From IMG/VR virus record IMGVR_UViG_3300030107_002828, positions 4,851 through 68,850 of that record: DNA of 64,000 bases. One strand, 5' to 3'. Shown one piece after another: positions 1 to 64,000 of the stretch. The DNA is from a virus. The notes under the pieces were generated by a model. The model was not told the origin of the DNA. It was given only the letters and a program-made list of their open reading frames with translations, and made no database searches. Made by a program: the position numbers and the translations under genes. Position 1 is the stretch's first letter; each line of letters opens with the position of its first letter.

Positions 1-48
1 CCAATTATCTTTTACTACTTCTGTTTCTTTTTTCTTTTTCTTAGCCAT
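1..48 (-). CDS. 5' fragment of a hypothetical protein running off the window (MAKKKKETEVVKDNW...)
   Basis: ATG at 48 overlaps the stop of the upstream ORF; open frame to the window edge. Confidence 0.5.
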   Translation of the reverse strand, partial: MAKKKKKETEVVKDNW

Positions 49-214
49 AAACTTTTAATTTGTATTCGTCTTGATAACGAACTAATTCTTTATATTTTAC
101 TCTACCTCTTTTTTCCCAACTCCATTTCCACCATTTATCAATCTGTCGATCTCTATAATTTCTTCTAGCAATTATTTTGACGAGTTGAGGATGTGGTTTA
201 TTGTTTCGTCGCAT
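41..214 (-). CDS. small basic Trp-rich hypothetical protein (57 aa, not in ORF track)
   Basis: Translated by hand: MRRNNKPHPQLVKIIARRNYRDRQIDKWWKWSWEKRG...VYG*. Fills the gap between neighbouring minus-strand genes. Confidence 0.5.
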   Translation of the reverse strand: MRRNNKPHPQLVKIIARRNYRDRQIDKWWKWSWEKRGRVKYKELVRYQDEYKLKVYG

Positions 215-618
215 TCTTTTTGATTCTGTGGTTTATATATAATTACATGAGGAAGTTCACTACTTACATATTTTTTAAACATTTTCCAACGTAAAGGGAA
301 ACTTTCATTAGCTCTACCCTTACATTCAATTATAAAATCATCTCCTATAAAATCTGGAGTATATTTAATTGATAGTATTTTCTTTTCTCCTCTGTTTTTA
401 AATTCTCCTTTTCCATTAGCACATCTTTCTATAGATATATTTGGAAATTCAAATTCAGGAAATACGGTGTATGTCCTACCTTCGTAAACTGCAGATATTC
501 CTGCATCCTTTAAAACTTGATACATGTATCGTTCTAGTCCTGACGCAAAGGTTATCCCGTCAACAGTAATTTTCTTACTGTTAACAGGTCCTTTTTTTCT
601 TTTATAACGTTTCTTCAT
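172..618 (-). CDS. PD-(D/E)XK endonuclease, T7 endonuclease I / DUF1064-like Holliday junction resolvase
   Basis: Motifs FASGLE, YTPDF and IECKG. Confidence 0.8.
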   Translation of the reverse strand: MKKRYKRKKGPVNSKKITVDGITFASGLERYMYQVLKDAGISAVYEGRTYTVFPEFEFPNISIERCANGKGEFKNRGEKKILSIKYTPDFIGDDFIIECKGRANESFPLRWKMFKKYVSSELPHVIIYKPQNQKECDETINHILNSSK

Positions 619-877
619 CTTGTACTTCTATTCTTCGTAGCATTGCTTCTTCAATCTCATCACGTAAACAAGCTCTTGCTGCTTGTATATATAACAATGC
701 ATCCATTATTTCTTCTTGTACATCAATTAGAAAGTCGTTTAAGTCTTTATCTTTACCTTCAACTTCTTCCATCATCATTGCACCGTACTTAGCTTGACCA
801 ACCAGACTACGTTGATCTATCTTTTCGATTACTTGTTGTACGATTTTGTCTTCAGTCTTTACTGTATAACTATTCAT
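602..877 (-). CDS. small all-alpha NTP pyrophosphohydrolase-like protein (MazG superfamily-like)
   Basis: R-S-x-V-G-x-x-K-Y-G followed by the acidic helix QEEIMDALLY; sits in the nucleotide metabolism cluster. Confidence 0.55.
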   Translation of the reverse strand: MNSYTVKTEDKIVQQVIEKIDQRSLVGQAKYGAMMMEEVEGKDKDLNDFLIDVQEEIMDALLYIQAARACLRDEIEEAMLRRIEVQDEETL

Positions 878-1676
878 CTTTTACAAATGTTCCATTAATC
901 ATTTTACCGGTACGCTTACTTATAACTTTATAAGCTTCAGCAATACAAGTTTCTATATTTACTCCTTGTAGATGAGCTAGGTTTGTCAATACTACAACCA
1001 TATCACCTATTGCATCGATAACTTCAGCTTTATTATTTTCTAATAATGCTTTAGCTAATTCACCAGCTTCTTCTTGAAGCTTAACGTATTGGGTATGTGA
1101 ATTACCTTTATCGTATAATCCTCTAGTTTGAGCCCATTCTCTAATATTTTCAAATATTTTAAGAGGTTTTTTATTGCATTTAATTTGTTTTGATTCATCT
1201 ACTGGATCGTCACTCCATAATTCAGGAGTTGAAAACCAGTTAGCAAATGCTTTATTATATACATAACATCTATTATCGTTATACATAGACGTTTGTACGT
1301 GTCCTATGATCCAACGTATTGAATCAAGATTTAAAACAAACACGCCATGTTCTGTTTCCCATTGCATTCCTAGATTGTCTAGTAAATGTCCTTTTAATTT
1401 TCTAACAGGATAAGGAAACGTAGTGGTTTGTTCAGTAACGTTTATTTTCATACTTTTAGTTTCTGGTTTTAATAATTTATATAATTTTCTATCTATTTTG
1501 TATCCGTACTCTTTTTGTAACTCAAGTTCTCGATCTGAAATATAATCTATATCATCAGATGATTCTAATACCTCATACTCTCCGGGTCCATATCCTTGTT
1601 GCATATGAACTCGGCCATCTAAATTTTGAGTTACACCTATTTTTCTTCCTGGTATGTGGTAAATGTGATATGTCAT
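870..1676 (-). CDS. mazG: MazG-like nucleotide pyrophosphohydrolase with N-terminal GIY-YIG-like extension
   Basis: C-terminal KLQEEAGELAKA...DAIGDMVVVL (EExxE...DxxD). N-terminal YHIYHIPGRKIGVT...R...E pattern. Confidence 0.75.
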   Translation of the reverse strand: MTYHIYHIPGRKIGVTQNLDGRVHMQQGYGPGEYEVLESSDDIDYISDRELELQKEYGYKIDRKLYKLLKPETKSMKINVTEQTTTFPYPVRKLKGHLLDNLGMQWETEHGVFVLNLDSIRWIIGHVQTSMYNDNRCYVYNKAFANWFSTPELWSDDPVDESKQIKCNKKPLKIFENIREWAQTRGLYDKGNSHTQYVKLQEEAGELAKALLENNKAEVIDAIGDMVVVLTNLAHLQGVNIETCIAEAYKVISKRTGKMINGTFVKDE

Positions 1677-2314
1677 AATTTGTCATTATATATGTGTAAA
1701 TTGTGTGCATAATGGTAATAATTACCAATCTCAATATTTAATCTGTCTGCAATCATTTTTTGTAACATACTAAATTGGTACTGATCATTGCAAAAGCCGT
1801 ACCAGATGTCATTAGAACGCATCAGAACAGCCATATTTAGTCTATTATTTAGTATTGTGAACTGAACAGCATAAGTACATGGTGTATCTTTGCGATACGA
1901 TTTCCATTCTTTTGCGTCATAAATACTTATTGCAGCATGTCTAGTATCTTTACATTCTTTTAGTTTAGCAACCACATAATCTATCTGATCATTACGTTGC
2001 CATTGCCAACCATAATTGCTACGAACTAAACCTTTACTGTCTGCCATATGACACCAGATCGGTGGTACTTTACCATAGATTTCTTCTAGTTTATAAATAC
2101 TAGGATCTCCTGATAAATACCATTGCCACTCTGCTTGTGCATAATTTAATTTCCAATTACGTTCTTCATTTACAATATAATTTTCCATTGGTTTTTCTAA
2201 TGTAAACCCTACATTAAATAGAGCTTTAGTATCTCCAAATGGAACACCGTCTTGTATTAGCTTATCTAAAAAATAATTATAAGCTTCTTCCGCGTTTCTA
2301 AACTTTGTTCGCAT
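1673..2314 (-). CDS. thymidylate synthase-family protein, dCMP hydroxymethylase/methylase type (probable start 2314; ORF open from 2344)
   Basis: Catalytic PC in DTPCT, plus MRSNDIWYGFCND and HNLHIY. Asp at the position of E. coli ThyA Asn177. Confidence 0.85.
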   Translation of the reverse strand: MRTKFRNAEEAYNYFLDKLIQDGVPFGDTKALFNVGFTLEKPMENYIVNEERNWKLNYAQAEWQWYLSGDPSIYKLEEIYGKVPPIWCHMADSKGLVRSNYGWQWQRNDQIDYVVAKLKECKDTRHAAISIYDAKEWKSYRKDTPCTYAVQFTILNNRLNMAVLMRSNDIWYGFCNDQYQFSMLQKMIADRLNIEIGNYYHYAHNLHIYNDKL

Positions 2315-2549
2315 ATTTATTATAATAATATTTATAGAACTCATACATCTTTATCCATATAGATACTGGTCCATATGTTAAAGGAGATCTATTTGTTTTG
2401 TTATTTATTTTAATATCAATATACCATGCTCCTTCTCCATTCGCAAATGGTGCAATATATATTCCATTGTTTATACACCACCTATATGCTTGTGTCTCTT
2501 CTACGGTAGGCATATATTGTCCCATTACATCTTTCTTTCTTTTTGGCAT
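2298..2549 (-). CDS. hypothetical protein
   Basis: 83-aa ORF abutting the primase-helicase stop, co-oriented. Confidence 0.7.
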   Translation of the reverse strand: MPKRKKDVMGQYMPTVEETQAYRWCINNGIYIAPFANGEGAWYIDIKINNKTNRSPLTYGPVSIWIKMYEFYKYYYNKYANKV

Positions 2550-4265
2550 TTATTCCCAAGGCATTGGTTCTTCTTTAATCTTATCTAATATATGCGGTAT
2601 AAAACTACCGCTATTCGGTTCCCATTTAAAATGAGCTTCAGCCCCATTTTCTCCGAGATTTTGAAACTTAACTTTAAGCACTTTTGCTTTAACTGTTTTC
2701 GCGTCATAATCCCTATGTACGAGAATGCCGTGATAAGACGCGTCATACCATTCGCCTCCCCCTTTGATATTATACATGTTTGGTTCTTCAATTTGTCCAT
2801 CTTTATCTTTATACATTTTAGTAGGATGTGCTACTATAAATACTAACACATCAAATTTCTTTGCAAAGTTTTCTATTTTAGTTAAATACTCCATTGTATA
2901 AACATTTACATCTAATGAACTTGCGTTTTTATCTCTAACTTTATTAAATGGATCTATGACTAAACATTTAATTCCTTTACGTTTAACTAATTCTGCTCCT
3001 TTACGTAATACTGACTCTAAAGTATATTTTTCCATATCAATAAAAAAGAAGTTATCATTAACATGATCCCCCACTTCTTTCCATTTATCTGTATCTATAT
3101 CATTTACTTTAGGCATATTACCCCATACTTTACGCATTAGTTTATGAGCGTGTAAATAATTTGGACTATTTTCTGGTGATGCAAATCCTGTTTTCCAACC
3201 ATAATTTTTATTATAGCCTACTACCATCTGATCTACGAAATCAGATTTACCAGAACTAGGAATACCAGTAACAGTGATAAACTGAGAGGTATACGTACTA
3301 AAAATTGCATCAAAATTTGATAACCCAACTTGATAACCTGGTTTAAAGCCATTTGTAACAAAGTCTTTAACTTCTCCTTCAATATCTCTAAAGGTAGTAA
3401 CATTTTCCAAAGGATATGATCTAGCTTTATTGATAGTTTGTTTAAGTTGTTCTGCACCATATTTTATTAAGTATTCGTTAGCATCTTTACATTCTTTAAA
3501 ATCTACTAAATAACATGTTTCGGCACCTAACCTTCTAACTAATTCAGCTCTTAATGCTAAACCTGGGTCATCAGTATCTAATGCTAATATTATTTTAGTT
3601 TTATCTTCAAAATAATCTATACAATTATCTAAATAATCTAAGTTGTTATGGCTTAATGTAGCTCCATTAGGAACTGATATACTATTGGGTACACCAGCTT
3701 CGTGTAAAGCTAGTACATCCATTTCTCCTTCAGTTATAACACAGCTATCATAACCCACGATACTGTTGATATTATAGAATATCTTTTCAGCACCTTTATA
3801 TAATTTAAAATTCTTTCTACCATCTCTATATTTTATATTGATAAGTTGATTACCTATCATGTAGTTAAATTTTATTGTATTCTCTTCCTTGCCAGTTTGC
3901 GGCATATACTCAAGACCTTGACCAACCCTAAGATCGTCCAAGGTCTGTTGAGATATACCTCTACTTTCAAACCATTTTTGAGTTTTATCTTTTACACAAA
4001 GATATTTACCCATCTCTGGTCTTACATATTCCTTTTCGTTTGATCCCTTACGGTTATATGTATGTAATTGAAAAGTAGAATTACAATTGTGACAAGTACC
4101 GAGACCACGTTCCCAATCATAAGAAGCACATTTAAGCTTTTGATTCTTGGGTTTCCTAGTATGGGAACACAAAGGACACGTCCCTTGTTTTTTACCAACT
4201 TCTAAGTTATGTTGATTGAATATATCAATCGAAAATCCATTAATCTCGTATTCTTCTACTTGCAT
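2550..4265 (-). CDS. T7 gp4/Twinkle-like DNA primase-helicase
   Basis: Zn finger CPLC...CHNC; TOPRIM ITEGEMD and LDTDDPG; Walker A GIPSSGKS; VIDPFN; VAHP. Confidence 0.95.
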   Translation of the reverse strand: MQVEEYEINGFSIDIFNQHNLEVGKKQGTCPLCSHTRKPKNQKLKCASYDWERGLGTCHNCNSTFQLHTYNRKGSNEKEYVRPEMGKYLCVKDKTQKWFESRGISQQTLDDLRVGQGLEYMPQTGKEENTIKFNYMIGNQLINIKYRDGRKNFKLYKGAEKIFYNINSIVGYDSCVITEGEMDVLALHEAGVPNSISVPNGATLSHNNLDYLDNCIDYFEDKTKIILALDTDDPGLALRAELVRRLGAETCYLVDFKECKDANEYLIKYGAEQLKQTINKARSYPLENVTTFRDIEGEVKDFVTNGFKPGYQVGLSNFDAIFSTYTSQFITVTGIPSSGKSDFVDQMVVGYNKNYGWKTGFASPENSPNYLHAHKLMRKVWGNMPKVNDIDTDKWKEVGDHVNDNFFFIDMEKYTLESVLRKGAELVKRKGIKCLVIDPFNKVRDKNASSLDVNVYTMEYLTKIENFAKKFDVLVFIVAHPTKMYKDKDGQIEEPNMYNIKGGGEWYDASYHGILVHRDYDAKTVKAKVLKVKFQNLGENGAEAHFKWEPNSGSFIPHILDKIKEEPMPWE

Positions 4266-4274
4266 TTAATTAAA

Positions 4275-4592
4275 TTAAAATGGTAAATCTACATCTTCTT
4301 TAGCATCTACAGCTGCTGCTTTTAGTGCTGCTGCTGGCGCACCTTGCTTTGGTGCGTCTGGGAAAGTTCCGTTGCTCCAAACAACTCTAACATTACCAAG
4401 ATATTTCTTAGCAACTTTAGCTTCTCTTTCCTCTTTTGACTGATCAACTATAATTGGTCCGAAGTTTCCAAACTGGTCTACTTCATCATTAATCGTAATT
4501 GATATTGGTAAATATTTACCTTTCTTACCTTCAATAATTTTATCTTTAGGTATTTCAGAAAGATTAATACTACCTTTTACTATTCCTGCCAT
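4275..4592 (-). CDS. single-stranded DNA-binding protein (Bacteroidota-phage type)
   Basis: GKKGKYL motif and acidic C-terminal tail DVDLPF; lies between exonuclease and primase. Confidence 0.75.
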   Translation of the reverse strand: MAGIVKGSINLSEIPKDKIIEGKKGKYLPISITINDEVDQFGNFGPIIVDQSKEEREAKVAKKYLGNVRVVWSNGTFPDAPKQGAPAAALKAAAVDAKEDVDLPF

Positions 4593-4593
4593 A

Positions 4594-4764
4594 TTATGCG
4601 TATTGATTAATTTGGTTAAACATTCTAGTTAATTGTGCTTTTGTAGCATTAGTAGTTCTTCTTAAGTTATCAACAGCTTTTACATGTGTTTGATTATTAT
4701 AAAAATTGTTAACTGAAGTTTCTAATCCTGTTACACTACAAATTTGTTTTCTTGTTCTTGCCAT
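4594..4764 (-). CDS. hypothetical protein (56 aa, not in ORF track)
   Basis: MARTRKQICSVTGLETSVNNFY...QYA*; exactly fills the intergenic gap. Confidence 0.7.
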   Translation of the reverse strand: MARTRKQICSVTGLETSVNNFYNNQTHVKAVDNLRRTTNATKAQLTRMFNQINQYA

Positions 4765-4767
4765 GGT

Positions 4768-5499
4768 TTATAAGGTTTTATTAATAAAATATTGCTTCGG
4801 GTCAAAGTCTTCACTCTTATAAAATAATCTATAAGATTCCACTGCTCTTTGGACTTTGTCTTTGCCTTTAGCATAAAATTCTGGTGAGCAGTCAAATATA
4901 CCAAGTTGTCCTGTGTTTTTATCTATTACAATAAAAATCATTTCATAACCAAACAACTCACTATAAATATAAGCTTGAGAATCATAATTGAATTTTGAAG
5001 CAGACCATTTAAATTTTTGAATATCATTAGTAGTTTTTAAATCAATTACTAATTTTTCATTATGATTTATAATATCTGCTTTACCTTTCCACATCTCACC
5101 CTCAATCTCTTTTATACCAGGTGTTTCATATTCTGTATTACTATCACGAATCATTGCTTTACAAACTTTATTGTTTAGCATAATATCTGATAACTTTTCT
5201 ATAGTATCAACTTCGTGTTCTAATAAACATAATTCTCCACCTGACATCTCTTTATAAACTTTAGTATTCCTAGTTGACGAAGGTATAACCTTGTACTTTT
5301 TCAGTTTATCTGGTTCTAGTATAGCGGTATGAAAGTATCCACCAACTAAGAATGCAGGCCTAGGTTCGCTAGGCTTTCCTAAAGCTAAAGGATTTGTAAG
5401 TAAAGCTTTGATGTCTGAATTACTAAGATACTTTTTACCAAAGTTTCCATAGTAATGTTCGTCATCACGTAGCTTCTCAATTACATCTTCTTTTTTCAT
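4768..5499 (-). CDS. RecE/ExoVIII-like PD-(D/E)XK exonuclease (DUF3799-like)
   Basis: LSNSDI, G-x-x-F-H, KGKADI, IDLKTT and YDSQAYIY motifs; adjacent to ERF. Confidence 0.85.
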   Translation of the reverse strand: MKKEDVIEKLRDDEHYYGNFGKKYLSNSDIKALLTNPLALGKPSEPRPAFLVGGYFHTAILEPDKLKKYKVIPSSTRNTKVYKEMSGGELCLLEHEVDTIEKLSDIMLNNKVCKAMIRDSNTEYETPGIKEIEGEMWKGKADIINHNEKLVIDLKTTNDIQKFKWSASKFNYDSQAYIYSELFGYEMIFIVIDKNTGQLGIFDCSPEFYAKGKDKVQRAVESYRLFYKSEDFDPKQYFINKTL

Positions 5500-6008
5500 T
5501 AGAGAGTTTTAAGTTCAGCTTCTTGAGCTGAGGTTAATTGATACTTAGCTTTGATAGCTTCTATTTTCCCACCTGATTTAATGTAGTCTTTAGCTTGCGC
5601 TAATTGTCTACCAGTTATATCATTTTTACCGTGAGTATTAGTTGCATCACTGTCTTTAGTATCATCAATTAGAAATAAATTTCCTAATGCGTATTTCTTC
5701 CCATAACTCGATGCAGCACCGAATCGTTGAGGCATTTGCATACCTTTCTGATCTAAATCAACTCCTACTACTGCTGTAGCATTAATTGTTTCTTTACCAT
5801 CAGTTATAGTTGCTGTAGTTCTAATAACAGAAGAATCTACTAATTCTTCATTTATTACTACTGTAACATCTAACTCCTTAATAAAGGGTTTAATTGCTTC
5901 GAGAATGTCTTCGGCTGACCGGAAGTAATACTTACCGAATGAGTTAAATCTACTTTTTTTCGATTTAAACTTTGTCTGAATTTTTGATAATTTTTCGTTA
6001 ATGGTCAT
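5499..6008 (-). CDS. ERF-family ssDNA annealing protein
   Basis: N-x-F-x-K-Y-Y-F-R-S-A-E-D-I and Q-x-F-G-A-A-S-S-Y-G-K-K-Y-A-L...D-D-T-K-D-S-D. Confidence 0.9.
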   Translation of the reverse strand: MTINEKLSKIQTKFKSKKSRFNSFGKYYFRSAEDILEAIKPFIKELDVTVVINEELVDSSVIRTTATITDGKETINATAVVGVDLDQKGMQMPQRFGAASSYGKKYALGNLFLIDDTKDSDATNTHGKNDITGRQLAQAKDYIKSGGKIEAIKAKYQLTSAQEAELKTL

Positions 6009-6010
6009 AT

Positions 6011-6042
6011 TAATATAATTACATATTTATTTGTTAATTTAC
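6011..6042 (-). promoter_or_regulatory. class II (middle/late) phage promoter motif GTAA-N16-GTAATTATA
   Basis: One of six intergenic copies with exact 20-nt spacing; precedes the replication genes. Confidence 0.7.
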
Positions 6043-6051
6043 ATATCTAAC

Positions 6052-6804
6052 TTACAGATAATCAAGCACTTGTGAGTGATCAACATTGTCTATAAGTTTT
6101 TGTACAGCTTGTTTTTTCATCTCAGAAATTCGTACATAATCACTAGCTCCTTCAATACCTAATTTAACTGCTATTTGTTTTGCTGTGTGTTTGTCACAAT
6201 CTAATCCGTATGATAATCTTAACACTTCATATTCTTTTTCATTTAAATGTTTCTTTAATAAACTTGTTAAATAAATATTCATTAAATGAATATTATAAGG
6301 TTCAGATTTATCAGGAATTTGATACATCATATTTTCATCTGTATTGGGTTTCGCATCAATAGATAAAAATATACTATTAAAAAACATGGAAACCATTTTC
6401 TTATCTTTTCCATTATCTTTTCGTATCTTATTTAATTGATGTTCAGGTATTCTCATATCTCCTCTGTGCATATCAATTCTTCTTCTAATTGCTCCTTTAA
6501 TTCTTTTACTAAAAAAACTTTTTAATGTCTTTTCAATGTCTTCACTTTTCTTTAGTTCTGTCCAATCTAATTTATCAACAGCTCGTGTTAATCCTTCATT
6601 TCCACATTGCAATAAATCAAGTATAGATAATATACCTGATGCTTGATCACTAGTTGAAAATTTTCTAGCCATAATTTCTACAAGAGGCATGAATTTAACT
6701 ATCATTTCATTTCTTGTGTATTCTTTATAAGGTTTATCTAAAGGCATAGATTCCTTTAAATCTTCCTTATATCTAATATAATTCTGTATATTATATTTTT
6801 TCAT
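6052..6804 (-). CDS. phage sigma70-family RNA polymerase sigma factor
   Basis: Region 2: PLVEIMARKF...DLLQCGNEGLTRAVDKLD. Region 4 HTH: LNEKEYEVLRLSYGL...TAKQIA...RISEMKKQAVQKL. Confidence 0.9.
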   Translation of the reverse strand: MKKYNIQNYIRYKEDLKESMPLDKPYKEYTRNEMIVKFMPLVEIMARKFSTSDQASGILSILDLLQCGNEGLTRAVDKLDWTELKKSEDIEKTLKSFFSKRIKGAIRRRIDMHRGDMRIPEHQLNKIRKDNGKDKKMVSMFFNSIFLSIDAKPNTDENMMYQIPDKSEPYNIHLMNIYLTSLLKKHLNEKEYEVLRLSYGLDCDKHTAKQIAVKLGIEGASDYVRISEMKKQAVQKLIDNVDHSQVLDYL

Positions 6805-6901
6805 TTTTTCTTTTTCTTACTTTTTTGAATTGCTTTATTTTGTCTCGGATACCAAAAACGTTGGTACCAATTAAGTGTTCGTATAGTTTTTTCCTTGTCA
6901 T
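6791..6901 (-). CDS. small basic hypothetical protein (36 aa)
   Basis: MTRKKLYEHLIGTNVFGIRDKIKQF...; ATGA overlap with the upstream ORF. Confidence 0.5.
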   Translation of the reverse strand: MTRKKLYEHLIGTNVFGIRDKIKQFKKVRKRKNEKI

Positions 6902-7008
6902 TTGTATCGTTTATGTGCGAGGCGTTCATAATGTTTGTCTAATAAGATCCCTGCTACCTCTTCTGAGATCATGTTGTCGTGGTATAATTGCCATATTAAT
7001 TTATTCAT
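6898..7008 (-). CDS. small hypothetical protein (36 aa)
   Basis: MNKLIWQLYHDNMISEEVAGILLDKHYERL...; overlaps the ligase stop. Confidence 0.55.
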   Translation of the reverse strand: MNKLIWQLYHDNMISEEVAGILLDKHYERLAHKRYK

Positions 7009-7837
7009 AATTTCTTAATCCTTTAAATAGTGGGTGTCTATAACTCCCAGCTTTAGTTCTTTGGAAATATGTAAACGTTGCTCTTTGTCCAATATAATCA
7101 TCTATATTGTTCAACATATCTTTCATGTCTTCATATGTATATCCTTTACCTGGAGGACATCCAAATTCTACTCCTTCATCATCTTGCATTAAAAATTTAC
7201 CTATTGTTCCTTTACGTTTACCTTTACCTACTTCATATCCTATAATAATTGCTTCAGTGTCATGAAAATCTTTAAATTTCATTAATCCATAAGATCTACC
7301 ATGTTTATATACATTACTACCTAATCTCATTATAGAACCTTCATATCCTTGATCTAAGTATTCTTTATGGTACTGTTTAGCTGCGTTAAAATTTGTTACT
7401 AATTTAGCGTTTACATATATGATATGTTCATTGTATATATCAGAAGTTACTAGATTATTCATGCGAATACCATAACTTTCATATTTATCATCAATATAAT
7501 CATATACATGAAACTGTACTAGTTTCTTAGCTTCAGTTCTTTCTTTTTTAGTTATTCTTTTTTGTTTTCTAACTAAAGATATAATCTTTTCAAAATCATT
7601 TTTAAGTTCATGATTATATAACTCACCATCTAATATAACATTAGGATTATCTTTAAAAAATTTCTTTAAAGATTGTTCTATGTGTTTTACATTCATAAAT
7701 TTATTTCCAGCTCTTGAATAAGCTCCGTCTTTAGTAAAAAGACAACGTACACCATCTAATTTAGGTTGCACGTATACATTTTTGCTCCAATTGACTCTTT
7801 TTTCGTCAAACTTGTGAGCTAACATTGGTTTTATCAT
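7001..7837 (-). CDS. ATP-dependent DNA ligase
   Basis: Motif I KLDGVR, III LDGELY, IIIa FHVYD, IV EGSIMR, V LMKFK, VI RHPLF. Confidence 0.95.
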   Translation of the reverse strand: MIKPMLAHKFDEKRVNWSKNVYVQPKLDGVRCLFTKDGAYSRAGNKFMNVKHIEQSLKKFFKDNPNVILDGELYNHELKNDFEKIISLVRKQKRITKKERTEAKKLVQFHVYDYIDDKYESYGIRMNNLVTSDIYNEHIIYVNAKLVTNFNAAKQYHKEYLDQGYEGSIMRLGSNVYKHGRSYGLMKFKDFHDTEAIIIGYEVGKGKRKGTIGKFLMQDDEGVEFGCPPGKGYTYEDMKDMLNNIDDYIGQRATFTYFQRTKAGSYRHPLFKGLRNYE

Positions 7838-8067
7838 AAGTTCTTAAGTTTATTTTCTATTATTCTTATTTTGTTTTTAAGTATCTCACATTTTTCATAT
7901 TGCTCTGCCTTTAAATATTTATCAAGTAGTGTCATACATCTAGCTAATTCAGCCATTAATTCTTCTTCTTGATTAAATTCAGTTTCTGCAATAAGTCCCG
8001 CATGTAAGTGGTTTATTATTAATTTAGCTACTTTTTGAGCTAAATGTTCAATTTCGTGTTCAGTCAT
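7834..8067 (-). CDS. small protein with UVR (UvrB/C)-like coiled-coil motif
   Basis: KAEQYEKCEILKNKI resembles the UVR consensus E-x-Y-E-x-A-A-x-L-R-D-x-I. Confidence 0.55.
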   Translation of the reverse strand: MTEHEIEHLAQKVAKLIINHLHAGLIAETEFNQEEELMAELARCMTLLDKYLKAEQYEKCEILKNKIRIIENKLKNL

Positions 8068-8097
8068 ATTATCTAACTTTATTCGTATTAAGTTTCG
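8067..8097 (-). promoter_or_regulatory. class I (early) promoter motif CGAA-N3-TAATACGA-N9-GATAATA
   Basis: One of six copies with identical spacing in the early arm. Confidence 0.75.
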
Positions 8098-8100
8098 TTT

Positions 8101-8132
8101 GTAATTCTTTTTTTAAACATGTGATTATATAA
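8101..8132 (+). promoter_or_regulatory. class II promoter motif (GTAA-N16-GTGATTATA), antisense to the early arm
   Basis: GTAA at 8101 and GTGA at 8121; same spacing as the five sense copies. Confidence 0.55.
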
Positions 8133-8162
8133 TTATATTCATTATAAATATGAAATATTTAT

Positions 8163-8699
8163 CTATAATTCGTATTGTTGGGATAGGATACTAACTATTT
8201 TCTTAGCGTGAATTAACGCATCTAAAGTATCATCTCTTTGCGTATATCGAGTTTGATTGTTAGAAAAATCTGTATATTCATAACCATCAACCATATATTT
8301 AGATATAATCTTTTCTGGTTTTAAGACAAATAAGCATTTAGGTGTTTTAGTAAACAGATGCCAACAGCTAACATGTATTTTATCTCTATCTCCAGTCCAT
8401 ATAATATAGATATATTCTATATCAGAGTTGATTTGCCCCATTCTTTGAAGATAACAGCTATCATAATAAAAATCATGCACTAACTTACTAGTAAGTCTAC
8501 TTCCATCTTGACAACTATTGCCCTTAGCAAGTAACCAGTTAGCTATTTGTACTCCTTGCCATTCAGGATAACCATCATGATGCATATACATGTTAACATA
8601 AGCTTTATCAGCTACCACTTCTGGATGTATAGCAAATCCTTCTGAAAACTCACTACTGTGTTTACGATCTATGACCATAATATTATTTCTTGTACTCAT
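8163..8699 (-). CDS. hypothetical phage protein with Y-x-H-x-D-G-Y-P motif (probable ATG start 8699)
   Basis: MSTR...YMHHDGYPEWQG...IEYIYII, a pattern recognised from phage early genes. Confidence 0.7.
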   Translation of the reverse strand: MSTRNNIMVIDRKHSSEFSEGFAIHPEVVADKAYVNMYMHHDGYPEWQGVQIANWLLAKGNSCQDGSRLTSKLVHDFYYDSCYLQRMGQINSDIEYIYIIWTGDRDKIHVSCWHLFTKTPKCLFVLKPEKIISKYMVDGYEYTDFSNNQTRYTQRDDTLDALIHAKKIVSILSQQYEL

Positions 8700-8824
8700 T
8701 AATATATATTTTTTTCTGCCCACTGTTGATATTCTTTCCAAGATTGTTCTTGGTTAAGGTAACCGTTGTAGACTCTACGTTTACCTATAAATTTAATTCC
8801 GTTAAAGTTTTCTAAAAATTCCAT
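8699..8824 (-). CDS. small hypothetical protein (41 aa)
   Basis: MEFLENFNGIKFIGKRRVYNGYL...IY*; TAATG coupling to the next gene. Confidence 0.55.
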   Translation of the reverse strand: MEFLENFNGIKFIGKRRVYNGYLNQEQSWKEYQQWAEKNIY

Positions 8825-8825
8825 A

Positions 8826-9290
8826 TTATTCTTCTTCTTTTTCTTCGTAATAATCTCCTGAATCTATTAACTCTTCTTTTTTCTCATCCCAGTATTCCAT
8901 GTATATATCTTCCCACCAGTGTTCTAATTCATAGTTGAAATCATACTCCATGTCTGACCATAAATGAGGTTCTACCCAAACATCACCACCTGATGTTAGT
9001 TCGTCCAGAGCTCTTGAAGACCAATCATTGTAATCCTCATAGTAATAACCATCTTGTGACACATAAGGTCTCTCGTCATGAGTACACCAGTATATATCAT
9101 AGCTATCGCACGTTGATTCACTGTATATTTTTAAACTGTGTCTATTATCAACCCAATCACTTGTGTTGTCTAATTTACCACCATATTCTTCTTGGATATA
9201 TTCTAATAACCAAGGACCATCTGGCTCTTGCATAAAGCCATCTGCTTCTAATTTTTCGATGATTATCTCATCTGTTAATAATTCTGCCAT
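8826..9290 (-). CDS. very acidic, aromatic-rich hypothetical protein (possible DNA mimic)
   Basis: 154 aa, strongly Asp/Glu-rich with many Trp/Tyr. Confidence 0.7.
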   Translation of the reverse strand: MAELLTDEIIIEKLEADGFMQEPDGPWLLEYIQEEYGGKLDNTSDWVDNRHSLKIYSESTCDSYDIYWCTHDERPYVSQDGYYYEDYNDWSSRALDELTSGGDVWVEPHLWSDMEYDFNYELEHWWEDIYMEYWDEKKEELIDSGDYYEEKEEE

Positions 9291-9306
9291 AATTTTAATT
9301 TAAAGT

Positions 9307-9440
9307 TAGTGGACGTGGCAGGAATCGAACCTGCGTTACCATGACTCGGTTGTATTCAGTGTAATACACTTCCGTAATGCCTAAAAAGGACACACATACA
9401 CTTACTGTTACCACGTCTCGGTCAATACCTTATCACGCCC
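9307..9440 (-). ncRNA. miniature tmRNA-like RNA (tRNA-like domain with Ala identity, about 131 nt)
   Basis: 5' GGGCGUG and 3' CACGUCC-A form a 7-bp stem with G3-U70. Stemless D-loop AUAAGGUAUUGAC, imperfect helix 2, T-arm GCAGG-UUCGAUU-CCUGC; ends A-CUA. Confidence 0.75.
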
Positions 9441-9446
9441 TTTTGT

Positions 9447-9704
9447 TTAGTCTAATAATACCATATAAGCTTGAGGATTTACAGTTCTAAACCAAGCTAA
9501 TCCTTTTTGCTGTAATTTAATCATCTCATCATCCCATCCTCTATGATCACCTACATAACTTAATCCCATGATTAAATCATACATAGATAATTCATTCGCG
9601 TTTAGTGACCAGTCTTCCCCACTAAATGGGTTTTCTACTGTACCACCTTCTTCATATACTGTACCATCAAACCAATCTGGTAATCTTTCATTTGTTTCTT
9701 TCAT
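9447..9704 (-). CDS. hypothetical protein
   Basis: 85-aa ORF ending WFRTVNPQAYMVLLD. Confidence 0.75.
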   Translation of the reverse strand: MKETNERLPDWFDGTVYEEGGTVENPFSGEDWSLNANELSMYDLIMGLSYVGDHRGWDDEMIKLQQKGLAWFRTVNPQAYMVLLD

Positions 9705-9710
9705 TTTATT

Positions 9711-10118
9711 TTAATTTAAGTAATTTCTTTTGTAAAATTCTAACATATAGTTTAATCTAGCCATTCCACTATATATTTTTTCTCTTGCTATCATCACATA
9801 TTTGTGAGTCACTAGTTTGTCTCCATCTAGCATAGTCCATCTAACATTTTGCTTATATTGTTTGTTAAGCTGATAATTAGATGAACAACTATTCTGATTT
9901 CTTACATATCCTGTTTTAAACACAGCTAATCTTAGTTTATCTTTAGAGTAAAACCATTGTTTATTTCTCCAATATTTTCTAGCAGGTGTAGGAAATTCAA
10001 ATTCCCTTGTCCCATTTTTAGCTTGTCTTTGTGTAGTTACTTCTTGAATACCATATTCTATGAGTAATCTTCTTACGTAAGCATCTTCAAATGCTTGTTC
10101 TCTTTGTCTCCAATTCAT
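9711..10118 (-). CDS. hypothetical protein
   Basis: 135-aa ORF coupled to the upstream gene. Confidence 0.7.
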   Translation of the reverse strand: MNWRQREQAFEDAYVRRLLIEYGIQEVTTQRQAKNGTREFEFPTPARKYWRNKQWFYSKDKLRLAVFKTGYVRNQNSCSSNYQLNKQYKQNVRWTMLDGDKLVTHKYVMIAREKIYSGMARLNYMLEFYKRNYLN

Positions 10119-10348
10119 TATTCAGATTTTAAAAATTCGTTTCCATACATAATATCTGCACCGCTAACATCATAACTATGCTTGTCAGTAAACATTAGTA
10201 TGTCTCTAATAGTATCTAATGGTAAATCATACCAACCATCTGAAGCCATAAGTTTATACTTAAGTCTTTTAGCTGTACGCCATTTGTGAGAAGCCAATCT
10301 TATCTTTATTTGATAATGAGGCTTGAGTTGTTGCCATGTGTTTTTCAT
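10118..10348 (-). CDS. hypothetical protein
   Basis: 76-aa ORF just downstream of a class I promoter. Confidence 0.7.
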   Translation of the reverse strand: MKNTWQQLKPHYQIKIRLASHKWRTAKRLKYKLMASDGWYDLPLDTIRDILMFTDKHSYDVSGADIMYGNEFLKSE

Positions 10349-10361
10349 AATTGTTTTATTT

Positions 10362-10392
10362 TATTATCTTACTATATTCGTATTATGTTTCG
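10362..10392 (-). promoter_or_regulatory. class I promoter motif
   Basis: CGAA-ACA-TAATACGA-N9-GATAATA. Confidence 0.75.
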
Positions 10393-10405
10393 TGACATTT
10401 TGTCA
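10393..10405. promoter_or_regulatory. palindromic operator TGACA-N3-TGTCA
   Basis: Perfect copy directly abutting the class I promoter; three more copies at 14165-14217. Confidence 0.6.
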
Positions 10406-10410
10406 TATAG

Positions 10411-10484
10411 ACGCGGGAGTAGGATTCGAACCTACGACCTCGAGCTTATGAGGCTCGCGAGCTGACCAACTGCTCTATCCCGCA
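10411..10484 (-). tRNA. tRNA-Met (CAU), initiator-like body with atypical anticodon stem
   Basis: Cloverleaf: UGCGGGA/UCCCGCG; D-arm GAGC/GCUC; anticodon arm CGAGC-CUCAUAA-GCUCG; T-arm GUAGG-UUCGAAU-CCUAC. CCA not encoded (CTA follows). Confidence 0.92.
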
Positions 10485-10490
10485 ATATTT

Positions 10491-10691
10491 TGGGTGATAC
10501 TGTGCACGTATCCACGCTTTCATAATTGTACTAAGTGAACATCTTGCCTAAGCTCAGAACGCAAAGTCACAATTGGGGTCTAGTGTCTAACTCATTAACC
10601 TGACTCATATTTACCAGGTTGAGAAATTTGTAGTTTTCCGCGTATCCGTTTAGTAGCTACTACACTATTCCGTCCTTCGTGTTTTAACCCA
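10491..10691 (-). ncRNA. putative 201-nt structured RNA
   Basis: Terminal stem UGGGU/ACCCA; internal helices UAGUGU/ACACUA, AACCUG/CAGGUU, AAUUGU/ACAAUU, GAUAC/GUAUC; no ORF. Confidence 0.55.
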
Positions 10692-10692
10692 T

Positions 10693-10742
10693 TAGAGAGC
10701 ATAGCGGGATTCGAACCCGCACTTTAGTACCGTAGTATGCTC
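10693..10742 (-). ncRNA. minimal tRNA-like element (acceptor stem plus T-arm, no anticodon arm)
   Basis: GAGCAUA-(15 nt with GG)-GCGGG-UUCGAAU-CCCGC-UAUGCUC-U-CUA. Confidence 0.75.
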
Positions 10743-10751
10743 TGTTGCCTC

Positions 10752-10807
10752 TAGAGGCCTTGAGGACTTACATCTGCTTTGAACCATATAGGTGCATCAA
10801 TGCCTCT
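10752..10807 (-). ncRNA. putative small structured RNA
   Basis: Terminal stem AGAGGC-A-UUGA / UCAA-G-GCCUCU; ends in CUA. Confidence 0.5.
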
Positions 10808-10814
10808 TATATTT

Positions 10815-10941
10815 TAGAGGTGGTGTTTCGGAACAGGTAGTTACTAGTATTATCATTTATACCGTTTTCTGTTTTGACGCACCCCGATCGATTCTAATGC
10901 CCCGGTAATCGCCTAACGTGACCTGTATGCCACCACCTCTA
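10815..10941 (-). ncRNA. putative 127-nt structured RNA
   Basis: 11-bp perfect terminal stem UAGAGGUGGUG/CACCACCUCUA followed by ACAGGU/ACCUGU. Confidence 0.6.
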
Positions 10942-10946
10942 TATTT

Positions 10947-11004
10947 TAGACGTGCTCGTACGTTTTTGGGTCGAGTAACAATGCCACACTCGCATCCACG
11001 TCTA
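10947..11004 (-). ncRNA. putative 58-nt structured RNA
   Basis: 8-bp terminal stem UAGACGUG/CACGUCUA with inner hairpin CGAGU/ACUCG. Confidence 0.55.
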
Positions 11005-11066
11005 AGGTGTAATATTGCTTCAATTAATAACCACGCCGTGTTACCGCTACTTTAATAAGCGCACCT
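11005..11066 (-). ncRNA. putative small structured RNA
   Basis: AGGUG/CACCU closing stem; inner GCUU-AUUAA/UUAAU-UG-AAGC. Confidence 0.4.
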
Positions 11067-11105
11067 CGATTTATGTATTAATTACTGTTATTATTACTAC
11101 CTATT

Positions 11106-11186
11106 TAGTAACTAAAAGAGGAATCGAACCTCTTTATCCGTCGATAGTATCGCGCTCGTTAAAACGTTTACGCTCCATACTTAGTT
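11106..11186 (-). ncRNA. tRNA-like RNA with canonical acceptor/T-arm and non-canonical D/anticodon region
   Basis: AACUAAG/UUUAGUU-A-CUA and T-arm AGAGG-UUCGAUU-CCUCU; the middle cannot be folded as a normal anticodon arm. Confidence 0.6.
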
Positions 11187-11198
11187 ATCCAGTAATCT

Positions 11199-11325
11199 AT
11201 TGATACCTAATCGGTTAGCTATTCAGTTATGTGTTCATAGTTTTATTCTATAGGAGATTTCGTAAAACGTCTATCCCAAACCTTCAATGAACCTAATTAA
11301 CCTACTCGTCTAACTATCTATCAAT
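11199..11325 (-). ncRNA. putative rod-like RNA
   Basis: Nested helices AUUGAUA/UAUCAAU, GUUAG/CUAAC, GUUA/UAAC, GUUCAU/AUGAAC. Confidence 0.45.
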
Positions 11326-11327
11326 GA

Positions 11328-11516
11328 TTACAAGTGCCATTCTTTTAATAATTTAATGGCGTATGATTTAATTTCATTGAAAGTTCTATCATCTAACATT
11401 CCATCATCAAATGTTACTATTCTTTCTAATTGTCTTTCTATTTGACCACAGAGCTCAGTTGCTTCTTTGTCAATATAGTCTTCTTTCATCATCTCGTATG
11501 CTTTTTTACTATCCAT
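11328..11516 (-). CDS. early hypothetical protein
   Basis: 62-aa ORF in a tightly packed cluster. Confidence 0.65.
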   Translation of the reverse strand: MDSKKAYEMMKEDYIDKEATELCGQIERQLERIVTFDDGMLDDRTFNEIKSYAIKLLKEWHL

Positions 11517-11517
11517 A

Positions 11518-11751
11518 TTATCTTTTATTTATTTCAGTGTTAGTTGTTACCATCCATTCACAATCTTTAGTGCTATGACCACATCCATATAAGAATGCTT
11601 CACACGCTTCATGGTCAGGATTCCATCCATTTCCTTCATTACCTAGCGCGCTAATGTCATATCTATATACTTCACCGTCATTAAAATCTAGTAAGTATAT
11701 ATATAATCCATTATCTCTTGCTACATAATTTATATATTTATCTTTTTCCAT
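11518..11751 (-). CDS. early hypothetical protein
   Basis: 77-aa ORF in cluster. Confidence 0.65.
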   Translation of the reverse strand: MEKDKYINYVARDNGLYIYLLDFNDGEVYRYDISALGNEGNGWNPDHEACEAFLYGCGHSTKDCEWMVTTNTEINKR

Positions 11752-11962
11752 ATATTATTCTTTCTAAATCGTCTTTTTTATAAGTTCTTTTTACTGGGTA
11801 GTTTATATACCTCGTCTCTATATCTCTAGCTTTTAATATCTCTTCATTCCATGTTCGCTGATCTATTTTGTAAAATGTATAGAATACGCCACAAAAGAAA
11901 CAAATACCACATATTATTGTAAGATATAGTAATCTTTCGAATATATTTATATTTTTATTCAT
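11738..11962 (-). CDS. early membrane-anchored hypothetical protein
   Basis: Hydrophobic LLYLTIICGICFFCGVFYTFY; ATG 7 nt after GATAAT of a class I promoter (possibly leaderless). Confidence 0.65.
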   Translation of the reverse strand: MNKNINIFERLLYLTIICGICFFCGVFYTFYKIDQRTWNEEILKARDIETRYINYPVKRTYKKDDLERIIYGKR

Positions 11963-11968
11963 TTATTA

Positions 11969-11999
11969 TATTATCAATGCTTAATCGTATTATAATTCG
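11969..11999 (-). promoter_or_regulatory. class I promoter motif
   Basis: CGAA-TTA-TAATACGA-N9-GATAATA. Confidence 0.75.
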
Positions 12000-12003
12000 A
12001 ATA

Positions 12004-12210
12004 CTATTCTCCTAGTTCTATACTATAATCTTTCTCATATAGTATATCTTCAATAGAACGATAGTCATACCATTCAGAGTCGAACCATCTATCTTCCCAT
12101 CTATTTAATATTTCTTGCTCACCATTTTGATGTCCGAGTACAAAACTCGTTGTGACAAGCGCTACAGTGATAAACGCTGTTCTTAAATTTTTATTTAATT
12201 TCATTTCCAT
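12004..12210 (-). CDS. early membrane-anchored hypothetical protein
   Basis: N-terminal hydrophobic AFITVALVTTSFVLG. Confidence 0.65.
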   Translation of the reverse strand: MEMKLNKNLRTAFITVALVTTSFVLGHQNGEQEILNRWEDRWFDSEWYDYRSIEDILYEKDYSIELGE

Positions 12211-12392
12211 ATTTTATTATATGCCGCTTTATGTTGTTTAGGAAAAGTAGATTTCTGCGGCAATTTGTACCATCTATTTCCCATTCCTTTACATTCACCA
12301 TAGATTTTTATTAATTCTCTATGTTGAGATGCGCGAATCTTTCTCTTCTGAGATACATATTCGCATAATTCTTTCATATTAGTTACTACCAT
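12201..12392 (-). CDS. early hypothetical protein
   Basis: 63-aa basic ORF. Confidence 0.6.
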   Translation of the reverse strand: MVVTNMKELCEYVSQKRKIRASQHRELIKIYGECKGMGNRWYKLPQKSTFPKQHKAAYNKIWK

Positions 12393-12601
12393 TTTTGTGG
12401 AGCTTCTATAAATGTTAAACCTTTATAGTTAAACCAGTTGTCTTTACCAAACTTATATTGGTCAACTCCATCTTCATCTTGTCCAAGATGTATTGCTTTG
12501 AAGCCAAAAGAATTAGGTAGATTACCTACTGTATAACCTTTGTATTCAACTCCATTTAGATAAATTATTGTTTTATCTTTAGTAAATTTAATTGTTTTCA
12601 T
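12386..12601 (-). CDS. early hypothetical protein
   Basis: 71-aa ORF following a class I promoter. Confidence 0.7.
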   Translation of the reverse strand: MKTIKFTKDKTIIYLNGVEYKGYTVGNLPNSFGFKAIHLGQDEDGVDQYKFGKDNWFNYKGLTFIEAPQKW

Positions 12602-12615
12602 ATTTTATTTTATTA

Positions 12616-12646
12616 TATTATCAATTATTATTTGTATTATGTTTCG
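12616..12646 (-). promoter_or_regulatory. class I promoter motif
   Basis: CGAA-ACA-TAATACAA-N9-GATAATA, overlapping the end of the upstream ORF. Confidence 0.7.
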
Positions 12647-12902
12647 AAATCAAATCTTTCTTTAAATGGTGCTTGAGTCTTCTAAATATCTTAGTTCCCC
12701 ATACATTTTCATCTACACATATCCAAGTGTCTTTTGGTGGATTAGTTGAAAGGAATTGTTCGTAAGAATCATATTTCTTCACATAGTCATGATGGATTAC
12801 TCCCCATGTATCTTTAATTTCACATTTACGAAAACATACTTGTTCATCTGTGGATGTTTCCTGCGCTCCTAGTAGAGCTAAAGTTATTAGTATTTTATTC
12901 AT
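12621..12902 (-). CDS. early hypothetical protein, possible signal peptide
   Basis: N-terminus MNKILITLALLGAQ. Confidence 0.6.
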   Translation of the reverse strand: MNKILITLALLGAQETSTDEQVCFRKCEIKDTWGVIHHDYVKKYDSYEQFLSTNPPKDTWICVDENVWGTKIFRRLKHHLKKDLISKHNTNNN

Positions 12903-13020
12903 CTTTTATAGGATTATTAAATTCTTGTTTTAGAGTTGTAAACAATAAGTCATCAAAGTATTCATCTCTTGTTACAAATCTATTCTGTAATTTACTGTAA
13001 TATGCTCTAGTTATCTTCAT
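12895..13020 (-). CDS. small hypothetical protein (41 aa)
   Basis: MKITRAYYSKLQNRFVTRDEYFDD...; overlaps both neighbours. Confidence 0.55.
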   Translation of the reverse strand: MKITRAYYSKLQNRFVTRDEYFDDLLFTTLKQEFNNPIKDE

Positions 13021-13214
13021 ATTAAGTTCTCTTTAGCATGAAACTTAGCTAAGCTCTGTCTCCATTCCCATTCGCGTTTGCGATAGTTGATGTCATTGCA
13101 CCACTTTTTCCAACCTCTACTAGTATCATTCTCACCATATTTAGCTTCGAACTCTAGTACTTGTTTTAACTTTGCAGCGATTTTATCTGCGTCATAATCT
13201 TTATACATAGTCAA
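13017..13214 (-). CDS. early hypothetical protein
   Basis: 65-aa ORF. Confidence 0.65.
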   Translation of the reverse strand: MTMYKDYDADKIAAKLKQVLEFEAKYGENDTSRGWKKWCNDINYRKREWEWRQSLAKFHAKENLI

Positions 13215-13216
13215 AT

Positions 13217-13411
13217 TTATTTATTTATATTTTTAGTTAATTTTTCAATTGCTCGATTTGCAATGTAAATAGTAAGTTCTATAAACTCATCACCTTCTAC
13301 ATCATCTAAATCAGTCTTAGTTAAACCCCAAGATATCATTTCAAACATCTTAGGTTCTAATTCTCGTGCTATTTCACTAGCAATTCTATCTAATTCTTTA
13401 GTTGCACTCAT
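13217..13411 (-). CDS. early hypothetical protein
   Basis: 64-aa ORF. Confidence 0.65.
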   Translation of the reverse strand: MSATKELDRIASEIARELEPKMFEMISWGLTKTDLDDVEGDEFIELTIYIANRAIEKLTKNINK

Positions 13412-13415
13412 TTTA

Positions 13416-13571
13416 TTATATTTTATTATAGTTTAAGTTATTAAGTTTTTTACTTGTATCTACAAATTTCATTAATTCTTCGAAAGATAAATCTCCATCG
13501 AGATACATCACCCAGTAATCTAACTTGTCATATTTTATTTCTACAAGTTCATTATTTATCCACTTTATCAT
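13416..13571 (-). CDS. small hypothetical protein (51 aa)
   Basis: MIKWINNELVEIKYDKLDYWVMYLDG...; fills gap. Confidence 0.55.
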   Translation of the reverse strand: MIKWINNELVEIKYDKLDYWVMYLDGDLSFEELMKFVDTSKKLNNLNYNKI

Positions 13572-13574
13572 AAT

Positions 13575-13724
13575 TTATAGTTTAGTTATTATTGTTTCAT
13601 ATAAGTAATCTTGTACGATTTCATTATACTTCTCTCTACAATCAGTTTCTTCATTAAATGGAAACTTCTCCTTTATTTCTTTTATTAATAAGAAATAGTT
13701 TAATTTACTATCATTTGAGTTCAT
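13575..13724 (-). CDS. small hypothetical protein (49 aa)
   Basis: MNSNDSKLNYFLLIKEIKEKFPF...; fills gap. Confidence 0.5.
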   Translation of the reverse strand: MNSNDSKLNYFLLIKEIKEKFPFNEETDCREKYNEIVQDYLYETIITKL

Positions 13725-13741
13725 AGTTATTTATTTAATAT

Positions 13742-13788
13742 TAGTTAATATGAAGAGAATCGAACTCTTCCTCGTTCCAAAATATTAA
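13742..13788 (-). ncRNA. second minimal tRNA-like element
   Basis: UAAUAU-(11 nt with GG)-GAAGAG-UUCGAUU-CUCUUC-AUAUUA-A-CUA: 12 stacked bp capped by a T-loop. Confidence 0.65.
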
Positions 13789-13804
13789 TTTAAGAAAAAG
13801 TTGT

Positions 13805-14035
13805 TTACTGTACTTCAACAACTTCTCTTACAACAACTGGTACATTAGTTGAACTTGTGTATGAGTTATACTTTATAAAACATGGAAGTGTATTCAATTT
13901 ATCTTTCATAATTTCATAAACTTCATCATGATTATAAGATACTTTCTTACCATTTTTAAATTCAACATTTATAATTGTGTTTTTACCGATTAGAGATTTT
14001 CTTACAACGAATCTCTTTAAATTTAAGTTTGACAT
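13805..14035 (-). CDS. early hypothetical protein
   Basis: 76-aa ORF downstream of the operator-flanked class I promoter. Confidence 0.75.
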   Translation of the reverse strand: MSNLNLKRFVVRKSLIGKNTIINVEFKNGKKVSYNHDEVYEIMKDKLNTLPCFIKYNSYTSSTNVPVVVREVVEVQ

Positions 14036-14103
14036 AGTTTTTAATTTTAAGTTATTATTTATTTTAATTATTTAAGTTATTAGTTATTAACTGTTTACAT
14101 TTA

Positions 14104-14134
14104 TATTATCAATATGAATTAGTATTAACATTCG
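14104..14134 (-). promoter_or_regulatory. class I promoter motif
   Basis: CGAA-TGT-TAATACTA-N9-GATAATA. Confidence 0.7.
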
Positions 14135-14164
14135 AATTCTCATAAGTGTATATTTGTTTATATG

Positions 14165-14217
14165 TGACAAATAGTCAATAGTTATTGGACAAATTGTCAT
14201 AATGTGACATATTGTCA
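14165..14217. repeat. three tandem TGACA-N3-TGTCA operator-like palindromes
   Basis: TGACAaatAGTCA (14165), GGACAaatTGTCA (14187), TGACAtatTGTCA (14205). Confidence 0.7.
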
Positions 14218-14219
14218 TA

Positions 14220-14372
14220 TTATAGTTTATCAACTTTAAAAGAAGTTATATTTTTAAAATCAATATCAATTTCAATTAGAAATTGTAATAGTTCATTGTC
14301 AATAGTATTAGTCTCATGAGTGATATATAGTGGGTCACCATGATGAAAATTGAATGTAAATTCGTAATTCAT
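14220..14372 (-). CDS. small hypothetical protein (50 aa)
   Basis: MNYEFTFNFHHGDPLYITHE...KL*. Confidence 0.55.
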   Translation of the reverse strand: MNYEFTFNFHHGDPLYITHETNTIDNELLQFLIEIDIDFKNITSFKVDKL

Positions 14373-14380
14373 AGTTATTA

Positions 14381-14578
14381 TTATTTTATTAATTTAAATG
14401 TGTTTTGTGTGTAATATGATTTTGATAATATTTTAATAACATTGTCTAAATCTTTATTATTAATTATTAGAATATTATTAATTATATTAAATGAATATTT
14501 TAATTTGTTAGAATTAAATAATAAATTATATATTATTATTTTATTTGATTTAATTATTTTAATATAGTTATATTTCAT
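14381..14578 (-). CDS. extremely AT-rich first early ORF (probable start 14578)
   Basis: MKYNYIKIIKSNK...; ATG lies 15 nt after GATAAT of the outermost class I promoter. Confidence 0.45.
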   Translation of the reverse strand: MKYNYIKIIKSNKIIIYNLLFNSNKLKYSFNIINNILIINNKDLDNVIKILSKSYYTQNTFKLIK

Positions 14579-14592
14579 ATTGTTGTTTATTA

Positions 14593-14623
14593 TATTATCT
14601 ATATAAACTCGTATTAACATTCG
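14593..14623 (-). promoter_or_regulatory. class I promoter motif (outermost)
   Basis: CGAA-TGT-TAATACGA-N9-GATAATA. Confidence 0.75.
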
Positions 14624-14624
14624 A

Positions 14625-14915
14625 AGTAGAGGTTAGCATGATTATCTAGGAAAAATTGAATAATATAGGGTAGAAATGTTAAAAAACTGTCAAAAACGCA
14701 AAAAAAAGCTGATTTTCCTGGAGAAAACGGAAAAAAAAGGGAGGGGGGACGCAATTGCTCTCTATACGTTAAGGTACCGGTACATTTGGGAGGAAGGTAC
14801 CTTTATATAACCGTCCTTATAATATTATACTACGTATAATATCTAGATAGGTATAATATATTATATAATATTACACACTATTTTTTTTATTTACCTAAAT
14901 ATAGCAGAAAAAATA
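14625..14915. other. non-coding strand-switch region; candidate genome end/packaging site or replication origin
   Basis: No ORF; A- and G-tracts; two GGTACC sites; overlapping AT palindromes at 14822-14871. Confidence 0.45.
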
Positions 14916-14919
14916 AAAT

Positions 14920-14951
14920 GTAAATTTCTTTAATTATATGTAAGTATATAT
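14920..14951 (+). promoter_or_regulatory. class II promoter motif heading the structural arm
   Basis: GTAA-N16-GTAAGTATA. Confidence 0.7.
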
Positions 14952-14982
14952 ACTGTACACTAATCAAGAAAAACAACTACAA

Positions 14983-15510
14983 ATGGCAATAATCTACACT
15001 TATCCCTCTGCAACTCCTTCAGCTGGAGATTACGTACTGGGAACTCAGTTTGATAATTCGATCAAAGAAAATGTAACTGTCCAGTTTAGTATTGCTAATA
15101 TAAATAGTTTAGCTACTCAAGGATATTTAGAAACAACGGTAACTGTTACCAATGCAGAATTAACAGCTTTACAAACTACAGACAAAACCTTAATTGCAGC
15201 ACCAGGCGCAAACAAAGCAATAAAAGTATTATCAATATCAGCATTCTTAGATTACACTGCACCAGCATTTACTTTTGCTAATGACATACTAGTTTCATTA
15301 AACTCAGTTACATTTGGCACAATTCCTTTAGCAATAGGTCAAGCAGTAGCTGATACAGTATACAGCGCAATTCCAGTAGCAGGAATACTTGCTACAAATA
15401 CAGCATTATTATTAACTACAGCAGGAGCTGTTGGAGGTGGTGGCGGTAGTGCGATGCAAGTAAAAATAAGATACCAAATACTAGATATATCTACAACATC
15501 TAGTTTTTAA
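14983..15510 (+). CDS. virion structural/fibre-associated protein
   Basis: Thr/Ala-rich; N-terminus MAIIYTYP shared with the next gene. Confidence 0.65.
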   Translation: MAIIYTYPSATPSAGDYVLGTQFDNSIKENVTVQFSIANINSLATQGYLETTVTVTNAELTALQTTDKTLIAAPGANKAIKVLSISAFLDYTAPAFTFANDILVSLNSVTFGTIPLAIGQAVADTVYSAIPVAGILATNTALLLTTAGAVGGGGGSAMQVKIRYQILDISTTSSF

Positions 15511-15523
15511 AAAAATTTAATTA

Positions 15524-16111
15524 ATGGCAATAATATACACTTATCCCACGGTATTTCCTGAGGCCAATGATATATTATTGGGAACTGAGAAAGATGCTAC
15601 GTTAAGAAATCCCACTAAGAACTTTTTAGTAAAAGATTTAGCAGCATATATAATTACATCATTTGGAGGGACAAGCTTAGATGTCCCTATATTTATTGAT
15701 GTAACAGATCCAAGTACAGGAATAACGACAACTGAATTAACTGATTCTATAATGTCACAGGATGCAAGTCCTGGAGGAACAACATTAACAGTAACGGGGA
15801 ATTTAGAAGTTACTGGTACATTAGAAGTCGATGCAGCATTACAAGATAGTACAGCTTCAACAGGAACTGCTAACCAACAATTAGTATCAACAGGCACTGC
15901 AACTCAATGGAAAACTCAAACAGGTATATTTCCAAATGTTTCAGCTCTTGTATGGACAATAACACATAACGGTGAATGGGGACCATATCCATCAGTCACT
16001 GTAATAAACAATAACGACGTCGTATTATATGGCGAAATAGAATATTTATCAACAACACAACTAACAATAACCTTTTCAGCCACGTTTGCTGGGACTGCTT
16101 ATTTAAATTAA
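15524..16111 (+). CDS. virion fibre-associated protein
   Basis: MAIIYTYP start; C-terminal WTITHN...YPSVTV...LTITFS...GTAYLN beta-sandwich typical of fibre proteins. Confidence 0.7.
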   Translation: MAIIYTYPTVFPEANDILLGTEKDATLRNPTKNFLVKDLAAYIITSFGGTSLDVPIFIDVTDPSTGITTTELTDSIMSQDASPGGTTLTVTGNLEVTGTLEVDAALQDSTASTGTANQQLVSTGTATQWKTQTGIFPNVSALVWTITHNGEWGPYPSVTVINNNDVVLYGEIEYLSTTQLTITFSATFAGTAYLN

Positions 16112-16118
16112 ACACAAA

Positions 16119-18785
16119 ATGGCAATAAATTTTTTAAATGATATTGATTTAAACCAGAATGAAGCATTTCATTTAGTTTTAGAAAATCAAGCAAACGACA
16201 CAGCGGCTGGAACACCAGTAGACGGCCAAATGTATTATGACACAGGAACCAATGCGGTAAAAGTTGGTGAAGGTGGTGTGTGGGTAGCATTAGCAGCTTC
16301 TTCAGGCGCAGGTTCAGTAACAAGTGTAGGTATAGACGTAGGAACAGGAATTAGCGTATCAATGAACTCTGGCTCTAATCCAATAACTGGTGCTGGCGAA
16401 TTCTTACTAACAAACACAGGTGTAACAAGCATCGTAGCTGGTTCAAACATAAGTATTAGTGGTGCAACAGGAGCTGTAACAATTAGTTCAACAGACACTA
16501 CATATAGTACAATGACCTCAACTACTTTAGGTTTAGGTAAATTATTTAGTGATACAGAACAAACAGAAACAGCTGAACCAGTAACCTCTACAACTGATAG
16601 AACTTATGGAATTCAAATGAATTCTTCGGATCAATTAGTGGTTAATGTTCCTTGGACAGATACAACTGGTGCAGTAACATCAGTAGATGAAAAAGCTGCA
16701 GGAACTTCAACTGGTACTCCAATAGTAGTAGATCCAACCACTGGAGCTGTTGAAGTACAATCAATGGCTTACGCAGGTACAACAAATGTAGGTCACGTAC
16801 CAACTGGTGGTGGCGCAACAACCTTCTTACGTGGAGACGGAACATGGGTTACTCCTACAGATACAGATACAGGTGTAACTGGTGTAACATTAGCTACAGG
16901 AACTTCAGTTGGTGCTCCATTAACAGAAAGTATAGCAACAAGAGAATTAACTTTAACCTCTATGGCTTATGATGGTGGAACTAATATAGGTTATGTTCCA
17001 ACAGGTGGTTCAGGTTCTACGTTTTTACGTGGTGATGGTACTTGGGTAACACCTACTAATACAAACCATACTTATTCATTAAGTGTAGGTGCTGTATCTT
17101 CAAACGAAAGCACATTAACATTAGTTGGTGCTGGAGGTGGTAGTGATAGTACTGCTAAATTCTCAGGTACTACTAATGAAATTGAAATTACAACTCCTTC
17201 TACAGGGGACGGTGGTGATGTTACAATAGGTTTACCTGCGGCTGTAACAATAGCAACTTCTTTAGCTATTTCAGGTTCAGGAGCTGCTGCGTTAGATATT
17301 AGTGCAGGTAAAGCACAAACCGCTGCTACAGCTGCATCGGATCCAGATGCTACACTAACAACAAAGGGTTATGTTGATGGATTAGTTTCAGGTGGTTTAA
17401 ATTTTAAAGGAACATTTAGAGCTGATACTGGTTTAATTCTTGGTGGTGGTTCAACATATATATACCAATTAACAGGTAGTGCATTTGATCCATCTGCAAC
17501 AAGGGTTGAAGTAGAAGTTGGAGATTACTATGTTGTAGCAACAGCCGGTGGAGATTTCTACGGTGATGGTGGAACAGGTACTTGTTCTCCTACACGACCA
17601 TTAACAGTTGGTGATTCAATAATCGGTCTTACCGCTGCTAGTGCAACAGCATCTACATGTGCTAACTGGTCAATAGTAGAATCTAACGAAGGTGTTACTA
17701 CATTTACAAATACTAATGGAACATATGTTTCTGCTAGTACTGTAAACAGTGGTGCAACTGGAGCAGTTACAGTAGGTACAATAGATTTATCTGCGGTAGA
17801 TGGTACAGCAACTAACACAGTAAGATTTTTAGATAAAAATAATAAATGGTCTGTTCCAGCATATACAACTAACACTGATGAAACATATGATCTTAATGTA
17901 TCAGATGATGGAGATAATGTAGATTTAAATCTTACTTCTACTTCTGGAACTGATAATTCAACTGTACAACTTACAGCTGGTACTGGTATTACATTAACAC
18001 CAACAGGTTCAACTGAAGTAACAATAGCAACAACTGGTTTAGATAACTATCAATATTGGACATTAGCTGGTGATTCAGGAAGTGGTCAAGAAATTGCTAG
18101 TACTAACACAGCTACATTTGCGGGTGGTACAAAAATTACAACCGCAGATTCAGCGACAGATACTTTAACAATTTCGCATGCTACGCAATCACAAACTAAT
18201 ACAACACCAAGTTCTACATTAACAAGTGGAGGTACGTTTACGGCGCTTTCAGCTAATGTAACTGTAGATAGTACAGGTCACGTTACAGGACAAGCTCTTG
18301 AAACTTACACCTTACCAACTTCTGATAATTATAGTTCATGGACATTGGCTGGTGATTCGGGTACTCCTCAAAGTATAGGAAGTACCGATACTGCTACTAT
18401 AGCAGGTGGAACAGGTATTAGTACGGTAGCAGGTTCTACAGATACTGTAACAGTAAGTCTTGACAGTGGTTCAACAGGTGCTTGGTCTGGTAATTTAAGT
18501 GGATCAACATCAGGTATTAGTAATGGAACTCCAGGATCTGGTGGTTATACAACATTTACTCTTACAACTGCTACATTGTTTGGAACAACAACAGATTCTA
18601 GACAAGTATTAGTAGAAGTAATGCAGATTGCTGATAATGATCCAAGCGCAAGTACACCAGCATATAGTACAGTTTATCCATCAGTAGCAAGAGCTGCTGC
18701 AACAACAATAGAAATTAAATTTAAAGGTACTATTGCAGATGATAAATATTACGCAATATTATCACATGCTGGAAATAATTCATAA
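16119..18785 (+). CDS. tail/capsid fibre protein (888 aa)
   Basis: Gly/Thr-rich; GQMYYDT; duplicated VPTGG...TFLRGDGTWVTPT and WTLAGDSG; ATLTTKGYVD. Confidence 0.85.
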   Translation: MAINFLNDIDLNQNEAFHLVLENQANDTAAGTPVDGQMYYDTGTNAVKVGEGGVWVALAASSGAGSVTSVGIDVGTGISVSMNSGSNPITGAGEFLLTNTGVTSIVAGSNISISGATGAVTISSTDTTYSTMTSTTLGLGKLFSDTEQTETAEPVTSTTDRTYGIQMNSSDQLVVNVPWTDTTGAVTSVDEKAAGTSTGTPIVVDPTTGAVEVQSMAYAGTTNVGHVPTGGGATTFLRGDGTWVTPTDTDTGVTGVTLATGTSVGAPLTESIATRELTLTSMAYDGGTNIGYVPTGGSGSTFLRGDGTWVTPTNTNHTYSLSVGAVSSNESTLTLVGAGGGSDSTAKFSGTTNEIEITTPSTGDGGDVTIGLPAAVTIATSLAISGSGAAALDISAGKAQTAATAASDPDATLTTKGYVDGLVSGGLNFKGTFRADTGLILGGGSTYIYQLTGSAFDPSATRVEVEVGDYYVVATAGGDFYGDGGTGTCSPTRPLTVGDSIIGLTAASATASTCANWSIVESNEGVTTFTNTNGTYVSASTVNSGATGAVTVGTIDLSAVDGTATNTVRFLDKNNKWSVPAYTTNTDETYDLNVSDDGDNVDLNLTSTSGTDNSTVQLTAGTGITLTPTGSTEVTIATTGLDNYQYWTLAGDSGSGQEIASTNTATFAGGTKITTADSATDTLTISHATQSQTNTTPSSTLTSGGTFTALSANVTVDSTGHVTGQALETYTLPTSDNYSSWTLAGDSGTPQSIGSTDTATIAGGTGISTVAGSTDTVTVSLDSGSTGAWSGNLSGSTSGISNGTPGSGGYTTFTLTTATLFGTTTDSRQVLVEVMQIADNDPSASTPAYSTVYPSVARAAATTIEIKFKGTIADDKYYAILSHAGNNS

Positions 18786-18806
18786 TTAATCCAATAAAAT
18801 TTAGCT

Positions 18807-20540
18807 ATGGCTATTAATCTTTTAGTTGACGGGCAAGTCCTAGGTGATTTATATATTGAAGGTGACAGTACGCCTAAGCTTGTAATAACAGATACTACAA
18901 ATACTTTAGTAGGTAGAATTAGAGTTGGAAATACCGCGATGTATATAGACGCTGATTCAGGAGCAGGAGTATCAAATACATCAATGCAATTCCAAATAGA
19001 TGATGTAACAAAACTACAACTTACAGAAAGTATTAGTAGATTTTCAGCTCAAAATGTATCTATAAGAAGAGATGATACAGTACCAGTTCTTAATTTTGAA
19101 AGAAATGATGCTACTATAGTTGCTGGTAATGATTTAGGACAACTGATATTTAAAGGTGCAGATCCAAGTAGTTATAATGAAGGAGGAAGAATATCAGCAG
19201 AAGCTGATGGTGCATGGGATACAGATGTTTATCCAACTAGATTTAAATTTGACGTAAAAGCAACTGATACACTACAAACTGCACTAAGAATAAACTCTGA
19301 TGCAGAAATAAATTTTAGTCAATATGGTAGTGGAACTTTTACAGGAACTGCCGCTTATAATTTACAAATAGATTCTAGTGGTAATATTATAGAAAGCACG
19401 GCTGATGCGGGTGGTTCAGTAACAAGTGTAACAGGTACTACGCCGATAGTAAGTTCTGGAGGTACTACTCCTGCAATAAGTATAAATAACGCAACTGGTA
19501 CTACAGTAGGAGCAGCTGCAATAGATGCAGGTACTGGTATAAGCGTATCTGATAGTTCAGGAGTTTATACAATTACTAATACAGGTGTTACAAGTATAGT
19601 AGCTGGTACAGGAATTTCTGTAAGTGGTGCTACAGGCGCTGTTACAGTAACAAATTCATCACCTGCTACAATAGATGGTAGTGGTGCTGCAAATCAAGTA
19701 GCATATTGGTCAGATAGTGATACATTAACAGGTAGTAATGATTTAACTTATAATGGTACTACTTTAGCACTAGCAGGAGATAATGAAGTTTTACAAATAG
19801 GAACGGGTGGAACAGGAACAACTAGTTTATATGCATGGACAGGAGATACTTTTTATATTCAAAACGATAGCGCTGGTGGTACTGTTCAAGTAGACACTGA
19901 CTCTTTTGTTGTTAAAAACCATGGTGCTAGTGAAAATATAATAATAGGTAATGCAGATGGAGCTGTTAAACTGTATTATAATGCTTCTAATAAACTTGAG
20001 ACAACTAATACAGGGATTGATATAAGTGGAGGATTTACTACTAGTGCTTCTTCAGATTGTGCTGGTTTAAATATGACCGCAGATCTTGCAATGAATGGCA
20101 ATATATTGACATTAGATAGTGATGGAAATATTGAACTTGATTGTGCTTTAAGTGCATCTCAAAGTTCAGGAACTATTATTAAATTTGGTGGTCAAATGAG
20201 TGGTTTAACATATGGTAGACCAGCTTATTTATATAATTCAGGTGCTAGTGAGTTATGGGCTCATGTTAGTAACGTAAATTGGTCTAATGTTACAAAAATG
20301 CTAGCAATACCATTAGGAACTACAGCTTCATCTGATGGAATGTTATTAAATGGGATTTATTATAGCGCCACACACGGATTAACTCCAGGTGCACCAGCAT
20401 ATATAGGGGATAATACTTTAGGTTCATTATCAAATACAGCTCCAAGTGGAAGCGGTGATGTTGTAAGAGTAGTAGGATATGCTATAGATGAAAATCATAT
20501 ATACTTTTGTCCAGATAATACTTGGGTTGAAATTGATTAA
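18807..20540 (+). CDS. fibre protein (577 aa)
   Basis: VTSVTGTTPIVSSGGTTPAIS; TNTGVTSIVAG repeat shared with the upstream fibre; AVKLYYNASNKLETT. Confidence 0.8.
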   Translation: MAINLLVDGQVLGDLYIEGDSTPKLVITDTTNTLVGRIRVGNTAMYIDADSGAGVSNTSMQFQIDDVTKLQLTESISRFSAQNVSIRRDDTVPVLNFERNDATIVAGNDLGQLIFKGADPSSYNEGGRISAEADGAWDTDVYPTRFKFDVKATDTLQTALRINSDAEINFSQYGSGTFTGTAAYNLQIDSSGNIIESTADAGGSVTSVTGTTPIVSSGGTTPAISINNATGTTVGAAAIDAGTGISVSDSSGVYTITNTGVTSIVAGTGISVSGATGAVTVTNSSPATIDGSGAANQVAYWSDSDTLTGSNDLTYNGTTLALAGDNEVLQIGTGGTGTTSLYAWTGDTFYIQNDSAGGTVQVDTDSFVVKNHGASENIIIGNADGAVKLYYNASNKLETTNTGIDISGGFTTSASSDCAGLNMTADLAMNGNILTLDSDGNIELDCALSASQSSGTIIKFGGQMSGLTYGRPAYLYNSGASELWAHVSNVNWSNVTKMLAIPLGTTASSDGMLLNGIYYSATHGLTPGAPAYIGDNTLGSLSNTAPSGSGDVVRVVGYAIDENHIYFCPDNTWVEID

Positions 20541-20550
20541 AATATAAGTT

Positions 20551-21261
20551 ATGCCAAAAATAGATGCGGGAAAATACGGGTATATTGGTTCAGCTAATTA
20601 CACTAACTTTACTACCTCAAGAGAAACTGGGGCATCTGCTACAAATCAACCAGTAAGTGCTAATACAAAAGTGGCAGAGTTTCATACAAATGCAGGAAAA
20701 GGTTCTAGAACATGGAGATTTTTTAGATTTTTCTGTGCATTTGATACATCGAGTTATTCTAGTGGATATACTATATCAAATTTAACATTTAATTGGAGAA
20801 GAACAGCAAGCACTGATTGTAGCCCTACTATATGTTTTCCTACTTTTATAGTTGTTAAATCTACTGCACAAGGAGATGCAGACACTGATTTAGCAGTTAG
20901 TGATTATTATTCAAGTGTAGTGTATAGTACAGCTTATAGTAGTAGTGTTAATTTATCTCTATCAGCTGGTGATCAATCAATTAGTTTAAATTCAACAGCA
21001 GTAACTGATTTTGGTACAGGTTTATTAAAAGTAGTTATGGTACAATACGGTAATGATTATAGTGATACTACTAGTACATCAAACATGCAACAAGAAGCAT
21101 ATGCTAATTTTGCTGCAGGAAGTTCTGGCTATGTACCTTTTATAGAATTTGACGCTGTAGCTAGTGGATACCCTAATAATGTAAACGGTGTAGATAATTC
21201 AAATATTGAAAAAGTAATAACTGTAGCTTCAGCAGATATAGAAGAAATTATAGGAGTATAG
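20551..21261 (+). CDS. putative receptor-binding/fibre tip protein
   Basis: Ser/Thr-rich beta protein with C-terminal NVNGV...IEKV...IIGV repeat. Confidence 0.55.
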   Translation: MPKIDAGKYGYIGSANYTNFTTSRETGASATNQPVSANTKVAEFHTNAGKGSRTWRFFRFFCAFDTSSYSSGYTISNLTFNWRRTASTDCSPTICFPTFIVVKSTAQGDADTDLAVSDYYSSVVYSTAYSSSVNLSLSAGDQSISLNSTAVTDFGTGLLKVVMVQYGNDYSDTTSTSNMQQEAYANFAAGSSGYVPFIEFDAVASGYPNNVNGVDNSNIEKVITVASADIEEIIGV

Positions 21262-21292
21262 TAAAAAAACTCCTAAATAAGTAATAATTAAT
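21261..21292 (+). promoter_or_regulatory. class II promoter motif
   Basis: GTAA-N16-GTAATAATTA upstream of the chaperonin cluster. Confidence 0.65.
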
Positions 21293-21296
21293 ATAC

Positions 21297-21336
21297 GGTA
21301 TAAAAGATATTTTTTGGTTTACCTATCTTTTATATC
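21297..21336 (+). promoter_or_regulatory. 5' leader hairpin
   Basis: TATAAAAGATA / TATCTTTTATA inverted repeat just after the promoter motif. Confidence 0.45.
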
Positions 21337-21378
21337 TGAAACGAACGCGTAAACCGCAAATTTTAAAATAACAAAAAA

Positions 21379-21813
21379 ATGAAATTAGTAAACATTTTAA
21401 TCGGTGGTGTAAACAGACCGGTACCCGTTGATGATGTAGTTTTAGTTGCCGCAACTGGACAAACTGGTGGTGGTGGAGCTGCAACTGTAGCAATCACTTA
21501 TGCTAGTGGTAAAGTAGCTACTTTAACTACTTCTGCGGACAATGATGAAAACTTTGCAGTAGCTGACGAAGCTTCATATGAAAAAGGATTTTGGCAAATG
21601 ATTGCAGACGCAGCGTCTCAACCTTGGAACCAAATATGGTACAAAGGAGAAGATTATGTATGGACTGCTCAAGTTTATCCAGATCCTCAAAGTTCTGAAT
21701 ACACAAAAACACCAGTGAACAATTCTGTATTACAAGGTAAAACAGCTTCTTCACTTAAAGATCAACAAGTTCCTGGAGTAAATATTACATGGGCTAGTAT
21801 AGCTTATAGCTAG
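21379..21813 (+). CDS. hypothetical (probably structural) protein
   Basis: 144-aa ORF with A-rich initiation region. Confidence 0.75.
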   Translation: MKLVNILIGGVNRPVPVDDVVLVAATGQTGGGGAATVAITYASGKVATLTTSADNDENFAVADEASYEKGFWQMIADAASQPWNQIWYKGEDYVWTAQVYPDPQSSEYTKTPVNNSVLQGKTASSLKDQQVPGVNITWASIAYS

Positions 21814-21845
21814 AGAATTTTTATTAACCTTTAAAACCAAAACCA

Positions 21846-22136
21846 ATGACGTTTTATTATCAGACTAAGACGTGGAATAGTCAACCACAATTAACCGAAG
21901 AAACTATTAACTTATGGAAACATCTTGCAGATAAATCAAACTGGAGGATAGTTCAATTAGCTAACGGTTTCTATCAAACCGAGTACCATAGTCCTGAAAA
22001 GGAAGATACTTGGATCGACGTAACCCGAAGAGAAACTATTGAAGGTGCAGAAGCAGCTATTGATGGATCAGTAGAGCATTATGCAAAGAAAGTAGATTTC
22101 TTAAAAGGGCCAAAAGTCGTGAAAACCTTTAAATAA
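21846..22136 (+). CDS. hypothetical protein
   Basis: 96-aa ORF upstream of groEL. Confidence 0.75.
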   Translation: MTFYYQTKTWNSQPQLTEETINLWKHLADKSNWRIVQLANGFYQTEYHSPEKEDTWIDVTRRETIEGAEAAIDGSVEHYAKKVDFLKGPKVVKTFK

Positions 22137-22154
22137 ATTAAATACAATTAAATT

Positions 22155-23708
22155 ATGTCCGATAAACTTGTGAAACATCTTAACTTCGGTCAAGATGCAA
22201 AAGATCAAATATTTAAAGGGATAAATAAACTCACTAAAGCTGTTAGCTCCACATTAGGAGCTAGCGGCAAGTGTGTTATCCTGGAAGATGATCAAGGAAA
22301 ACCCATTATAACCAAAGATGGTGTAACGGTTGCAAACTCAGTAGTATTGTTCGATGCTGTTGAAAACATGGGTGCAACATTACTAAAAGAAGCTGCCAGA
22401 AAAACTGTTGAAGAAGCAGGAGATGGCACAACTACAGCTACAGTATTAGCTCAAGCAATATTAACAGAAGCTGTAAAAGAAAATATTAATACTAGAGATT
22501 TAAAAGAAGGTATTAATTCAGGTGTTAAAAAAGTTGTAAATTATTTAGACAATATTAAAATAGATGTTACAGGTGACATGATTAATCAAGTCGCTACTAT
22601 ATCTTCAAATAATGACAAAGAATTAGGGGAACTAATTGGAGGAGCATTTAAAAGTGTAGATAAAACAGGTATTGTAATAATGGAAGAATCTAAAGATTTA
22701 AATTCTTCTGTTGAAATAATTGATGGTATGCAGTATGATAAACCTTTAAAAAGTTTACATTTTGCTACAGATAAAAACAAAGAAATTGCTGAATTAAAAA
22801 ATCCTTCGGTTCTAATAGTTGAATCTAAAATTGAAAACATACGTAAAATACAAGGTATTTTAGAGCATGTTATAAAAACAAATGAATCTTTATTTATTAT
22901 AGCAGATGTAGAACCTCAAGTTCTCGCTGCATTAGCAATGAATAAGATGAAGGGTAATATAAAAGTGTGTATTGTAGATGCTCCAACTTATGGATTCACA
23001 AAAAAAGAAAAATTAAATGATTTAGCTTTAATGACTGGAGCTACAGTTATTAATGAAGATTTAGGTGATGATATGGATTTAATACATCCTCAACATTTAG
23101 GAAAAGCTAAAAAAATAACTAGTAATAAAGAAAATACTATAATACAAGTTAAAGAAACTCCAGAAGCTGTAAAGGATTTGATTGAAGAAATTCAACAAAA
23201 ACAAGCAAAAGAAAAAATTCCTGGATATAAACTAGCATATGAAAAAAGACTATCGTTATTAGCTGCTAAAGTAGCCGTCGTCAAAGTAGGTGCTAACTCT
23301 GAAATTGAATTAAAAGAGAAGAGTGATAGAGTCGAAGATGCAATTTGTGCTACAAAAGCCGCAATAAAAGAAGGTATAGTTCCCGGTGGTGGTGTTGCTT
23401 TACTTAACGCTGCGTTTAATAATGATGAAGATAATATGGGGGAAAAAATATTAATGAGAGCAATATTAGCCCCTTATAAAAAAATATTAGATAACGCTGG
23501 TATTGAGAAAATTACAATGCCTGAAAAAAACGGGTTTGGTATTAATGTGGTTACAGGAAATATGGTAAATATGATTGACAGTGGAATTATAGACCCACTA
23601 TTAGTCACAAAAAGTGCGTTACTAAATGCGGCTTCTGTAGCGACAACTATCTTATCAACTGATTGTATAATAAATAATATTAGAATTCATGAGGGCGATA
23701 GGAAATAA
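22155..23708 (+). CDS. groEL: chaperonin GroEL (phage-encoded)
   Basis: [34 protein letters not shown]; no GGM tail. Confidence 0.97.
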
Positions 23709-23949
23709 CTTAATTATAAAAAAAATAGAAGAATCTAATCAAAAAACTAAAGGTGGATTAATACTAACAGAAAAACAAAGAGAAGATGTTAGATTTCAAT
23801 TAGCTAAAGTTATAAAAGTAGGTGATTCAGTAGTAGCTGTTAAAGAAAATGATATAATTTATTTTGATAAAGCTGCTGCTCATAGAATAGAAATAGAAAA
23901 AGAACCATATAACGTCATCAGACAAGAAAATGTGGTCGTTGTTTTATGA
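23689..23949 (+). CDS. groES: co-chaperonin GroES
   Basis: Mobile loop KTKGGLIL; VIKVGD; VKENDIIYF; overlaps the groEL end. Confidence 0.92.
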   Translation: MRAIGNNLIIKKIEESNQKTKGGLILTEKQREDVRFQLAKVIKVGDSVVAVKENDIIYFDKAAAHRIEIEKEPYNVIRQENVVVVL

Positions 23950-24389
23950 AAAAGCTAGAAGCATCAGATTTAAAAGATCTGAAATTGCTGCAACATTACC
24001 GTATAATACGCAAATGGGCTTGTAAAAACAACGGCTTAACTGATGCCGAATTAGAGTTAATTATTTATTTAGATTGTATAGATTTATTTACTATTAAAGA
24101 TTTTAAATTAGGAGTTTATACTTTTAGTTGGAATAATAGAAGATGGAATAAATTAATACAAGAAAATTGGATTGAAGTTTGGAGACATAGAAATAGAACC
24201 ACACAAAAATTCAATATATATAAAATATCATTTAAAGGTAAACAACTTATTAGTAGAATATATAGAATTATGCTAGGATTGGATAATATACCTACAAGTG
24301 AAAGAAGAAATAAACTAATAGCAGGAAATACTTATACAGATAAAGTTATGTCTCATGCTATTTATCATGCAAATAAAAACACTAGATGA
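23946..24389 (+). CDS. hypothetical protein, possible winged-helix DNA-binding protein
   Basis: GLTDAELELIIYL...YKISFKGKQL resembles a MarR-like wHTH. Confidence 0.55.
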   Translation: MKKLEASDLKDLKLLQHYRIIRKWACKNNGLTDAELELIIYLDCIDLFTIKDFKLGVYTFSWNNRRWNKLIQENWIEVWRHRNRTTQKFNIYKISFKGKQLISRIYRIMLGLDNIPTSERRNKLIAGNTYTDKVMSHAIYHANKNTR

Positions 24390-25135
24390 TTAATCCCGTA
24401 ACTGATCCACTTGATACCTCCTCATTAACGCTTATGTCTGAGCCATTAGAGGAAGCTGCTACAAATGTAAGTGATGATATTAATCAAGCTTTTCATCATG
24501 AATCATCTATTGCTGGTTCTGAGTCAGATGATGATGATGATGATGGAGTTGAAGGATCTAGTACTGAGAAAGAGTTTAAATTTAAACCTTGGATGGAGCA
24601 GTATAAACATTATAGCGCTAATAAATTACAATTAGAATATAATAAAAAATACAAAAATGCTGGAACCCACTGGCTTTGGGGTAATAGAGATAAAGACAGA
24701 GCTCAAGATGTATTAGATTTAATAGCACATAAAAGAGCAGAGTCAAACGAATCTTATCGTAGAAGACATGCTCAATCTGTAATTGCGGGAAACAATCCAT
24801 TTGCTAATCCATCATATAGAGATTTAAGCGGATTATCTAAAGGACCTGCTGAGTTAAAACCTGGCGAACAATATAAACATTTTGGTCAAGGTGCTCCAGG
24901 AATAGGAGGAGGCGCAGCGAGTAGTGGAAGTGGAGAATATCATGCTGACACTGGTTTTAGAGATAGTGAGTACTATACAGGTAGAGAAAGTGTAGGAGGA
25001 GGATTTGATTTTGGTGCTCAAAAAGCAGCTTCTAATATGTATGGAGATTACATGGGAAATTCTAACTTTGGAAGACAGGTAGGAAGCGGACAATCTGTTC
25101 TAGACAACTTATATGCGAATATGTCTCGTATTTAA
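24386..25135 (+). CDS. low-complexity hypothetical protein
   Basis: Poly-Asp tract and Gly-rich C-terminus. Confidence 0.7.
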   Translation: MINPVTDPLDTSSLTLMSEPLEEAATNVSDDINQAFHHESSIAGSESDDDDDDGVEGSSTEKEFKFKPWMEQYKHYSANKLQLEYNKKYKNAGTHWLWGNRDKDRAQDVLDLIAHKRAESNESYRRRHAQSVIAGNNPFANPSYRDLSGLSKGPAELKPGEQYKHFGQGAPGIGGGAASSGSGEYHADTGFRDSEYYTGRESVGGGFDFGAQKAASNMYGDYMGNSNFGRQVGSGQSVLDNLYANMSRI

Positions 25136-25164
25136 AATATTTATAAACAACTTAATAAACAATT

Positions 25165-25392
25165 ATGAAAAAATCACCACTTAAAATGCTTGAAGACAAG
25201 TCACATACTAGAGCTTCTAAAAATAATTCAGTTGGTATAGTAGGTGAATCTCAAATATGGGATGGTCCTTTAAATCAAGCAGGAAGACCACATGGTCCAG
25301 GAAGTAGTTCTGGAATACATGGGATGAGATTAAAATTAGATGGAGTTCCTTATAAAGGTGGTCCAATTACACAAATAGCAAAAGGAAGATAA
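25165..25392 (+). CDS. small protein with SPL N-terminal motif
   Basis: MKKSPLKM. Confidence 0.7.
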   Translation: MKKSPLKMLEDKSHTRASKNNSVGIVGESQIWDGPLNQAGRPHGPGSSSGIHGMRLKLDGVPYKGGPITQIAKGR

Positions 25393-25394
25393 TC

Positions 25395-25901
25395 ATGGGA
25401 TACACGCAAGGAAACAATCCATTATCAAGAAAAACTTCTCCTTTAAACGCGAATAATCCGTTTAAAAGAGTTTCACCATTAAATATGGCTCAAGGTGAAG
25501 GAGAAGAAAAAATGTCTCATAAAGAAATGAGAAAAGCTGGTAAATTAAAAGAGCACAAAGCTAAAATGCACGGTAAAGATCCAGAAAGAGAAGAAGAGAT
25601 TATGGATGAAAACCTTAGTCAAGAAGCTAATATACCTATGGGTCCAGAAAGAAGATCTTCATCTCCACTTGATTTAAATGGAGAAGAGTTAACAGCTTAT
25701 AAAGATGTTGCTGAAGAAGATATTCCTGGTTATGATGATGGTGCGGAGGGATTCGATTATGAAGCAATGGATAGAGCTAATACTAACACACCTGGATATA
25801 CAGATGAAGAAGCAGAAAAAGAATTTAATAGAATGAAGTATATAACTGATGCTTCAATTAAAAAAGGAGCAGGAGTTGTAATAAATGCTAAAAAATCTTA
25901 G
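25395..25901 (+). CDS. NPLSR-SPL motif protein
   Basis: MGYTQGNNPLSRKTSPLNANNPFKRVSPLN. Confidence 0.75.
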   Translation: MGYTQGNNPLSRKTSPLNANNPFKRVSPLNMAQGEGEEKMSHKEMRKAGKLKEHKAKMHGKDPEREEEIMDENLSQEANIPMGPERRSSSPLDLNGEELTAYKDVAEEDIPGYDDGAEGFDYEAMDRANTNTPGYTDEEAEKEFNRMKYITDASIKKGAGVVINAKKS

Positions 25902-25903
25902 TT

Positions 25904-26392
25904 ATGTCTTATAAACAAACAAACAATCCGTTAAGTAGAAAAACTAGTCCTTTATTAAGAACAAGTCCTTTAAAAGAAGTTAAGCCTATTGAATTAGAAA
26001 CTGTAGATTTAGGTACTATAAAGTCTACTAATCCTAGACCTCCTGTACGATCTGTTGTTGATGATGTAACTAGTACTATATTAGAATTACAAGGTAATCA
26101 ACCATCCGCAAGTGAAGTTATTAAACCAATAGCTCCAAAAGCTGATACTAGTGTACTAGAAACAGATTTAGGTCAAAAAGCTATGGCGAGTAGCGCTGCT
26201 GCAGGAGATGAAAGTTTAAGTGATGTAGATAGAAATATTGCTGAAAGACGTTCACGTAGACAGTTGGCTAGAGCACAAAGAAAAGAATTAAGAAAAAATA
26301 TGCCAAGAGGCAAAGAAAGAAGACAGAAAATAAAAGAGACCAGAAAAATTCAAGGTAAAAGACCTGAAAATATGGTTTCAACTAAAAAATAA
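25904..26392 (+). CDS. NPLSR-SPL motif protein with basic C-terminus
   Basis: MSYKQTNNPLSRKTSPLLRTSPLK. Confidence 0.75.
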   Translation: MSYKQTNNPLSRKTSPLLRTSPLKEVKPIELETVDLGTIKSTNPRPPVRSVVDDVTSTILELQGNQPSASEVIKPIAPKADTSVLETDLGQKAMASSAAAGDESLSDVDRNIAERRSRRQLARAQRKELRKNMPRGKERRQKIKETRKIQGKRPENMVSTKK

Positions 26393-26398
26393 ATTATC

Positions 26399-27331
26399 AT
26401 GATAATAAATCCAAGCACGTTAACTTCTGGTATAAAAGTTATTCCAAGTGACTCAATAAATATACCAGGACCTGTATTAAAGTTTGAGGGTGTTACGACA
26501 GCTGATTTAACTGATAAATTACAAGACACAAGCGCTCCATTAAGAGGTGGTTTTATACAAACCTTAAAACCATCCCCAAATGAAAATCAAGTTTTAAATC
26601 AAGGAGTTCAAATTGGTGATGTAGTATACAATACATCTACTGATAGACCCGGTATTGCTTATGTAACAGCGATAGACAGTAATGATACATTAAGTTTATC
26701 TGCGGATATATTTGTAAACGCAACAACAACAAGAGATGGTTATGCTATTTACCAAGGTAATGGGATAAATGTAAGTCAAGATTGGGGTTGGAAATTAGTA
26801 ACAGGAGATATATTTGCTCAAGTAACAGCTAATACAGCAGCTGGATTTAGTGCAGCTACTGATCAAGCTATTGTTCCATCTGGTGGAACTTATACAGGAG
26901 ACGCTACATTTACAATGACAGTTAGTGGTGGTGGAAGTGTAACAGATCTAGATATTGCAACAACTGGAAGTTTTGATTGGGTAGATCCTGTAGGGAAAAC
27001 AATAATATTTGATACAGCTACTATAAATGGAGTATTTGGTGGTGGTGGATCAGGTTCTGTAACTGCTACTTTTGTTGCAGCTAATACAACTTATGTTCCT
27101 CAACCTTCAGAATTAGGACAATCTAAGGCTTTTCAATTATATGTAGGTAGTGATGGAGGAAACGCCTATGTAACTACTAACATGGGAGAAGAAGTATTTA
27201 TAGAAAATATACCAGCAGGAACAGTTTTACCTTTAGCAGTAGCTAGAGTAAACGTAGGTGAAGCTGCAGCTCCAGGTAACGGAAACAAGAATACATTAAC
27301 AAGCGCTACTCAAATGGTAGCATTAACTTAA
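26399..27331 (+). CDS. virion structural protein (spike/decoration-like)
   Basis: VIPSDSINI...LYVG..GN...F.NIPAGTVLPLAVARV; Gly/Thr-rich inserts. Confidence 0.65.
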   Translation: MIINPSTLTSGIKVIPSDSINIPGPVLKFEGVTTADLTDKLQDTSAPLRGGFIQTLKPSPNENQVLNQGVQIGDVVYNTSTDRPGIAYVTAIDSNDTLSLSADIFVNATTTRDGYAIYQGNGINVSQDWGWKLVTGDIFAQVTANTAAGFSAATDQAIVPSGGTYTGDATFTMTVSGGGSVTDLDIATTGSFDWVDPVGKTIIFDTATINGVFGGGGSGSVTATFVAANTTYVPQPSELGQSKAFQLYVGSDGGNAYVTTNMGEEVFIENIPAGTVLPLAVARVNVGEAAAPGNGNKNTLTSATQMVALT

Positions 27332-27344
27332 ATAAATAAACAAA

Positions 27345-27683
27345 ATGGGACATCCAATACATAAACACATGCACACTCACATTACAAAACAAAATGTGAA
27401 AGCAGCAATCCGTGACGATAAAGCTCATATGGATTATCTTAAAAGAGATATTAAAGATGATGCAAGAGGTAAAGGAGACGGTAATAAAGAGTGGGAAACT
27501 GCTGATGAAAAACATATTACTAATTTAGCTAGAGACGTTAAAGATGATGAGAGAAAAGAGCACATATCAAGACATTCTTCTGACAAACAATTAACAATGG
27601 AAAGAAGAGCTGCTCTTAATGAAGACGATCCAATTAAAGATAGAGAGTGGGATTCAATACATAACACTAAAAAACTAGGATAA
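27345..27683 (+). CDS. His/Asp/Lys-rich hypothetical protein
   Basis: Repeated H-x-x-x-L-x-R-D-I/V-K-D-D. Confidence 0.7.
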   Translation: MGHPIHKHMHTHITKQNVKAAIRDDKAHMDYLKRDIKDDARGKGDGNKEWETADEKHITNLARDVKDDERKEHISRHSSDKQLTMERRAALNEDDPIKDREWDSIHNTKKLG

Positions 27684-27685
27684 TT

Positions 27686-27904
27686 ATGGCTTATATACAA
27701 AACAATCCTCTAAGTCGTCATTCTTCTCCACTATTAGCTAACGGTAAAGGTTGTGCTAAATCAGAAGGTGGGAATGGATGCGTAGTAGAAAGAGGTGGCG
27801 AATGGATTATTTTAAATAATAAAAAAGGTGGTGTGTGGAGAGATGGTTTCTCTTCTAAAGCTGAAGCGGATAAAGTATTAGCAGCATACCACGCGAATAG
27901 CTAA
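27686..27904 (+). CDS. NPLSR-SPL motif protein
   Basis: MAYIQNNPLSRHSSPLL. Confidence 0.75.
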   Translation: MAYIQNNPLSRHSSPLLANGKGCAKSEGGNGCVVERGGEWIILNNKKGGVWRDGFSSKAEADKVLAAYHANS

Positions 27905-27909
27905 AAACT

Positions 27910-29004
27910 ATGCCTTATATTCAGAAATGGGGAGTTTCGCGTTTAAACGCAGTATCACCATTAAACAATAATGGTTTTGGTCCTATAGCAGGAACAGGTA
28001 AAGACAGTGAGGTATTTAAAGCAAATTTCCCTACTGTAGATACTGATCCTGATAGCGATGTTGATATTATTCAACAAAATAATGATATTTCTACAAATCA
28101 AAAAGATCCTAATTTTGCAAAAAATTTCTTTGCAAGTGAACAAGCAAGTAGAGAAGAAGATGAAGAAATGGAAGCTAAAGGTTTTAAAAGAGATCCTGTA
28201 AATAATGAGTGGGTTGATGCTGAAGGATTTGATAAACTTATGACTGAAAATAAAGATGATTATAGAAATAGATACTTTAATATAGTTGATCACAGCCAAG
28301 GAGATACTCTTGCTGGTAAAGTTAAAACTTTATTAACTGAACCTTCAGCAGTACTTGACAAGGTAAGATCATTTTTACCGGGAGCTACTGATGAACTAAA
28401 AGAAAGAATGAAAGATATTAAGGGTAGTAATAAAGATTTTTTTACTGGTCTTAGAAAAACTGCTGAAGCCTCAGATGCAGGAAGCGATAGTGCGCGTGAA
28501 ACTTTGTATGGTAGTGGATTTTCTGGTGGTACAAACATGATTAGAAACGAAGCGGCGAATTGGATTCCTCAGAATGTTGCAATGCAAACTGGATCAGATA
28601 TAGGAGGTAATTTAAGAGCAGCATATGAAGGCGGTGCTTATCATCCATCTGGTAGAGTAATACCTAAAGAATGGAGTGATAAACCTCAACACAATTTAAC
28701 AGCAGCTGCACAAGATGCTTCTTTATATTTACCAGCAATTACAGGGGCATTGAAGAACACATCATATGGTAAAAAATTTAACCTAGCTAATAAAATTTAT
28801 GGTAAACTTTGGAAAGGAGATAAAGGCATAAACACTTTAAAATATTTTACAGGAAAAGAAAAAAGTAAAGATTTTTTTGGAAGTACTAAAGACTTAGCTA
28901 CATCTACAGTAACTAGCCCAAGTATGAAACCAGGAGCGATTAGCGGTATATTTGGAGCAACTACTAAAGCTGCAAGTTGGTTAGCTAATAAATTTAAAGA
29001 TTAA
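27910..29004 (+). CDS. SPL motif protein (possible internal virion protein)
   Basis: MPYIQKWGVSRLNAVSPLN. Confidence 0.7.
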   Translation: MPYIQKWGVSRLNAVSPLNNNGFGPIAGTGKDSEVFKANFPTVDTDPDSDVDIIQQNNDISTNQKDPNFAKNFFASEQASREEDEEMEAKGFKRDPVNNEWVDAEGFDKLMTENKDDYRNRYFNIVDHSQGDTLAGKVKTLLTEPSAVLDKVRSFLPGATDELKERMKDIKGSNKDFFTGLRKTAEASDAGSDSARETLYGSGFSGGTNMIRNEAANWIPQNVAMQTGSDIGGNLRAAYEGGAYHPSGRVIPKEWSDKPQHNLTAAAQDASLYLPAITGALKNTSYGKKFNLANKIYGKLWKGDKGINTLKYFTGKEKSKDFFGSTKDLATSTVTSPSMKPGAISGIFGATTKAASWLANKFKD

Positions 29005-29005
29005 T

Positions 29006-29326
29006 ATGGCGTTTAAAATGAAACCTCCGTTTGAAAAACAACCTCCAATTTATGAGAGAGAATTAGAAGAAGGATGTTTAGGTAAAGGTAATAAAAATGG
29101 AACTATATTAATATCAGAAGATTTACCGCTTAAAGATCATGAAAGCATAATTGATCATGAAAAAGTTCATTTAGATCAAATAAAAAGAGGTGATCTTTGG
29201 TATGATGATGAAGCTGTTTATTGGAAAGGTAAAAAATATAGTAGATCTAAAATGAAGGAAGGTAATCCTGATTTACCTTGGGAAAAAGAAGCTTACAACA
29301 AAACAGACGATTACGAAAAACTATAA
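29006..29326 (+). CDS. small zincin-like metallopeptidase
   Basis: HEKVH (HExxH) followed by PWEKEAY. Confidence 0.75.
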   Translation: MAFKMKPPFEKQPPIYERELEEGCLGKGNKNGTILISEDLPLKDHESIIDHEKVHLDQIKRGDLWYDDEAVYWKGKKYSRSKMKEGNPDLPWEKEAYNKTDDYEKL

Positions 29327-29330
29327 TAAA

Positions 29331-29474
29331 ATGAAATCAAAAGGTTTAGGTGATACAGTAGAAAAATTTACAAAAGCAACAGGAATAAAAAAATTAGCAG
29401 AAAGTATACCTGGAGGATGTGGATGTCAGTCAAGAAAAGAAAAATTAAATAACTTATTTCCTTACAATAAATAA
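29331..29474 (+). CDS. small phage protein (47 aa, not in ORF track)
   Basis: MKSKGLGDTVEKFTKATGIKK...CGCQSRKEKLNNLFPY. Confidence 0.75.
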   Translation: MKSKGLGDTVEKFTKATGIKKLAESIPGGCGCQSRKEKLNNLFPYNK

Positions 29475-29475
29475 C

Positions 29476-29931
29476 ATGTCAAAAAAGAAATTTAAAGATA
29501 CAACTGTTGGACAACTATTATTTGGTGCTGCTTCTGTAATAAATCCTACTTTAGGAAATGTATTACAAGGAGTAACTTCACCAAAAGAAGCTATTGAAGC
29601 TATAACTAAATCAGATGCTCCTGCAGATGATAAAATAAAATTACAACAGATAATATACGAACAACAAAATAAAGAAATAGAAGCTATAACTTCAAGATGG
29701 GAGGCTGATTCAATGTCAGATTCTTGGTGGAGTAAAAACGTGCGTCCATTAGTTTTAGTATGGTGTATAGTTATATTTTCATTAGCTGGTATTTTAGATA
29801 GTATAGAAACATTACCATTTCATATAAACGAATTATGGAATGATACTTTTGAGAAAATAATGATGTCAGTTGTTTTAGCCTATTTTGGTGGACGAAGTAG
29901 TGAAAAAGTAACCAGCATATTTAAAAAGTAA
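29476..29931 (+). CDS. holin (3TM / gene-transfer-agent type)
   Basis: RWEADSMSDSWWSKNVRP followed by TM helices and YFGGRS. Confidence 0.8.
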   Translation: MSKKKFKDTTVGQLLFGAASVINPTLGNVLQGVTSPKEAIEAITKSDAPADDKIKLQQIIYEQQNKEIEAITSRWEADSMSDSWWSKNVRPLVLVWCIVIFSLAGILDSIETLPFHINELWNDTFEKIMMSVVLAYFGGRSSEKVTSIFKK

Positions 29932-29959
29932 AATCACAAATTAATAGGTGATAAATATA
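29928..29959 (+). promoter_or_regulatory. class II promoter motif upstream of the packaging/head genes
   Basis: GTAA-N16-GTGATAAATA. Confidence 0.65.
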
Positions 29960-29991
29960 TAGAGTAATAATAATAATTAAAATCAAATCAA

Positions 29992-30258
29992 ATGGCAAAA
30001 AAAGCAAAAGCAAAAGAAATTAAAAAAATAACTTCAGAAGAATTAGAACAAATTAAAGAACAACAATCAAATATTCAAAGAGTATTAGTTGATTTAGGTT
30101 CGTTAGAAGCTAAAAAAATTGAAGTATTAGATAGTTACAAAGATTTTTTAGGTAAATTAGAAGTAACTAAAAAAGAACTAGAAGAAAAATATGGTCAAGT
30201 TAATATTAATTTAACTGACGGTAGTTATACTATGATAGAGGAAAAAGAAACTAAGTAA
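29992..30258 (+). CDS. coiled-coil hypothetical protein
   Basis: Ends LEEKYGQVNINLTDGSY. Confidence 0.75.
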   Translation: MAKKAKAKEIKKITSEELEQIKEQQSNIQRVLVDLGSLEAKKIEVLDSYKDFLGKLEVTKKELEEKYGQVNINLTDGSYTMIEEKETK

Positions 30259-30259
30259 A

Positions 30260-30487
30260 ATGAACTCTATTATAAGAAAAATAAGTATAGGCGCGGACTA
30301 TAAAAACGAAGCTATGCATTATTCTATAGGTCAATCCGTTTATGGTGGCCATGTAATACATAGTATTAGTTTAAATGAAGAAGATAATTCTTATAATATT
30401 TATATTAAAAAAGAGGACGAAGTAATGCCATGGAAAAAATTTAATTCCAATATGGCTATTTCTGTTGAATATGATTTAGAATATTAA
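30260..30487 (+). CDS. hypothetical protein
   Basis: 75-aa ORF coupled to the next gene. Confidence 0.75.
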   Translation: MNSIIRKISIGADYKNEAMHYSIGQSVYGGHVIHSISLNEEDNSYNIYIKKEDEVMPWKKFNSNMAISVEYDLEY

Positions 30488-31092
30488 TGAATAGTATATA
30501 TGATTTTATTATAAAACCTAAGAATAATAGGTATAATAATGAAGTTGAAATAGGTGATAAAAAACTTATAGTTAACGCAAGTATTGAAGATCATAAAATG
30601 GTAAGTAGGCACGCTATAGTCGTGTCTACTCCATTAGTTTATTGTACTGATATTAAAGTAGGAGATGAAATTATTATTCATCATAATATATTTAGAAGAT
30701 GGTATGATATAAAAGGAAAAGAAAGAAATAGTTCTCAGTATTTTAAAGAAAATAAATATTTTTGCAAACCTAATCAAATATATTTATACAAAAAAAATAA
30801 TACTTGGCATCCATTTATGAATAGATGTTTTGTAATGCCTATAAAAGATAATAATTCTCTAACATTAGATTTAGAAAAAAAATGTATTGGGATATTAAAA
30901 ATAGGTAATAATGAATTAGAGGCATCTAATATTAATCCAGGGGATCTAGTTGGTTATAAACCAGGGAAAGAATGGGAGTTTATTATAGATGGTCAAAGAA
31001 TTTATTGTATGAAATCAAATGATATTGTTATAAAGTATGAGCACAAAGGAAACGAAAAAGAATATAATCCAAGCTGGGCAAGTAGCAGTTAA
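30487..31092 (+). CDS. tandem GroES-fold-like protein
   Basis: Two halves, each with a GroES-like pattern (IKVGDEIII; INPGDLVGY...IDGQRIY..KSNDI). Confidence 0.6.
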   Translation: MNSIYDFIIKPKNNRYNNEVEIGDKKLIVNASIEDHKMVSRHAIVVSTPLVYCTDIKVGDEIIIHHNIFRRWYDIKGKERNSSQYFKENKYFCKPNQIYLYKKNNTWHPFMNRCFVMPIKDNNSLTLDLEKKCIGILKIGNNELEASNINPGDLVGYKPGKEWEFIIDGQRIYCMKSNDIVIKYEHKGNEKEYNPSWASSS

Positions 31093-31312
31093 AGAATTAA
31101 TTAAAGTTGCTAAAGAACCTATTATAGATTATGGTCCAGATATTTCCGCAGATAGATTAAAAAATGCTGCAGCTACTAAAAAACTAGCTATATTTGATGC
31201 TTTTGAAATATTAAATAGATTAGAAGAAGAAAAAAATATGTTAGAAGACAAACCTAAAGAAGAAAAAAAAGAAAAAACTTTTAAAGGTTTTGCTGAAGGG
31301 AGGTCTAAATAA
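31037..31312 (+). CDS. putative terminase small subunit
   Basis: Small helical ORF directly upstream of TerL; positional inference. Confidence 0.5.
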   Translation: MSTKETKKNIIQAGQVAVKELIKVAKEPIIDYGPDISADRLKNAAATKKLAIFDAFEILNRLEEEKNMLEDKPKEEKKEKTFKGFAEGRSK

Positions 31313-33522
31313 TGTATAAGCAAGTATTATATAAGGTATTAGATAATCATATTAAACCTAAAATTATTAATCGATTAAATCGGTATAGTAAATGGGAATA
31401 TGGTTATAACAAAGAACATGATGTTATAGTTATATCTAAAACAGGAAAAATAGGTGAAATATATGAGATACAAAATCTTAAAATAGCTTTACCTAAAGAA
31501 GAAAAAGTTCATAAATTTGAAAATAATAAATGGACTAAAACTGAATATCCCAAAGCATTAAGTAGAATCAAAACTGTTTTTGATTGGAAAGAATATCCAG
31601 AAGATTTTAAAGAAAAATGGTTTGAATATATTGATGAAGAGTTTAAAAGACGTGAAGAAGGATTTTGGTTTTATAATAAAGATAAAGCAACTTATTTAAC
31701 TGGTACTCATTACATGTATTTACAATGGAGTAAAATAGATGTTGGAGCACCTGATTTTAGAGAAGCAAATAGATTATTCTTTTTATTTTGGGAAGCATGT
31801 AAAGCTGATACAAGATGTTATGGAATGTGTTATCTTAAAAACCGTAGATCTGGTTTTTCATTCATGGCTTCAGGAGAAATTGTTAATTTGGCAAGTATAT
31901 CAAGTGATTCAAGATATGGAATATTATCTAAAACTGGACCTGATGCAAAAAAGATGTTTACCGATAAGGTTGTACCAATATCTGTAAATTATCCTTTCTT
32001 TTTTAAACCTATTCAAGATGGTATGGATAGACCTAAAACAGAATTAGCATATAGAGTTCCAGCTTCTAAATTTACTAGAAGAAAGATAGAACAAGGAAGC
32101 GAAGCAATAGATTTACAAGGATTAGATACAACTATTGACTGGAAAAACACAGGTGATAACTCTTATGATGGTGAAAAACTAAAGTTATTAGTACATGATG
32201 AATCAGGTAAATGGGAAAAACCAAACAATATTTTAAACAACTGGAGAGTTACCAAAACTACCTTAAGATTAGGTTCTAGAATTATTGGTAAATGTATGAT
32301 GGGATCAACTTCTAACGCATTAGATAAAGGTGGTAGAAACTTTAAAAAATTATATGATAGCTCAGATGTTACAAAAAGAAACCGCAATGGACAGACTAGC
32401 TCGGGATTATATTCTTTGTTCATACCTATGGAATGGAACTACGAAGGATACATTGATTCTTATGGCTTACCTGTCTTCAATACCCCAACTAATGAAGTCC
32501 AAGGACCGCAAGGAGAATTTATCGATCTTGGAGTCATCGAATATTGGGAAAATGAAGTTGATGGATTAAAAAACGATCAAGATGCTTTAAATGAATTTTA
32601 TCGACAATTTCCTCGAACTACTAAGCATGCTTTTAGAGATGAATCTAAATCATCATTATTTAATTTAACTAAAATTTATCAACAAATAGATTTTAACGAA
32701 GACGCGAATAATAAAGCTTTAGTTACTCAAGGTAATTTTATGTGGGAAAACGGAATTAAAGATAGTAAAGTAGCGTTTTATCCTAATAATACAGGTAGAT
32801 TTTTTATAACTTGGATTCCAGGTAAAAATTTACAAAATAGATTTATAGAAAAAAATGGTATTAAATATCCTGGTAATGAACATATGGGCGCATTCGGTTG
32901 TGATCCTTATGATATATCGGGTACTGTAGATAAAAGAGGGTCTAATGGATCTCTTCATGGTTTAACTAAGTTTAGTATGGAAAATGCTCCACCAGATCAT
33001 TTCTTTTTAGAGTATATAGCTAGACCACAAACAGCTGAAATATTTTTTGAAGATGTATTAATGGCGTGTATATTTTATGGGATGCCAATACTAGCAGAAA
33101 ATAATAAACCAAGATTATTATATCATTTTAAAAGACGAGGATATAGAGGTTTTTCAATGAACAGACCAGATAAATTTAGAAATAAATTATCTGTAACAGA
33201 AAGAGAAATAGGTGGAATACCTAATTCAAGTGAAGATATAAAACAAGCTCATGCTGCAGCTATAGAATCTTATATAGAAACAAAAATAGGTTTTAATGGA
33301 GATGCTTATGGAGATATGTACTTCCAAAGAACCTTAGAAGATTGGTCTGCTTTTGATATAAATAATAGAACTAAACATGATGCGTCTATTAGCTCTGGTT
33401 TAGCTTTAATTGCTTGTAATAAAAATAGATACGCTCCAATGAGTAGAAGAAAACGTGATTCAATTGACTTAGGTATTAAAAAATATAACAACAAAGGATT
33501 GGTCTCAAAAATAATTAACTAA
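31312..33522 (+). CDS. terL: terminase large subunit
   Basis: Walker A variant KNRRSGFS; Walker B LLVHDESGK; GSTSN; nuclease GCDPYD...AENN...HDA. Confidence 0.92.
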   Translation: MYKQVLYKVLDNHIKPKIINRLNRYSKWEYGYNKEHDVIVISKTGKIGEIYEIQNLKIALPKEEKVHKFENNKWTKTEYPKALSRIKTVFDWKEYPEDFKEKWFEYIDEEFKRREEGFWFYNKDKATYLTGTHYMYLQWSKIDVGAPDFREANRLFFLFWEACKADTRCYGMCYLKNRRSGFSFMASGEIVNLASISSDSRYGILSKTGPDAKKMFTDKVVPISVNYPFFFKPIQDGMDRPKTELAYRVPASKFTRRKIEQGSEAIDLQGLDTTIDWKNTGDNSYDGEKLKLLVHDESGKWEKPNNILNNWRVTKTTLRLGSRIIGKCMMGSTSNALDKGGRNFKKLYDSSDVTKRNRNGQTSSGLYSLFIPMEWNYEGYIDSYGLPVFNTPTNEVQGPQGEFIDLGVIEYWENEVDGLKNDQDALNEFYRQFPRTTKHAFRDESKSSLFNLTKIYQQIDFNEDANNKALVTQGNFMWENGIKDSKVAFYPNNTGRFFITWIPGKNLQNRFIEKNGIKYPGNEHMGAFGCDPYDISGTVDKRGSNGSLHGLTKFSMENAPPDHFFLEYIARPQTAEIFFEDVLMACIFYGMPILAENNKPRLLYHFKRRGYRGFSMNRPDKFRNKLSVTEREIGGIPNSSEDIKQAHAAAIESYIETKIGFNGDAYGDMYFQRTLEDWSAFDINNRTKHDASISSGLALIACNKNRYAPMSRRKRDSIDLGIKKYNNKGLVSKIIN

Positions 33523-35907
33523 ATGAATATATACGCAAATCCAAATAGCGCATTTCCGAGCCAAGTAGTTCCAGATGCTGAAAAATCTTCCATTGACTAT
33601 GGTAGAAGAGTTGCACAAGCTATTGAAAGTGAGTGGTGGAGGCAAGGTGGCAATGGCACTAGATTTGCTTCGTCTTATAATCAATTTCATACATTAAGAT
33701 TATATGCTCGTGGTGAGCAACCAGTTCAAAAATATAAAGACGAATTAGCTATTAATGGTGATATGTCTTATCTTAATTTAGATTGGAAACCTGTTCCAGT
33801 AATTTCTAAATTTGTAGATATTGTAGTAAATGGTTTATCTGAGAAACAATTTGAAATTAATGCTTACGCTCAAGATCCTATTTCTTTAAAGAAAAGAACA
33901 GATTACGCTAGTGCTATCTTACAAGATATGATGGCTAAACCCTATTTAGATAATCTTCAAGCAACATTAGGTGTTAGTGAATATCAAAGTCCAGATCCAG
34001 CTAATCTTCCAGAAAATGAAGAAGAATTAGATCTTCACATGCAGTTAAGTTATAAACAATCTATAGAAATTGCTCAAGAAGAAGTAATAGATAATACTTT
34101 AGCAAAAAATAAATATCCTAATATTAAGAAAAGATTTTTCTATGATTTAGTTACTTTAGGTATTGGTGCAGTAAAAACTGATTGGAACAAAGCTAATGGA
34201 GTTACAATTGATTATGTTGATCCATCTCGATTAATATATTCTTACACTGAAGATCCTAATTTTGAAGATATATATTATGTAGGAGAAGTTAAACAATTAA
34301 CTATTCCTGAAATAGCTAAACAATTTCCTCATTTAACAGAAGAACAATTAGATAGAATTTCTAAAACTAAAGGTTATCAAAACGAAAGATTATATGGTTG
34401 GCAAACTTATGATCCCGATACAGTTCAAATTTTATTTTTTGAATACAAGACTTATAATACTCAAGTATTTAAAATAAAACAAACTGAAAGTGGTTTAGAA
34501 AAAGCATTAGAAAAACCTGATACATTTAATCCTCCTAAAAATGATAAATTTGAAAGAGTAGAAAGAAAAATAGAAGTTCTATATAAAGGAGTGAAATGTA
34601 TAGGTAATAATGAATTAATAGAGTGGAAATTGTCTGAAAACATGACAAGACCTTTTGCAGATACTACTAAAGTAGAAATGAGTTATGCTATTGCTGCTCC
34701 TCGTATGTATAAAGGAAGAATTAATTCTATAGTTAGTAAAATAACTGGGTTTGCTGATATGATTCAATTAACTCATTTAAAACTACAACAAGTAATTGCA
34801 AGAATGGTACCAGACGGTGTATTCTTAGATATGGATGGTTTAGCAGAAGTTGATTTAGGTAATGGTACTAATTATAATCCAGCTGAAGCATTGAATATGT
34901 ATTTCCAAACTGGTAGTATTGTTGGTAGATCATTAACTCAAGAAGGTGAAATGAATCCAGGTAAAGTACCTATTCAAGAACTACAAACATCTTCTGGTGG
35001 TCAAAAAATATCTAGTTTAATACAAACTTATCAGTATTATTTACAACTAATAAGAGATGTGACCGGACTTAATGAAGCTAGAGATGGATCTGTACCTGAT
35101 AAAAATACTTTAGTTGGTTTACAAAAAATGGCAGCTAATCAATCCAATATTGCTACTAAGCATATATTAAATGCTGGATTATGGTTAACAACTAGAACAT
35201 GTGAAAATGTAACTTTAAAAGTTGCTGATTCATTAAAATTCCCTCTTACTCTAAATTCTTTAAAGAGTTCTATATCTACTTATAATGTAGGCACCTTGTC
35301 AGAGATACAAAATTTAAATCAGCATGATTTTGGTATTTATCTTAAATTAGAACCAGAAGAAGAAGAAAAAGGAATGTTAGAACAAAATATTCAAATGTCT
35401 CTTCAACAAGGAGGTATTGATTTAGAAGATGCTATTGATATTCGTCAAGTTAAAAATATAAAATTAGCTAACGATATGTTAAAGCAAAAACGCAAAAAAG
35501 CAGCTAAAGCTAAACAGCAGCAAGAGCAAGCTATGGTACAAGCCCAAGAACAAGCTAAAGCTGCAGCTGATCAAGCTAGAGCTCAAGCAGAAATGCAAAA
35601 ACAACAAGCTCTTACATCTTCGCAGGTTCAATTTGAACAAGCTAAAAACCAAATGGAAATTCAAAGGTTACAAACTGCTTCTCAAATTAAACAACAAGAA
35701 ATGCAGATACAACATCAATTTGATTTAGAATTAAAACAAATGGAAGTTGAAGCTATGAAAGCTAAAGAAGCAGCGATAGAAGATCGTAAAGATAAGAGAA
35801 CCAAAATAGAAGGTACTCAACAAAGTCGAATGATTGATCAAAGAAATAATGATTTAATGCCAATTGACTTTGAAAAACAAACTCCGGGTGTACAACCGGG
35901 TATTTAA
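33523..35907 (+). CDS. portal protein
   Basis: 794 aa after TerL; VTGLNEARDG motif; Gln-rich C-terminal barrel helix as in P22/crAss-type portals. Confidence 0.88.
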   Translation: MNIYANPNSAFPSQVVPDAEKSSIDYGRRVAQAIESEWWRQGGNGTRFASSYNQFHTLRLYARGEQPVQKYKDELAINGDMSYLNLDWKPVPVISKFVDIVVNGLSEKQFEINAYAQDPISLKKRTDYASAILQDMMAKPYLDNLQATLGVSEYQSPDPANLPENEEELDLHMQLSYKQSIEIAQEEVIDNTLAKNKYPNIKKRFFYDLVTLGIGAVKTDWNKANGVTIDYVDPSRLIYSYTEDPNFEDIYYVGEVKQLTIPEIAKQFPHLTEEQLDRISKTKGYQNERLYGWQTYDPDTVQILFFEYKTYNTQVFKIKQTESGLEKALEKPDTFNPPKNDKFERVERKIEVLYKGVKCIGNNELIEWKLSENMTRPFADTTKVEMSYAIAAPRMYKGRINSIVSKITGFADMIQLTHLKLQQVIARMVPDGVFLDMDGLAEVDLGNGTNYNPAEALNMYFQTGSIVGRSLTQEGEMNPGKVPIQELQTSSGGQKISSLIQTYQYYLQLIRDVTGLNEARDGSVPDKNTLVGLQKMAANQSNIATKHILNAGLWLTTRTCENVTLKVADSLKFPLTLNSLKSSISTYNVGTLSEIQNLNQHDFGIYLKLEPEEEEKGMLEQNIQMSLQQGGIDLEDAIDIRQVKNIKLANDMLKQKRKKAAKAKQQQEQAMVQAQEQAKAAADQARAQAEMQKQQALTSSQVQFEQAKNQMEIQRLQTASQIKQQEMQIQHQFDLELKQMEVEAMKAKEAAIEDRKDKRTKIEGTQQSRMIDQRNNDLMPIDFEKQTPGVQPGI

Positions 35908-35928
35908 TTAATTTTATAATATTATATT

Positions 35929-37188
35929 ATGTCAAAAACAGAAACAAAACCTGAGGTAGCTTCAGAAGCTACTAAAGAAGGTGGAGATATGAAAATCTCT
36001 AAACCTAAATTTGATAAGTTTAAAGCAAAAAAAGATGAACCTTATAAAATAGATTTATCTAAAGTAGATACTTCATTAGAAGCTAATACTAAAATAGAAG
36101 AACCTATCAAAGTAGATTTAAGTAAAAAAGAAGAAATAGAAACAAAAAAAGAAGACGATGCCATTCCAATCGGAGAAACAAAAGAACTATCTGATGATCA
36201 ACGAACCGGAGATATACCAGAAGTGGAAAAAGAAATACGGGACGGGGATACAGAGGATAAGCAAGTACAAGAGTCCGAATCGCCTATTGTCGAAATTTCA
36301 GAAGAAACAGAAAAACTTGTAGAATCACAAGTTGCAGAAACACCTATACAAGAAAAAACTAATTTACCAGAAAATATAAATAAATTAGTTAATTTTATGA
36401 ATGAAACAGGTGGAACTGTAGAAGATTATGTAAGACTTAACGCTGATTATTCAGGCGTAAATGATGATGCTTTATTAAGAGAGTATTATACAAAAACAAA
36501 ACCTCATTTAGACAAAGAAGAAATTAACTTTATTTTAGAAGAAAATTTTATCTTTGATGATGAGATTGACGAAGAGCGAGACGTCAAACGAAAAAAACTT
36601 GCTAAAAAAGAAGCGGTAGCAGAAGCTAAATACTTTTTAGAGGAAATGAAACAAAAATATTACGACGAGATCAAGTTGAGGCCCGGAGTAAATCAAGACC
36701 AACAAAAAGCTATGGAATTCTTCGACCGTTATAACAAAGAACAGGAAGTAGCTACGCAAAGGCATAAAAAATTCCTTGACACTACTAAACAGATGTTCTC
36801 TGATGAATTCAAAGGTTTTGATTTCGAAGTTGGAGAAAAGAAGTATAGATACGGTGTAAAGGATCCCAGTGCTGTTGCAGAGAATCAATCTAATTTAAAC
36901 AACTTCGTCGAGAGGTTCTTGGATAAAGAAGGTAATGTTAAAGATACGAGAGGTTATCATAAAGCTATATATGCTGCACAGAATATAGATAAAATAGTAA
37001 ATCATTTTTACGAACAAGGAAAATCTGATGGTATAAAAAATGTTGTAGAAGGTTCAAAAAACCCTACAATTGATAAAGCGCGCTCAAGTGGCACGCAAGA
37101 TATACACATTGGAGGATTTAAAGTTCGTGCTATTGATGGTGTAGATAGTTCAAAATTGAAAATTAAACGAAGTAAATTTAACAATTAA
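35929..37188 (+). CDS. capsid scaffolding protein
   Basis: Acidic, extended N-terminus and coiled coils; located between portal and capsid genes. Confidence 0.7.
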   Translation: MSKTETKPEVASEATKEGGDMKISKPKFDKFKAKKDEPYKIDLSKVDTSLEANTKIEEPIKVDLSKKEEIETKKEDDAIPIGETKELSDDQRTGDIPEVEKEIRDGDTEDKQVQESESPIVEISEETEKLVESQVAETPIQEKTNLPENINKLVNFMNETGGTVEDYVRLNADYSGVNDDALLREYYTKTKPHLDKEEINFILEENFIFDDEIDEERDVKRKKLAKKEAVAEAKYFLEEMKQKYYDEIKLRPGVNQDQQKAMEFFDRYNKEQEVATQRHKKFLDTTKQMFSDEFKGFDFEVGEKKYRYGVKDPSAVAENQSNLNNFVERFLDKEGNVKDTRGYHKAIYAAQNIDKIVNHFYEQGKSDGIKNVVEGSKNPTIDKARSSGTQDIHIGGFKVRAIDGVDSSKLKIKRSKFNN

Positions 37189-37199
37189 AAACAATTATT

Positions 37200-38705
37200 A
37201 TGGGTGTATTAAGTCCTCAGTTTGGGGGATTATCTCCTTCATCAGATCAGCAATTATTAGTTTCAAACTATATGAGCTTTACTGATGGAACAAGAGATTT
37301 CTCTCAACAATATCTACCGGAAATTTATGAAGCAGAGGTAGAGCGTTATGGAAACAGAACGTTAAGTGGCTTCTTAAGAATGGTTGGCGCTGAAATGCCA
37401 ATGATGTCTGATCAAGTTGTTTGGTCTGAGCAAAACAGATTGCATATCGCATATGACAATGTAAGTCTAGCTGTTGATGGTTTTACAATGACTATCAATG
37501 ATAACGCTGGTGTTGCTATTGTTGCAGGTGGTGCTATCCAAAATGCTATTATGCCAAACGCAACAATTGTAGTCATGGATCCTAACGATCCTTCGTTTAC
37601 AGTTAAAGCTATTGTAGGTAATTCAGGTGGTGCTCCAGTTGGTGCACTTGCTGCTTATGCAACTTTTACTGCATACGCATATAACCAAGACTTTATTTCA
37701 GGTGCTGCTGGTGCAGTAAAAACTGGATTAAAAGTATTTGTTTATGGTTCTGAATATGCTAAAGGATCTTCATTAGATCAAGCTACAACAGGTGAATCTA
37801 TTCAACCTCAATTAACAACTTTCCAAAACAAACCAATCATAATCAGAAACAGATACGCTGTTAGTGGATCTGATACTGCACAAATCGGTTGGGTTGAAGT
37901 TGCTGGAGAAGATGGTACTAGCGGTTATCTTTGGTATTTAAAAGCTGAAGGTGAAACTAGAATGAGATTTGAAGATTATCTTGAAATGGCGATGGTTGAA
38001 GGTGAACTAGCGGTTGCTGCTGCAAATCAAAACTTTGCTGCACAAGCTGCTGCAAATGTTAATTCATTTACTGCTGCTACTACTACTTTAGGTACTGAAG
38101 GTTTATTTGCTGCTATCAACAATGGTGGTAATGTACTTTCTGGTTATGCTGGAAGTTTACAAGACTTCGACGCAGTTCTAGAAAATCTAGATACTCAAGG
38201 AGCTATTGAAGAGAATATGCTTTTCTTAGACAGAAAAACTGAGTTATTATTTGATAACATGTTAGCACAACAAAACTCTTACGGAGCTGGTGGTACATCT
38301 TATGGTGTATTTGAAAACTCTGAAGATATGGCGCTTAACTTAGGTTTCTCTGGTTTTAGAAGAGGTTCATATGACTTCTACAAAACTTCTTGGAAATACT
38401 TAAACGACGCTTCTACAAGAGGTGGTTCTACTAATTTTGTTAACGGTGACAATATTGATGGTGTATTAGTACCAGCTGGTACTTCTACAGTATACGATCA
38501 GTTACTTGGAACAAACATTCGTAGACCTTTCTTACATGTAAGATATAGAGCTTCTCAACACGATGATAGAAGAATGAAGTCATGGTTAACTGGTTCAGTT
38601 GGCGGTGCTGCAACTTCTTCTCTTGACGCTATGGAGGTTAATTTCTTATCAGAAAGATGTCTATGTACTCAAGCAAGAAATAATTTCGTATTATTTGTAG
38701 CTTAA
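37200..38705 (+). CDS. major capsid protein
   Basis: 501 aa after the scaffold; strongly biased codons; followed by a strong hairpin. Confidence 0.85.
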   Translation: MGVLSPQFGGLSPSSDQQLLVSNYMSFTDGTRDFSQQYLPEIYEAEVERYGNRTLSGFLRMVGAEMPMMSDQVVWSEQNRLHIAYDNVSLAVDGFTMTINDNAGVAIVAGGAIQNAIMPNATIVVMDPNDPSFTVKAIVGNSGGAPVGALAAYATFTAYAYNQDFISGAAGAVKTGLKVFVYGSEYAKGSSLDQATTGESIQPQLTTFQNKPIIIRNRYAVSGSDTAQIGWVEVAGEDGTSGYLWYLKAEGETRMRFEDYLEMAMVEGELAVAAANQNFAAQAAANVNSFTAATTTLGTEGLFAAINNGGNVLSGYAGSLQDFDAVLENLDTQGAIEENMLFLDRKTELLFDNMLAQQNSYGAGGTSYGVFENSEDMALNLGFSGFRRGSYDFYKTSWKYLNDASTRGGSTNFVNGDNIDGVLVPAGTSTVYDQLLGTNIRRPFLHVRYRASQHDDRRMKSWLTGSVGGAATSSLDAMEVNFLSERCLCTQARNNFVLFVA

Positions 38706-38713
38706 TTTTTTAT

Positions 38714-38745
38714 AAGGTTAGGGCGCTTCGGCGCCCAATACCTTT
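38714..38745 (+). terminator. hairpin terminator/attenuator after the capsid gene
   Basis: GGGCGC-TTCG-GCGCCC with extended AAGG/CCTT; short T tract. Confidence 0.7.
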
Positions 38746-38767
38746 AACTATTTAATTATATTATATT

Positions 38768-39532
38768 ATGGCAAAAACAAAAGAAGAACCAGTTATAGAC
38801 TGGGAAATAAAAGACAGAACGTATACGTTAAAAGGTAATAAAGAACCTTTAACTTTTACGTTAAAATCAAGACATACAGAAAAATATCCTCTGTTATGGT
38901 TTGATGAAAAAACAGGTGCACAAAGAGCGTTGAGATACGCTACAAATCAATCATCTCCATTTGTTGATGAACAAAAAGGAGAAGTTACTTTAAGACATAT
39001 AATGTTTAAAGATGGTTTTTTAAGTGTGCCAAGACAACATCAAGCTCTTCAAAAATTATTATCTTTATATCACCCTGATTTAAACAAGAGATATACAGAA
39101 ATGAAACCTCAAGAAGAAGCTAAAGATGAAGTTCAAGAAATTGAAATAGAAATATTAGCTTTAAACGCTGCTAGAGATATGGAAGTTGATCAAGCAGAAG
39201 CTATATTAAGAGTAGAAATAGGTTCAAGAGTAAGTTCAATGTCTTCTAAGGAAGTAAAAAGAGATTTATTATTACTTGCTAAAAAGAACCCTAGACTTTT
39301 TATTAGTTTAGCTAAAGATGATAATGTTCAACTAAGAAACTTTGGTGTTAAAGCTGTTGAAGCAGGTGTGATCAAAATTACACAAGACCAAAGAGCTTTC
39401 TTATGGGGAACTAATGATCGTAAATTAATGACAGTTCCTTTTGATGAAAATCCATATTCAGCATTAGCTGCATGGTTTAAAACTGATGAAGGCGTAGAGG
39501 TTTATAAAACAATCTCTAAAAAAGTTAAGTAA
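38768..39532 (+). CDS. head-associated hypothetical protein
   Basis: 254-aa ORF between capsid and tail-ring genes. Confidence 0.7.
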   Translation: MAKTKEEPVIDWEIKDRTYTLKGNKEPLTFTLKSRHTEKYPLLWFDEKTGAQRALRYATNQSSPFVDEQKGEVTLRHIMFKDGFLSVPRQHQALQKLLSLYHPDLNKRYTEMKPQEEAKDEVQEIEIEILALNAARDMEVDQAEAILRVEIGSRVSSMSSKEVKRDLLLLAKKNPRLFISLAKDDNVQLRNFGVKAVEAGVIKITQDQRAFLWGTNDRKLMTVPFDENPYSALAAWFKTDEGVEVYKTISKKVK

Positions 39533-39540
39533 AAATAAAT

Positions 39541-39567
39541 AAGGCGGGTTAACGCCCGCCTTTTATT
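39541..39567 (+). terminator. intrinsic terminator
   Basis: AAGGCGGG-TTAACG-CCCGCCTT followed by TTATT. Confidence 0.75.
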
Positions 39568-39581
39568 ATAAAAAAAATATA

Positions 39582-40307
39582 ATGGCAATAAACGTAAATA
39601 CTGTATATAAAACAGTCTTGTTAGTTCTTAATCAACAACAAAGAGGATACATGACGCCGGATGAGTTTAATAAAACTGCAACTCAAGTGCAATTAAATAT
39701 CTTTGAAAATTATATAGAAGAACTTAATCAACAATATCGTGTGCCACAAAATGATACAGAATACTCTAATAGAGTAGAAAATTTAGAAAAAGATTTACAA
39801 TTTTTTCAAAAATATATCAACAACGCTAGTGCTGCTGGAGCAATAACTGGGACAAATCCTTTTACCATAGATGTTACTGTGGTTACTGATTTATATAGAT
39901 TAGGATCTGTTATATATAAAGGTGAAGAACTAACTCAGTATGCTCAACGAAATGAGATAACACAAATATTACTTTCCCCGTTAACTCAACCAACAACTAA
40001 TTTTCCTATATATTTATATGAGCAAGATAAATTATATATTTATCCTACTACTATTACTACTGCTGATGATATAAATATATCTTATTTGAAAAAACCAGCT
40101 GATCCAATTTGGGCTTATGTTCCTGGGTCTTTTGGTCAATTCCAATATGATAGCAATAACAGTATTAATTTTGAATTAAACGTGTCAGAGCAAACAAACG
40201 TTATAACAAGGATATTAGCTTATGCAGGTATAATTATTAATGATCCTACAATTATACAAGTTGCAATGCAAGAAACACAATTAGAAGAACAAAACTCAAA
40301 AACATAA
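39582..40307 (+). CDS. tail ring/adaptor protein
   Basis: GYMTPDEFN...ISYLKKPADPIW; position after the head genes. Confidence 0.7.
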   Translation: MAINVNTVYKTVLLVLNQQQRGYMTPDEFNKTATQVQLNIFENYIEELNQQYRVPQNDTEYSNRVENLEKDLQFFQKYINNASAAGAITGTNPFTIDVTVVTDLYRLGSVIYKGEELTQYAQRNEITQILLSPLTQPTTNFPIYLYEQDKLYIYPTTITTADDINISYLKKPADPIWAYVPGSFGQFQYDSNNSINFELNVSEQTNVITRILAYAGIIINDPTIIQVAMQETQLEEQNSKT

Positions 40308-40310
40308 GAT

Positions 40311-41543
40311 ATGCCTAAACCAGATGGAGGATTAATCCAAGAAAATAATTTACAGTATTACGCGGGAGCGCAGATCATCTATACTGACGCGGCGTTAAAC
40401 GTATCAAAAGCATATACATTTACGTTTAATACTCAGTTGTCAATGGGTAGTAGTTCTAGTTTTTCTAATACAGATCCTGATTACACATTAAATAATTTTA
40501 GAATATACACAAGTCCAACTGGATTAGGAAATTGGACAGAATATTTAACTACTTATGTTTTAACTTTCACTAAAAACGGGGCTAATACTAATAGTATTAT
40601 AACTTTAGGATTAGCTCAAGCAGTAGGAACTTATGTAAAAGTTCAATTAAAAGAAAATGCAGTAGAAGATAACTATGGTAGTTATGAATATATAAAACTA
40701 AATGATATAGTTAATAACTTTATAGTAGGTTATGTTGGTCAAGATAAATTAATACCTAGAGTAAATAGAACTGATGTTATTTTTCATGCTAAAAGAGGTT
40801 TACAGGAATTCAGTTATGATACTTTAAAAAGTATAAAATCTCAGGAATTAACAATTCCACCTAGTCTAGCAGTGACAATTCCTCAAGATTATGTTAATTA
40901 TGTTAAATTATCTTGGGTAGATGGATCAGGTGTAAAACATACTATATATCCTACACAATTAACTAGTAGTCCATGGGAAGCACCTGTTCAAGCTGCTGAT
41001 GGTGAAATTGTACAAGATAATTTTGGAGATAATATAGAAGGAACGTCTCAAATAAATGAAAGATGGGAAACATCTAACCCTAACAATATAACAGGTTTGT
41101 ATCCATCAGACTCTAATAATTCAAATATATGGATGTATGATTGGTGGGGTGAAAGTTTATGGGGATATGGTGGTTTTTATGGTCAAAGATATGGAGGTGA
41201 TCCTGTTAATATGCAGATGAATGGTTGGTTTAATATAGATGATAGACGAGGAACTTTTAATTTCTCTAGTGATTTAGAAGGAAAATTAATTTTATTAGAA
41301 TATATTTCTGATGGATTAGCTTATGATTTAAATACTAAAGTTCCTAAATTAGCAGAAGAAGCAATGTATCAACATTTACTTTATAGTATAATGTCTACAA
41401 GAACCGCAACAGCTGCTATAGCACCCCAATATAAAAGACAAAGATATGCTGCGTTACGTAATGCGAAAATTAGATTATCTAATATTAAATTAGATGAAAT
41501 AGTTCAAGTTATGCGTAATAAATCTAAATGGATAAAACATTAA
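40311..41543 (+). CDS. tail ring/tubular protein
   Basis: IPQDYVNYVKLS and LEYISDG motifs; position. Confidence 0.7.
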   Translation: MPKPDGGLIQENNLQYYAGAQIIYTDAALNVSKAYTFTFNTQLSMGSSSSFSNTDPDYTLNNFRIYTSPTGLGNWTEYLTTYVLTFTKNGANTNSIITLGLAQAVGTYVKVQLKENAVEDNYGSYEYIKLNDIVNNFIVGYVGQDKLIPRVNRTDVIFHAKRGLQEFSYDTLKSIKSQELTIPPSLAVTIPQDYVNYVKLSWVDGSGVKHTIYPTQLTSSPWEAPVQAADGEIVQDNFGDNIEGTSQINERWETSNPNNITGLYPSDSNNSNIWMYDWWGESLWGYGGFYGQRYGGDPVNMQMNGWFNIDDRRGTFNFSSDLEGKLILLEYISDGLAYDLNTKVPKLAEEAMYQHLLYSIMSTRTATAAIAPQYKRQRYAALRNAKIRLSNIKLDEIVQVMRNKSKWIKH

Positions 41544-41546
41544 TAC

Positions 41547-44500
41547 ATGGCAGAAATTAAAAATTCTTTCTTAAAAGGAAGAATGAATCAAGATCTTGAC
41601 TCTCGTATTTTACCAGAAGGTGAATATAGAGAAGCAATTAATCTATTGATTAGTAGATCAGAGGGTAATACTGTTGGTGAATTTGAAAATATTTTAGGAA
41701 ATTTACAAATACCTACTAACAATAATTTATCTTCTACAACTGCTAGTGTAATTGGTCATGTAGTAGATGAAACTAATAATAGAGGATTCTTTTTGTTAAC
41801 TACTTTTTCTAATAATAATATTTCTACAAGAGCAAGTTCAACTGATACATGTTTGATTTTAGAAGTTTCATTTGAAAGCCCATATAATATAAAGACTTTA
41901 GTTACAGGAAATTTTTTAAACTTTAATAAATGTTTTCCAGTAACCGGAATAAATTTAGTAGAAAATTTATTGTTTTGGACAGATAATTTTAACCAACCTA
42001 GAAAAATTAATATTGACCTTGCTAATCCTAGTGGTTTAGCGACTCCTACCTATTATACAGAAGAATCTCAAATATCTGTGGCTAAATATTATCCTTATCA
42101 ACCTTTAATACCTATGGTAAGAACATCAGCTGTTATAAACTCTGGTTCTTCAGATGTTGATACTTTAGTGTTTGATACTGAACAAATAAATATAAAAGTA
42201 GGTGATTTAGTAACTGATAATAATAAAGGTCCAGGTGTTACTGAAAAATTTACAGTACCAACTAGAATTACTAAAATAAATAGTTTAAATTCTTTTGAAT
42301 TTTCTCCAGCTCTAGGAAGTCCTTTACCCGCTGATTTTAAAGTAGATCTTACTAGATCTAGTATGGAAAACAAGTTTGAACAATTTGAATCTAATTATTC
42401 TCTTAATAATCAAACAGGAGCTGGTAGTGCTCCAACTACTTCATTTACTTGTAGAGATGCAGGTGGTAACGCTGCCCCTAATTACGGAGGATTACCTCGA
42501 ATAGGAGATATTGTAACTAAAGGAGATGCCACGGTTGATGGTGTAACAAATACTGCTAAAATAGGTGGAAACCTAGTTGGACCTTTAACTAATTATATTA
42601 CACAAAATTCAACAGATGCTACAACTAGTGGTACAAACGTAACTTATACTACTTCAGGAGATGGTACGGGAGCAGAAATAGATGTAACTGTAGCTGGTGG
42701 CGCGGTAACTGCTGTAACAGTTACTAAAGCAGGTTATGAATTTGAAGCAGGTGATACAATAACTGTTGGTACTGGAGAAATAGGTGGAACTGTTAATCTT
42801 ATAATAACCTTAAAAGCAGAGAATATAACTGAAACTAGAATAACTGGTTTTATATTAGGTGCAGATGCAAGTACTACAACACAACTTCCTTATGCTTGGC
42901 AAATAACCATAGATCATGAAGCAGAATTAGGAACCACTAAACCAACTACATGCTGGGTTAATATTGGTGAAAATCCAGATTATGATATAAATTTTAAAGG
43001 AGACTCAAAATTTTTAGAAGAAAGATTTGTTAGATTTAGTTATAGATTTAATTTTATTGATGGAGAAGAATCTTTAATGGCTCCATTTAGTCAACTTATG
43101 TTTATACCTAAACAATATGGTGAATTTGGTGCTGGTCAATTAACCTCTACTGTTGACCAAAATAGTATAACTTATCCAGTTTATAATGATGATTGTGATG
43201 ATGCGTATAAAAGTACTATTATAAGATGGTTTGAAAACAATGTTGACTCTATTGGATTAAAAATACCAGTACCTGAATCACAACCAGCGGATTTATCTAG
43301 TAATTTATTAGTTAAAAGTATAGATATATTATATAAAGAATCTGATGCTATAGCTATTAAAGTATTAGATACAGTAGATATAAGTGATATAAGTTCGTTT
43401 TCTACTATTGCGTATAACGACGTAATACAAGGTAATGTTGATCAAAAATTCTATGATTATCAATATAAATCTACTAAACCTTATAAAACATTAACTCAAG
43501 GAGATACCACAAGAGTATATGATAAAGTTCCAATTAAAGCTTTAGCTCAAGAAATTATAACTAATAGAGTTGTATATGGAAATTATACAGAAAAAATGAC
43601 GCCTCCTGAAAATATAGAATATAGTGTTTCTACTACTGATAGAGGGGTTATATGGGATAACTATATTCAATATCCTTATCATAACTTAAAACAAAATAGA
43701 ACTTATCAAGTAGGTTTTGTATTAGCAGATTATTATGGTAGACAATCAAGTGTTGTCTTATCTTCTTATGATTCAGATGATTCTAAAGCTGGATCTAGTA
43801 TTTATTTACCTTACAGAGATTTAACTGATGCAACTAGTTCACCTGTTATTGATTGGTTAGGAAAAGCTTTACAATTAACTATTAATTCTTCTATAGGACA
43901 AACTTTAAATTATGATACAGGAGAACCTGGGATATATAAAGCAGATGGAAATGTAGGCGCAATAAGTAGTTTAGAGGGAGGAGGAACTGGATATGATACA
44001 GATACAGTTTATAAAACTACTGACGCACTTCCTGGTCAGTCAGGAACAGGGTTAACTGTAAGAATTAAAACAGGTGGAGTAATAGGTGGTGTAATTCAAT
44101 CAGTTGATGATGTTATAATAGTTACAAGTGGAAAAAATTATACAACTGGAGATCAACTTTTTATAATTGGCGATGGTGTTAGTGATGGAGAAATCAGAAT
44201 AACTACTGGAGAACCAAATCCTTTAGGTTGGTATACATATAAAATAGTTGTACAACAACAAGAACAAGAATATTATAATGTATTTACGCCTGGGCTTATA
44301 AATGGTTTACCTGTTTGGGGAAGCGCAGCTCAAGGTTTACAAAGAAATAAATTTGCTTTAACAACTGCGGCAGGAGAAAATGTAAATAAAATTCCTAGAA
44401 GTTTAAGATCTGTTGGACCTACCGATAACGAGTTTAATAGTGAAGAAACACTTTTTATAAGAGTTACCAACAAAGATGCTACAACAACAAATGACGTTGC

Positions 44501-46469
44501 AACTAATATTAGAAGTGGAAGTGGAATACCTTGGAATGCTCAATATTATCCAGGACAATTAAGTCAAAATGTATTGACTATAGCCACTATGAGAGACACA
44601 GAATATGGCGCTATTCCTTTTGTAGCTTATAGCGCAGCTTTACCTGGGGTATTTGGTCACCAAGGAGAATATGGGTCAATTGTAACAACACTTCCGGGAG
44701 CATCAGGAGATCAAACTACTCAACCAACAGGTTCTATTCCTTGGGGTGATGTAGGTACAGTTGCCTCTTTTTATGCTCAAAGTCAAAATCCTTTTGTAGT
44801 AAAAATTAATACTACATCTAATTCAACTAATCAAGTTGGTGCTAATGTAAATGATCAATCAACATGGAATGGTACTGATATGAGTACTACCGCATCTATA
44901 AGCTATGCAATGCAACCTTTTTTATCTGTAATGGAGACTAAGCCGGTAGAATCATTATTAGGATTATTTTATGAAACTTCTATGTCTGGAAAATTAGAAG
45001 TATTAAATTCAGGTATTGATTTTGGTAATCCAAGTGTTGTAGGAGCTACACTTAGTAGTTTAGAATTTCCAGAATCTACTGCTGGTAACACTGATATAGG
45101 AGCAGCATTTAAATTAATATCAGGTGAAGGATCTATAATCACCAGTCCAACAGGATTAACTGTAAATATTTCAAGAGTTACTAGACAATCAGCTCCGGAT
45201 GTTCCTATTGTAGATGGTGATGGAAATCCAGATTACTTTGATATTAGTACACCTACTGGATCTGGTGAATTACAATTATCTACTAAAACTAGTAAAACTT
45301 TTTGGTATGGTACGGGATCTGCAACAGTTAATAGTTCTACAGATATATATACTATAACTTTAGATTGCGCTAGAGTTGTAGGTGATGAAACATATGAGAG
45401 TCAAGTTACTATAGTTGCTACTTTAACAAATGTAGCTCCAAGTATAACTCTTTCTGATCTATCAACACTAGACCCAGCGTGTAATTGTCCAGGTGGTAGT
45501 CCTTGTCCTATAAGTATTACAACGGCGACAACTGCTATAAAAACTTTTTATGGAATAAATGGAAGCGCTGATACTATTAATCATACTCAACAACTACAAT
45601 GGAGTTTAGGAACTATATCAGTTGATGATGGTTCAACCACTGAAGGAATATTTGAAATTGACGCAAGTAGTGGAGCTCTAACTGCTGAATCAGGAAGATT
45701 ATCTGATGATGCTTTGTATGATATAGATGTTATACTTACAGACGTTGATGGAAATGGATTAACTGCTACATGTACAACTCAATTACAAGTTGGTTATCAA
45801 AGATCTCCGGTGGCTATATGTACAGGGGTAGATTTATCAGCTAACACAGCTTATCAAATGATTGGTTGTAATAATGGTACTATTGAATATTTATTTGCTA
45901 ATACTACAAACCAAGCGTTAGTTGCAGGTGGATGTTGTTATCCTACTGCAAGCACAGTAAATTGGTTAGGATATTCACCATCTCCAGCGAAATTAGTTAA
46001 CATGGGAGTTATATATGGATCTGGTTCATGTAGAGCAGATTTATTTCAAGGAACATTAAGAATTAGAGGAGTGTTAAAAGGAACAGACGCTTCTTGTGGA
46101 GGTGATGCTTCAATGAAATGGTTTGTTCAGTATAGAACTGTAAGTGGTGGGGGAGCTGTAGGAACTTGGGGACCACCACCTACTGATGCAGGTAGTTATC
46201 AAGGAACAACTTATCCTACTAGTGGAGTTCCATTATCTATAACTGGTAATGGTGAAGATAAAGGTACTGCAGTTACAGGATCGGGTACATTCTTTGGAGA
46301 TGCAGGTGGATGGTTTTTCTTTGATGCTATAGGTGAGTATAGAGTAATAAGCCAACCTATAACTGGAGATTTTTGTACAGGAGCTTGTGCTGTAGATAAA
46401 GTAAAATTTTATATAGAATATGGAGATGGATATTATAATACTTGTACCACTGCACCATGCACCCCGTAA
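41547..46469 (+). CDS. tail nozzle/stabilisation protein, N-terminal part, with inserted beta repeats and cadherin-like C-terminus
   Basis: GRMNQDLDSR..P.GEYREA.N; LLFWTDNFNQPRKIN; NRVVYGNY; LKQNRTYQVGFVLADYYGR. Confidence 0.75.
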   Translation: MAEIKNSFLKGRMNQDLDSRILPEGEYREAINLLISRSEGNTVGEFENILGNLQIPTNNNLSSTTASVIGHVVDETNNRGFFLLTTFSNNNISTRASSTDTCLILEVSFESPYNIKTLVTGNFLNFNKCFPVTGINLVENLLFWTDNFNQPRKINIDLANPSGLATPTYYTEESQISVAKYYPYQPLIPMVRTSAVINSGSSDVDTLVFDTEQINIKVGDLVTDNNKGPGVTEKFTVPTRITKINSLNSFEFSPALGSPLPADFKVDLTRSSMENKFEQFESNYSLNNQTGAGSAPTTSFTCRDAGGNAAPNYGGLPRIGDIVTKGDATVDGVTNTAKIGGNLVGPLTNYITQNSTDATTSGTNVTYTTSGDGTGAEIDVTVAGGAVTAVTVTKAGYEFEAGDTITVGTGEIGGTVNLIITLKAENITETRITGFILGADASTTTQLPYAWQITIDHEAELGTTKPTTCWVNIGENPDYDINFKGDSKFLEERFVRFSYRFNFIDGEESLMAPFSQLMFIPKQYGEFGAGQLTSTVDQNSITYPVYNDDCDDAYKSTIIRWFENNVDSIGLKIPVPESQPADLSSNLLVKSIDILYKESDAIAIKVLDTVDISDISSFSTIAYNDVIQGNVDQKFYDYQYKSTKPYKTLTQGDTTRVYDKVPIKALAQEIITNRVVYGNYTEKMTPPENIEYSVSTTDRGVIWDNYIQYPYHNLKQNRTYQVGFVLADYYGRQSSVVLSSYDSDDSKAGSSIYLPYRDLTDATSSPVIDWLGKALQLTINSSIGQTLNYDTGEPGIYKADGNVGAISSLEGGGTGYDTDTVYKTTDALPGQSGTGLTVRIKTGGVIGGVIQSVDDVIIVTSGKNYTTGDQLFIIGDGVSDGEIRITTGEPNPLGWYTYKIVVQQQEQEYYNVFTPGLINGLPVWGSAAQGLQRNKFALTTAAGENVNKIPRSLRSVGPTDNEFNSEETLFIRVTNKDATTTNDVATNIRSGSGIPWNAQYYPGQLSQNVLTIATMRDTEYGAIPFVAYSAALPGVFGHQGEYGSIVTTLPGASGDQTTQPTGSIPWGDVGTVASFYAQSQNPFVVKINTTSNSTNQVGANVNDQSTWNGTDMSTTASISYAMQPFLSVMETKPVESLLGLFYETSMSGKLEVLNSGIDFGNPSVVGATLSSLEFPESTAGNTDIGAAFKLISGEGSIITSPTGLTVNISRVTRQSAPDVPIVDGDGNPDYFDISTPTGSGELQLSTKTSKTFWYGTGSATVNSSTDIYTITLDCARVVGDETYESQVTIVATLTNVAPSITLSDLSTLDPACNCPGGSPCPISITTATTAIKTFYGINGSADTINHTQQLQWSLGTISVDDGSTTEGIFEIDASSGALTAESGRLSDDALYDIDVILTDVDGNGLTATCTTQLQVGYQRSPVAICTGVDLSANTAYQMIGCNNGTIEYLFANTTNQALVAGGCCYPTASTVNWLGYSPSPAKLVNMGVIYGSGSCRADLFQGTLRIRGVLKGTDASCGGDASMKWFVQYRTVSGGGAVGTWGPPPTDAGSYQGTTYPTSGVPLSITGNGEDKGTAVTGSGTFFGDAGGWFFFDAIGEYRVISQPITGDFCTGACAVDKVKFYIEYGDGYYNTCTTAPCTP

Positions 46470-46497
46470 TTAATGAAAAAAACACGTAATATATATT
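46466..46497 (+). promoter_or_regulatory. class II promoter motif
   Basis: GTAA-N16-GTAATATATA, 15 nt before the ATG at 46501. Confidence 0.65.
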
Positions 46498-46500
46498 AAG

Positions 46501-48576
46501 ATGGCTTTAACTTTAGAAGTAAATTATTTTAATTCCTTTTATTTAAAAAGATTAGCGGGAGGAGATAGTAACTCAGGTGCGGCTAGTGCGGGTTTAGACA
46601 AAAAATTAACACTTCCTTTACCTCCTTCATTAAACTATTCTTCACTAACGCCCACCCTAAACACAGGTTATCCTTGGGTTGCACCTATGACTACAAGTCC
46701 AGATGCAGATTGGTATATAGAAGAATCGAGAATTAGAGGAGGTTATAATAATACTAGTGTAGATTTAGGTGTAAAAGCTTATATAGTTTCAGAAGAACCT
46801 AATCAAAATATAAGAGGAAATTCTTTGATTTATTCTGGAGTATTTAATTCTAGAACTGGTATAAACAATACTAATCAATTTAGTGTAGCAGAAGAAATTA
46901 CTAGAAGTGTAGATCCTAAAGGAGGAACTATACAAAAATTATTTGCTGAAGACACTAATTTAACAGTATTTCAAGAGCGAAAAGTTAATGTAGCTTTAAT
47001 AGATAAAGATGCAATATATAGTGCAGAAGGTTCTTCAATATCTACTACAGCAAATGTAGTAATTGGACAAATAACCCCTATACCTGGTAACTGGGGAATA
47101 AGTACTAATCCAGAATCTTTTGCAACTTATGGGTATACAAAATATTTTGTAGATAAAGATAGAAATGCAGTATTAAAAATAGAAGGTACTCAGTTACAAG
47201 AAATACATGTAGCAGGTATGACTGATTTTTATAGAGATCAATTATCTACTGTAGGAGAGAATGATGCAATTTTAGGTACATGGGATGTTTATAATATGAA
47301 TTATGTATTATCTATACAAACTGGAGGTACATCTAGCAATCCAGCTCGTTTTAATACAGCAGCTACATACAAAACATTAACATGGGACGAAAGAAATAAA
47401 GGTTGGACTAGCTTTTTTACTTATAAACCAGAAACATTTTTTAGCTGTAGAGGACAATTTTATTCTACTACTATAGGAAGTGCAGACACAGGTTATGAAT
47501 TAGTTGGATCAATATCAGTTAACACTCTTAATGGAGTAGATGGTACTTATACGGGAACAGTAGGTGTAGATGCGGGTTATACAAGTAATGTAAGTGGCAC
47601 AGGGTTAAATATAACCGTAACTATTTCTGGTAATACATGTACCTCTATAATAGTAAACACATTAGGATCAGGTTTTATAGCAGACGAAAGAATATCAATT
47701 AGTACAACTGTAATTGGAGGTACTCTGAGTGTAGACGTTCAACTTACAGAAGCTGATTTAAATTATGTACAACCTAATTCTAATTTATATTTACATTATT
47801 CTAACACTAATAGAAACATGTTTTATAACACTTCTAGCGCATCTTCTGTGCAGTTTGTGTTTAATCCTATGCCTAACTTTATTAAAACCTTTAAAACAGT
47901 TAATTACGAAGGTAGTAATGGTTGGGAAATAACTCAGTTTGATTCAGAAAATACAGGTCAAGATCCTACTATAACACCGGTAGGTGGATGGTTAAGTCAT
48001 TTTGATAGTATAGCAGGAGGAGGATCACCAATAACTAGCTTAGGAGCAACTGCAACATTAGTAAGTAGTATTACTACTCAAACAGTAGATGCTACAGATG
48101 GAACTTATAACAATGCAGAGTGGACAACTAGTGGTAATGGGTATGGATTAGTTTGGAATATTGGGGTTGGAGGTAATGAAGTAAGTTCTATTACTGTAAC
48201 CAATGCAGGTAATGGATTTAAAGAAGGCGATACTATTACAATACCAACCGGAGTAATAGGTGGAACCACCAACGTTGTAGTAACCCTACAAGCAGTTGAT
48301 GTAAGTCCTTATTTAAAAATATACAGTTATGAAGAAGGATCTTATATAGAAGATAACATTCAATATAGAGCTGGATTCGATAGAAAACAAAATAAATATT
48401 ATGCGGTTGTACCTAACAACACTTTAACTCCTATGGCAGGTGAAGTTATATTTGGTAATCAAACAATGGGTGTAAAAGCATATTATAGTACAGTAACAAT
48501 TAAAACCGATACTACAACAGATCCAAACGGACCTAAGTCATTGTTTGCGGTTAGTAGTGAATATATAAATAAATAA
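46501..48576 (+). CDS. tail nozzle/stabilisation protein, C-terminal part
   Basis: GTIQKLF..DTNLTVFQE.KV; WGISTNPESF; GWTSFFTY.PE. Confidence 0.75.
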   Translation: MALTLEVNYFNSFYLKRLAGGDSNSGAASAGLDKKLTLPLPPSLNYSSLTPTLNTGYPWVAPMTTSPDADWYIEESRIRGGYNNTSVDLGVKAYIVSEEPNQNIRGNSLIYSGVFNSRTGINNTNQFSVAEEITRSVDPKGGTIQKLFAEDTNLTVFQERKVNVALIDKDAIYSAEGSSISTTANVVIGQITPIPGNWGISTNPESFATYGYTKYFVDKDRNAVLKIEGTQLQEIHVAGMTDFYRDQLSTVGENDAILGTWDVYNMNYVLSIQTGGTSSNPARFNTAATYKTLTWDERNKGWTSFFTYKPETFFSCRGQFYSTTIGSADTGYELVGSISVNTLNGVDGTYTGTVGVDAGYTSNVSGTGLNITVTISGNTCTSIIVNTLGSGFIADERISISTTVIGGTLSVDVQLTEADLNYVQPNSNLYLHYSNTNRNMFYNTSSASSVQFVFNPMPNFIKTFKTVNYEGSNGWEITQFDSENTGQDPTITPVGGWLSHFDSIAGGGSPITSLGATATLVSSITTQTVDATDGTYNNAEWTTSGNGYGLVWNIGVGGNEVSSITVTNAGNGFKEGDTITIPTGVIGGTTNVVVTLQAVDVSPYLKIYSYEEGSYIEDNIQYRAGFDRKQNKYYAVVPNNTLTPMAGEVIFGNQTMGVKAYYSTVTIKTDTTTDPNGPKSLFAVSSEYINK

Positions 48577-48578
48577 TT

Positions 48579-49532
48579 ATGAGTGGAGCATCAACAACAC
48601 CCGGCAAGCTTATAGCAGCCGCAGGCGGACCCGGCGCAGTCATAGGGATTGGCGCTAGTATTTTAGGCGGTATTTTTGGTGCGGGCGCTGCTCGTAGACA
48701 ACAACGAGCCGCAGCTAAAGAAGTAAAAAGACTTACTAATAAGCTAGAATCTTTAGAAAATAATCGTCAAGAAATAATAGATCCATATGCTGGTATAACT
48801 AATTTATCAGGTATGATAACAGATAGGTCAGATATGATGTCTAACTCGTACGCTAATTTATCTGTAGCAACTAAAGCTGCGGAAATGAAAATAGAAGAAG
48901 CTGATATAGCTCTAGCTAATACATTAGATACTTTAAGAGCCACGGGTTCTGGAGCTGGTGGAGCTACTGCATTAGCTCAAGCTGCTTTACAATCTAAGAA
49001 AGAAGTTGCTGCTAGTATTGAAGATCAAGAAGTTAATAATGAAAAACTAAGAGCTCAAGGAGAAGATAATTTAGAACAAAGAAGAATAGCTGAAAAACAG
49101 AGAGTAGAAGGAGTTCAATTAAGTCAAGCGGAAAAAGTACAAACAGCAGAAGCACAAGGTAAAGCATTTGTGTTTAGTCAAAAAGAAAATAGAGAAACTC
49201 AACAATTAGATAGAACAGCTGCTCAATTAGACAACGCAATACAAGCTCAAGCACAAGCTGCACAAGCAGGTAGTAGTGCTTTAACAGGCGCGTTAGGTGG
49301 TATAGCTAGTGCTTTTAGTGATCGTAGATTAAAAAAGAATATAAAACTTATAGGTAAATCTCCTAGCGGCTTAAATATATACATGTTTGAATATATAAAT
49401 AAAGTATTGGGTGATGGAATATTTCAAGGAGTTATGTCAGATGAAATACCTAAAGAAGCAGTAGTAAAATCTAAGAACGGATACGATAGAGTAGATTACT
49501 CTAAATTAGACGTTGAATTTAAACAAATATAA
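48579..49532 (+). CDS. ejection/internal virion protein with C-terminal S74 intramolecular-chaperone domain
   Basis: Gly/Ala hydrophobic N-terminus and coiled coil, then SDRRLKKNI...GVMSDE...VDYSKL. Confidence 0.75.
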   Translation: MSGASTTPGKLIAAAGGPGAVIGIGASILGGIFGAGAARRQQRAAAKEVKRLTNKLESLENNRQEIIDPYAGITNLSGMITDRSDMMSNSYANLSVATKAAEMKIEEADIALANTLDTLRATGSGAGGATALAQAALQSKKEVAASIEDQEVNNEKLRAQGEDNLEQRRIAEKQRVEGVQLSQAEKVQTAEAQGKAFVFSQKENRETQQLDRTAAQLDNAIQAQAQAAQAGSSALTGALGGIASAFSDRRLKKNIKLIGKSPSGLNIYMFEYINKVLGDGIFQGVMSDEIPKEAVVKSKNGYDRVDYSKLDVEFKQI

Positions 49533-49533
49533 C

Positions 49534-50862
49534 ATGTCGTATACAAATCCTAAATATACCTATGTAGATCAGTCTAAACCGTGGAGACAGTTTTCAAAAG
49601 ATATGGCTTCTTTAGCAGGTAATATTAAAGACAAAAGAGATCTAGAAATAAAAGAAGAAGAAGAAAAAAGAGAGCTTGAACTAAAACAAAACGAAAAAGA
49701 AAATAAAGAGTTATTAGAGTATGGTAGAACTCAAAATATGGCTTTTAATAAAAATTGGTGGAGTAAAAATCAATATGAAAACCCTAATTCTGAAAGTATA
49801 ACTCAACAATTCTTTAAAGGAACTGGAAAAGAATACGCGGATTTAATGATGAAAATTAAATCTGGTGATTGTGATTCAGATAATTGTACAGATGAAATGG
49901 GACAAGTTGCAGCTTTAGAAGCATATCCTCAAGCTACTGCAGATTTTATTGGAAATATAAATGCAGAGTTTGGGAAAATAACAGGAAAAAATTATGATCC
50001 TAATCAAGAAAGTGATTATACTTTAGCATCTAAAATATTTAATGGTCAACCTGGTTTTACAGTTAAAGATGGTTATAAAGTAAATATGAACAGAAATGAT
50101 GATGGTACTATTGAAATGGTTTTTGAAGGACCTGGTTTTAAAGATGGTAAATTATCTATAAATAATAATACTTTAGGAAGTACACTTGCAGCCGGAGGAG
50201 AATTAGTTCATGAACTACCTAGTTTAGCAAAATTACAAAATGAAAACCTTCAAGACATGGGAATATTTGCCGCTGAAGACTTTACTGATGATGGAGAATT
50301 AAAACCTGGAGTAGCACTTGATGAAGAATTTATGATGAAAGATGCTAATGGAAACTTAGAATATGAAACTATTGTTAGTGCAGATGGTATGACTCAACAA
50401 AATGTAATAAAATGGGATGAAAATAGATTTAATAATAAAATGAAAATTTATGTTGATACTCAATTAGAAGGTTTACAAGAAGATCCTGCAGACATGATAG
50501 GTTTGTGGAATGTTAGACTTGGTAAAGGAGCTCTTTCTTATGATGAGGATTTAGCTAGAGCGGCTTTAGGTATGCCTGATGCTACAGCAGCAGAAGTTTC
50601 GGCAGCTTGGAAAGATAGTCCTTATAGCGATTTAGTTAAAGGAGCTTGGAGTTATGATAATATTCCTTTAAGTGAAGAACAAAAGACCTTATTCGCTGCG
50701 CATTACACAAAGAACATGAAAGATACTTTTAAGAAAAGATTTATGCCTCAGATGGCAGCACCTGGACTTGATGGACAAGTAAGGTATACGCCTCAAGCTT
50801 TAGCACAACTTATGAAGAAAGAAGAAAAAACTCCCTCTACAACTACATGGGATTTACCTTAA
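49534..50862 (+). CDS. internal virion/ejection protein (probable ATG start 49534)
   Basis: Positioned between the S74 protein and the giant protein; helical N-terminus. Confidence 0.65.
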   Translation: MSYTNPKYTYVDQSKPWRQFSKDMASLAGNIKDKRDLEIKEEEEKRELELKQNEKENKELLEYGRTQNMAFNKNWWSKNQYENPNSESITQQFFKGTGKEYADLMMKIKSGDCDSDNCTDEMGQVAALEAYPQATADFIGNINAEFGKITGKNYDPNQESDYTLASKIFNGQPGFTVKDGYKVNMNRNDDGTIEMVFEGPGFKDGKLSINNNTLGSTLAAGGELVHELPSLAKLQNENLQDMGIFAAEDFTDDGELKPGVALDEEFMMKDANGNLEYETIVSADGMTQQNVIKWDENRFNNKMKIYVDTQLEGLQEDPADMIGLWNVRLGKGALSYDEDLARAALGMPDATAAEVSAAWKDSPYSDLVKGAWSYDNIPLSEEQKTLFAAHYTKNMKDTFKKRFMPQMAAPGLDGQVRYTPQALAQLMKKEEKTPSTTTWDLP

Positions 50863-50882
50863 AAAAACTTAATTAAATTATA

Positions 50883-53800
50883 ATGCAAGACAAACTAAAC
50901 CAGATCCTTTTTAAAAGTGATTATTGGAAAAACTTATCTAATCCTGAAAAGAGTGCTCTTAATTATCCTTATGCAGCAGGAGAAGAGCAAAGAAGAAAGT
51001 GGTTAGAAGAACATGGTGTTCTTGAACAAACTAATGTTGCGGTTGAAGAAGAAGTTTCTGGTGATGATAATATTGAAGAAGTTGAGGTTGAGGAAGTAGA
51101 ACCTAAAGAAGAGTCGGTATCTACGGAGGTTTTAGCTGGTAGAAATGGTGCTGAAAAAATGTGGAAATATTTTAAGGATAATGGACAAGTAACTCAAGAT
51201 TTTGAAACTTGGTACAAAAAATTAAAAGAAAACCCTTCAGCTCAAGAGAAATTATATCAATTTGGTAGAGGTAAAGGTTTTATTACACAGGATTATAATA
51301 CATGGAAAAATAAATTAACTGGTTATACGGGAACAGAAAATATAACTATTTTTGGGGAAACTGTTAATGATGAAGAACAAAATACTGAAAATCAAGCTAA
51401 TAGTTGGAGCTCTCAAAACGATGCTATAGTAACTAAAATAAGTAGATTAAGAAATAACCCTATATTATTTACTCAAGCTGATGTTGATGCTGGTATTGCT
51501 AAACCAAATCAAATAGGTAATATTAATGCAGCTGCTACAAATGAAAAAATAAAAGAATTACAAGATTCTGCACCTACTATATATACGTTTGATGAAGAAG
51601 AGGCAAGAGCTACTTATAAAGCTGAAAGAGAACAAGAATTAACTGATTATGAAAAAGAAAGAGCAGGTAGTTTAGGTATTACAGAAGAAGGTGAAGAAAT
51701 TTACGACAGTGGTTCTATGTTTAAAGATGATAAATTAATGCATGGCTACTTGTTAAAGCATTGGAACAAAACAGGTTTATTATCAGGTAAAGTAAATATT
51801 GACAAGTTAAGAACTGTAGCTGAAAGAATAGGTTTTGATATGAATAAATTTGAAAGATTATCAAAAGCTAGATATGATACTGGAGAGGGAAGTTTAGCTA
51901 GAGAGCTGTTGTTAAAGCTAGAAGAATACATGGTAACTAAAAGTACAGGAGGTAGACAATTTATATTAAAAGGTAATATGAGTGGTTATAGTACTGGAAA
52001 CGTTCCTGATATATCTAAAAGAGTAAGTGTGCTTGACGATAGAGATGTTCTTACAGATGAAGAAATAGAATCAAGAATACAATTAGATAAAGATAGAGTT
52101 GCTCTGTGGCAAAAAGGTGAACTTGAATTAGATACTAAAGAGTTAGCTGGAATAATAGGTATTAGACCTGAAGCGCAACAGTTTGTTAATTCATTTTTTC
52201 CAGAATCAATAGATAAAGAAGACGATGTAAATAAAATAGCATCTGCAGCTATTAGTAAAGCAGCGCAAGCAGATCCTAGGTTTGCATTAATACAAAATGA
52301 GATTAATGAACACTTAGTAGATCAGTCAAAAGAAAAATGGTCTGAACTATCTAAAAAATATGGAGAGAACGGGGAAATTACTACTCAAACAGATTTAGAA
52401 GCTGCTCAAAAAGAATTTGCTGAATGGTATAATAAAAGCTTTAATGAATCTTTGCAAAATAATAAAGAAGCAACTGATTTATTTCAAATGTATGGAATAG
52501 CGGGAGAAAGAGCTTTAGATAAAAGACTTAAAGAAGATAGAAACTATAAGCCAGGAATGAAAGATGATTATGTCTTAAACTGGGTTAATGATCAACTAGA
52601 TAAATACGAGGATGATGATAGTTTTCATGGTAAAGTAAGAGAGGAATTAGCTTATATGGCACAGGCTTTTCATAAAGTACCTGTGACAACAGAAGAATGG
52701 ACAAATAGTTTTGAAGTATCACTTGCTGGAGGACAACAACGTAGAAGACAGAAAATAGTAAATGAACTTAATTGGGGTTTAGAAAATGGTAAGATAACCA
52801 ACGACATGACTCTAGGTGAAGCTAGAAAATATGTTAAAGGATTAGATGATAGATTAACTTGGCATGATTGGGGTTGGACAGATAATGACACTGTAGGTGA
52901 TTATTTATCTAGAAAAGAAATTAGAAAAGAAAATACAGAAGATAGAATACAGTTTGATTTAGACGAAAGAGATGCAGCTCTTAAACATTTAAATAATTTT
53001 GTTACTAGAGAAGTAGAAGATGGAATGTTTGACAGTATTGAAGGTTTTGGTAGTACAATAGTTGGAGGTATTGATCAAATAACCCACATGGCTCCTCGTA
53101 TAGCGGGTTATGGTTTAATGACAGCTGGTACTTTAGCTACAGTTTTTAGTGGTGGTACTGCTACGCCTGTTGGAGCTGGATTATTCTATACTGGTATGGG
53201 GTTAAGTGCTATTGGTAACACTGTTCAAGGAGCTATGGAATATGCTGATATTTACATGAGTTCATTAGAAAATAAAATGACTGAACAATATGGAGAAGGA
53301 GGTTTTACCACAGATGAATATATTCAAGCATTAAATGAAGGATTAGGTATGCATCAAGGAGCAGCTGTAGCAGGTGGTGTAGGTGTTGCGGCTTCTGAAT
53401 TTGCGTTTGATGTACTTGGTTCTAAACTTGGAGGATCTGGAGCTGGTTTATTATTTAAAAATCCAGCAATGCAAACTATTGTAAAGAACACTTTAGGTAG
53501 ATATTTAGCAAGAGCAGGAACAATGTATGGAGAATATAAATTAGGTCAGTACAAAGAAGGTGTAACAGAAGGATTCCAGTCTTATTTATCACAAGCTACA
53601 ACTAATATGGCATCAGGATATGCGTCTCCATTTAGTAGAAATATTGATTTTGATCAGATATATACCGAATATAAAGCTGGTAAGAAAATGGGTAGTTTAT
53701 TTGGAATGGGTGGTATCGCTGGTCAGTTTAAAGGAGGTTTATATTCAGCTGATGGATATGTAGCTAATGCTACTAAAATTGCAGAAAATATTGATATGTC

Positions 53801-56800
53801 TCCAGATTCATCTACGTTCTTAACAGCTAATGCTCATTTTGATCAATTGATAGAAAATGTTAATTCAGATACAAAGTTAGATCCTAAGCAAAAAAGAGAA
53901 GCTATAAAAAATATTTCTGACATTAGAAGTTCTACAATAAAAATTCCTAAAACTATTACTGGTGAAACAAAAGGTAAATTAATAGATTTATTAATTGAAA
54001 AGAAAACATTAGAAACTAAAATTAAAGCCGTAGGAGATACGGATATTAGCGCTAGTGATATATCTAGAAAAAATGCTATTGGTGAAGAAATACAAAAAAT
54101 AGTAGATGATGCTAATGTGGAGTTAGCACTAGATAAAAATGTTGGTAATGTTAGACAAATTGTACATAAAAGCTCTAAAGGTAAAATTACAATAGATGAA
54201 GTAGCTGATGCTAAAGAAGCTAACGCGTTTGCAAAAAGTGAAAGATTACAAGGCTGGAAAACAAAGTATTCAAGTAATCAAGGTACAATATTACAAAACC
54301 CTAAGACAGGCGAACAAAAAATAATAATAAATAGAGATCAAGCTCTTAAAGATCAGGCGGTTAATGTAGCTGGTCATGAGTTTTTACATGGTTTATTATT
54401 TGAAACAGTAAAAAATAGTCCTGAGACTGCTATAAATATGGGTAATGCTTTAGATTCTGAACTAAAGAAATTAAAAGTAAGTGAAGATAGTAAATATTAT
54501 AAGCGTTTAGAACGATATAAAAATGATCCAGAAGCTATGACAGCTGAAGAAAAACTAACTTTATTTTCTGATGCTTTAGCTTCAGGTGATTTAAAATTTA
54601 ATGAAAATATCTTTACTCAAATAGGAGATAATATTAGAAGGGTTTTACAAGCTGTTGGATTAAAAGGAATAAAATTTAATAATGGTAGAGATGTTTATAA
54701 TTTTATAAAAGACTACAACAGTTCTATAGAAAAAGGCGAACTTAACATAGCACAAGAAAAATTGTTAGCTGGTAAAGCTGAAGGTGATTTAATAGTAGAT
54801 GAAGTAATAGATACTGATAAAAAAGCAAAAGCTTCAAAACCTGGAACTAAAACTACAATTCCTAAATCAGCACCAACAAAAGATATATATAAAGATTTTG
54901 CAGAAAGAACGTGGGCAGAAGACTTACAAAAATCTAAAGATAATATAAATACACAGTTTGGAGCAGGTACTGTTGAAACAATTAAACAGACTGTTCCCTG
55001 GGAGACATTTAAAAAACGACAAATTGAAAGAGGAATAGACTGGGACGGCCAAATAAAAGCTAATGATGAAAGTAGAATGCAACGAGATTATGAGGCTGTT
55101 CAAAGAGATATTAAGAAACAGAAAGATGCAATTAAAGCTGAAAAATTTAGAACAACAGCACCAAGAGATAAATTTGGAAGCATAGATACAGATAAAATTT
55201 TAGCTGAAAAAAAGAAGAAAGAAATACAAGGTAAATCTTCTAAATCTGATAAGAAAGTTAGTAAAGCTAGACAAGCAGACTTAGATAGAATGACGCCTAA
55301 TCAAAGACGAGCTGAAGAAGGATATTCACCTTGGGAACTGGTTAGACAACCTGATGGATCTTTAAAACTGGATAGTAAATTTATAGGTAGAACCGCAGCG
55401 ATAGCAGCTTTAAAACGTCAAGGTGATTCCAATCAGGGTATGGATTCGTTGTTAAAAAAGGACAAAGCTTTTGAACCTCAATACAGTGCTAAGTCATCAA
55501 AAGGCGATACTCAATCATTATCTAATCTTACTAAAGAATATCAAGATGGTAATTATGATAATGTAGAAGATTTAGCAGCGCAATATCAAGCTGCGGGTAG
55601 AGATGCGTTAAAAAGATGGGCTGGACAGCGGAAAGTTCCTTTAAATCTTAGTAATCCACAGTTTAATAATGAAGTAACAAGTTTGTTAAACAAAGAGTTT
55701 CCTAGTTTTATTAAGAATTTTGATCCATCAAAATCAGAAGCATCTACATACATGAATCAAATTGCTAAAAGAGTTGGTCCTAAAATTGTAGAAGAAGCAA
55801 CTAGAAAAGGAAAGCAAGTTAGTCAAGATGTTTTAAGTGAAAAAGGAGTAGCTGTAGAAACTACAACTCAAAAAGATTTTGATTCAACTAAACAAAAAGA
55901 TACAGGTAGAAAGAAGAAATATCCTTCTTCAATACCTGCTGTTAAAAATCAAATAACAGAAAATGTTGCTGCAGATTTAGTAGGTGGAATTGTTGATGGG
56001 AAACCTGTGGGATTAGCAAAAGATATAATATCTAGTATTAATAGAAATACTGATCCTGAAAAAGTAGCTCAAAATATAATAGCTGACACTAAAGATAAAA
56101 GTGTTATGCGTACTATGAGAGAGTTAGTAGGTAAATGGGGATCACCAGAGTACAACGCTTTTGTAAACACAATAATTGATCAAGGATTGATTGGTACAAT
56201 ACCAGCTTCTACAATAAAGCGAAGACTAGGTAGACAAAGTAATGTTGATTCTGGCTTAATTAATTATAAAAAAATAGGTAAGACAGATCAAATAAAAGTT
56301 AAAGATGGTAAGAAAACTTATTCACGTCCTGATGTCTATGCTATAACTAAATTAGATAAAAATAAGTTAAAAGATTATTATAAAGATAACGAAAAAAGAC
56401 AACAGTCTTTATTTAGCATGTTAACTGAAGGTATCATGGCTGAGGGTGTACAAACTCTTAGAAATGATAAAAACTTCATGGATAAGTTACAAGATGTATT
56501 AGAACTTAAAAAATCTCCATTAACTGCTGAGGAATTTATGGATGGTTTAGAGCAGAAGTTAGATCAACGTACTAAAGAAGATAGATCATTAGATGAAGTA
56601 ACAGTTAAGTCAGCTAAAAAAGATGTTCCTCTTACAGCTAAAGAAAAAAAGCAATTAAAAGATGATGCTAGAGTTCAAATCAAAGAGTTAAACGATTATA
56701 ATACTTTACCTACTAAAGCAGGTGTTAAGTTAACAAAAGACGAAAAACAAATCAAGCAAGTAGGAACTATAACAGCTCATTATAAAATGGGTGATAGTTT

Positions 56801-59800
56801 CCATGTTCCTAGTACTATTGCAGGAGGAACTTCAACATCTATATATCAAGTACAAAGTGAAGCTAATAGAGATTTAAATAGATCTTTAGACGCAGAGACA
56901 GTTGCTATATTAGAATCAGAAGGTATACCTACAATAAAAAGAAATGGTAAAGTATATTACGATAAATCAAAGGCGAATAATATTGATATAATTCTTACTG
57001 ATAAAAAAGGAAATATAGTTACTCATGAAAAAAGCGATAAAAGAAGAGGTATTAAAAAAGGTGACCCTGTAAGCACTATTCAAGAAGCTCAAAGTGAACA
57101 ACTAAAATATTCAACCTGGAGTTGGAAAACATTTTTATCTAAGATAGCTGATCCTAATTGGAGAAAGCAACAAGCAAATAAAATAAAGGTACTTAAAAAT
57201 ATAGCCAAAACAATAGCAGATGATTTAAACTCAGTGGCTAAAGATAGTGAAGCTTATAAAAGAAAATTAACCTACTGGACAGCGTGGTTAGAAGCTCAAG
57301 TAAATAACAGCATGCATCCTATCAGGGCTTTAGCTCCTATAAAATTTTGGAGTAAATTAATGAAAGGCAAAATGAGAGCAGAACATGCTTTCCCTGCTAA
57401 TCAAGTTGCTAGTATGATTTTAGGTATGGCAAAAAGAAATACCGTAGATAGAGACTTTAAGTTTATTGAAAAAAATTATATTCAAGGTAAAATAACAGAA
57501 GTTCAAGATAATTTAATAAAAAGAAACTATGATGGCGTAGATCTTACTAGAGATATACAAGATGAGTTTTTTGATAATGAAACCGGAGTTTGGATAAGAT
57601 ATACAGATCCTTCTATTAATGATAAAAAAGGTGGTATTAATAATAATACTTTATTGGTTTGGGATAAAAATGGAAAAAGACAAACTCTTACTGAATCATT
57701 AGGTGTAGGTTTAACGCCTTCTCAATACAATATGCCAAAAGGTGGTCCTAGAGCGGGAAGAATGAATCAAAACCTTATACAAGAGCAAAACAACTTTATA
57801 TATGATATGCTTACAAAAGGTGAGCCAACTGCTAAGGTTGCTAAAGAAAGATTAACTGCTAAATATAATTTAAAAGTTCAAAGAACTAAAACAAATGTAG
57901 TTGCTAAGAATAGTAAATCATTTGGTGATCAAATATTTGATGAAGAAGCTACTAGTACTGCTCAAAAAGAAACAATGTTAAATTCTTTAGAAACTAGAGT
58001 TTTAGCGGCTAAACCTAATAGACCTGCAAAAGGTATAAGTATATTTGATTTTGATGATACACTTGCTAAAACAAAAGAAAAAGTAATTGTTATTGATAAA
58101 GATGGTAAAAGAAGTGAAATATCAGCATCAGAATTTGCTAAAACAGCTGATATATTAGTAGAAGGAGGAGCTTCATTTGATTTTAGTAATTTTGAAAAAG
58201 TAGCTAAAGGAACTAAAAAAGGACCATTAGCTGATATTGCTTTAAAACGTCAAGGTAAGTTTGGTAGTGGTGATATATTTGTTTTAACCGCTAGACCACA
58301 AAGCGCGGCTCCAGCTATAAAACAATTTTTAGATAGTATAGGATTAGATATACCTTTAGAAAATATAACAGGATTAGCAGATGGAACAGCTCAAGCTAAG
58401 GTTGATTTTGTTTTAAATAAAACCGCGGAAGGATATAATGATTTTTATTTTGCTGACGATTCTATTCCTAATGTTAAAGCGGTAAAAGAAATATTAAATG
58501 AAATAGATATAAAATCTGATACTGTTATAGCTAAAGCTTCTAAACAAGATTCATTAAATAAAGATTTTGAAAAACAAATAGAAGAAGTTACTGGTGTTGA
58601 AAGTTTTAAAAAATATTCAACAGTTAGAGCTAAGTTAGAAGGAAAGAAAAAGGATGCTGGTTTTCTTAAAAGAGTAAAAAGACAATTTACTATAACCTCT
58701 TCTGCGGATGACTTCTTAGGTTTGTTATATCCAATCATGGGTAAAGGCGAACAAGGAAATAAACATAGAAAGTTTATTGATGATAATTTAATGAATCCAT
58801 ATAATAAAGCTGAACAAGAATTAATGTCAGCTCAAATGAGTATTGCTAGAGATTTTGAAAATCTTAAAAAACAGTTTCCTAGTTTAAAAAGTACTGGTTT
58901 AAGCAATCCTTTAATGGATGAAATTGGAGTTGGACCTTATACTAAATCTCAAGCAATTAGAGTTTATATGTGGCACAAGCAGGGTATGGAAATTCCTGGT
59001 ATGTCTAAGCGAGATATTAATGATTTAGTAAAAGCGGTTGAATCAGATAATGAGTTAAATGTTTTTGCTGACGAGGTAATGCTTATAACAAAAGGTCATG
59101 GTTACCCAGCTCCTACTAATAATTGGTTAGCTGGTAATATATCACAAGATATTATATCAGAATTACAAACTGGACTTAGACCGATGCTTATGGCGGAGTT
59201 TAATGAAAATGTAGAAAAAATATTTACTCCTGATACAATGAATAAGTTAGAAGCTATTTATGGAAGTAAATGGAGAGAGGCTTTTGAAGATAATTTACGT
59301 AGAATGAAATCCGGTAGTAATAGACCGGTTTATGTAGGTGGTGGAGCTAGAATAGTAAATGAAATGTTAGATTGGTTGAATAAAGCAGTTGGTAATATGA
59401 TGTTCTTAAATATTAGATCTGGTACATTACAGCTTTTATCTAATGTAAATTTTATAAATTGGGGTGATAATAATATATATAACGCAGCAAAAGCTTTTGT
59501 AAGTAAAGATTATTGGCCAACAGTAATGAAGTTATTAAATTCTGATTATTTAGTTAATAGACGTGATGGATTAAAAATTAATGTTAATGAAGCTGAATTA
59601 GCAGATGCTGGTAAAAAAGGTGGGTTTAAAGGTGCTTTATCTTATTTACTTGACAAAGGTTTTGTTATAACAAGAATAATGGATAGTGTAGCAATTGCAA
59701 CAGGTGGAGCCACATTCTTTATCAACAGAAAAAAAGCTTTATTAAACAGAACAAATCCTGAAACTAATAAAAAATATACTGAAGCAGAAGCAGAAGCAAA

Positions 59801-60785
59801 AGCATTTGATGACTTCTATGCTATATCTGAAGAAACTCAGCAGTCTAGTAATCCAAGTAAAATATCTCAACAGCAAGCAAGTTTGTTTGGTCGTACAATA
59901 TTAGCTTTCCAAAATGTTACAATGCAGTACAATAGAAAGGCTAAGAAAATGTTACTTGATTTAATTAATAGAAGAAAAAGACCAGGTATGACACAGCGTG
60001 AAAGTGATCTTAGTAATATATCTGGTGTATTGTATTACACTACTGTACAAAACCTAGTATTTAATTCTATGCAACAGGCTTTATTCGCGTTAATGTTTGA
60101 TGATGCTACAGATGAAGAAGAAAAAGATAAAGCCGCGAATATACTTAACGGTATGTTAGATTCTATATTATTTGGATTTGGATTTGGTGGAGCTATAACA
60201 TCTACAGTGAAAAATGTAGGATTAAAAATATTAAGTGAATCTGAAAGAAAATCTCCAGATTATGAAGAAGCGGTGTGGGAAGTATTTAATGTATCACCTG
60301 TTATAGATTCTAAGGTTCGTAAATTAAGATCTGCAGCTAAAACTTTTAATTGGAATATGGATAAGGTAAAATCAAGAGGTTGGAGTATAGAAAATCCTGC
60401 GTACTTAGCTGTAGCACAAGTATTATCTTCTGGTTTTAATATTCCTATAGATAGAGTTTTACAAAAATATAATAATATGGCTCAAGCTATGGACGAAGAA
60501 ACTCGTACTTGGCAAAGAATAGCTTTAATTATGGGTTATAGTGGTTGGAACTTTGATCTACCTTATTGGGGAACACAAAGCCATTTATTAGCAGAACAAG
60601 CTGAGATCGAAGAAATGAAGCAAGATTATAAATATAATGCTAAAAAATTAAAAGCTCAAGGATATAAAAGAATACCATTAACTGGACCTAAAGCAGGTAA
60701 ACCCGATGGTAAATTAAATGAAGATTATATAGAAGTAGAGAGATGGGATGGTGTTATAGAATATTGGATAAATTTAAATAAATAA
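50883..60785 (+). CDS. giant (3300 aa) polyvalent virion/ejection protein: membrane segment, zincin, sigma2-like module, HAD phosphatase
   Basis: Gly/Ala hydrophobic stretch near 53100-53230; HEFLH at 54375; FDPSK..STY at 55719; DFDDT/LTAR/FADD at 58047-58460. Confidence 0.85.
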   Translation: MQDKLNQILFKSDYWKNLSNPEKSALNYPYAAGEEQRRKWLEEHGVLEQTNVAVEEEVSGDDNIEEVEVEEVEPKEESVSTEVLAGRNGAEKMWKYFKDNGQVTQDFETWYKKLKENPSAQEKLYQFGRGKGFITQDYNTWKNKLTGYTGTENITIFGETVNDEEQNTENQANSWSSQNDAIVTKISRLRNNPILFTQADVDAGIAKPNQIGNINAAATNEKIKELQDSAPTIYTFDEEEARATYKAEREQELTDYEKERAGSLGITEEGEEIYDSGSMFKDDKLMHGYLLKHWNKTGLLSGKVNIDKLRTVAERIGFDMNKFERLSKARYDTGEGSLARELLLKLEEYMVTKSTGGRQFILKGNMSGYSTGNVPDISKRVSVLDDRDVLTDEEIESRIQLDKDRVALWQKGELELDTKELAGIIGIRPEAQQFVNSFFPESIDKEDDVNKIASAAISKAAQADPRFALIQNEINEHLVDQSKEKWSELSKKYGENGEITTQTDLEAAQKEFAEWYNKSFNESLQNNKEATDLFQMYGIAGERALDKRLKEDRNYKPGMKDDYVLNWVNDQLDKYEDDDSFHGKVREELAYMAQAFHKVPVTTEEWTNSFEVSLAGGQQRRRQKIVNELNWGLENGKITNDMTLGEARKYVKGLDDRLTWHDWGWTDNDTVGDYLSRKEIRKENTEDRIQFDLDERDAALKHLNNFVTREVEDGMFDSIEGFGSTIVGGIDQITHMAPRIAGYGLMTAGTLATVFSGGTATPVGAGLFYTGMGLSAIGNTVQGAMEYADIYMSSLENKMTEQYGEGGFTTDEYIQALNEGLGMHQGAAVAGGVGVAASEFAFDVLGSKLGGSGAGLLFKNPAMQTIVKNTLGRYLARAGTMYGEYKLGQYKEGVTEGFQSYLSQATTNMASGYASPFSRNIDFDQIYTEYKAGKKMGSLFGMGGIAGQFKGGLYSADGYVANATKIAENIDMSPDSSTFLTANAHFDQLIENVNSDTKLDPKQKREAIKNISDIRSSTIKIPKTITGETKGKLIDLLIEKKTLETKIKAVGDTDISASDISRKNAIGEEIQKIVDDANVELALDKNVGNVRQIVHKSSKGKITIDEVADAKEANAFAKSERLQGWKTKYSSNQGTILQNPKTGEQKIIINRDQALKDQAVNVAGHEFLHGLLFETVKNSPETAINMGNALDSELKKLKVSEDSKYYKRLERYKNDPEAMTAEEKLTLFSDALASGDLKFNENIFTQIGDNIRRVLQAVGLKGIKFNNGRDVYNFIKDYNSSIEKGELNIAQEKLLAGKAEGDLIVDEVIDTDKKAKASKPGTKTTIPKSAPTKDIYKDFAERTWAEDLQKSKDNINTQFGAGTVETIKQTVPWETFKKRQIERGIDWDGQIKANDESRMQRDYEAVQRDIKKQKDAIKAEKFRTTAPRDKFGSIDTDKILAEKKKKEIQGKSSKSDKKVSKARQADLDRMTPNQRRAEEGYSPWELVRQPDGSLKLDSKFIGRTAAIAALKRQGDSNQGMDSLLKKDKAFEPQYSAKSSKGDTQSLSNLTKEYQDGNYDNVEDLAAQYQAAGRDALKRWAGQRKVPLNLSNPQFNNEVTSLLNKEFPSFIKNFDPSKSEASTYMNQIAKRVGPKIVEEATRKGKQVSQDVLSEKGVAVETTTQKDFDSTKQKDTGRKKKYPSSIPAVKNQITENVAADLVGGIVDGKPVGLAKDIISSINRNTDPEKVAQNIIADTKDKSVMRTMRELVGKWGSPEYNAFVNTIIDQGLIGTIPASTIKRRLGRQSNVDSGLINYKKIGKTDQIKVKDGKKTYSRPDVYAITKLDKNKLKDYYKDNEKRQQSLFSMLTEGIMAEGVQTLRNDKNFMDKLQDVLELKKSPLTAEEFMDGLEQKLDQRTKEDRSLDEVTVKSAKKDVPLTAKEKKQLKDDARVQIKELNDYNTLPTKAGVKLTKDEKQIKQVGTITAHYKMGDSFHVPSTIAGGTSTSIYQVQSEANRDLNRSLDAETVAILESEGIPTIKRNGKVYYDKSKANNIDIILTDKKGNIVTHEKSDKRRGIKKGDPVSTIQEAQSEQLKYSTWSWKTFLSKIADPNWRKQQANKIKVLKNIAKTIADDLNSVAKDSEAYKRKLTYWTAWLEAQVNNSMHPIRALAPIKFWSKLMKGKMRAEHAFPANQVASMILGMAKRNTVDRDFKFIEKNYIQGKITEVQDNLIKRNYDGVDLTRDIQDEFFDNETGVWIRYTDPSINDKKGGINNNTLLVWDKNGKRQTLTESLGVGLTPSQYNMPKGGPRAGRMNQNLIQEQNNFIYDMLTKGEPTAKVAKERLTAKYNLKVQRTKTNVVAKNSKSFGDQIFDEEATSTAQKETMLNSLETRVLAAKPNRPAKGISIFDFDDTLAKTKEKVIVIDKDGKRSEISASEFAKTADILVEGGASFDFSNFEKVAKGTKKGPLADIALKRQGKFGSGDIFVLTARPQSAAPAIKQFLDSIGLDIPLENITGLADGTAQAKVDFVLNKTAEGYNDFYFADDSIPNVKAVKEILNEIDIKSDTVIAKASKQDSLNKDFEKQIEEVTGVESFKKYSTVRAKLEGKKKDAGFLKRVKRQFTITSSADDFLGLLYPIMGKGEQGNKHRKFIDDNLMNPYNKAEQELMSAQMSIARDFENLKKQFPSLKSTGLSNPLMDEIGVGPYTKSQAIRVYMWHKQGMEIPGMSKRDINDLVKAVESDNELNVFADEVMLITKGHGYPAPTNNWLAGNISQDIISELQTGLRPMLMAEFNENVEKIFTPDTMNKLEAIYGSKWREAFEDNLRRMKSGSNRPVYVGGGARIVNEMLDWLNKAVGNMMFLNIRSGTLQLLSNVNFINWGDNNIYNAAKAFVSKDYWPTVMKLLNSDYLVNRRDGLKINVNEAELADAGKKGGFKGALSYLLDKGFVITRIMDSVAIATGGATFFINRKKALLNRTNPETNKKYTEAEAEAKAFDDFYAISEETQQSSNPSKISQQQASLFGRTILAFQNVTMQYNRKAKKMLLDLINRRKRPGMTQRESDLSNISGVLYYTTVQNLVFNSMQQALFALMFDDATDEEEKDKAANILNGMLDSILFGFGFGGAITSTVKNVGLKILSESERKSPDYEEAVWEVFNVSPVIDSKVRKLRSAAKTFNWNMDKVKSRGWSIENPAYLAVAQVLSSGFNIPIDRVLQKYNNMAQAMDEETRTWQRIALIMGYSGWNFDLPYWGTQSHLLAEQAEIEEMKQDYKYNAKKLKAQGYKRIPLTGPKAGKPDGKLNEDYIEVERWDGVIEYWINLNK

Positions 60786-60790
60786 AAATT

Positions 60791-61024
60791 ATGTGGAAAT
60801 TAACTAAACAATATTGGAAAGATATGTGGAATTATTTGTGGAGTAAAACCTCTGTAGATGAAAAAGCTATTTCAACAATTAAAGAAATCAAAAAAAGATA
60901 TAAACTAACTACTCAAGAATTATCTGATGTAGCTCAAGCAATTAAAGAAGTTGGTAATCAACTTGGTGATATTGATGATGCTGTAAAAGGTAAGGCACGT
61001 AAAGGTAGAAAATTAAAAAAATAA
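60791..61024 (+). CDS. hypothetical protein
   Basis: 77 aa; amphipathic N-terminus and coiled coil. Confidence 0.7.
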   Translation: MWKLTKQYWKDMWNYLWSKTSVDEKAISTIKEIKKRYKLTTQELSDVAQAIKEVGNQLGDIDDAVKGKARKGRKLKK

Positions 61025-61027
61025 ATT

Positions 61028-61336
61028 ATGAGTAAATTTTCAAGTCCTTTTATGGCGAAAAGCCCTTTAAAATCAGAAGGTGGTAAATGGGGTCAAAGAG
61101 ATCCAGGAACAAATTATTCTCAAAGAGAAAAATTAGAAGATCCAAAAGGTCATAGTAAATCAGTAAAAAAAGGCCTTAAAAATCTACCCACTATATTATT
61201 AGCAGGAGCTGCTAGTACAGTAGGAGCAATGCCTACTATTTTAGCATCAACAGCGGCTGCAGCAGGAGCAGCAGGAGTAGGATATGTAGCAGAAAAAATA
61301 TTCGGAAAGAATCCTTTTTTAGATAAAAAAAAATAA
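61028..61336 (+). CDS. SPL motif protein with hydrophobic C-terminus
   Basis: MSKFSSPFMAKSPLK; Ala/Gly-rich TM-like segment. Confidence 0.65.
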   Translation: MSKFSSPFMAKSPLKSEGGKWGQRDPGTNYSQREKLEDPKGHSKSVKKGLKNLPTILLAGAASTVGAMPTILASTAAAAGAAGVGYVAEKIFGKNPFLDKKK

Positions 61337-61346
61337 AAAATAAACA

Positions 61347-61580
61347 ATGAAAAAAATAACTTTAATCTTATTATTATTAATAACATTTAATATTAATGCA
61401 CAAAAAAGAACAAATTGTGTTACAACTATTGTAGAAAAAGTAAATGACTACAAAGTAAAAGTAATTAAAAAAAATACATGTGGTAATACTACAGTTATAA
61501 AGATCCAAACCTATTTAAAAAGGGATTGGGAAGCATTACAAAAGAAAAGAAAATCACGTAAAAAAAGAAAAACTAAATAA
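61347..61580 (+). CDS. small secreted protein
   Basis: Signal peptide MKKITLILLLLITFNINA-Q; two Cys; basic tail. Confidence 0.65.
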   Translation: MKKITLILLLLITFNINAQKRTNCVTTIVEKVNDYKVKVIKKNTCGNTTVIKIQTYLKRDWEALQKKRKSRKKRKTK

Positions 61581-62806
61581 TGAAACAAATTTTATTTACC
61601 CTATGTATGCTTATTACATTTAATATAAGCGCACAAGAAAAAGATAAAGGTAGATTTTTTAAATCTATTTATAATGAACTCTTTAAATATAGTACAGTTT
61701 ATGTAGCAGGTGATATGCAAAATCCAAAAGAAAATGCACCAGATTACTTTGTAAGACCTGGTGAAGATGGAGGATTATATAGTATACCACAGGTTGTAGA
61801 TGGAACTGTTTACCATGAATTTGATTATAGATATGGTATAGGTGTCAGAAAACTAGCTAGATATGATTATGAAGTTAAAGGTGCACAATACTATGATGGT
61901 ACTGAAAACAATGTAGGTTTATCTGCCACTAATTCTCCAGTTAAAGGATTAGAATATGTATTTCATTGGGAAAAAGAAAGAGAAAGAGATGAGCTATATG
62001 ATAATCATAGATACTTTTTAAAACATAGTGGTAAATATCACATGGTTAAATTAGAGAGTAGAAAACAAGGGAAAGTAAATTTTGATTATAAATCAGCAGA
62101 GGTAAGAGCTAAATTACCTATTGGTAAAAAGTTTAGTATAAGTGCAGGCGCTATTTATAGAACACATGAAAGACCTTACGGGTATAATCCAGTAGAAATA
62201 TGGTTAAATGAAACTACAGAATACGTGATTGATGGTCAAGTATATGAATATCCAGCTAATCCATGGTATACTTTAGGTTTTTATTATGGATATGATGATA
62301 TTTATTATACATCAACTAGCTATGATCCTAACACAGGTCAAGAAGTACAAACATCAGATTGGTATTGGGTTAATCCTGAAGGTGAAATCGTTGCTTATAG
62401 TGATTTACAATTTCGTGATACTATATTTCCTAATTTAATGAATCGTTATAATAATGAAATGTGGGAAGGTATAGATAACTTTGGAGTTGTATCTCCTGTG
62501 GTCGGTTTTGACTTTTACCATTACAAAAATAAATTCTGGCTTCACGCGTATGGATCCTATTTGTTACCATATCACAAATATGTACATGGTGACGAAGCTT
62601 TTAGTTATTTAAATAGAAATAATTGGGGCATGGGAGGATTAAGAGAAGATGCAGAACACGAACAATGGGAAGATTATCAAACCGGATTAGTTTTTGGTTG
62701 GAAAATAAATAGAAGTATAGGGATTTTCTTTGAAGGCGAATATACTAAGTTCTGGGATTCAGAAATATATAACAGTTCAGTTGGTCTGAACATAACACTA
62801 AGATAA
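61580..62806 (+). CDS. putative outer-membrane beta-barrel protein
   Basis: Signal peptide ...FNISA-Q; alternating aromatic strands (FSISAGAIYR, VGFDFYHY, IGIFFEGEY, VGLNITL). Confidence 0.7.
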   Translation: MKQILFTLCMLITFNISAQEKDKGRFFKSIYNELFKYSTVYVAGDMQNPKENAPDYFVRPGEDGGLYSIPQVVDGTVYHEFDYRYGIGVRKLARYDYEVKGAQYYDGTENNVGLSATNSPVKGLEYVFHWEKERERDELYDNHRYFLKHSGKYHMVKLESRKQGKVNFDYKSAEVRAKLPIGKKFSISAGAIYRTHERPYGYNPVEIWLNETTEYVIDGQVYEYPANPWYTLGFYYGYDDIYYTSTSYDPNTGQEVQTSDWYWVNPEGEIVAYSDLQFRDTIFPNLMNRYNNEMWEGIDNFGVVSPVVGFDFYHYKNKFWLHAYGSYLLPYHKYVHGDEAFSYLNRNNWGMGGLREDAEHEQWEDYQTGLVFGWKINRSIGIFFEGEYTKFWDSEIYNSSVGLNITLR

Positions 62807-62807
62807 T

Positions 62808-63239
62808 ATGAGTACAGGAAATTATGCCCTAGATCAAAGATTGGGTCGCCAACACGCGGCAATGGAAGCTAAACTAGGTCAAGCTGGTGAAGATGCTTTA
62901 AAGTGGATGGCTATGGATACTAGAGAGTTAGAAGACCTGTATAAAAGAGGTATGTCAGGTCGTGCTGGAGGTAACAGCTCACCAGGTTTAGAAGCTGAAT
63001 TAAAACGAAGAAGAGCTGGTGTTGGAGGTGGAGACCCGAACATGATAGCTCATTTACAAAACGAACATGGTGGAAACATGCAGACAACTCCACCACCGGA
63101 TCCAGGAGCTATTAGTGAAACAATGACACCTCAAGGTATAGAACAAGAAGAAGCAAATACATTTGACAGCGGTACAAATCAAGCTGCTACTGGTATGTTT
63201 GGGATACGAATGGGTATGTCTTTTAAAAGAAAAATATAA
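62808..63239 (+). CDS. Gly/Met-rich hypothetical protein
   Basis: 143-aa ORF. Confidence 0.65.
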   Translation: MSTGNYALDQRLGRQHAAMEAKLGQAGEDALKWMAMDTRELEDLYKRGMSGRAGGNSSPGLEAELKRRRAGVGGGDPNMIAHLQNEHGGNMQTTPPPDPGAISETMTPQGIEQEEANTFDSGTNQAATGMFGIRMGMSFKRKI

Positions 63240-63253
63240 AAACTAAATAAAAA

Positions 63254-63691
63254 ATGAAACTATGGAAACTTGTCCTTTATGTGGCGGTCATTGCGGCCTT
63301 TGTTAGCAGCTGCGCGTCGTTAACGCCAGCACCGTCAAACACAATTAAAGTCTTAGCTGTAACAGCTGAAGGCGATACAATACAACTAGATGTTAATTCA
63401 TTAAGACCTAGAGTGTATCAAAACATATACCATACATATCCTTATTATCATAATTATTGGAGACCATCTCCTTATTATGGTTGGGGTTGGAATAACTATT
63501 ATTACACTAGACCTCAAGGAACTAGACCAAATATTCCTAATGTAACTATACCAACTAAACCGACCGGTACATATAATAAACCTGCTAATACAGGAACTGG
63601 TCCATCGTTAAGTCCAAGTTTAAGTACACCAACAAATTCTAATACAAATAAAAGAGGAAATGGCAGCACCACAAATAGGGGAATCAACTAA
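63254..63691 (+). CDS. lipoprotein with Tyr/Pro-rich tail
   Basis: Hydrophobic leader followed by lipobox-like VSS-C. Confidence 0.7.
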   Translation: MKLWKLVLYVAVIAAFVSSCASLTPAPSNTIKVLAVTAEGDTIQLDVNSLRPRVYQNIYHTYPYYHNYWRPSPYYGWGWNNYYYTRPQGTRPNIPNVTIPTKPTGTYNKPANTGTGPSLSPSLSTPTNSNTNKRGNGSTTNRGIN

Positions 63692-63950
63692 AATAACACT
63701 AGATCTTAAAACTATCGGAATGATAGTGGGTTTTACTATTACAATTGCAAGTATGTATTTTGTAATGCAGGCAGATATTGCGGAAGCTAAAGAATTGCCT
63801 AAACCAGAAATATCTAAGACAGAATATGAACTAAAAGACGAATTGATTAGAAATACTATAATGGATACTCAAGAAGACGTTGAAGAAATAAAAGAAACTA
63901 TTGATAAAATAGATGAGCGTTTATATGAGATCAATAAAAAAATAAACTAA
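63660..63950 (+). CDS. single-pass membrane protein with coiled coil
   Basis: IGMIVGFTITIASMYFVM followed by heptad repeats. Confidence 0.7.
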   Translation: MAAPQIGESTKITLDLKTIGMIVGFTITIASMYFVMQADIAEAKELPKPEISKTEYELKDELIRNTIMDTQEDVEEIKETIDKIDERLYEINKKIN

Positions 63951-64000
63951 TGAAATACTTAAATATATTTTTATTATTATTATGTTTTAATACTTATGGA
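63950..64000 (+). CDS. 5' fragment of a signal-peptide protein
   Basis: MKYLNIFLLLLCFNTYG; TAATG coupling; truncated by the window. Confidence 0.55.
   Translation, partial: MKYLNIFLLLLCFNTYG

What the first reader, a model, noticed from the sequence alone, without database searches (positions are those of the whole stretch)
9307..9440. Miniature tmRNA-like RNA: intact Ala tRNA-like domain with only ~59 nt where the mRNA domain should be
Minus strand: GGGCGUG AUAAGGUAUUG ACCGAGAC-GUGGU [59 nt] ACCGA-GUCAUGGU AAC GCAGG UUCGAUU CCUGC CACGUCC A CUA. It has the hallmarks of the tmRNA tRNA-like domain: G3-U70 and A73 (AlaRS identity), a stemless D-loop with GG ending in GAC, a long irregular helix 2, a 3-nt linker and a T-arm. 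It is 131 nt versus ~350 nt for a typical bacterial tmRNA. The insert holds a hairpin or possible pseudoknot and a possible micro-frame (GAAGU|GUA UUA CAC UGA), with no normal degradation tag. Tag-less tmRNAs are known from jakobid mitochondria. Inference: it rescues stalled ribosomes without marking proteins for decay, or is an SmpB/AlaRS decoy.
Basis: partly seen in the sequence, partly recalled or inferred. Interest (0 to 1): 0.88.

Follow-up and report, generated by a model that had tools for sequence, protein, structure and literature searches.

The report
Phage tag-less mini-tmRNA gene
A marine phage carries a 131-base RNA gene that copies only the alanine-accepting, tRNA-like end of the bacterial ribosome-rescue RNA (tmRNA); this kind is known from one mycobacteriophage, but here it has a swappable inner arm, and it probably interferes with the host's rescue-and-tagging system.

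Summary
On the minus strand, 9440-9310 has a 7-bp acceptor stem with G3:U70 and A73, a stemless GG...GAC D-loop, an irregular helix 2, a 3-nt linker and a T arm. Rfam's tmRNA model aligns both ends in register at 36.6 bits, E 2.5e-12. That is under the 47-bit cut-off because the whole mRNA-like body is missing. ARAGORN sees nothing.

It belongs to a family of 73 distinct members, 68-149 nt, in uncultured marine Flavobacteriia-type phage contigs. The frame is nearly invariant, helix 2 is kept by 53 different sequences, and the interior is freely swapped. No tag frame is conserved.

The closest known relative is the 'TLD only' tmRNA of mycobacteriophage DS6A. Most likely the RNA is matured like a tRNA, engages host AlaRS/SmpB/EF-Tu and competes with host tmRNA; none of this is tested. 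Expression evidence is weak. This scan has reported the same family before on other DNA. Verdict: a new variant of a known kind.

The parts
9307..9440 (-). whole mini-tmRNA gene (131 nt to the discriminator, plus CUA)
   Evidence: Sequence; fold; RF00023 36.6 bits; family model R1 59.2 bits, E 5.3e-13, the only strong R1 hit in the window
9434..9440 (-). acceptor stem, 5' strand GGGCGUG (G3 at 9438)
   Evidence: Pairs with 9311-9317; G3:U70 in 73 of 73 family rows (the rows were selected for pairing, not for U70)
9423..9433 (-). stemless D-loop analogue AUAAGGUAUUG; its last G begins the GAC motif
   Evidence: Unpaired in the MFE; aligned in register with the tmRNA consensus AucuGGaUUC|GAC
9410..9422 (-). 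helix 2a, 5' strand ACCGAGACGUGGU
   Evidence: 11 pairs with two 1x1 mismatches; the same frame occurs in L030, L032 and L244 with other interiors
9351..9409 (-). 59-nt interior in place of the pseudoknots and tag message: internal loop, CAG/CUG, distal module
   Evidence: Rfam deletes 276 model positions here
9358..9402 (-). portable distal module with invariant loop GGAAGUGUAU
   Evidence: MFE hairpin; 41 nt are 100% identical in L011 outside any tmRNA-like frame; variants lie inside and outside such frames
9338..9350 (-). helix 2a, 3' strand ACCGAGUCAUGGU
9335..9337 (-). linker AAC before the T stem
   Evidence: AAC is the family consensus
9318..9334 (-). T arm GCAGG-UUCGAUU-CCUGC
   Evidence: compensatory changes at two T-stem pairs in the family
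9311..9317 (-). acceptor stem, 3' strand CACGUCC (U70 at 9313)
9307..9310 (-). discriminator A73 (9310) and CUA in place of CCA
   Evidence: A73 in 73 of 73 and CUA in 66 of 73 members
9447..9704 (-). upstream ORF (85 aa); its stop codon lies 6 nt before the RNA
   Evidence: homologues in 35 of 80 element-bearing loci; no Pfam or PHROG family
8826..9290 (-). downstream ORF (154 aa); its ATG lies 16 nt after CUA
   Evidence: homologues in 35 of 80 loci; no family

Best explanation
This is a phage gene for a tag-less 'mini-tmRNA'. It keeps the tRNA-like domain of tmRNA (acceptor stem with the alanine identity pair G3:U70 and A73, stemless D-loop, T arm) plus helix 2. The pseudoknot ring and tag message are replaced by a short, exchangeable structured arm.

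Shown: the anatomy, the homology to the tmRNA tRNA-like domain, the family, and the absence of a conserved tag frame.

Inferred:
- The RNA is cut out of an early polycistronic transcript like a tRNA, by RNase P at the 5' end and an endonuclease after A73. The encoded tail is CUA, not CCA, so CCA would then be added.
- It is charged by host AlaRS and bound by host SmpB and EF-Tu.
- Because it cannot supply a resume codon, its most likely net effect is to compete with host tmRNA for SmpB and stalled ribosomes, which would blunt tagging during infection.
- The arm projects where tmRNA's helix 2 leaves the ribosome, so its content is free to vary.
For: (1) Anatomy.

(2) Homology to tmRNA.
- RF00023 aligns both ends, the D-loop and helix 2a in register at 36.6 bits, E 2.5e-12.
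- Seven relatives score 34.9-42.6 bits, with tmRNA as the best family of the tRNA clan.
- In two Bacteroidetes MAGs the mini elements score 36.7 and 37.9 bits, against 26.9-28.4 bits for tRNA-sized matches. The two I read carry UGC or GGC at the anticodon position.

(3) The D-loop GGUAUUGAC differs at one base from GGUUUUGAC, found in two Bacteroidetes tmRNAs and in the full tmRNA of Cellulophaga phage phi38:1.

(4) Selection for alanine identity.
- Acceptors GGGCGUG, GGGAGUG, GGGGGUG, GGGUGCG and GGGGUAG change pairs 4-6 on both sides but all keep G3:U70 and A73.
- All 18 strong matches in loci chosen by a neighbouring protein, not by the RNA, keep both.

(5) Helix 2 is conserved as structure. 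In 60 of 73 members 5 or more consecutive pairs close the arm, against 21.5% of shuffles, and 53 distinct helix sequences do this.

(6) The frame is far more conserved than its neighbours. The 5' 17 nt and 3' 32 nt are near-identical across loci whose ligase, sigma and flanking proteins are 33-83% identical.

(7) Literature.
- Peptidyl transfer to a TLD-only tmRNA occurs in vitro (passage of PMC3895274).
- SmpB contacts the D-loop/variable-loop elbow through A15, U17, A334 and G19 (passage of PMC8363625). If, as I recall, G19 is the G of GAC and A334 the A before the T stem, both are kept here.

(8) It is not a host fragment. All 6 genome-contig matches to the 22-mer are complete mini elements on phage-like contigs.
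Against: - Nothing functional was tested: no alanylation, SmpB binding, processing or CCA addition.
- The score is below Rfam's cut-off (36.6 against 47 bits).
- Pair 4 is C:G where the tmRNA consensus has G:C, and the linker is AAC where the consensus has GGAC.
- The phage has no SmpB of its own.
- The gene is dispensable in the lineage. By my count, only 13 of 25 ligase-selected loci with at least 5.5 kb upstream carry it. The 10 without it that I scanned have no tmRNA either.
- One of 71 copies has A3-U70 (L059).
- The arm's modules move between this frame and other RNA units (28 of 48 arms), so the arm, not the tmRNA-like frame, could be the working part.
- The same phage has other tRNA-like units that lack alanine identity but share the T arm and the CUA tail. 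That fits a general scaffold or punctuation role.
- Expression is not shown. One contig of an RNA library covers 9306-9434 with 2 differences, but such libraries can hold DNA.
Confidence: 0.45

Rival explanations
1. The frame is a chassis and the arm is the tool. The tmRNA/tRNA-like frame mainly provides precise excision by RNase P and RNase Z, plus stability, for small structured RNA modules carried in the arm. These could be decoys or aptamers for unknown host or phage partners. Processing also cuts the early polycistronic mRNA at this point. Engagement of SmpB would be secondary or absent.
For: - 28 of 48 arms of 30 nt or more have a match of at least 28 nt and 80% identity outside any such frame in another locus.
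- This window's module is 100% identical over 41 nt to one in a different scaffold in L011.
- Conversely, the module in window unit 11199-11325 sits inside the tmRNA-like frame of L005.
- L244 keeps this element's helix 2a and internal loop but has another distal hairpin.
- The module's outer stem co-varies around an invariant GGAAGUGUAU loop (my reading).
- The element is wedged 6 nt after a stop codon and 16 nt before an ATG. In 63 of 73 members an ORF of at least 40 aa starts within 200 nt downstream, commonly 10-19 nt after the tail.
- Other tRNA-like units with the same CUA tail lie in the array at 10411-11325.
Against: - A mere chassis would not need G3:U70, A73 and a tmRNA-type D-loop, yet these are kept through five acceptor variants.
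- The phage's other frames lack them and score only 14.9-19 bits with the family model.
- Members with a 25-nt arm (68-70 nt in all) carry hardly any cargo.
- No module matched an Rfam family or a host sequence.
Confidence: 0.25
2. Tag-free ribosome rescue. The alanyl mini-tmRNA, with host SmpB and EF-Tu, enters ribosomes stalled on broken mRNAs and accepts the nascent chain. The ribosome is then freed by another factor without a degradation tag. This would help the phage keep ribosomes working while host or phage nucleases cut mRNAs.
For: - The same anatomical evidence as for the best explanation.
- Peptidyl transfer to a TLD-only tmRNA has been observed in vitro (passage of PMC3895274).
- CDS-less tmRNAs persist in organelles whose SmpB is imported, which suggests some use without a tag (passage of PMC11915505).
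Against: - There is no resume codon or stop codon, so release needs an unidentified factor.
- The one reported test of such a molecule found inhibition of tmRNA, not rescue (passage of PMC4131195).
- No release-factor-like or SmpB gene was seen near it.
Confidence: 0.13
3. A working miniature tmRNA whose interior encodes a very short tag.
For: An in-frame stop follows within 2-8 codons in five of the six other copies of the module that I read (L011, L012, L029, L059, L065). Two-residue tags exist in some bacteria (passage of PMC11915505).
Against: - The module is absent from most family members.
- It also occurs outside tmRNA-like frames.
- In L021 the frame runs into the T arm.
- No alanine-type resume codon or hydrophobic tail is present.
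- Stops are frequent in DNA of about 31% GC.
Confidence: 0.03
4. A relic: either an attP-type copy of the 3' end of a host tmRNA or tRNA gene, or a decayed tRNA-Ala or tmRNA pseudogene.
For: Phages often carry 3' fragments of ssrA because it is an integration site (passage of PMC9004378). One copy (L059) has lost G3.
Against: - Both halves are present and co-vary.
- The phage genome has no integrase.
- The 22-mer is in no host tmRNA among the genome contigs; 6 of 6 hits are complete mini elements.
- The frame is much better conserved than the neighbouring proteins.
Confidence: 0.03

Closest known systems
'TLD only' (CDS-less) tmRNA of Mycobacterium phage DS6A (tmRNA Website tmID 11587; passages of PMC4131195 and PMC11915505)
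   Same: [quoted passage not shown] The proposed action (inhibiting host tmRNA, perhaps by titrating SmpB) is the one I favour here.
   Different: The host phylum differs (Actinomycetota against Bacteroidota-type phages). Here it is a large family whose helix 2 carries exchangeable structured modules of 25-105 nt, embedded in or next to an array of other small RNAs. I did not fetch the DS6A sequence, so direct homology between the two was not tested.
One-piece bacterial tmRNA (Rfam RF00023), including the full-length tmRNA of Cellulophaga phage phi38:1
   Same: It shares the acceptor with G3:U70 and A73, the stemless D-loop ending in GAC, helix 2a and the T arm, all aligned in register. phi38:1's tmRNA (87.6 bits, 362 nt) also ends in A-CUA.
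   Different: It has no pseudoknots, resume codon or tag frame: 276 model positions are deleted, and the score is 36.6 bits against a 47-bit cut-off.
CDS-less tmRNAs of jakobid mitochondria and some plastids
   Same: These are tRNA-like domain only, and are presumed to work with an SmpB encoded elsewhere (passage of PMC11915505).
   Different: They are organellar relics of about 65-100 nt with no variable arm, and they are not viral. I did not test this element against the mitochondrial model separately, because clan competition shows only the best family.
tRNA-Ala
   Same: G3:U70, A73 and the T arm.
   Different: It has no D stem and no anticodon arm. Rfam's tRNA model reaches 26.5 bits (cut-off 29), and only by using an internal false 5' strand. 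ARAGORN finds nothing.

Membership tests
tmRNA (RF00023) | Acceptor stem with G3:U70 and discriminator A73 (alanine identity) | tested here: met
   Kept in 73 of 73 family rows and in 18 of 18 matches in protein-selected loci across three acceptor types. One exception among 71 copies of the 22-mer.
tmRNA (RF00023) | Stemless D-loop with GG, ending in GAC at the start of helix 2a | tested here: met
   AUAAGGUAUU|GAC aligns without gaps to the consensus AucuGGaUUC|GAC. GGUAUUGAC is one base from the GGUUUUGAC of Bacteroidetes and phi38:1 tmRNAs.
tmRNA (RF00023) | T arm and short linker joined to helix 2a | tested here: met
   The linker is AAC where the consensus reads GGAC.
tmRNA (RF00023) | Pseudoknot ring (PK1-PK4) | tested here: not met
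   Only 59 nt lie inside helix 2a, and 276 model positions are deleted. The MFE shows one branched hairpin. A small pseudoknot in the arm was not tested with a pseudoknot-aware tool.
tmRNA (RF00023) | Resume codon and tag reading frame | tested here: not met
   No conserved frame. Arms are non-homologous across 73 members, and the proposed micro-frame lies in a module that also occurs outside the frame.
tmRNA (RF00023) | Rfam gathering score (47 bits) | tested here: not met
   36.6 bits. Relatives score 34.9-42.6 bits.
TLD-only phage tmRNA (DS6A type) | [quoted passage not shown] | tested here: met
   The window is an IMG/VR virus record with phage primase, ligase and terminase. For the anatomy.
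TLD-only phage tmRNA (DS6A type) | Inhibits host tmRNA, perhaps by titrating SmpB | not testable with these tools
   Known only from the passage of PMC4131195 citing Mao et al. 2009.
TLD-only phage tmRNA (DS6A type) | Sequence homology to the DS6A element itself | not tested
   I did not fetch the DS6A record.
tRNA (RF00005) | D stem, anticodon arm with a 7-nt loop, cloverleaf of 70-90 nt | tested here: not met
   26.5 bits against a cut-off of 29, with a partial false alignment. ARAGORN finds none. The 68-nt members also lack both arms.
attP copy of a host tmRNA/tRNA 3' end | Only the 3' part present, identical to a host gene, with an integrase nearby | tested here: not met
   The 5' half is present and co-varies. 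There is no integrase. The 22-mer is found in no host tmRNA.

The most novel reading that the evidence does not exclude
These phages run a modular RNA toolkit. A handful of tRNA-like frames, the tmRNA-like one being the most constant, serve as chassis into which portable structured modules are shuffled by recombination. The tmRNA-like frame would then deliver its module, through SmpB and EF-Tu, to stalled ribosomes or to the SmpB/RNase R machinery. On this reading the arm is a targeted cargo rather than filler. It would be a natural counterpart of engineered tRNA scaffolds (that comparison is recalled, not tested).
Probability: 0.18. Interest if true: 0.8.

Novelty: new variant of a known kind. 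Interest (0 to 1): 0.52.

Why it matters
Tag-less tmRNA derivatives in phages rest in print on a single example, DS6A, and on one inhibition experiment. That is as far as I could see in searches and in the passages I read. Here the same idea appears as a large, strongly constrained family in abundant marine Flavobacteriia-type phages that standard annotation misses: ARAGORN finds none, and the Rfam score is below the cut-off. If these RNAs bind SmpB, then control of trans-translation is a common phage strategy in the ocean. The family would offer natural sequence variants for mapping what AlaRS and SmpB need. The exchangeable arm adds a separate question, whether phages shuffle functional RNA modules between tRNA-like frames.

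Tried and rejected
- **DNA searches in the phage collection.** blastn of 9150-9600 found no match. A 42-nt query of the 3' end found only generic T-arm similarity to tRNAs of unrelated phages.
- **Degenerate 5' pattern.** Of the 63 new loci I examined (L078-L140), 58 had no tRNA-like frame, one hit (L084) looked like chance, and four were real members. I did not run that check on L141-L174; the wider scans covered all loci.
- **Rfam.** Nothing but tRNA at gathering threshold in the window or in 12 loci, so the neighbouring RNA units and the arm modules have no named family.
- **Neighbouring proteins.** No PHROG or Pfam family for the flanking ORFs or for the commonest downstream ORF. The phage genome has no SmpB and no integrase.
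- **Host origin of the arm.** A 71-nt query of the interior against 301 genomes of the phylum of G001 gave 5 matches of 21-40 nt at E 0.003-0.008 per genome. That is chance level.
- **Cultured relatives.** Of 5 records searched whole (MW202828.1, Flavobacterium elemoF, Maribacter Panino, Cellulophaga phi38:1, Tenacibaculum Gundel), none has a family member. The best R1 scores were 32.6 bits or less, against 52-86 bits for members, and the four I read lack the frame.
- **Loci without the element.** Ten ligase-selected loci without it have no tmRNA over the cut-off.
- **Sequencing runs.** Five RNA-labelled runs held 5-9% of the words of 8800-11400, and I laid four of them. Bins without cover (for example 9583-9930 in all four) and the runs I did not lay say nothing. 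All runs are contigs, so no ends, strand or level can be read.
- **Supplements.** The supplementary tables of PMC11915505 and PMC9004378 list viral tmRNAs and may hold further CDS-less phage forms that I could not see.

Full report
**What is there.**
The window is positions 4851-68850 of a 68,850-bp IMG/VR virus record. GC is about 31%. It has a leftward arm of small early ORFs and replication genes: primase/helicase, ERF, a sigma factor and a DNA ligase. It has a rightward structural arm with the terminase.

RNAfold returns the same architecture as its MFE: a 7-bp acceptor, 11 unpaired nt, an 11-bp helix with two 1x1 mismatches, a 59-nt interior, AAC and a T arm. The energy is -42.2 kcal/mol, z = -2.05, and 5 of 200 shuffles fold as well. 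The element has 46% GC in a region of about 33%. It sits 6 nt after the stop codon of an 85-aa ORF and 16 nt before the ATG of a 154-aa ORF.

**Detectors.**
ARAGORN reports only the tRNA-Met at 10410-10484, and Rfam at gathering threshold finds the same. In a first permissive scan the tRNA model gave 26.5 bits (cut-off 29) by pairing an internal false 5' strand.

The tmRNA model RF00023 matches the whole element at 36.6 bits, against a cut-off of 47. The E-value is 1.1e-14 for the phage genome, where it is the only match at E <= 10, and 2.5e-12.

The alignment is informative. The acceptor, the 10-nt D-loop, the GAC that opens helix 2a, both strands of helix 2a, the T arm and the 3' end are all in register. 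276 central model positions (pseudoknots and message) are deleted.

Seven relatives score 34.9-42.6 bits, with tmRNA as the best family of the tRNA clan. In two Bacteroidetes MAGs the genuine tmRNAs score 142 and 174 bits, the mini elements 36.7 and 37.9 bits (a third, tandem copy scores 25.2), and tRNA-sized matches 26.9-28.4 bits. The two of the latter that I read have UGC or GGC at the anticodon position.

**The family.**
The last 22 nt occur exactly in 64 IMG/VR stretches and in 6 genome-contig stretches. The latter are all short or phage-like contigs binned into MAGs. Every one has a 5' acceptor strand upstream, and in 70 of 71 occurrences it carries G3. The exception is L059, with A3-U70.

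A script collected 73 distinct members. It required a perfect 7-bp acceptor starting GGG, a perfect T stem and a GG in the D region, so pairing in this set is by construction.
- They are 68-149 nt long.
- All have A73.
- 66 have CUA after it.
- 60 close the arm with 5 or more consecutive pairs, against 21.5% of shuffled interiors.
- 53 different helix sequences do this closing.

On the MAFFT alignment of the 73 rows, five of the 12 acceptor and T-stem pairs show changes on both sides. No shuffle out of 500 reached the observed values, and G3:U70 is in all rows.

To remove the bias of searching with the RNA itself, I fetched 44 loci by the neighbouring DNA ligase and searched them with a covariance model of the family (R1).
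- 18 loci have a match of 52-86 bits, 9 of them on contigs not seen before.
- They carry three acceptor types (GGGCGUG 12, GGGAGUG 5, GGGGGUG 1) and four T-stem sequences.
- All 18 have G3:U70 and A73.
- By my count, 13 of 25 loci with at least 5.5 kb upstream of the ligase carry the element. It is therefore common but dispensable.
- Ten loci without it have no tmRNA either.

Loci with the element share this window's early genes at 33-83% amino-acid identity. The RNA's frame, by contrast, is nearly invariant.

**Host and relatives.**
The best protein matches are to phages of Cellulophaga, Tenacibaculum, Flavobacterium and Maribacter, so a marine Flavobacteriia host is likely. None of five related named records, searched whole, has a family member.

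Cellulophaga phage phi38:1 has a full 362-nt tmRNA at 87.6 bits, and it also ends in A-CUA. The D-loop here, GGUAUUGAC, is one base from the GGUUUUGAC of that tmRNA and of two Bacteroidetes tmRNAs.

**No tag.**
The arms of the 73 members are not alignable, and the shortest leave about 25 nt.

This module recurs inside the frame in L021, L029 and L059. It recurs outside any such frame, in another scaffold, in L011, L012, L043 and L005. The putative frame ends at different places, and in L021 it runs into the T arm.

More generally, 28 of 48 arms of 30 nt or more have a match outside any tmRNA-like frame in another locus. This window's arm has 41 identical nt in L011. The exchange is reciprocal: the module of window unit 11199-11325 sits in the tmRNA-like frame of L005. 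L244, the closest relative, keeps helix 2a and the internal loop but has another distal hairpin.

**How it most likely works.**
Shown: a constrained, alanine-identity, tmRNA-type tRNA-like domain with a structurally conserved helix 2 and no message.

Inferred from established knowledge of tRNA and tmRNA maturation: excision by RNase P and a 3' endonuclease, then CCA addition, because the gene encodes CUA. The same tail follows the phage's tRNA-Met and other tRNA-like units.

Inferred from the literature:
- SmpB binds the D-loop/variable-loop elbow (passage of PMC8363625).
- A TLD-only tmRNA accepts the peptide in vitro (passage of PMC3895274).
- A TLD-only molecule strongly inhibits tmRNA, perhaps by titrating SmpB (passage of PMC4131195).

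I therefore favour a competitor of host tmRNA (0.45) over a chassis for the arm modules (0.25) and tag-free rescue (0.13). These three are not exclusive.

**Expression.**
One 545-nt contig of a metatranscriptome library covers 9306-9434 with 2 differences. It joins the element directly to units of the RNA array, as in many relatives. Its depth is 24.6, against 4-14 for the contigs of neighbouring ORFs, which differ at about 8% of positions. This is only a weak hint, because RNA libraries can hold DNA and contigs show no ends.

**Known or new.**
Phage tmRNAs are known (passages of PMC9004378). A 'TLD only' form is listed for DS6A. I found no paper describing a family of such RNAs or a swappable arm. 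This rests on searches, in which I saw listings and abstracts, and on passages of the papers named above. Supplements were closed.

Earlier reports of this same scan describe the family on other genomes and reached the same reading. I reached mine from my own calls before seeing them. The exception is the first-stage notes on this window's RNA array, which pointed me to the neighbouring units.

Noticed in passing
window 10411-11325 (minus strand): An ORF-free array of small structured RNAs sits 1 kb upstream. It holds a canonical tRNA-Met followed by several units, some tRNA-like (10693-10742, 11106-11186) and each followed by CUA. None has an Rfam family. The same units and modules recur, reshuffled, next to the mini-tmRNA in relatives.
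   Followed up: partly
window 9307-9309, 10408-10410, 10693-10695, 11106-11108; phi38:1 tmRNA (L180); Panino (L181): The discriminator is followed by CUA instead of CCA in the phage's tRNA-Met, its tRNA-like units and the mini-tmRNA (66 of 73 members). The same holds for the full tmRNA of Cellulophaga phage phi38:1. This may be a lineage-wide 3'-processing signature, with one base change from CCA perhaps licensing endonucleolytic cleavage. That explanation is an inference.
   Followed up: partly
window 9365-9374 (loop of the arm module) and L011, L012, L021, L029, L043, L005: The module's invariant single-stranded GGAAGUGUAU is kept while its outer stem co-varies. From recall, it resembles a Shine-Dalgarno-like purine tract. 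No partner was identified.
   Followed up: no
L074 (G001:C16:53388-53650), L047 (123-210 and 436-541), L059 (79-260): Some contigs carry two mini-tmRNAs in tandem. In L059 the first copy has A3-U70 and the second has a different acceptor (GGGAGUG) with G3:U70, as if one copy were decaying.
   Followed up: partly
L209:231-312: This 82-nt member has acceptor GGGGGUG/CACCUCC and D-loop AUAUGGUUUUGAC. That matches the host-type tmRNA motif more closely than the main family does, so it could be an intermediate form.
   Followed up: no
PP540027.1 (Maribacter phage Panino) 27557-27889, locus L190: The record's annotated tmRNA overlaps tRNA-Asp and tRNA-Thr. RF00023 matches only 27560-27651, at 26.1 bits. 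The 3' end looks tmRNA-like (GGAC, T arm, CACCUCC-A-CUA), but the 5' strand used belongs to the preceding tRNA's T arm. The annotation looks doubtful.
   Followed up: partly
window 22155-23708, 6052-6804, 50883-60785: The phage encodes a GroEL-type chaperonin (PHROG 5725, E 7.8e-134), its own sigma factor, and a 3300-aa ORF in the structural arm.
   Followed up: no
loci (e.g. L013:10422-10673): In 63 of 73 members an ORF of at least 40 aa begins within 200 nt after the tail, commonly 10-19 nt after it. The commonest downstream protein (18 members, about 80-94 aa) has no Pfam or PHROG family.
   Followed up: partly

What the first reader, a model, noticed from the sequence alone, without database searches (positions are those of the whole stretch)
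55503..55830. Sigma70 region 1.2-2-like module inside the virion giant protein: a possible injected early sigma factor
Right after a KSSK motif the protein reads LSNLTKEYQDGNYDNVEDLAAQYQAAGRDALKRW...EFPSFIKNFDPSKSEASTYMNQIAKR...VSQD. This parallels the sigma pattern L....Q.GD..A.E.L...Y......A.RY...KFDP.+G..FSTYA...IR...SLD. No RNA polymerase gene is evident in this window, and the early promoters are not host-type. Proposed cascade: the injected protein is cut by its zincin, the released sigma-like piece redirects host core RNAP to class I promoters, and the second sigma (6052) then reads class II promoters. crAss-like and N4 phages inject a whole RNAP; I know of no described case of injecting only a sigma module.
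Basis: partly seen in the sequence, partly recalled or inferred. Interest (0 to 1): 0.88.

Follow-up and report, generated by a model that had tools for sequence, protein, structure and literature searches.

The report
Sigma-factor domain inside giant phage protein
A 3300-residue protein in the tail-gene block of a marine flavobacterial phage contains a true relative of the RNA-polymerase-binding domain of bacterial sigma factors, so the phage may deliver a piece of a sigma factor with its DNA instead of a whole polymerase.

Summary
Window 55503-55830 encodes residues 1541-1649 of a 3300-residue ORF (50883-60785). It lies in a conserved block (about residues 1540-1920) flanked by unconserved linkers.

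Evidence that it is a sigma domain 2:
- **Fold:** it models as a four-helix domain. The best matches among 48,161 PDB chains are almost all sigma-factor domain 2 (Z 5.3-7.2).
- **Sequence:** a profile of 21 homologues reaches real sigma factors among 1.84 billion proteins (E 1e-4 to 5e-4), aligned on their Pfam Sigma70_r2 region. hhalign gives 97%.
- **Binding model:** a complex model places its region-2.2-like helix on the beta' clamp helices of a Flavobacterium RpoC (score 0.65, best control 0.01). This pass may reflect solved sigma complexes.

Limits:
- No sigma domain 4 was found. The next 230 residues form a confident fold with no known match.
- No RNA polymerase was found in the complete 68.85 kb genome.
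- Host-type promoters are scarce, and a six-copy non-host motif heads the early arm.

Not shown: virion packaging, cleavage, core binding and promoter reading.

My best reading, at about 0.4, is an ejected minimal sigma like T4 gp55. I found no published case.

The parts
50883..60785 (+). Giant ORF of 3300 residues. It is the last large gene of the head/tail block and is probably a virion-carried multidomain ('polyvalent') protein.
   Evidence: ORF list and translation. 72 homologues of 1871-3408 residues in marine metagenomes. 568 IMG/VR stretches encode a relative. It lies downstream of terminase, portal, virion structural proteins and a protein with a crAss muzzle C-terminal domain. No Pfam or PHROG family at the thresholds used.
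55491..55502 (+). KSSK motif just before the module. It is a possible processing site.
   Evidence: Translation. It sits at the border between the unconserved linker and the conserved block. Cleavage is not shown.
55518..55808 (+). Sigma domain-2 homologue (giant residues 1546-1642): four helices, equivalent to regions 1.2, 2.1, 2.2 and 2.3/2.4.
   Evidence: AF2 model: helices at model residues 12-20, 27-48, 58-78 and 86-108, with pLDDT about 77-90. Sigma-factor structures dominate the best matches. Profile hits to real sigma factors. hhalign 97.2%. The best PDB sequence hit is S. aureus SigB at E 0.12, in the same register.
55656..55718 (+). Helix 3 (model residues 58-78), the region-2.2 equivalent. 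It is the predicted contact with the beta' clamp helices.
   Evidence: complex prediction contacts: partner residues 59, 62, 65-66, 69-70 and 72-73, plus 24, 27-28, 31 and 108-117, with F. johnsoniae RpoC 272-346. These positions are not more conserved than other helix positions.
55719..55772 (+). FDPSKSEASTYMNQIAKR: the loop and the start of helix 4. This is the best conserved stretch of the sub-domain and is equivalent to the FDP..G..FSTY..I.R stretch of sigma regions 2.2-2.4.
   Evidence: Over 48 giants: aromatic at F79 in 100%, small residues at S87 and T88 in 85-90%, aromatic at Y89 in 85%, basic at R96 in 96%. Y1623 and R1630 are nearly invariant in 40 full-length giants. Aligned to the YDP...STY stretch of real sigma factors.
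55809..55907 (+). Charged linker of about 33 residues between the two sub-domains.
   Evidence: pLDDT under 50 for model residues 109-141. The gap between the two profile matches is 20-28 residues in 21 loci.
55908..56582 (+). C-terminal sub-domain of about 225 residues (helices plus a four-stranded sheet). It has no known fold, and no sigma domain 3 or 4 was detected.
   Evidence: AF2 alone: pLDDT 88.2, pTM 0.81. Best VIA Z is 4.5 with no sigma entry among the rows shown. Foldseek against PDB and BFVD gives nothing at E<=0.001. hhalign against sigma factors gives 0.2%. Present in only 22 of 81 related loci.
56607..56618 (+). KSAK after the conserved ...KEDRSLDEV end of the module. It is a possible processing site.
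   Evidence: Alignment A2: D..R..ED.S.D is nearly invariant. By my reading of the alignment, about 10 of 21 members then carry K/R-A-S/N-K-like residues. Cleavage is not shown.
54375..54389 (+). HEFLH zincin motif in the conserved block of about residues 990-1300. It is the candidate processing peptidase.
   Evidence: Motif search. H1165, E1166 and H1169 are nearly invariant in 40 giants. This is the only region shared with the Elemovirus giant gp18 (domain E 2.5e-8; HEIFH there).
8067..14616 (-). Six copies of the non-host-type early ('class I') motif CGAA-N3-TAATAC-N11-GATAATA. They are candidate targets; the link to the module is inferred only.
   Evidence: 6 matches against 0.54 expected, all on the minus strand. 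Alignment of the six copies. The copy at 8067 lies upstream of the ligase gene (7001-7837) and the phage sigma gene (6052-6804) on the same strand.
6052..6804 (-). The phage's free-standing sigma factor gene, a separate and divergent sigma.
   Evidence: phrog_351 at E 4.9e-18. Sigma70_r4 at E 6.5e-4. Sigma70_r2 at 13.2 bits, window 6559-6696. It is not matched by the A4 profile.

Best explanation
Residues about 1546-1642 of the giant protein are a divergent but true homologue of sigma-70-family domain 2. This is the domain that binds the beta' clamp helices of core RNA polymerase and opens the -10 promoter element.

The domain sits in a conserved two-part module (sigma-2-like domain, charged linker, then a 225-residue domain of unknown fold). 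The module lies inside a zincin-bearing multidomain protein encoded at the end of the tail-gene block of a podophage of marine Flavobacteriaceae.

Most likely mechanism:
1. The giant protein is packed in the virion and ejected with the DNA, as N4 and crAss-like phages do with their polymerase-bearing giants.
2. The module docks on host core polymerase through its region-2.2-like helix, either after cleavage at the linker borders or still tethered.
3. It then acts as a minimal sigma-2-only specificity factor, as T4 gp55 does.
4. It directs host core to the phage's non-host-type early promoters (CGAA-N3-TAATAC-N11-GATAATA) before any phage gene is expressed.
5. These promoters drive, among others, the phage's own sigma gene.

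Shown here: homology, fold, and a conserved -10-type motif in the domain. Supported in silico only: beta' binding. Inferred: packaging, cleavage and promoter reading.

My sub-odds: sigma-2 homologue 0.93; virion-carried 0.7; binds host core 0.6; acts as the early promoter specificity factor 0.4.
For: **Fold.** The AF2 model of residues 1535-1925 has four helices at model residues 12-108 with good confidence. In VIA-align over 48,161 chains, 13 of the 15 best rows are named sigma entries: SigB, SigI6, SigC, SigK, ShbA, sigmaE region 2, CnrH, SigW, BldN, AlgU, R. sphaeroides SigE, pro-sigmaK and RpoS. The top row is chain F of the T4 late-transcription complex 7d7d. Z is 5.3-7.2, rmsd 3.1-6.0 A, with 75-113 residues aligned. 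In the second look, the 19 best of 827 chains are all from sigma-containing entries. Foldseek rank 12 is sigmaE region 2 (probability 0.92, TM-score on the target 0.61).

**Sequence.** The A4 profile found 137 hits at E<=0.001 in 1.84e9 proteins. They include:
- P0196 (E 2.4e-4; match 36-120; Pfam Sigma70_r2 50-119 at E 5e-11, plus Sigma70_r4)
- P0198 (E 5.1e-4; match 11-90; Sigma70_r2 19-87)
- P0191 (E 1.3e-4; match 3-97; Sigma70_r3 110-141)
- P0195 (E 1.9e-4)
hhalign of A4 against these gives 97.2%. P0191 alone finds giants at E 2.7e-6. The best of 177,635 PDB sequences is SigB at E 0.12.

**Conserved motif.** The most conserved positions over 48 giants are F79, S87-T88-Y89 and R96. They align with the FDP...STY...R stretch of regions 2.2-2.4. 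This pattern fits a retained DNA-facing function better than a pure core-binding decoy would.

**Core binding.** Complex prediction with RpoC 150-400 of F. johnsoniae scored 0.65, 0.65 and 0.61. The best of 3 controls was 0.01. That mark was reached by 58 of 80 solved complexes and 2 of 110 mismatched pairs. The runs agree in at least 95% of contacts and the partner's pLDDT is at least 80. Contacts run through helix 3 and helix 2 onto RpoC 272-346.

**Need for an early factor.**
- The genome is complete at 68,850 bp by CheckV, with no PF00940 or PF00623 match and no DxDGD motif.
- The host-type pattern TTTG-N17-23-TAnnTTTG occurs once against 4.5 expected.
- The class I motif occurs 6 times against 0.54 expected.
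- The phage sigma gene lies downstream of a class I copy.

**Context.**
- The gene follows terminase, portal, virion structural proteins and a crAss-muzzle-domain protein.
- The syntenic last large genes of Elemovirus and phi38:1 are annotated as structural proteins.
- The zincin motif is conserved.
- An iterated profile finds the sigma-2-like domain at the same relative place in 49 of 81 related IMG/VR loci.
Against: - No sigma domain 4 or other known promoter or flap-binding domain was found. The C-terminal sub-domain gave a best Z of 4.5, nothing in Foldseek, and hhalign 0.2%. The alternative downstream domains of 27 other loci also gave 0.2%.
- Pfam Sigma70_r2 matches 0 of 21 members at E<=10 and nothing in the giant. 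The profile of the whole module finds no sigma among PDB sequences.
- All structural Z values are below 8. The tool warns that such values can reflect a common helical arrangement.
- The predicted beta' contact positions are no better conserved than other helix positions (0.46 against 0.51).
- The complex pass may come from the model's memory of solved sigma-beta' complexes, and RpoC was a stand-in from a cultured Flavobacterium.
- The tryptophan pair that follows STY in primary sigmas (recalled) is replaced by Q-I.
- Packaging is not shown for this protein. The Elemovirus giant shares only the zincin region, and phi38:1 gp101 is not homologous. No record among 50,697 GenBank phages carries the module or the C-terminal part.
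- Class-I-like motifs also occur in two relatives, G006 (100% complete) and G008, where the A4 profile finds no module anywhere. By eye both giants have a similar pattern at that place.
- Cleavage is untested. A domain tethered inside 3300 residues may not be able to reach core polymerase.
Confidence: 0.4

Rival explanations
1. Sigma mimic used as a weapon. The ejected sigma-2-like domain occupies the beta' clamp helices and keeps the host primary sigma off core polymerase. This shuts off host transcription at once, and the domain itself reads no promoter.
For: The same homology and the same predicted beta' docking apply. No sigma domain 4 or other promoter-reading domain was found. Multidomain injected phage proteins are described as carrying effectors that act on host polymerase (Iyer et al. 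2017, PMC5512222, passages seen).
Against: The best conserved positions are the STY...R stretch that faces DNA in sigma factors, not the predicted core-binding helix. The phage has no polymerase of its own, so it needs host core to stay usable. Something must still read the non-host early promoters.
Confidence: 0.2
2. The sigma-2 fold has been reused without polymerase. The domain binds single-stranded or end DNA of the phage genome, to protect or pull in the leading end, or it serves as a packing or ejection element of the cargo protein.
For: Sigma domain 2 is a single-strand DNA-binding module, and the DNA-facing motif is the conserved part. The core-contact positions are not specially conserved. 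The module sits in a protein full of unrelated domains: zincin, a HAD-like domain, and a C-terminal part near LPD38/LPD39 clusters.
Against: The complex model places it on beta' with a wide margin over the controls. The absence of any polymerase and of host-type promoters leaves early transcription unexplained.
Confidence: 0.15
3. The module is the initiation factor of an unrecognised phage polymerase elsewhere in the giant protein or genome, as promoter-specificity subunits serve the polymerases of AR9 or phiKZ-like phages.
For: crAss-like virion polymerases escaped sequence detection for years (recalled). Large conserved parts of the giant (about residues 2070-2300 and 2560-3300) have no assigned function. 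The AR9 non-virion polymerase holoenzyme appears at rank 25, Z 4.9.
Against: There is no DxDGD motif in any open frame of 100 or more residues in the genome. There is no PF00940 or PF00623 match. The C-terminal 741 residues sit nearest to viral clusters with LPD38/LPD39, not to polymerases. The complex model favours host beta'.
Confidence: 0.07
4. The giant protein is not packaged. The module is made late or early inside the cell as part of a polyprotein and acts like any phage-encoded sigma, or it is a decaying remnant of one.
For: No proteomic evidence exists for this protein, and no cultured relative carries it.
Against: Its position at the end of the head/tail block matches the virion giants of related phages. 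The domain is conserved in 49 of 81 loci at the same place. The phage already has a free sigma gene.
Confidence: 0.1

Closest known systems
T4 gp55, the late sigma, which has only a sigma-2-like domain
   Same: Both are stand-alone sigma-2-type domains without domain 4. gp55 binds the beta' clamp helices and reads a single -10-like element (recalled knowledge). Chain F of the T4 late-transcription complex 7d7d is the top structural row (Z 7.2, rmsd 3.8 A, 92 residues aligned). I take chain F to be gp55 but did not check it.
   Different: gp55 is a free 185-residue protein made in the cell in the middle of infection, and it needs gp33 and the sliding clamp (recalled). The domain here is embedded in a 3300-residue protein of the virion gene block. 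The match is tied with many cellular sigmas (Z within 1), so no special kinship is shown.
Alternative and ECF sigma factors (Pfam Sigma70_r2, PF04542)
   Same: Four-helix domain 2 and the FDP..G..STY..I.R pattern. Profile and pairwise links to proteins that carry PF04542. Predicted docking on beta'.
   Different: The Pfam model itself does not match. No domain 4 was found. It is not a free subunit, and it is followed by a domain of unknown fold.
Virion RNA polymerases of N4-like and crAss-like phages (N4 gp50, phi14:2 gp66)
   Same: Each is a giant protein encoded with the tail genes, packed and ejected to start early transcription. [quoted passage not shown] A crAss muzzle domain is present in a neighbouring gene here.
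   Different: Those phages carry a complete polymerase. Here only a sigma-like piece is present and host core would do the synthesis.
Polyvalent proteins of phages and conjugative elements (Iyer et al. 2017, PMC5512222)
   Same: Many unrelated domains in one polypeptide, a conserved HExxH zincin, and a late-operon location. The C-terminal part is nearest to clusters with LPD38/LPD39 domains, which is a lead only.
   Different: The word 'sigma' does not occur in the main text of that paper. Its supplements were not open to me. No Pfam LPD model matched the giant at E<=1.
T4 Alt, the injected ADP-ribosyltransferase
   Same: It is a virion-delivered protein that retargets host polymerase at the moment of entry (PMC5512222, passage seen).
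   Different: Alt modifies polymerase enzymatically. The module here would replace a subunit.

Membership tests
Sigma-70 family (as a sigma factor) | Domain 2 fold: the helices of regions 1.2, 2.1, 2.2 and 2.3/2.4 | tested here: met
   Model helices at 12-20, 27-48, 58-78 and 86-108. 13 of the 15 best of 48,161 chains are named sigma entries, Z 5.3-7.2. The 19 best of 827 chains come from sigma-containing entries, Z up to 7.4. Caveat: all Z values are below 8.
Sigma-70 family (as a sigma factor) | Sequence homology to region 2 | tested here: met
   The A4 profile reaches four proteins with Pfam sigma domains at E 1.3e-4 to 5.1e-4 in 1.84e9 proteins, aligned on region 2. hhalign gives 97.2%, and the reverse phmmer search gives E 2.7e-6. 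The curated Pfam model PF04542 itself does not match (0 of 21 members).
Sigma-70 family (as a sigma factor) | Binds the beta' clamp helices of core polymerase through region 2.2 | tested here: inconclusive
   The in-silico test passes: score 0.65, best of 3 controls 0.01. That mark was reached by 58 of 80 solved complexes and 2 of 110 mismatched pairs. Contacts run from helix 3 to RpoC 272-346. The pass may be from memory of solved complexes, and the contact positions are not specially conserved. No biochemical test was possible.
Sigma-70 family (as a sigma factor) | Residues of regions 2.3/2.4 that recognise and melt the -10 element | tested here: inconclusive
   S-T-Y and a basic residue seven positions on are conserved at 85-96% over 48 giants. 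The aromatic pair of primary sigmas is absent (the residue roles are recalled). DNA binding was not tested.
Sigma-70 family (as a sigma factor) | Domain 4 (helix-turn-helix for the -35 element and the beta flap) | tested here: inconclusive
   None was detected after the linker. No sigma entry appears among the rows shown in the VIA search of the C-terminal sub-domain model. Foldseek finds nothing. hhalign gives 0.2%. A small helix-turn-helix could be missed. T4 gp55 shows that domain 4 is not obligatory.
Sigma-70 family (as a sigma factor) | A free, dissociable subunit | tested here: not met
   The domain lies at residues 1546-1642 of an uninterrupted 3300-residue ORF. Release by cleavage is only inferred from linker borders and K-x-S-K motifs.
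Polyvalent (multidomain injected) phage proteins, Iyer et al. 2017 | Several unrelated domains in one polypeptide, including a zincin-like peptidase | tested here: met
   Separate conserved blocks. HEFLH is nearly invariant. There is a HAD-like DFDDT block and the sigma-2-like domain. The zincin assignment rests on the motif and on the shared region with Elemovirus gp18, not on a Pfam hit.
Polyvalent (multidomain injected) phage proteins, Iyer et al. 2017 | Encoded with virion or late genes and delivered with the DNA | tested here: inconclusive
   Gene position is met. Delivery cannot be tested with these tools. The syntenic giants of cultured relatives are annotated as structural but share at most the zincin region.
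Virion RNA polymerase (N4 or crAss type) | A polymerase catalytic module (T7-like palm, or two double-psi beta-barrels with DxDGD) | tested here: not met
   No PF00940 or PF00623 match in the genome (the PF00940 control rang in none of the 14 control genomes, so that search is weak). No DxDGD in any frame of 100 or more residues. phmmer of the giant against PDB finds nothing. The folds of residues 1950-3300 were not predicted.

The most novel reading that the evidence does not exclude
A family of marine flavobacterial podophages delivers a minimal sigma factor as one bead of an ejected, self-processing giant protein. Host core polymerase is therefore reprogrammed to phage early promoters the moment DNA enters, with no phage polymerase and no prior gene expression. 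This would be a third strategy beside injected polymerases (N4, crAss, phiKZ) and injected modifying enzymes (T4 Alt). The variable domain that follows the sigma-2-like domain (at least two versions in the family) would then be a new kind of partner that replaces sigma domain 4.
Probability: 0.35. Interest if true: 0.9.

Novelty: new variant of a known kind. Interest (0 to 1): 0.78.

Why it matters
Phages that cannot use host promoters are known to solve the first minute of infection in two ways. They inject a whole RNA polymerase, or they inject an enzyme that modifies the host one.

A sigma domain carried in the virion would be a cheaper third solution: it borrows the host's catalytic core and brings only the part that chooses promoters. 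It would also explain how this abundant group of marine phages starts transcription. The group has more than 500 related IMG/VR stretches, no polymerase gene and almost no host-type promoters.

It would give a natural minimal sigma (about 100 residues) for studying promoter opening in Bacteroidota, whose transcription signals differ from those of model bacteria. It would also add a transcription-initiation module to the catalogue of domains found in giant injected phage proteins.

Even if the promoter-reading role fails, a sigma-2 homologue inside such a protein is a clear lead to a host-polymerase-directed effector.

Tried and rejected
**Family searches that gave nothing**
- Pfam (E<=1) and PHROGs (E<=0.01) on the giant and on residues 1541-1908 gave no sigma or other meaningful family.
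- Pfam on each of the 21 members of A4 gave 0 with Sigma70_r2.
- PF04542 on the whole genome hit only the free sigma gene, at 13.2 bits.
- The profile of the whole module (A2) against PDB sequences gave one unrelated hit at E 0.75.
- phmmer of the giant against PDB gave nothing relevant.

**Whole-module and C-terminal sub-domain**
- Foldseek on the whole-module model gave nothing at E<=0.001, because two domains joined by a floppy linker blur the search. VIA-align resolved it.
- I suspected by eye a sigma-4-like helix-turn-helix in the C-terminal sub-domain, and in the alternative downstream domains of other giants. VIA wide, Foldseek PDB, Foldseek BFVD, hhalign against five sigma factors (0.2%) and Pfam on ten such segments gave no support. 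I dropped the idea.
- The ESM Atlas gave only scores under 0.8 for the C-terminal sub-domain.

**Co-occurrence test of module and class I motif**
- I compared five records thought to carry the module with five thought to lack it.
- The test failed as a test. Three module-bearing records are incomplete and show no motif.
- The N-terminal-only profile and its iteration then showed that three of the five 'lacking' records do carry the domain.
- The remaining two (G006, G008) have no profile hit anywhere but show a similar pattern by eye.

**Other checks**
- Predicted beta' contact residues are not more conserved than other helix residues.
- Homology of the giant to the virion giants of cultured relatives: only the zincin region in Elemovirus gp18, and none in phi38:1 gp101.
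- tblastn of 2900 residues, of the module and of the C-terminal 741 residues against 50,697 GenBank phage records gave no match. Megablast of 24 kb also gave no match. Records near the window's own genome may have been left out.
- The search of genome contigs gave 19 MAG contigs with mixed labels (5 Flavobacteriaceae or Bacteroidetes). This gives no firm host.

**Literature**
- Three full-text searches and passages of two papers gave no report of a virion-carried or injected sigma factor.
- The search for Elemovirus papers found nothing on the giant protein.
- Supplementary files were not open. The domain tables of Iyer et al. 2017 could list such a domain under another name.

Full report
**What is there.** It is residues 1541-1649 of one uninterrupted ORF, 50883-60785, of 3300 residues. 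The window is bases 4851-68850 of a single 68,850-base virus record that CheckV rates as 100% complete.

The ORF is the last large gene of a block. That block holds the terminase large subunit (31312-33522), the portal (33523-35907), several 'virion structural protein' families and a 691-residue protein with a crAss muzzle C-terminal domain (46501-48576). The portal's nearest cultured relatives are phages of Flavobacterium (Elemovirus, 68 records), Cellulophaga (15), Tenacibaculum and Maribacter, at 26-40% identity. The host is therefore probably a marine member of the Flavobacteriaceae. This is an inference.

**A real domain.** The giant protein has 72 homologues of 1871-3408 residues in marine metagenomes, and 568 IMG/VR stretches encode a relative. 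A conservation profile over the 72 shows discrete blocks:
- about 990-1300, with HEFLH at 1165
- about 1540-1920
- about 2070-2300
- about 2370-3300, with a HAD-like DFDDT at 2389

Its flanks are almost unalignable (occupancy 4-26%).

**Negative sequence searches.**
- Pfam at E<=1 and PHROGs found no sigma family in the giant or in residues 1541-1908.
- PF04542 run over the whole genome hit only the phage's free sigma gene, at 13.2 bits.
- None of 21 homologous segments matched Sigma70_r2 at E<=10.
- A profile of the whole module found no sigma among 177,635 PDB sequences.

**Structure.** I cut the block from the window and from 20 IMG/VR loci by DNA reference (alignment A2) and folded it. The model (mean pLDDT 77.5) has three parts:
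- a four-helix N-terminal sub-domain (model residues 12-108, block pLDDT 77-90)
- a disordered charged linker (109-141)
- a C-terminal sub-domain (142-366)

Foldseek on the whole model gave nothing at E<=0.001. Its rank 12 was region 2 of sigmaE (probability 0.92, TM-score on the target 0.61).

VIA-align against 48,161 representative chains was clear. 13 of the 15 best rows are named sigma-factor entries: SigB, SigI6, SigC, SigK, ShbA, sigmaE region 2, CnrH, SigW, BldN, AlgU, R. sphaeroides SigE, pro-sigmaK and an RpoS region 1.2-2 fragment. The other two are transcription complexes (7d7d chain F from the T4 late complex, and 9n9q chain C). All cover model residues about 6-110, with Z 5.3-7.2. 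In the second look at Foldseek's 827 best chains, the 19 best rows all come from sigma-containing entries, Z up to 7.4. I did not check chain identities one by one. The Z values are below the tool's caution line of 8, so the fold alone would not be enough. The near-exclusive family content of the top rows is what carries weight.

**Sequence homology after all.** A profile of the N-terminal sub-domain alone (A4, 21 sequences, 121 positions) was run against 1.84 billion representative proteins. It gave 137 hits at E<=0.001, mostly giants and fragments of giants. I scanned ten short hits with Pfam, and four are sigma factors:
- P0196: 267 residues, E 2.4e-4, match 36-120; Sigma70_r2 at 50-119 with E 5e-11, and Sigma70_r4
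- P0198: 205 residues, E 5.1e-4, match 11-90; Sigma70_r2 at 19-87
- P0191: 239 residues, E 1.3e-4, match 3-97; Sigma70_r3 at 110-141
- P0195: 283 residues, E 1.9e-4; Sigma70_r3 below the cut-off

The other six gave no family. Two of them look like pieces of giants.

Further links:
- hhalign of A4 against these four plus the window's own sigma gives 97.2% probability over 80 columns, lying on region 2 of P0196. This set was chosen because it hit A4, so the figure is inflated.
- P0191 as a single sequence finds the giants back (best E 2.7e-6 in a set of 403), in the same register.
- The best PDB sequence for A4 is S. aureus SigB (E 0.12). It is aligned as in the structural match.

Together these results show homology to sigma domain 2.

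**What is conserved.** Over 48 giants the best kept positions are:
- the aromatic residue of F-D-P (100%)
- S-T-Y (85-90%)
- a hydrophobic residue four positions after the Y (85%)
- a basic residue seven positions after the Y (96%)

Y1623 and R1630 are also nearly invariant in 40 full-length giants. In sigma factors this stretch (regions 2.3/2.4) faces the -10 element; that role is recalled knowledge. The helix equivalent to region 2.2 is much more variable.

**Core binding in silico.** A4 was modelled with residues 150-400 of F. johnsoniae RpoC.
- Scores were 0.65, 0.65 and 0.61, against a best control of 0.01.
- The mark was reached by 58 of 80 solved complexes and 2 of 110 mismatched pairs.
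- The runs agree in at least 95% of contacts, and the partner's pLDDT is at least 80.
- The interface joins helix 3 (59-73) and helix 2 (24-31) of the domain to RpoC 272-346. I take these residues to be the clamp helices, by analogy with E. coli numbering (recalled).

The tool warns that pairs resembling solved complexes can pass from memory, and that applies fully here. The predicted contact positions are no better conserved than other helix positions (0.46 against 0.51).

**What is missing.** The C-terminal sub-domain folds confidently on its own (pLDDT 88.2, pTM 0.81) but matches nothing:
- best VIA Z 4.5, with no sigma entry among the rows shown
- Foldseek against PDB and BFVD: nothing at E<=0.001
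- hhalign against sigma factors: 0.2%
- ESM Atlas scores under 0.8

So I found no sigma domain 3 or 4.

Across 81 related IMG/VR loci the counts are as follows:
- The sigma-2-like domain is found in 33 by the A4 profile, and in 49 after four local iterations, always at the same relative place in the giant.
- The C-terminal sub-domain is found in only 22.
- In 28 loci the sigma-2-like domain is followed by other sequence. That sequence also shows no sigma-4 signal.

The sigma-2-like domain is thus the constant element, and its downstream partner varies.

**Need for an early factor.**
- Pfam finds no T7-like or multisubunit polymerase in the genome. The PF00940 control rang in no control genome, so that search is weak.
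- No open frame of 100 or more residues has a DxDGD motif.
- The strict Bacteroidota promoter pattern (recalled) occurs once against 4.5 expected.
- The aligned copies share CGAA-N3-TAATAC-N-A-N-T-N7-GATAATA.
- The copy at 8067 lies upstream of the ligase and of the phage's own sigma gene on the same strand. That sigma therefore cannot be what first reads it, unless it is also packaged. This is an inference.

**A failed test.** I tried to ask whether the motif travels with the module. Motif clusters occur in 7 of 10 related records, in two variants. But three records that I had counted as lacking the module carry it when searched with the N-terminal profile. The last two (G006, G008) have no profile hit anywhere but show a similar pattern by eye. 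The test neither supports nor refutes the link.

**Packaging.** There is no direct evidence.
- The Elemovirus giant gp18 (3694 residues, annotated as a structural protein) is syntenic but shares only the zincin region (domain E 2.5e-8) and has no sigma-2-like domain.
- Cellulophaga phage phi38:1 gp101 (annotated as a structural protein, by similarity to a phi18:1 protein) is syntenic but not homologous.
- No GenBank phage record carries the module or the C-terminal part.
- The C-terminal 741 residues lie nearest to viral clusters that carry LPD38/LPD39 domains, which is a lead only.

**Literature.** Three full-text searches found no report of an injected or virion-carried sigma factor. The paper on polyvalent proteins (PMC5512222; I saw passages only) says that N4-type virion polymerase modules are almost always fused to a zincin-like peptidase. 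It does not contain the word 'sigma' in its main text. A jumbo-phage survey (PMC7824862; passages only) describes only free phage sigma factors. Supplements were closed.

**Verdict.** The functional cascade is plausible, testable and unproven.

My best reading is that an ejected sigma-2-only factor docks on host core and reads the early promoters (0.4). The main rivals are:
- a sigma mimic that blocks host sigma (0.2)
- a reused DNA-binding or structural role without polymerase (0.15)
- a protein that is not packaged at all (0.1)
- a factor for an unrecognised phage polymerase (0.07)

Noticed in passing
window 57990-58540 (giant residues about 2370-2550): This is a highly conserved block with a DFDDT...LTAR...DD pattern typical of HAD-type phosphatases. 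Many positions are nearly invariant in 40 giants. No Pfam HAD model matched at E<=1.
   Followed up: partly
window 57381-57404 (giant residues about 2167-2174): E2167 and H2168 are invariant in 40 giants, inside an A-E-H-x-x-P-A-N stretch of the conserved block 2070-2300. The function is unknown and no family hit was found.
   Followed up: no
window 56550-56620, and the same place in 20 IMG/VR loci (alignment A2): The module ends in a nearly invariant D..R..ED.S.D stretch. By my reading of the alignment, about half of the members then carry K/R-A-S/N-K. A similar S-x-D follows the sigma-2-like domain.
   Followed up: partly
related IMG/VR records G001, G002, G006-G010 (reached through L048, L042, L051, L067, L074, L077, L037): The early motif exists in two variants: TAATAC-N11-GATAATA (window, G001, G002, G009) and AAATAC-N11-GGATAATA (G006, G008, G010). 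Each clusters on one strand near one end of the record. Whether the variant tracks the sequence of the sigma-2-like domain was not tested.
   Followed up: partly
IMG/VR loci L004, L010, L027, L045, L067, L069 and others, downstream of the sigma-2-like domain: In 28 of 49 loci the sigma-2-like domain is followed by a different conserved region, not by the window's C-terminal sub-domain. There are at least two types. One has a recurrent F-G-I/L-x-P...I...K pattern. Neither Pfam nor hhalign links it to sigma domain 4.
   Followed up: partly
window 1-64000: The strict Bacteroidota promoter pattern TTTG-N17-23-TAnnTTTG is under-represented: 1 match against a mean of 4.53 in shuffles, and 99 of 100 shuffles have at least one.
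   Followed up: no
window 22155-23708: The phage encodes a full-length GroEL-type chaperonin (phrog_5725 at E 7.8e-134; Cpn60_TCP1 at E 2e-56), as Elemovirus does.
   Followed up: no
window 58560-60782 (giant residues 2560-3300): This is the most conserved part of the giant. In the ESM Atlas it lies nearest to viral clusters of unnamed proteins (score 0.98-0.99) and, further off, to clusters carrying LPD39 (28% of members) or LPD38 (92%). No PDB sequence match was found.
   Followed up: partly
genome record base 2909, outside the window (upstream of window base 1): There is a run of 10 N in the record, inside or near the large ribonucleotide-reductase-like ORF on the minus strand.
   Followed up: no
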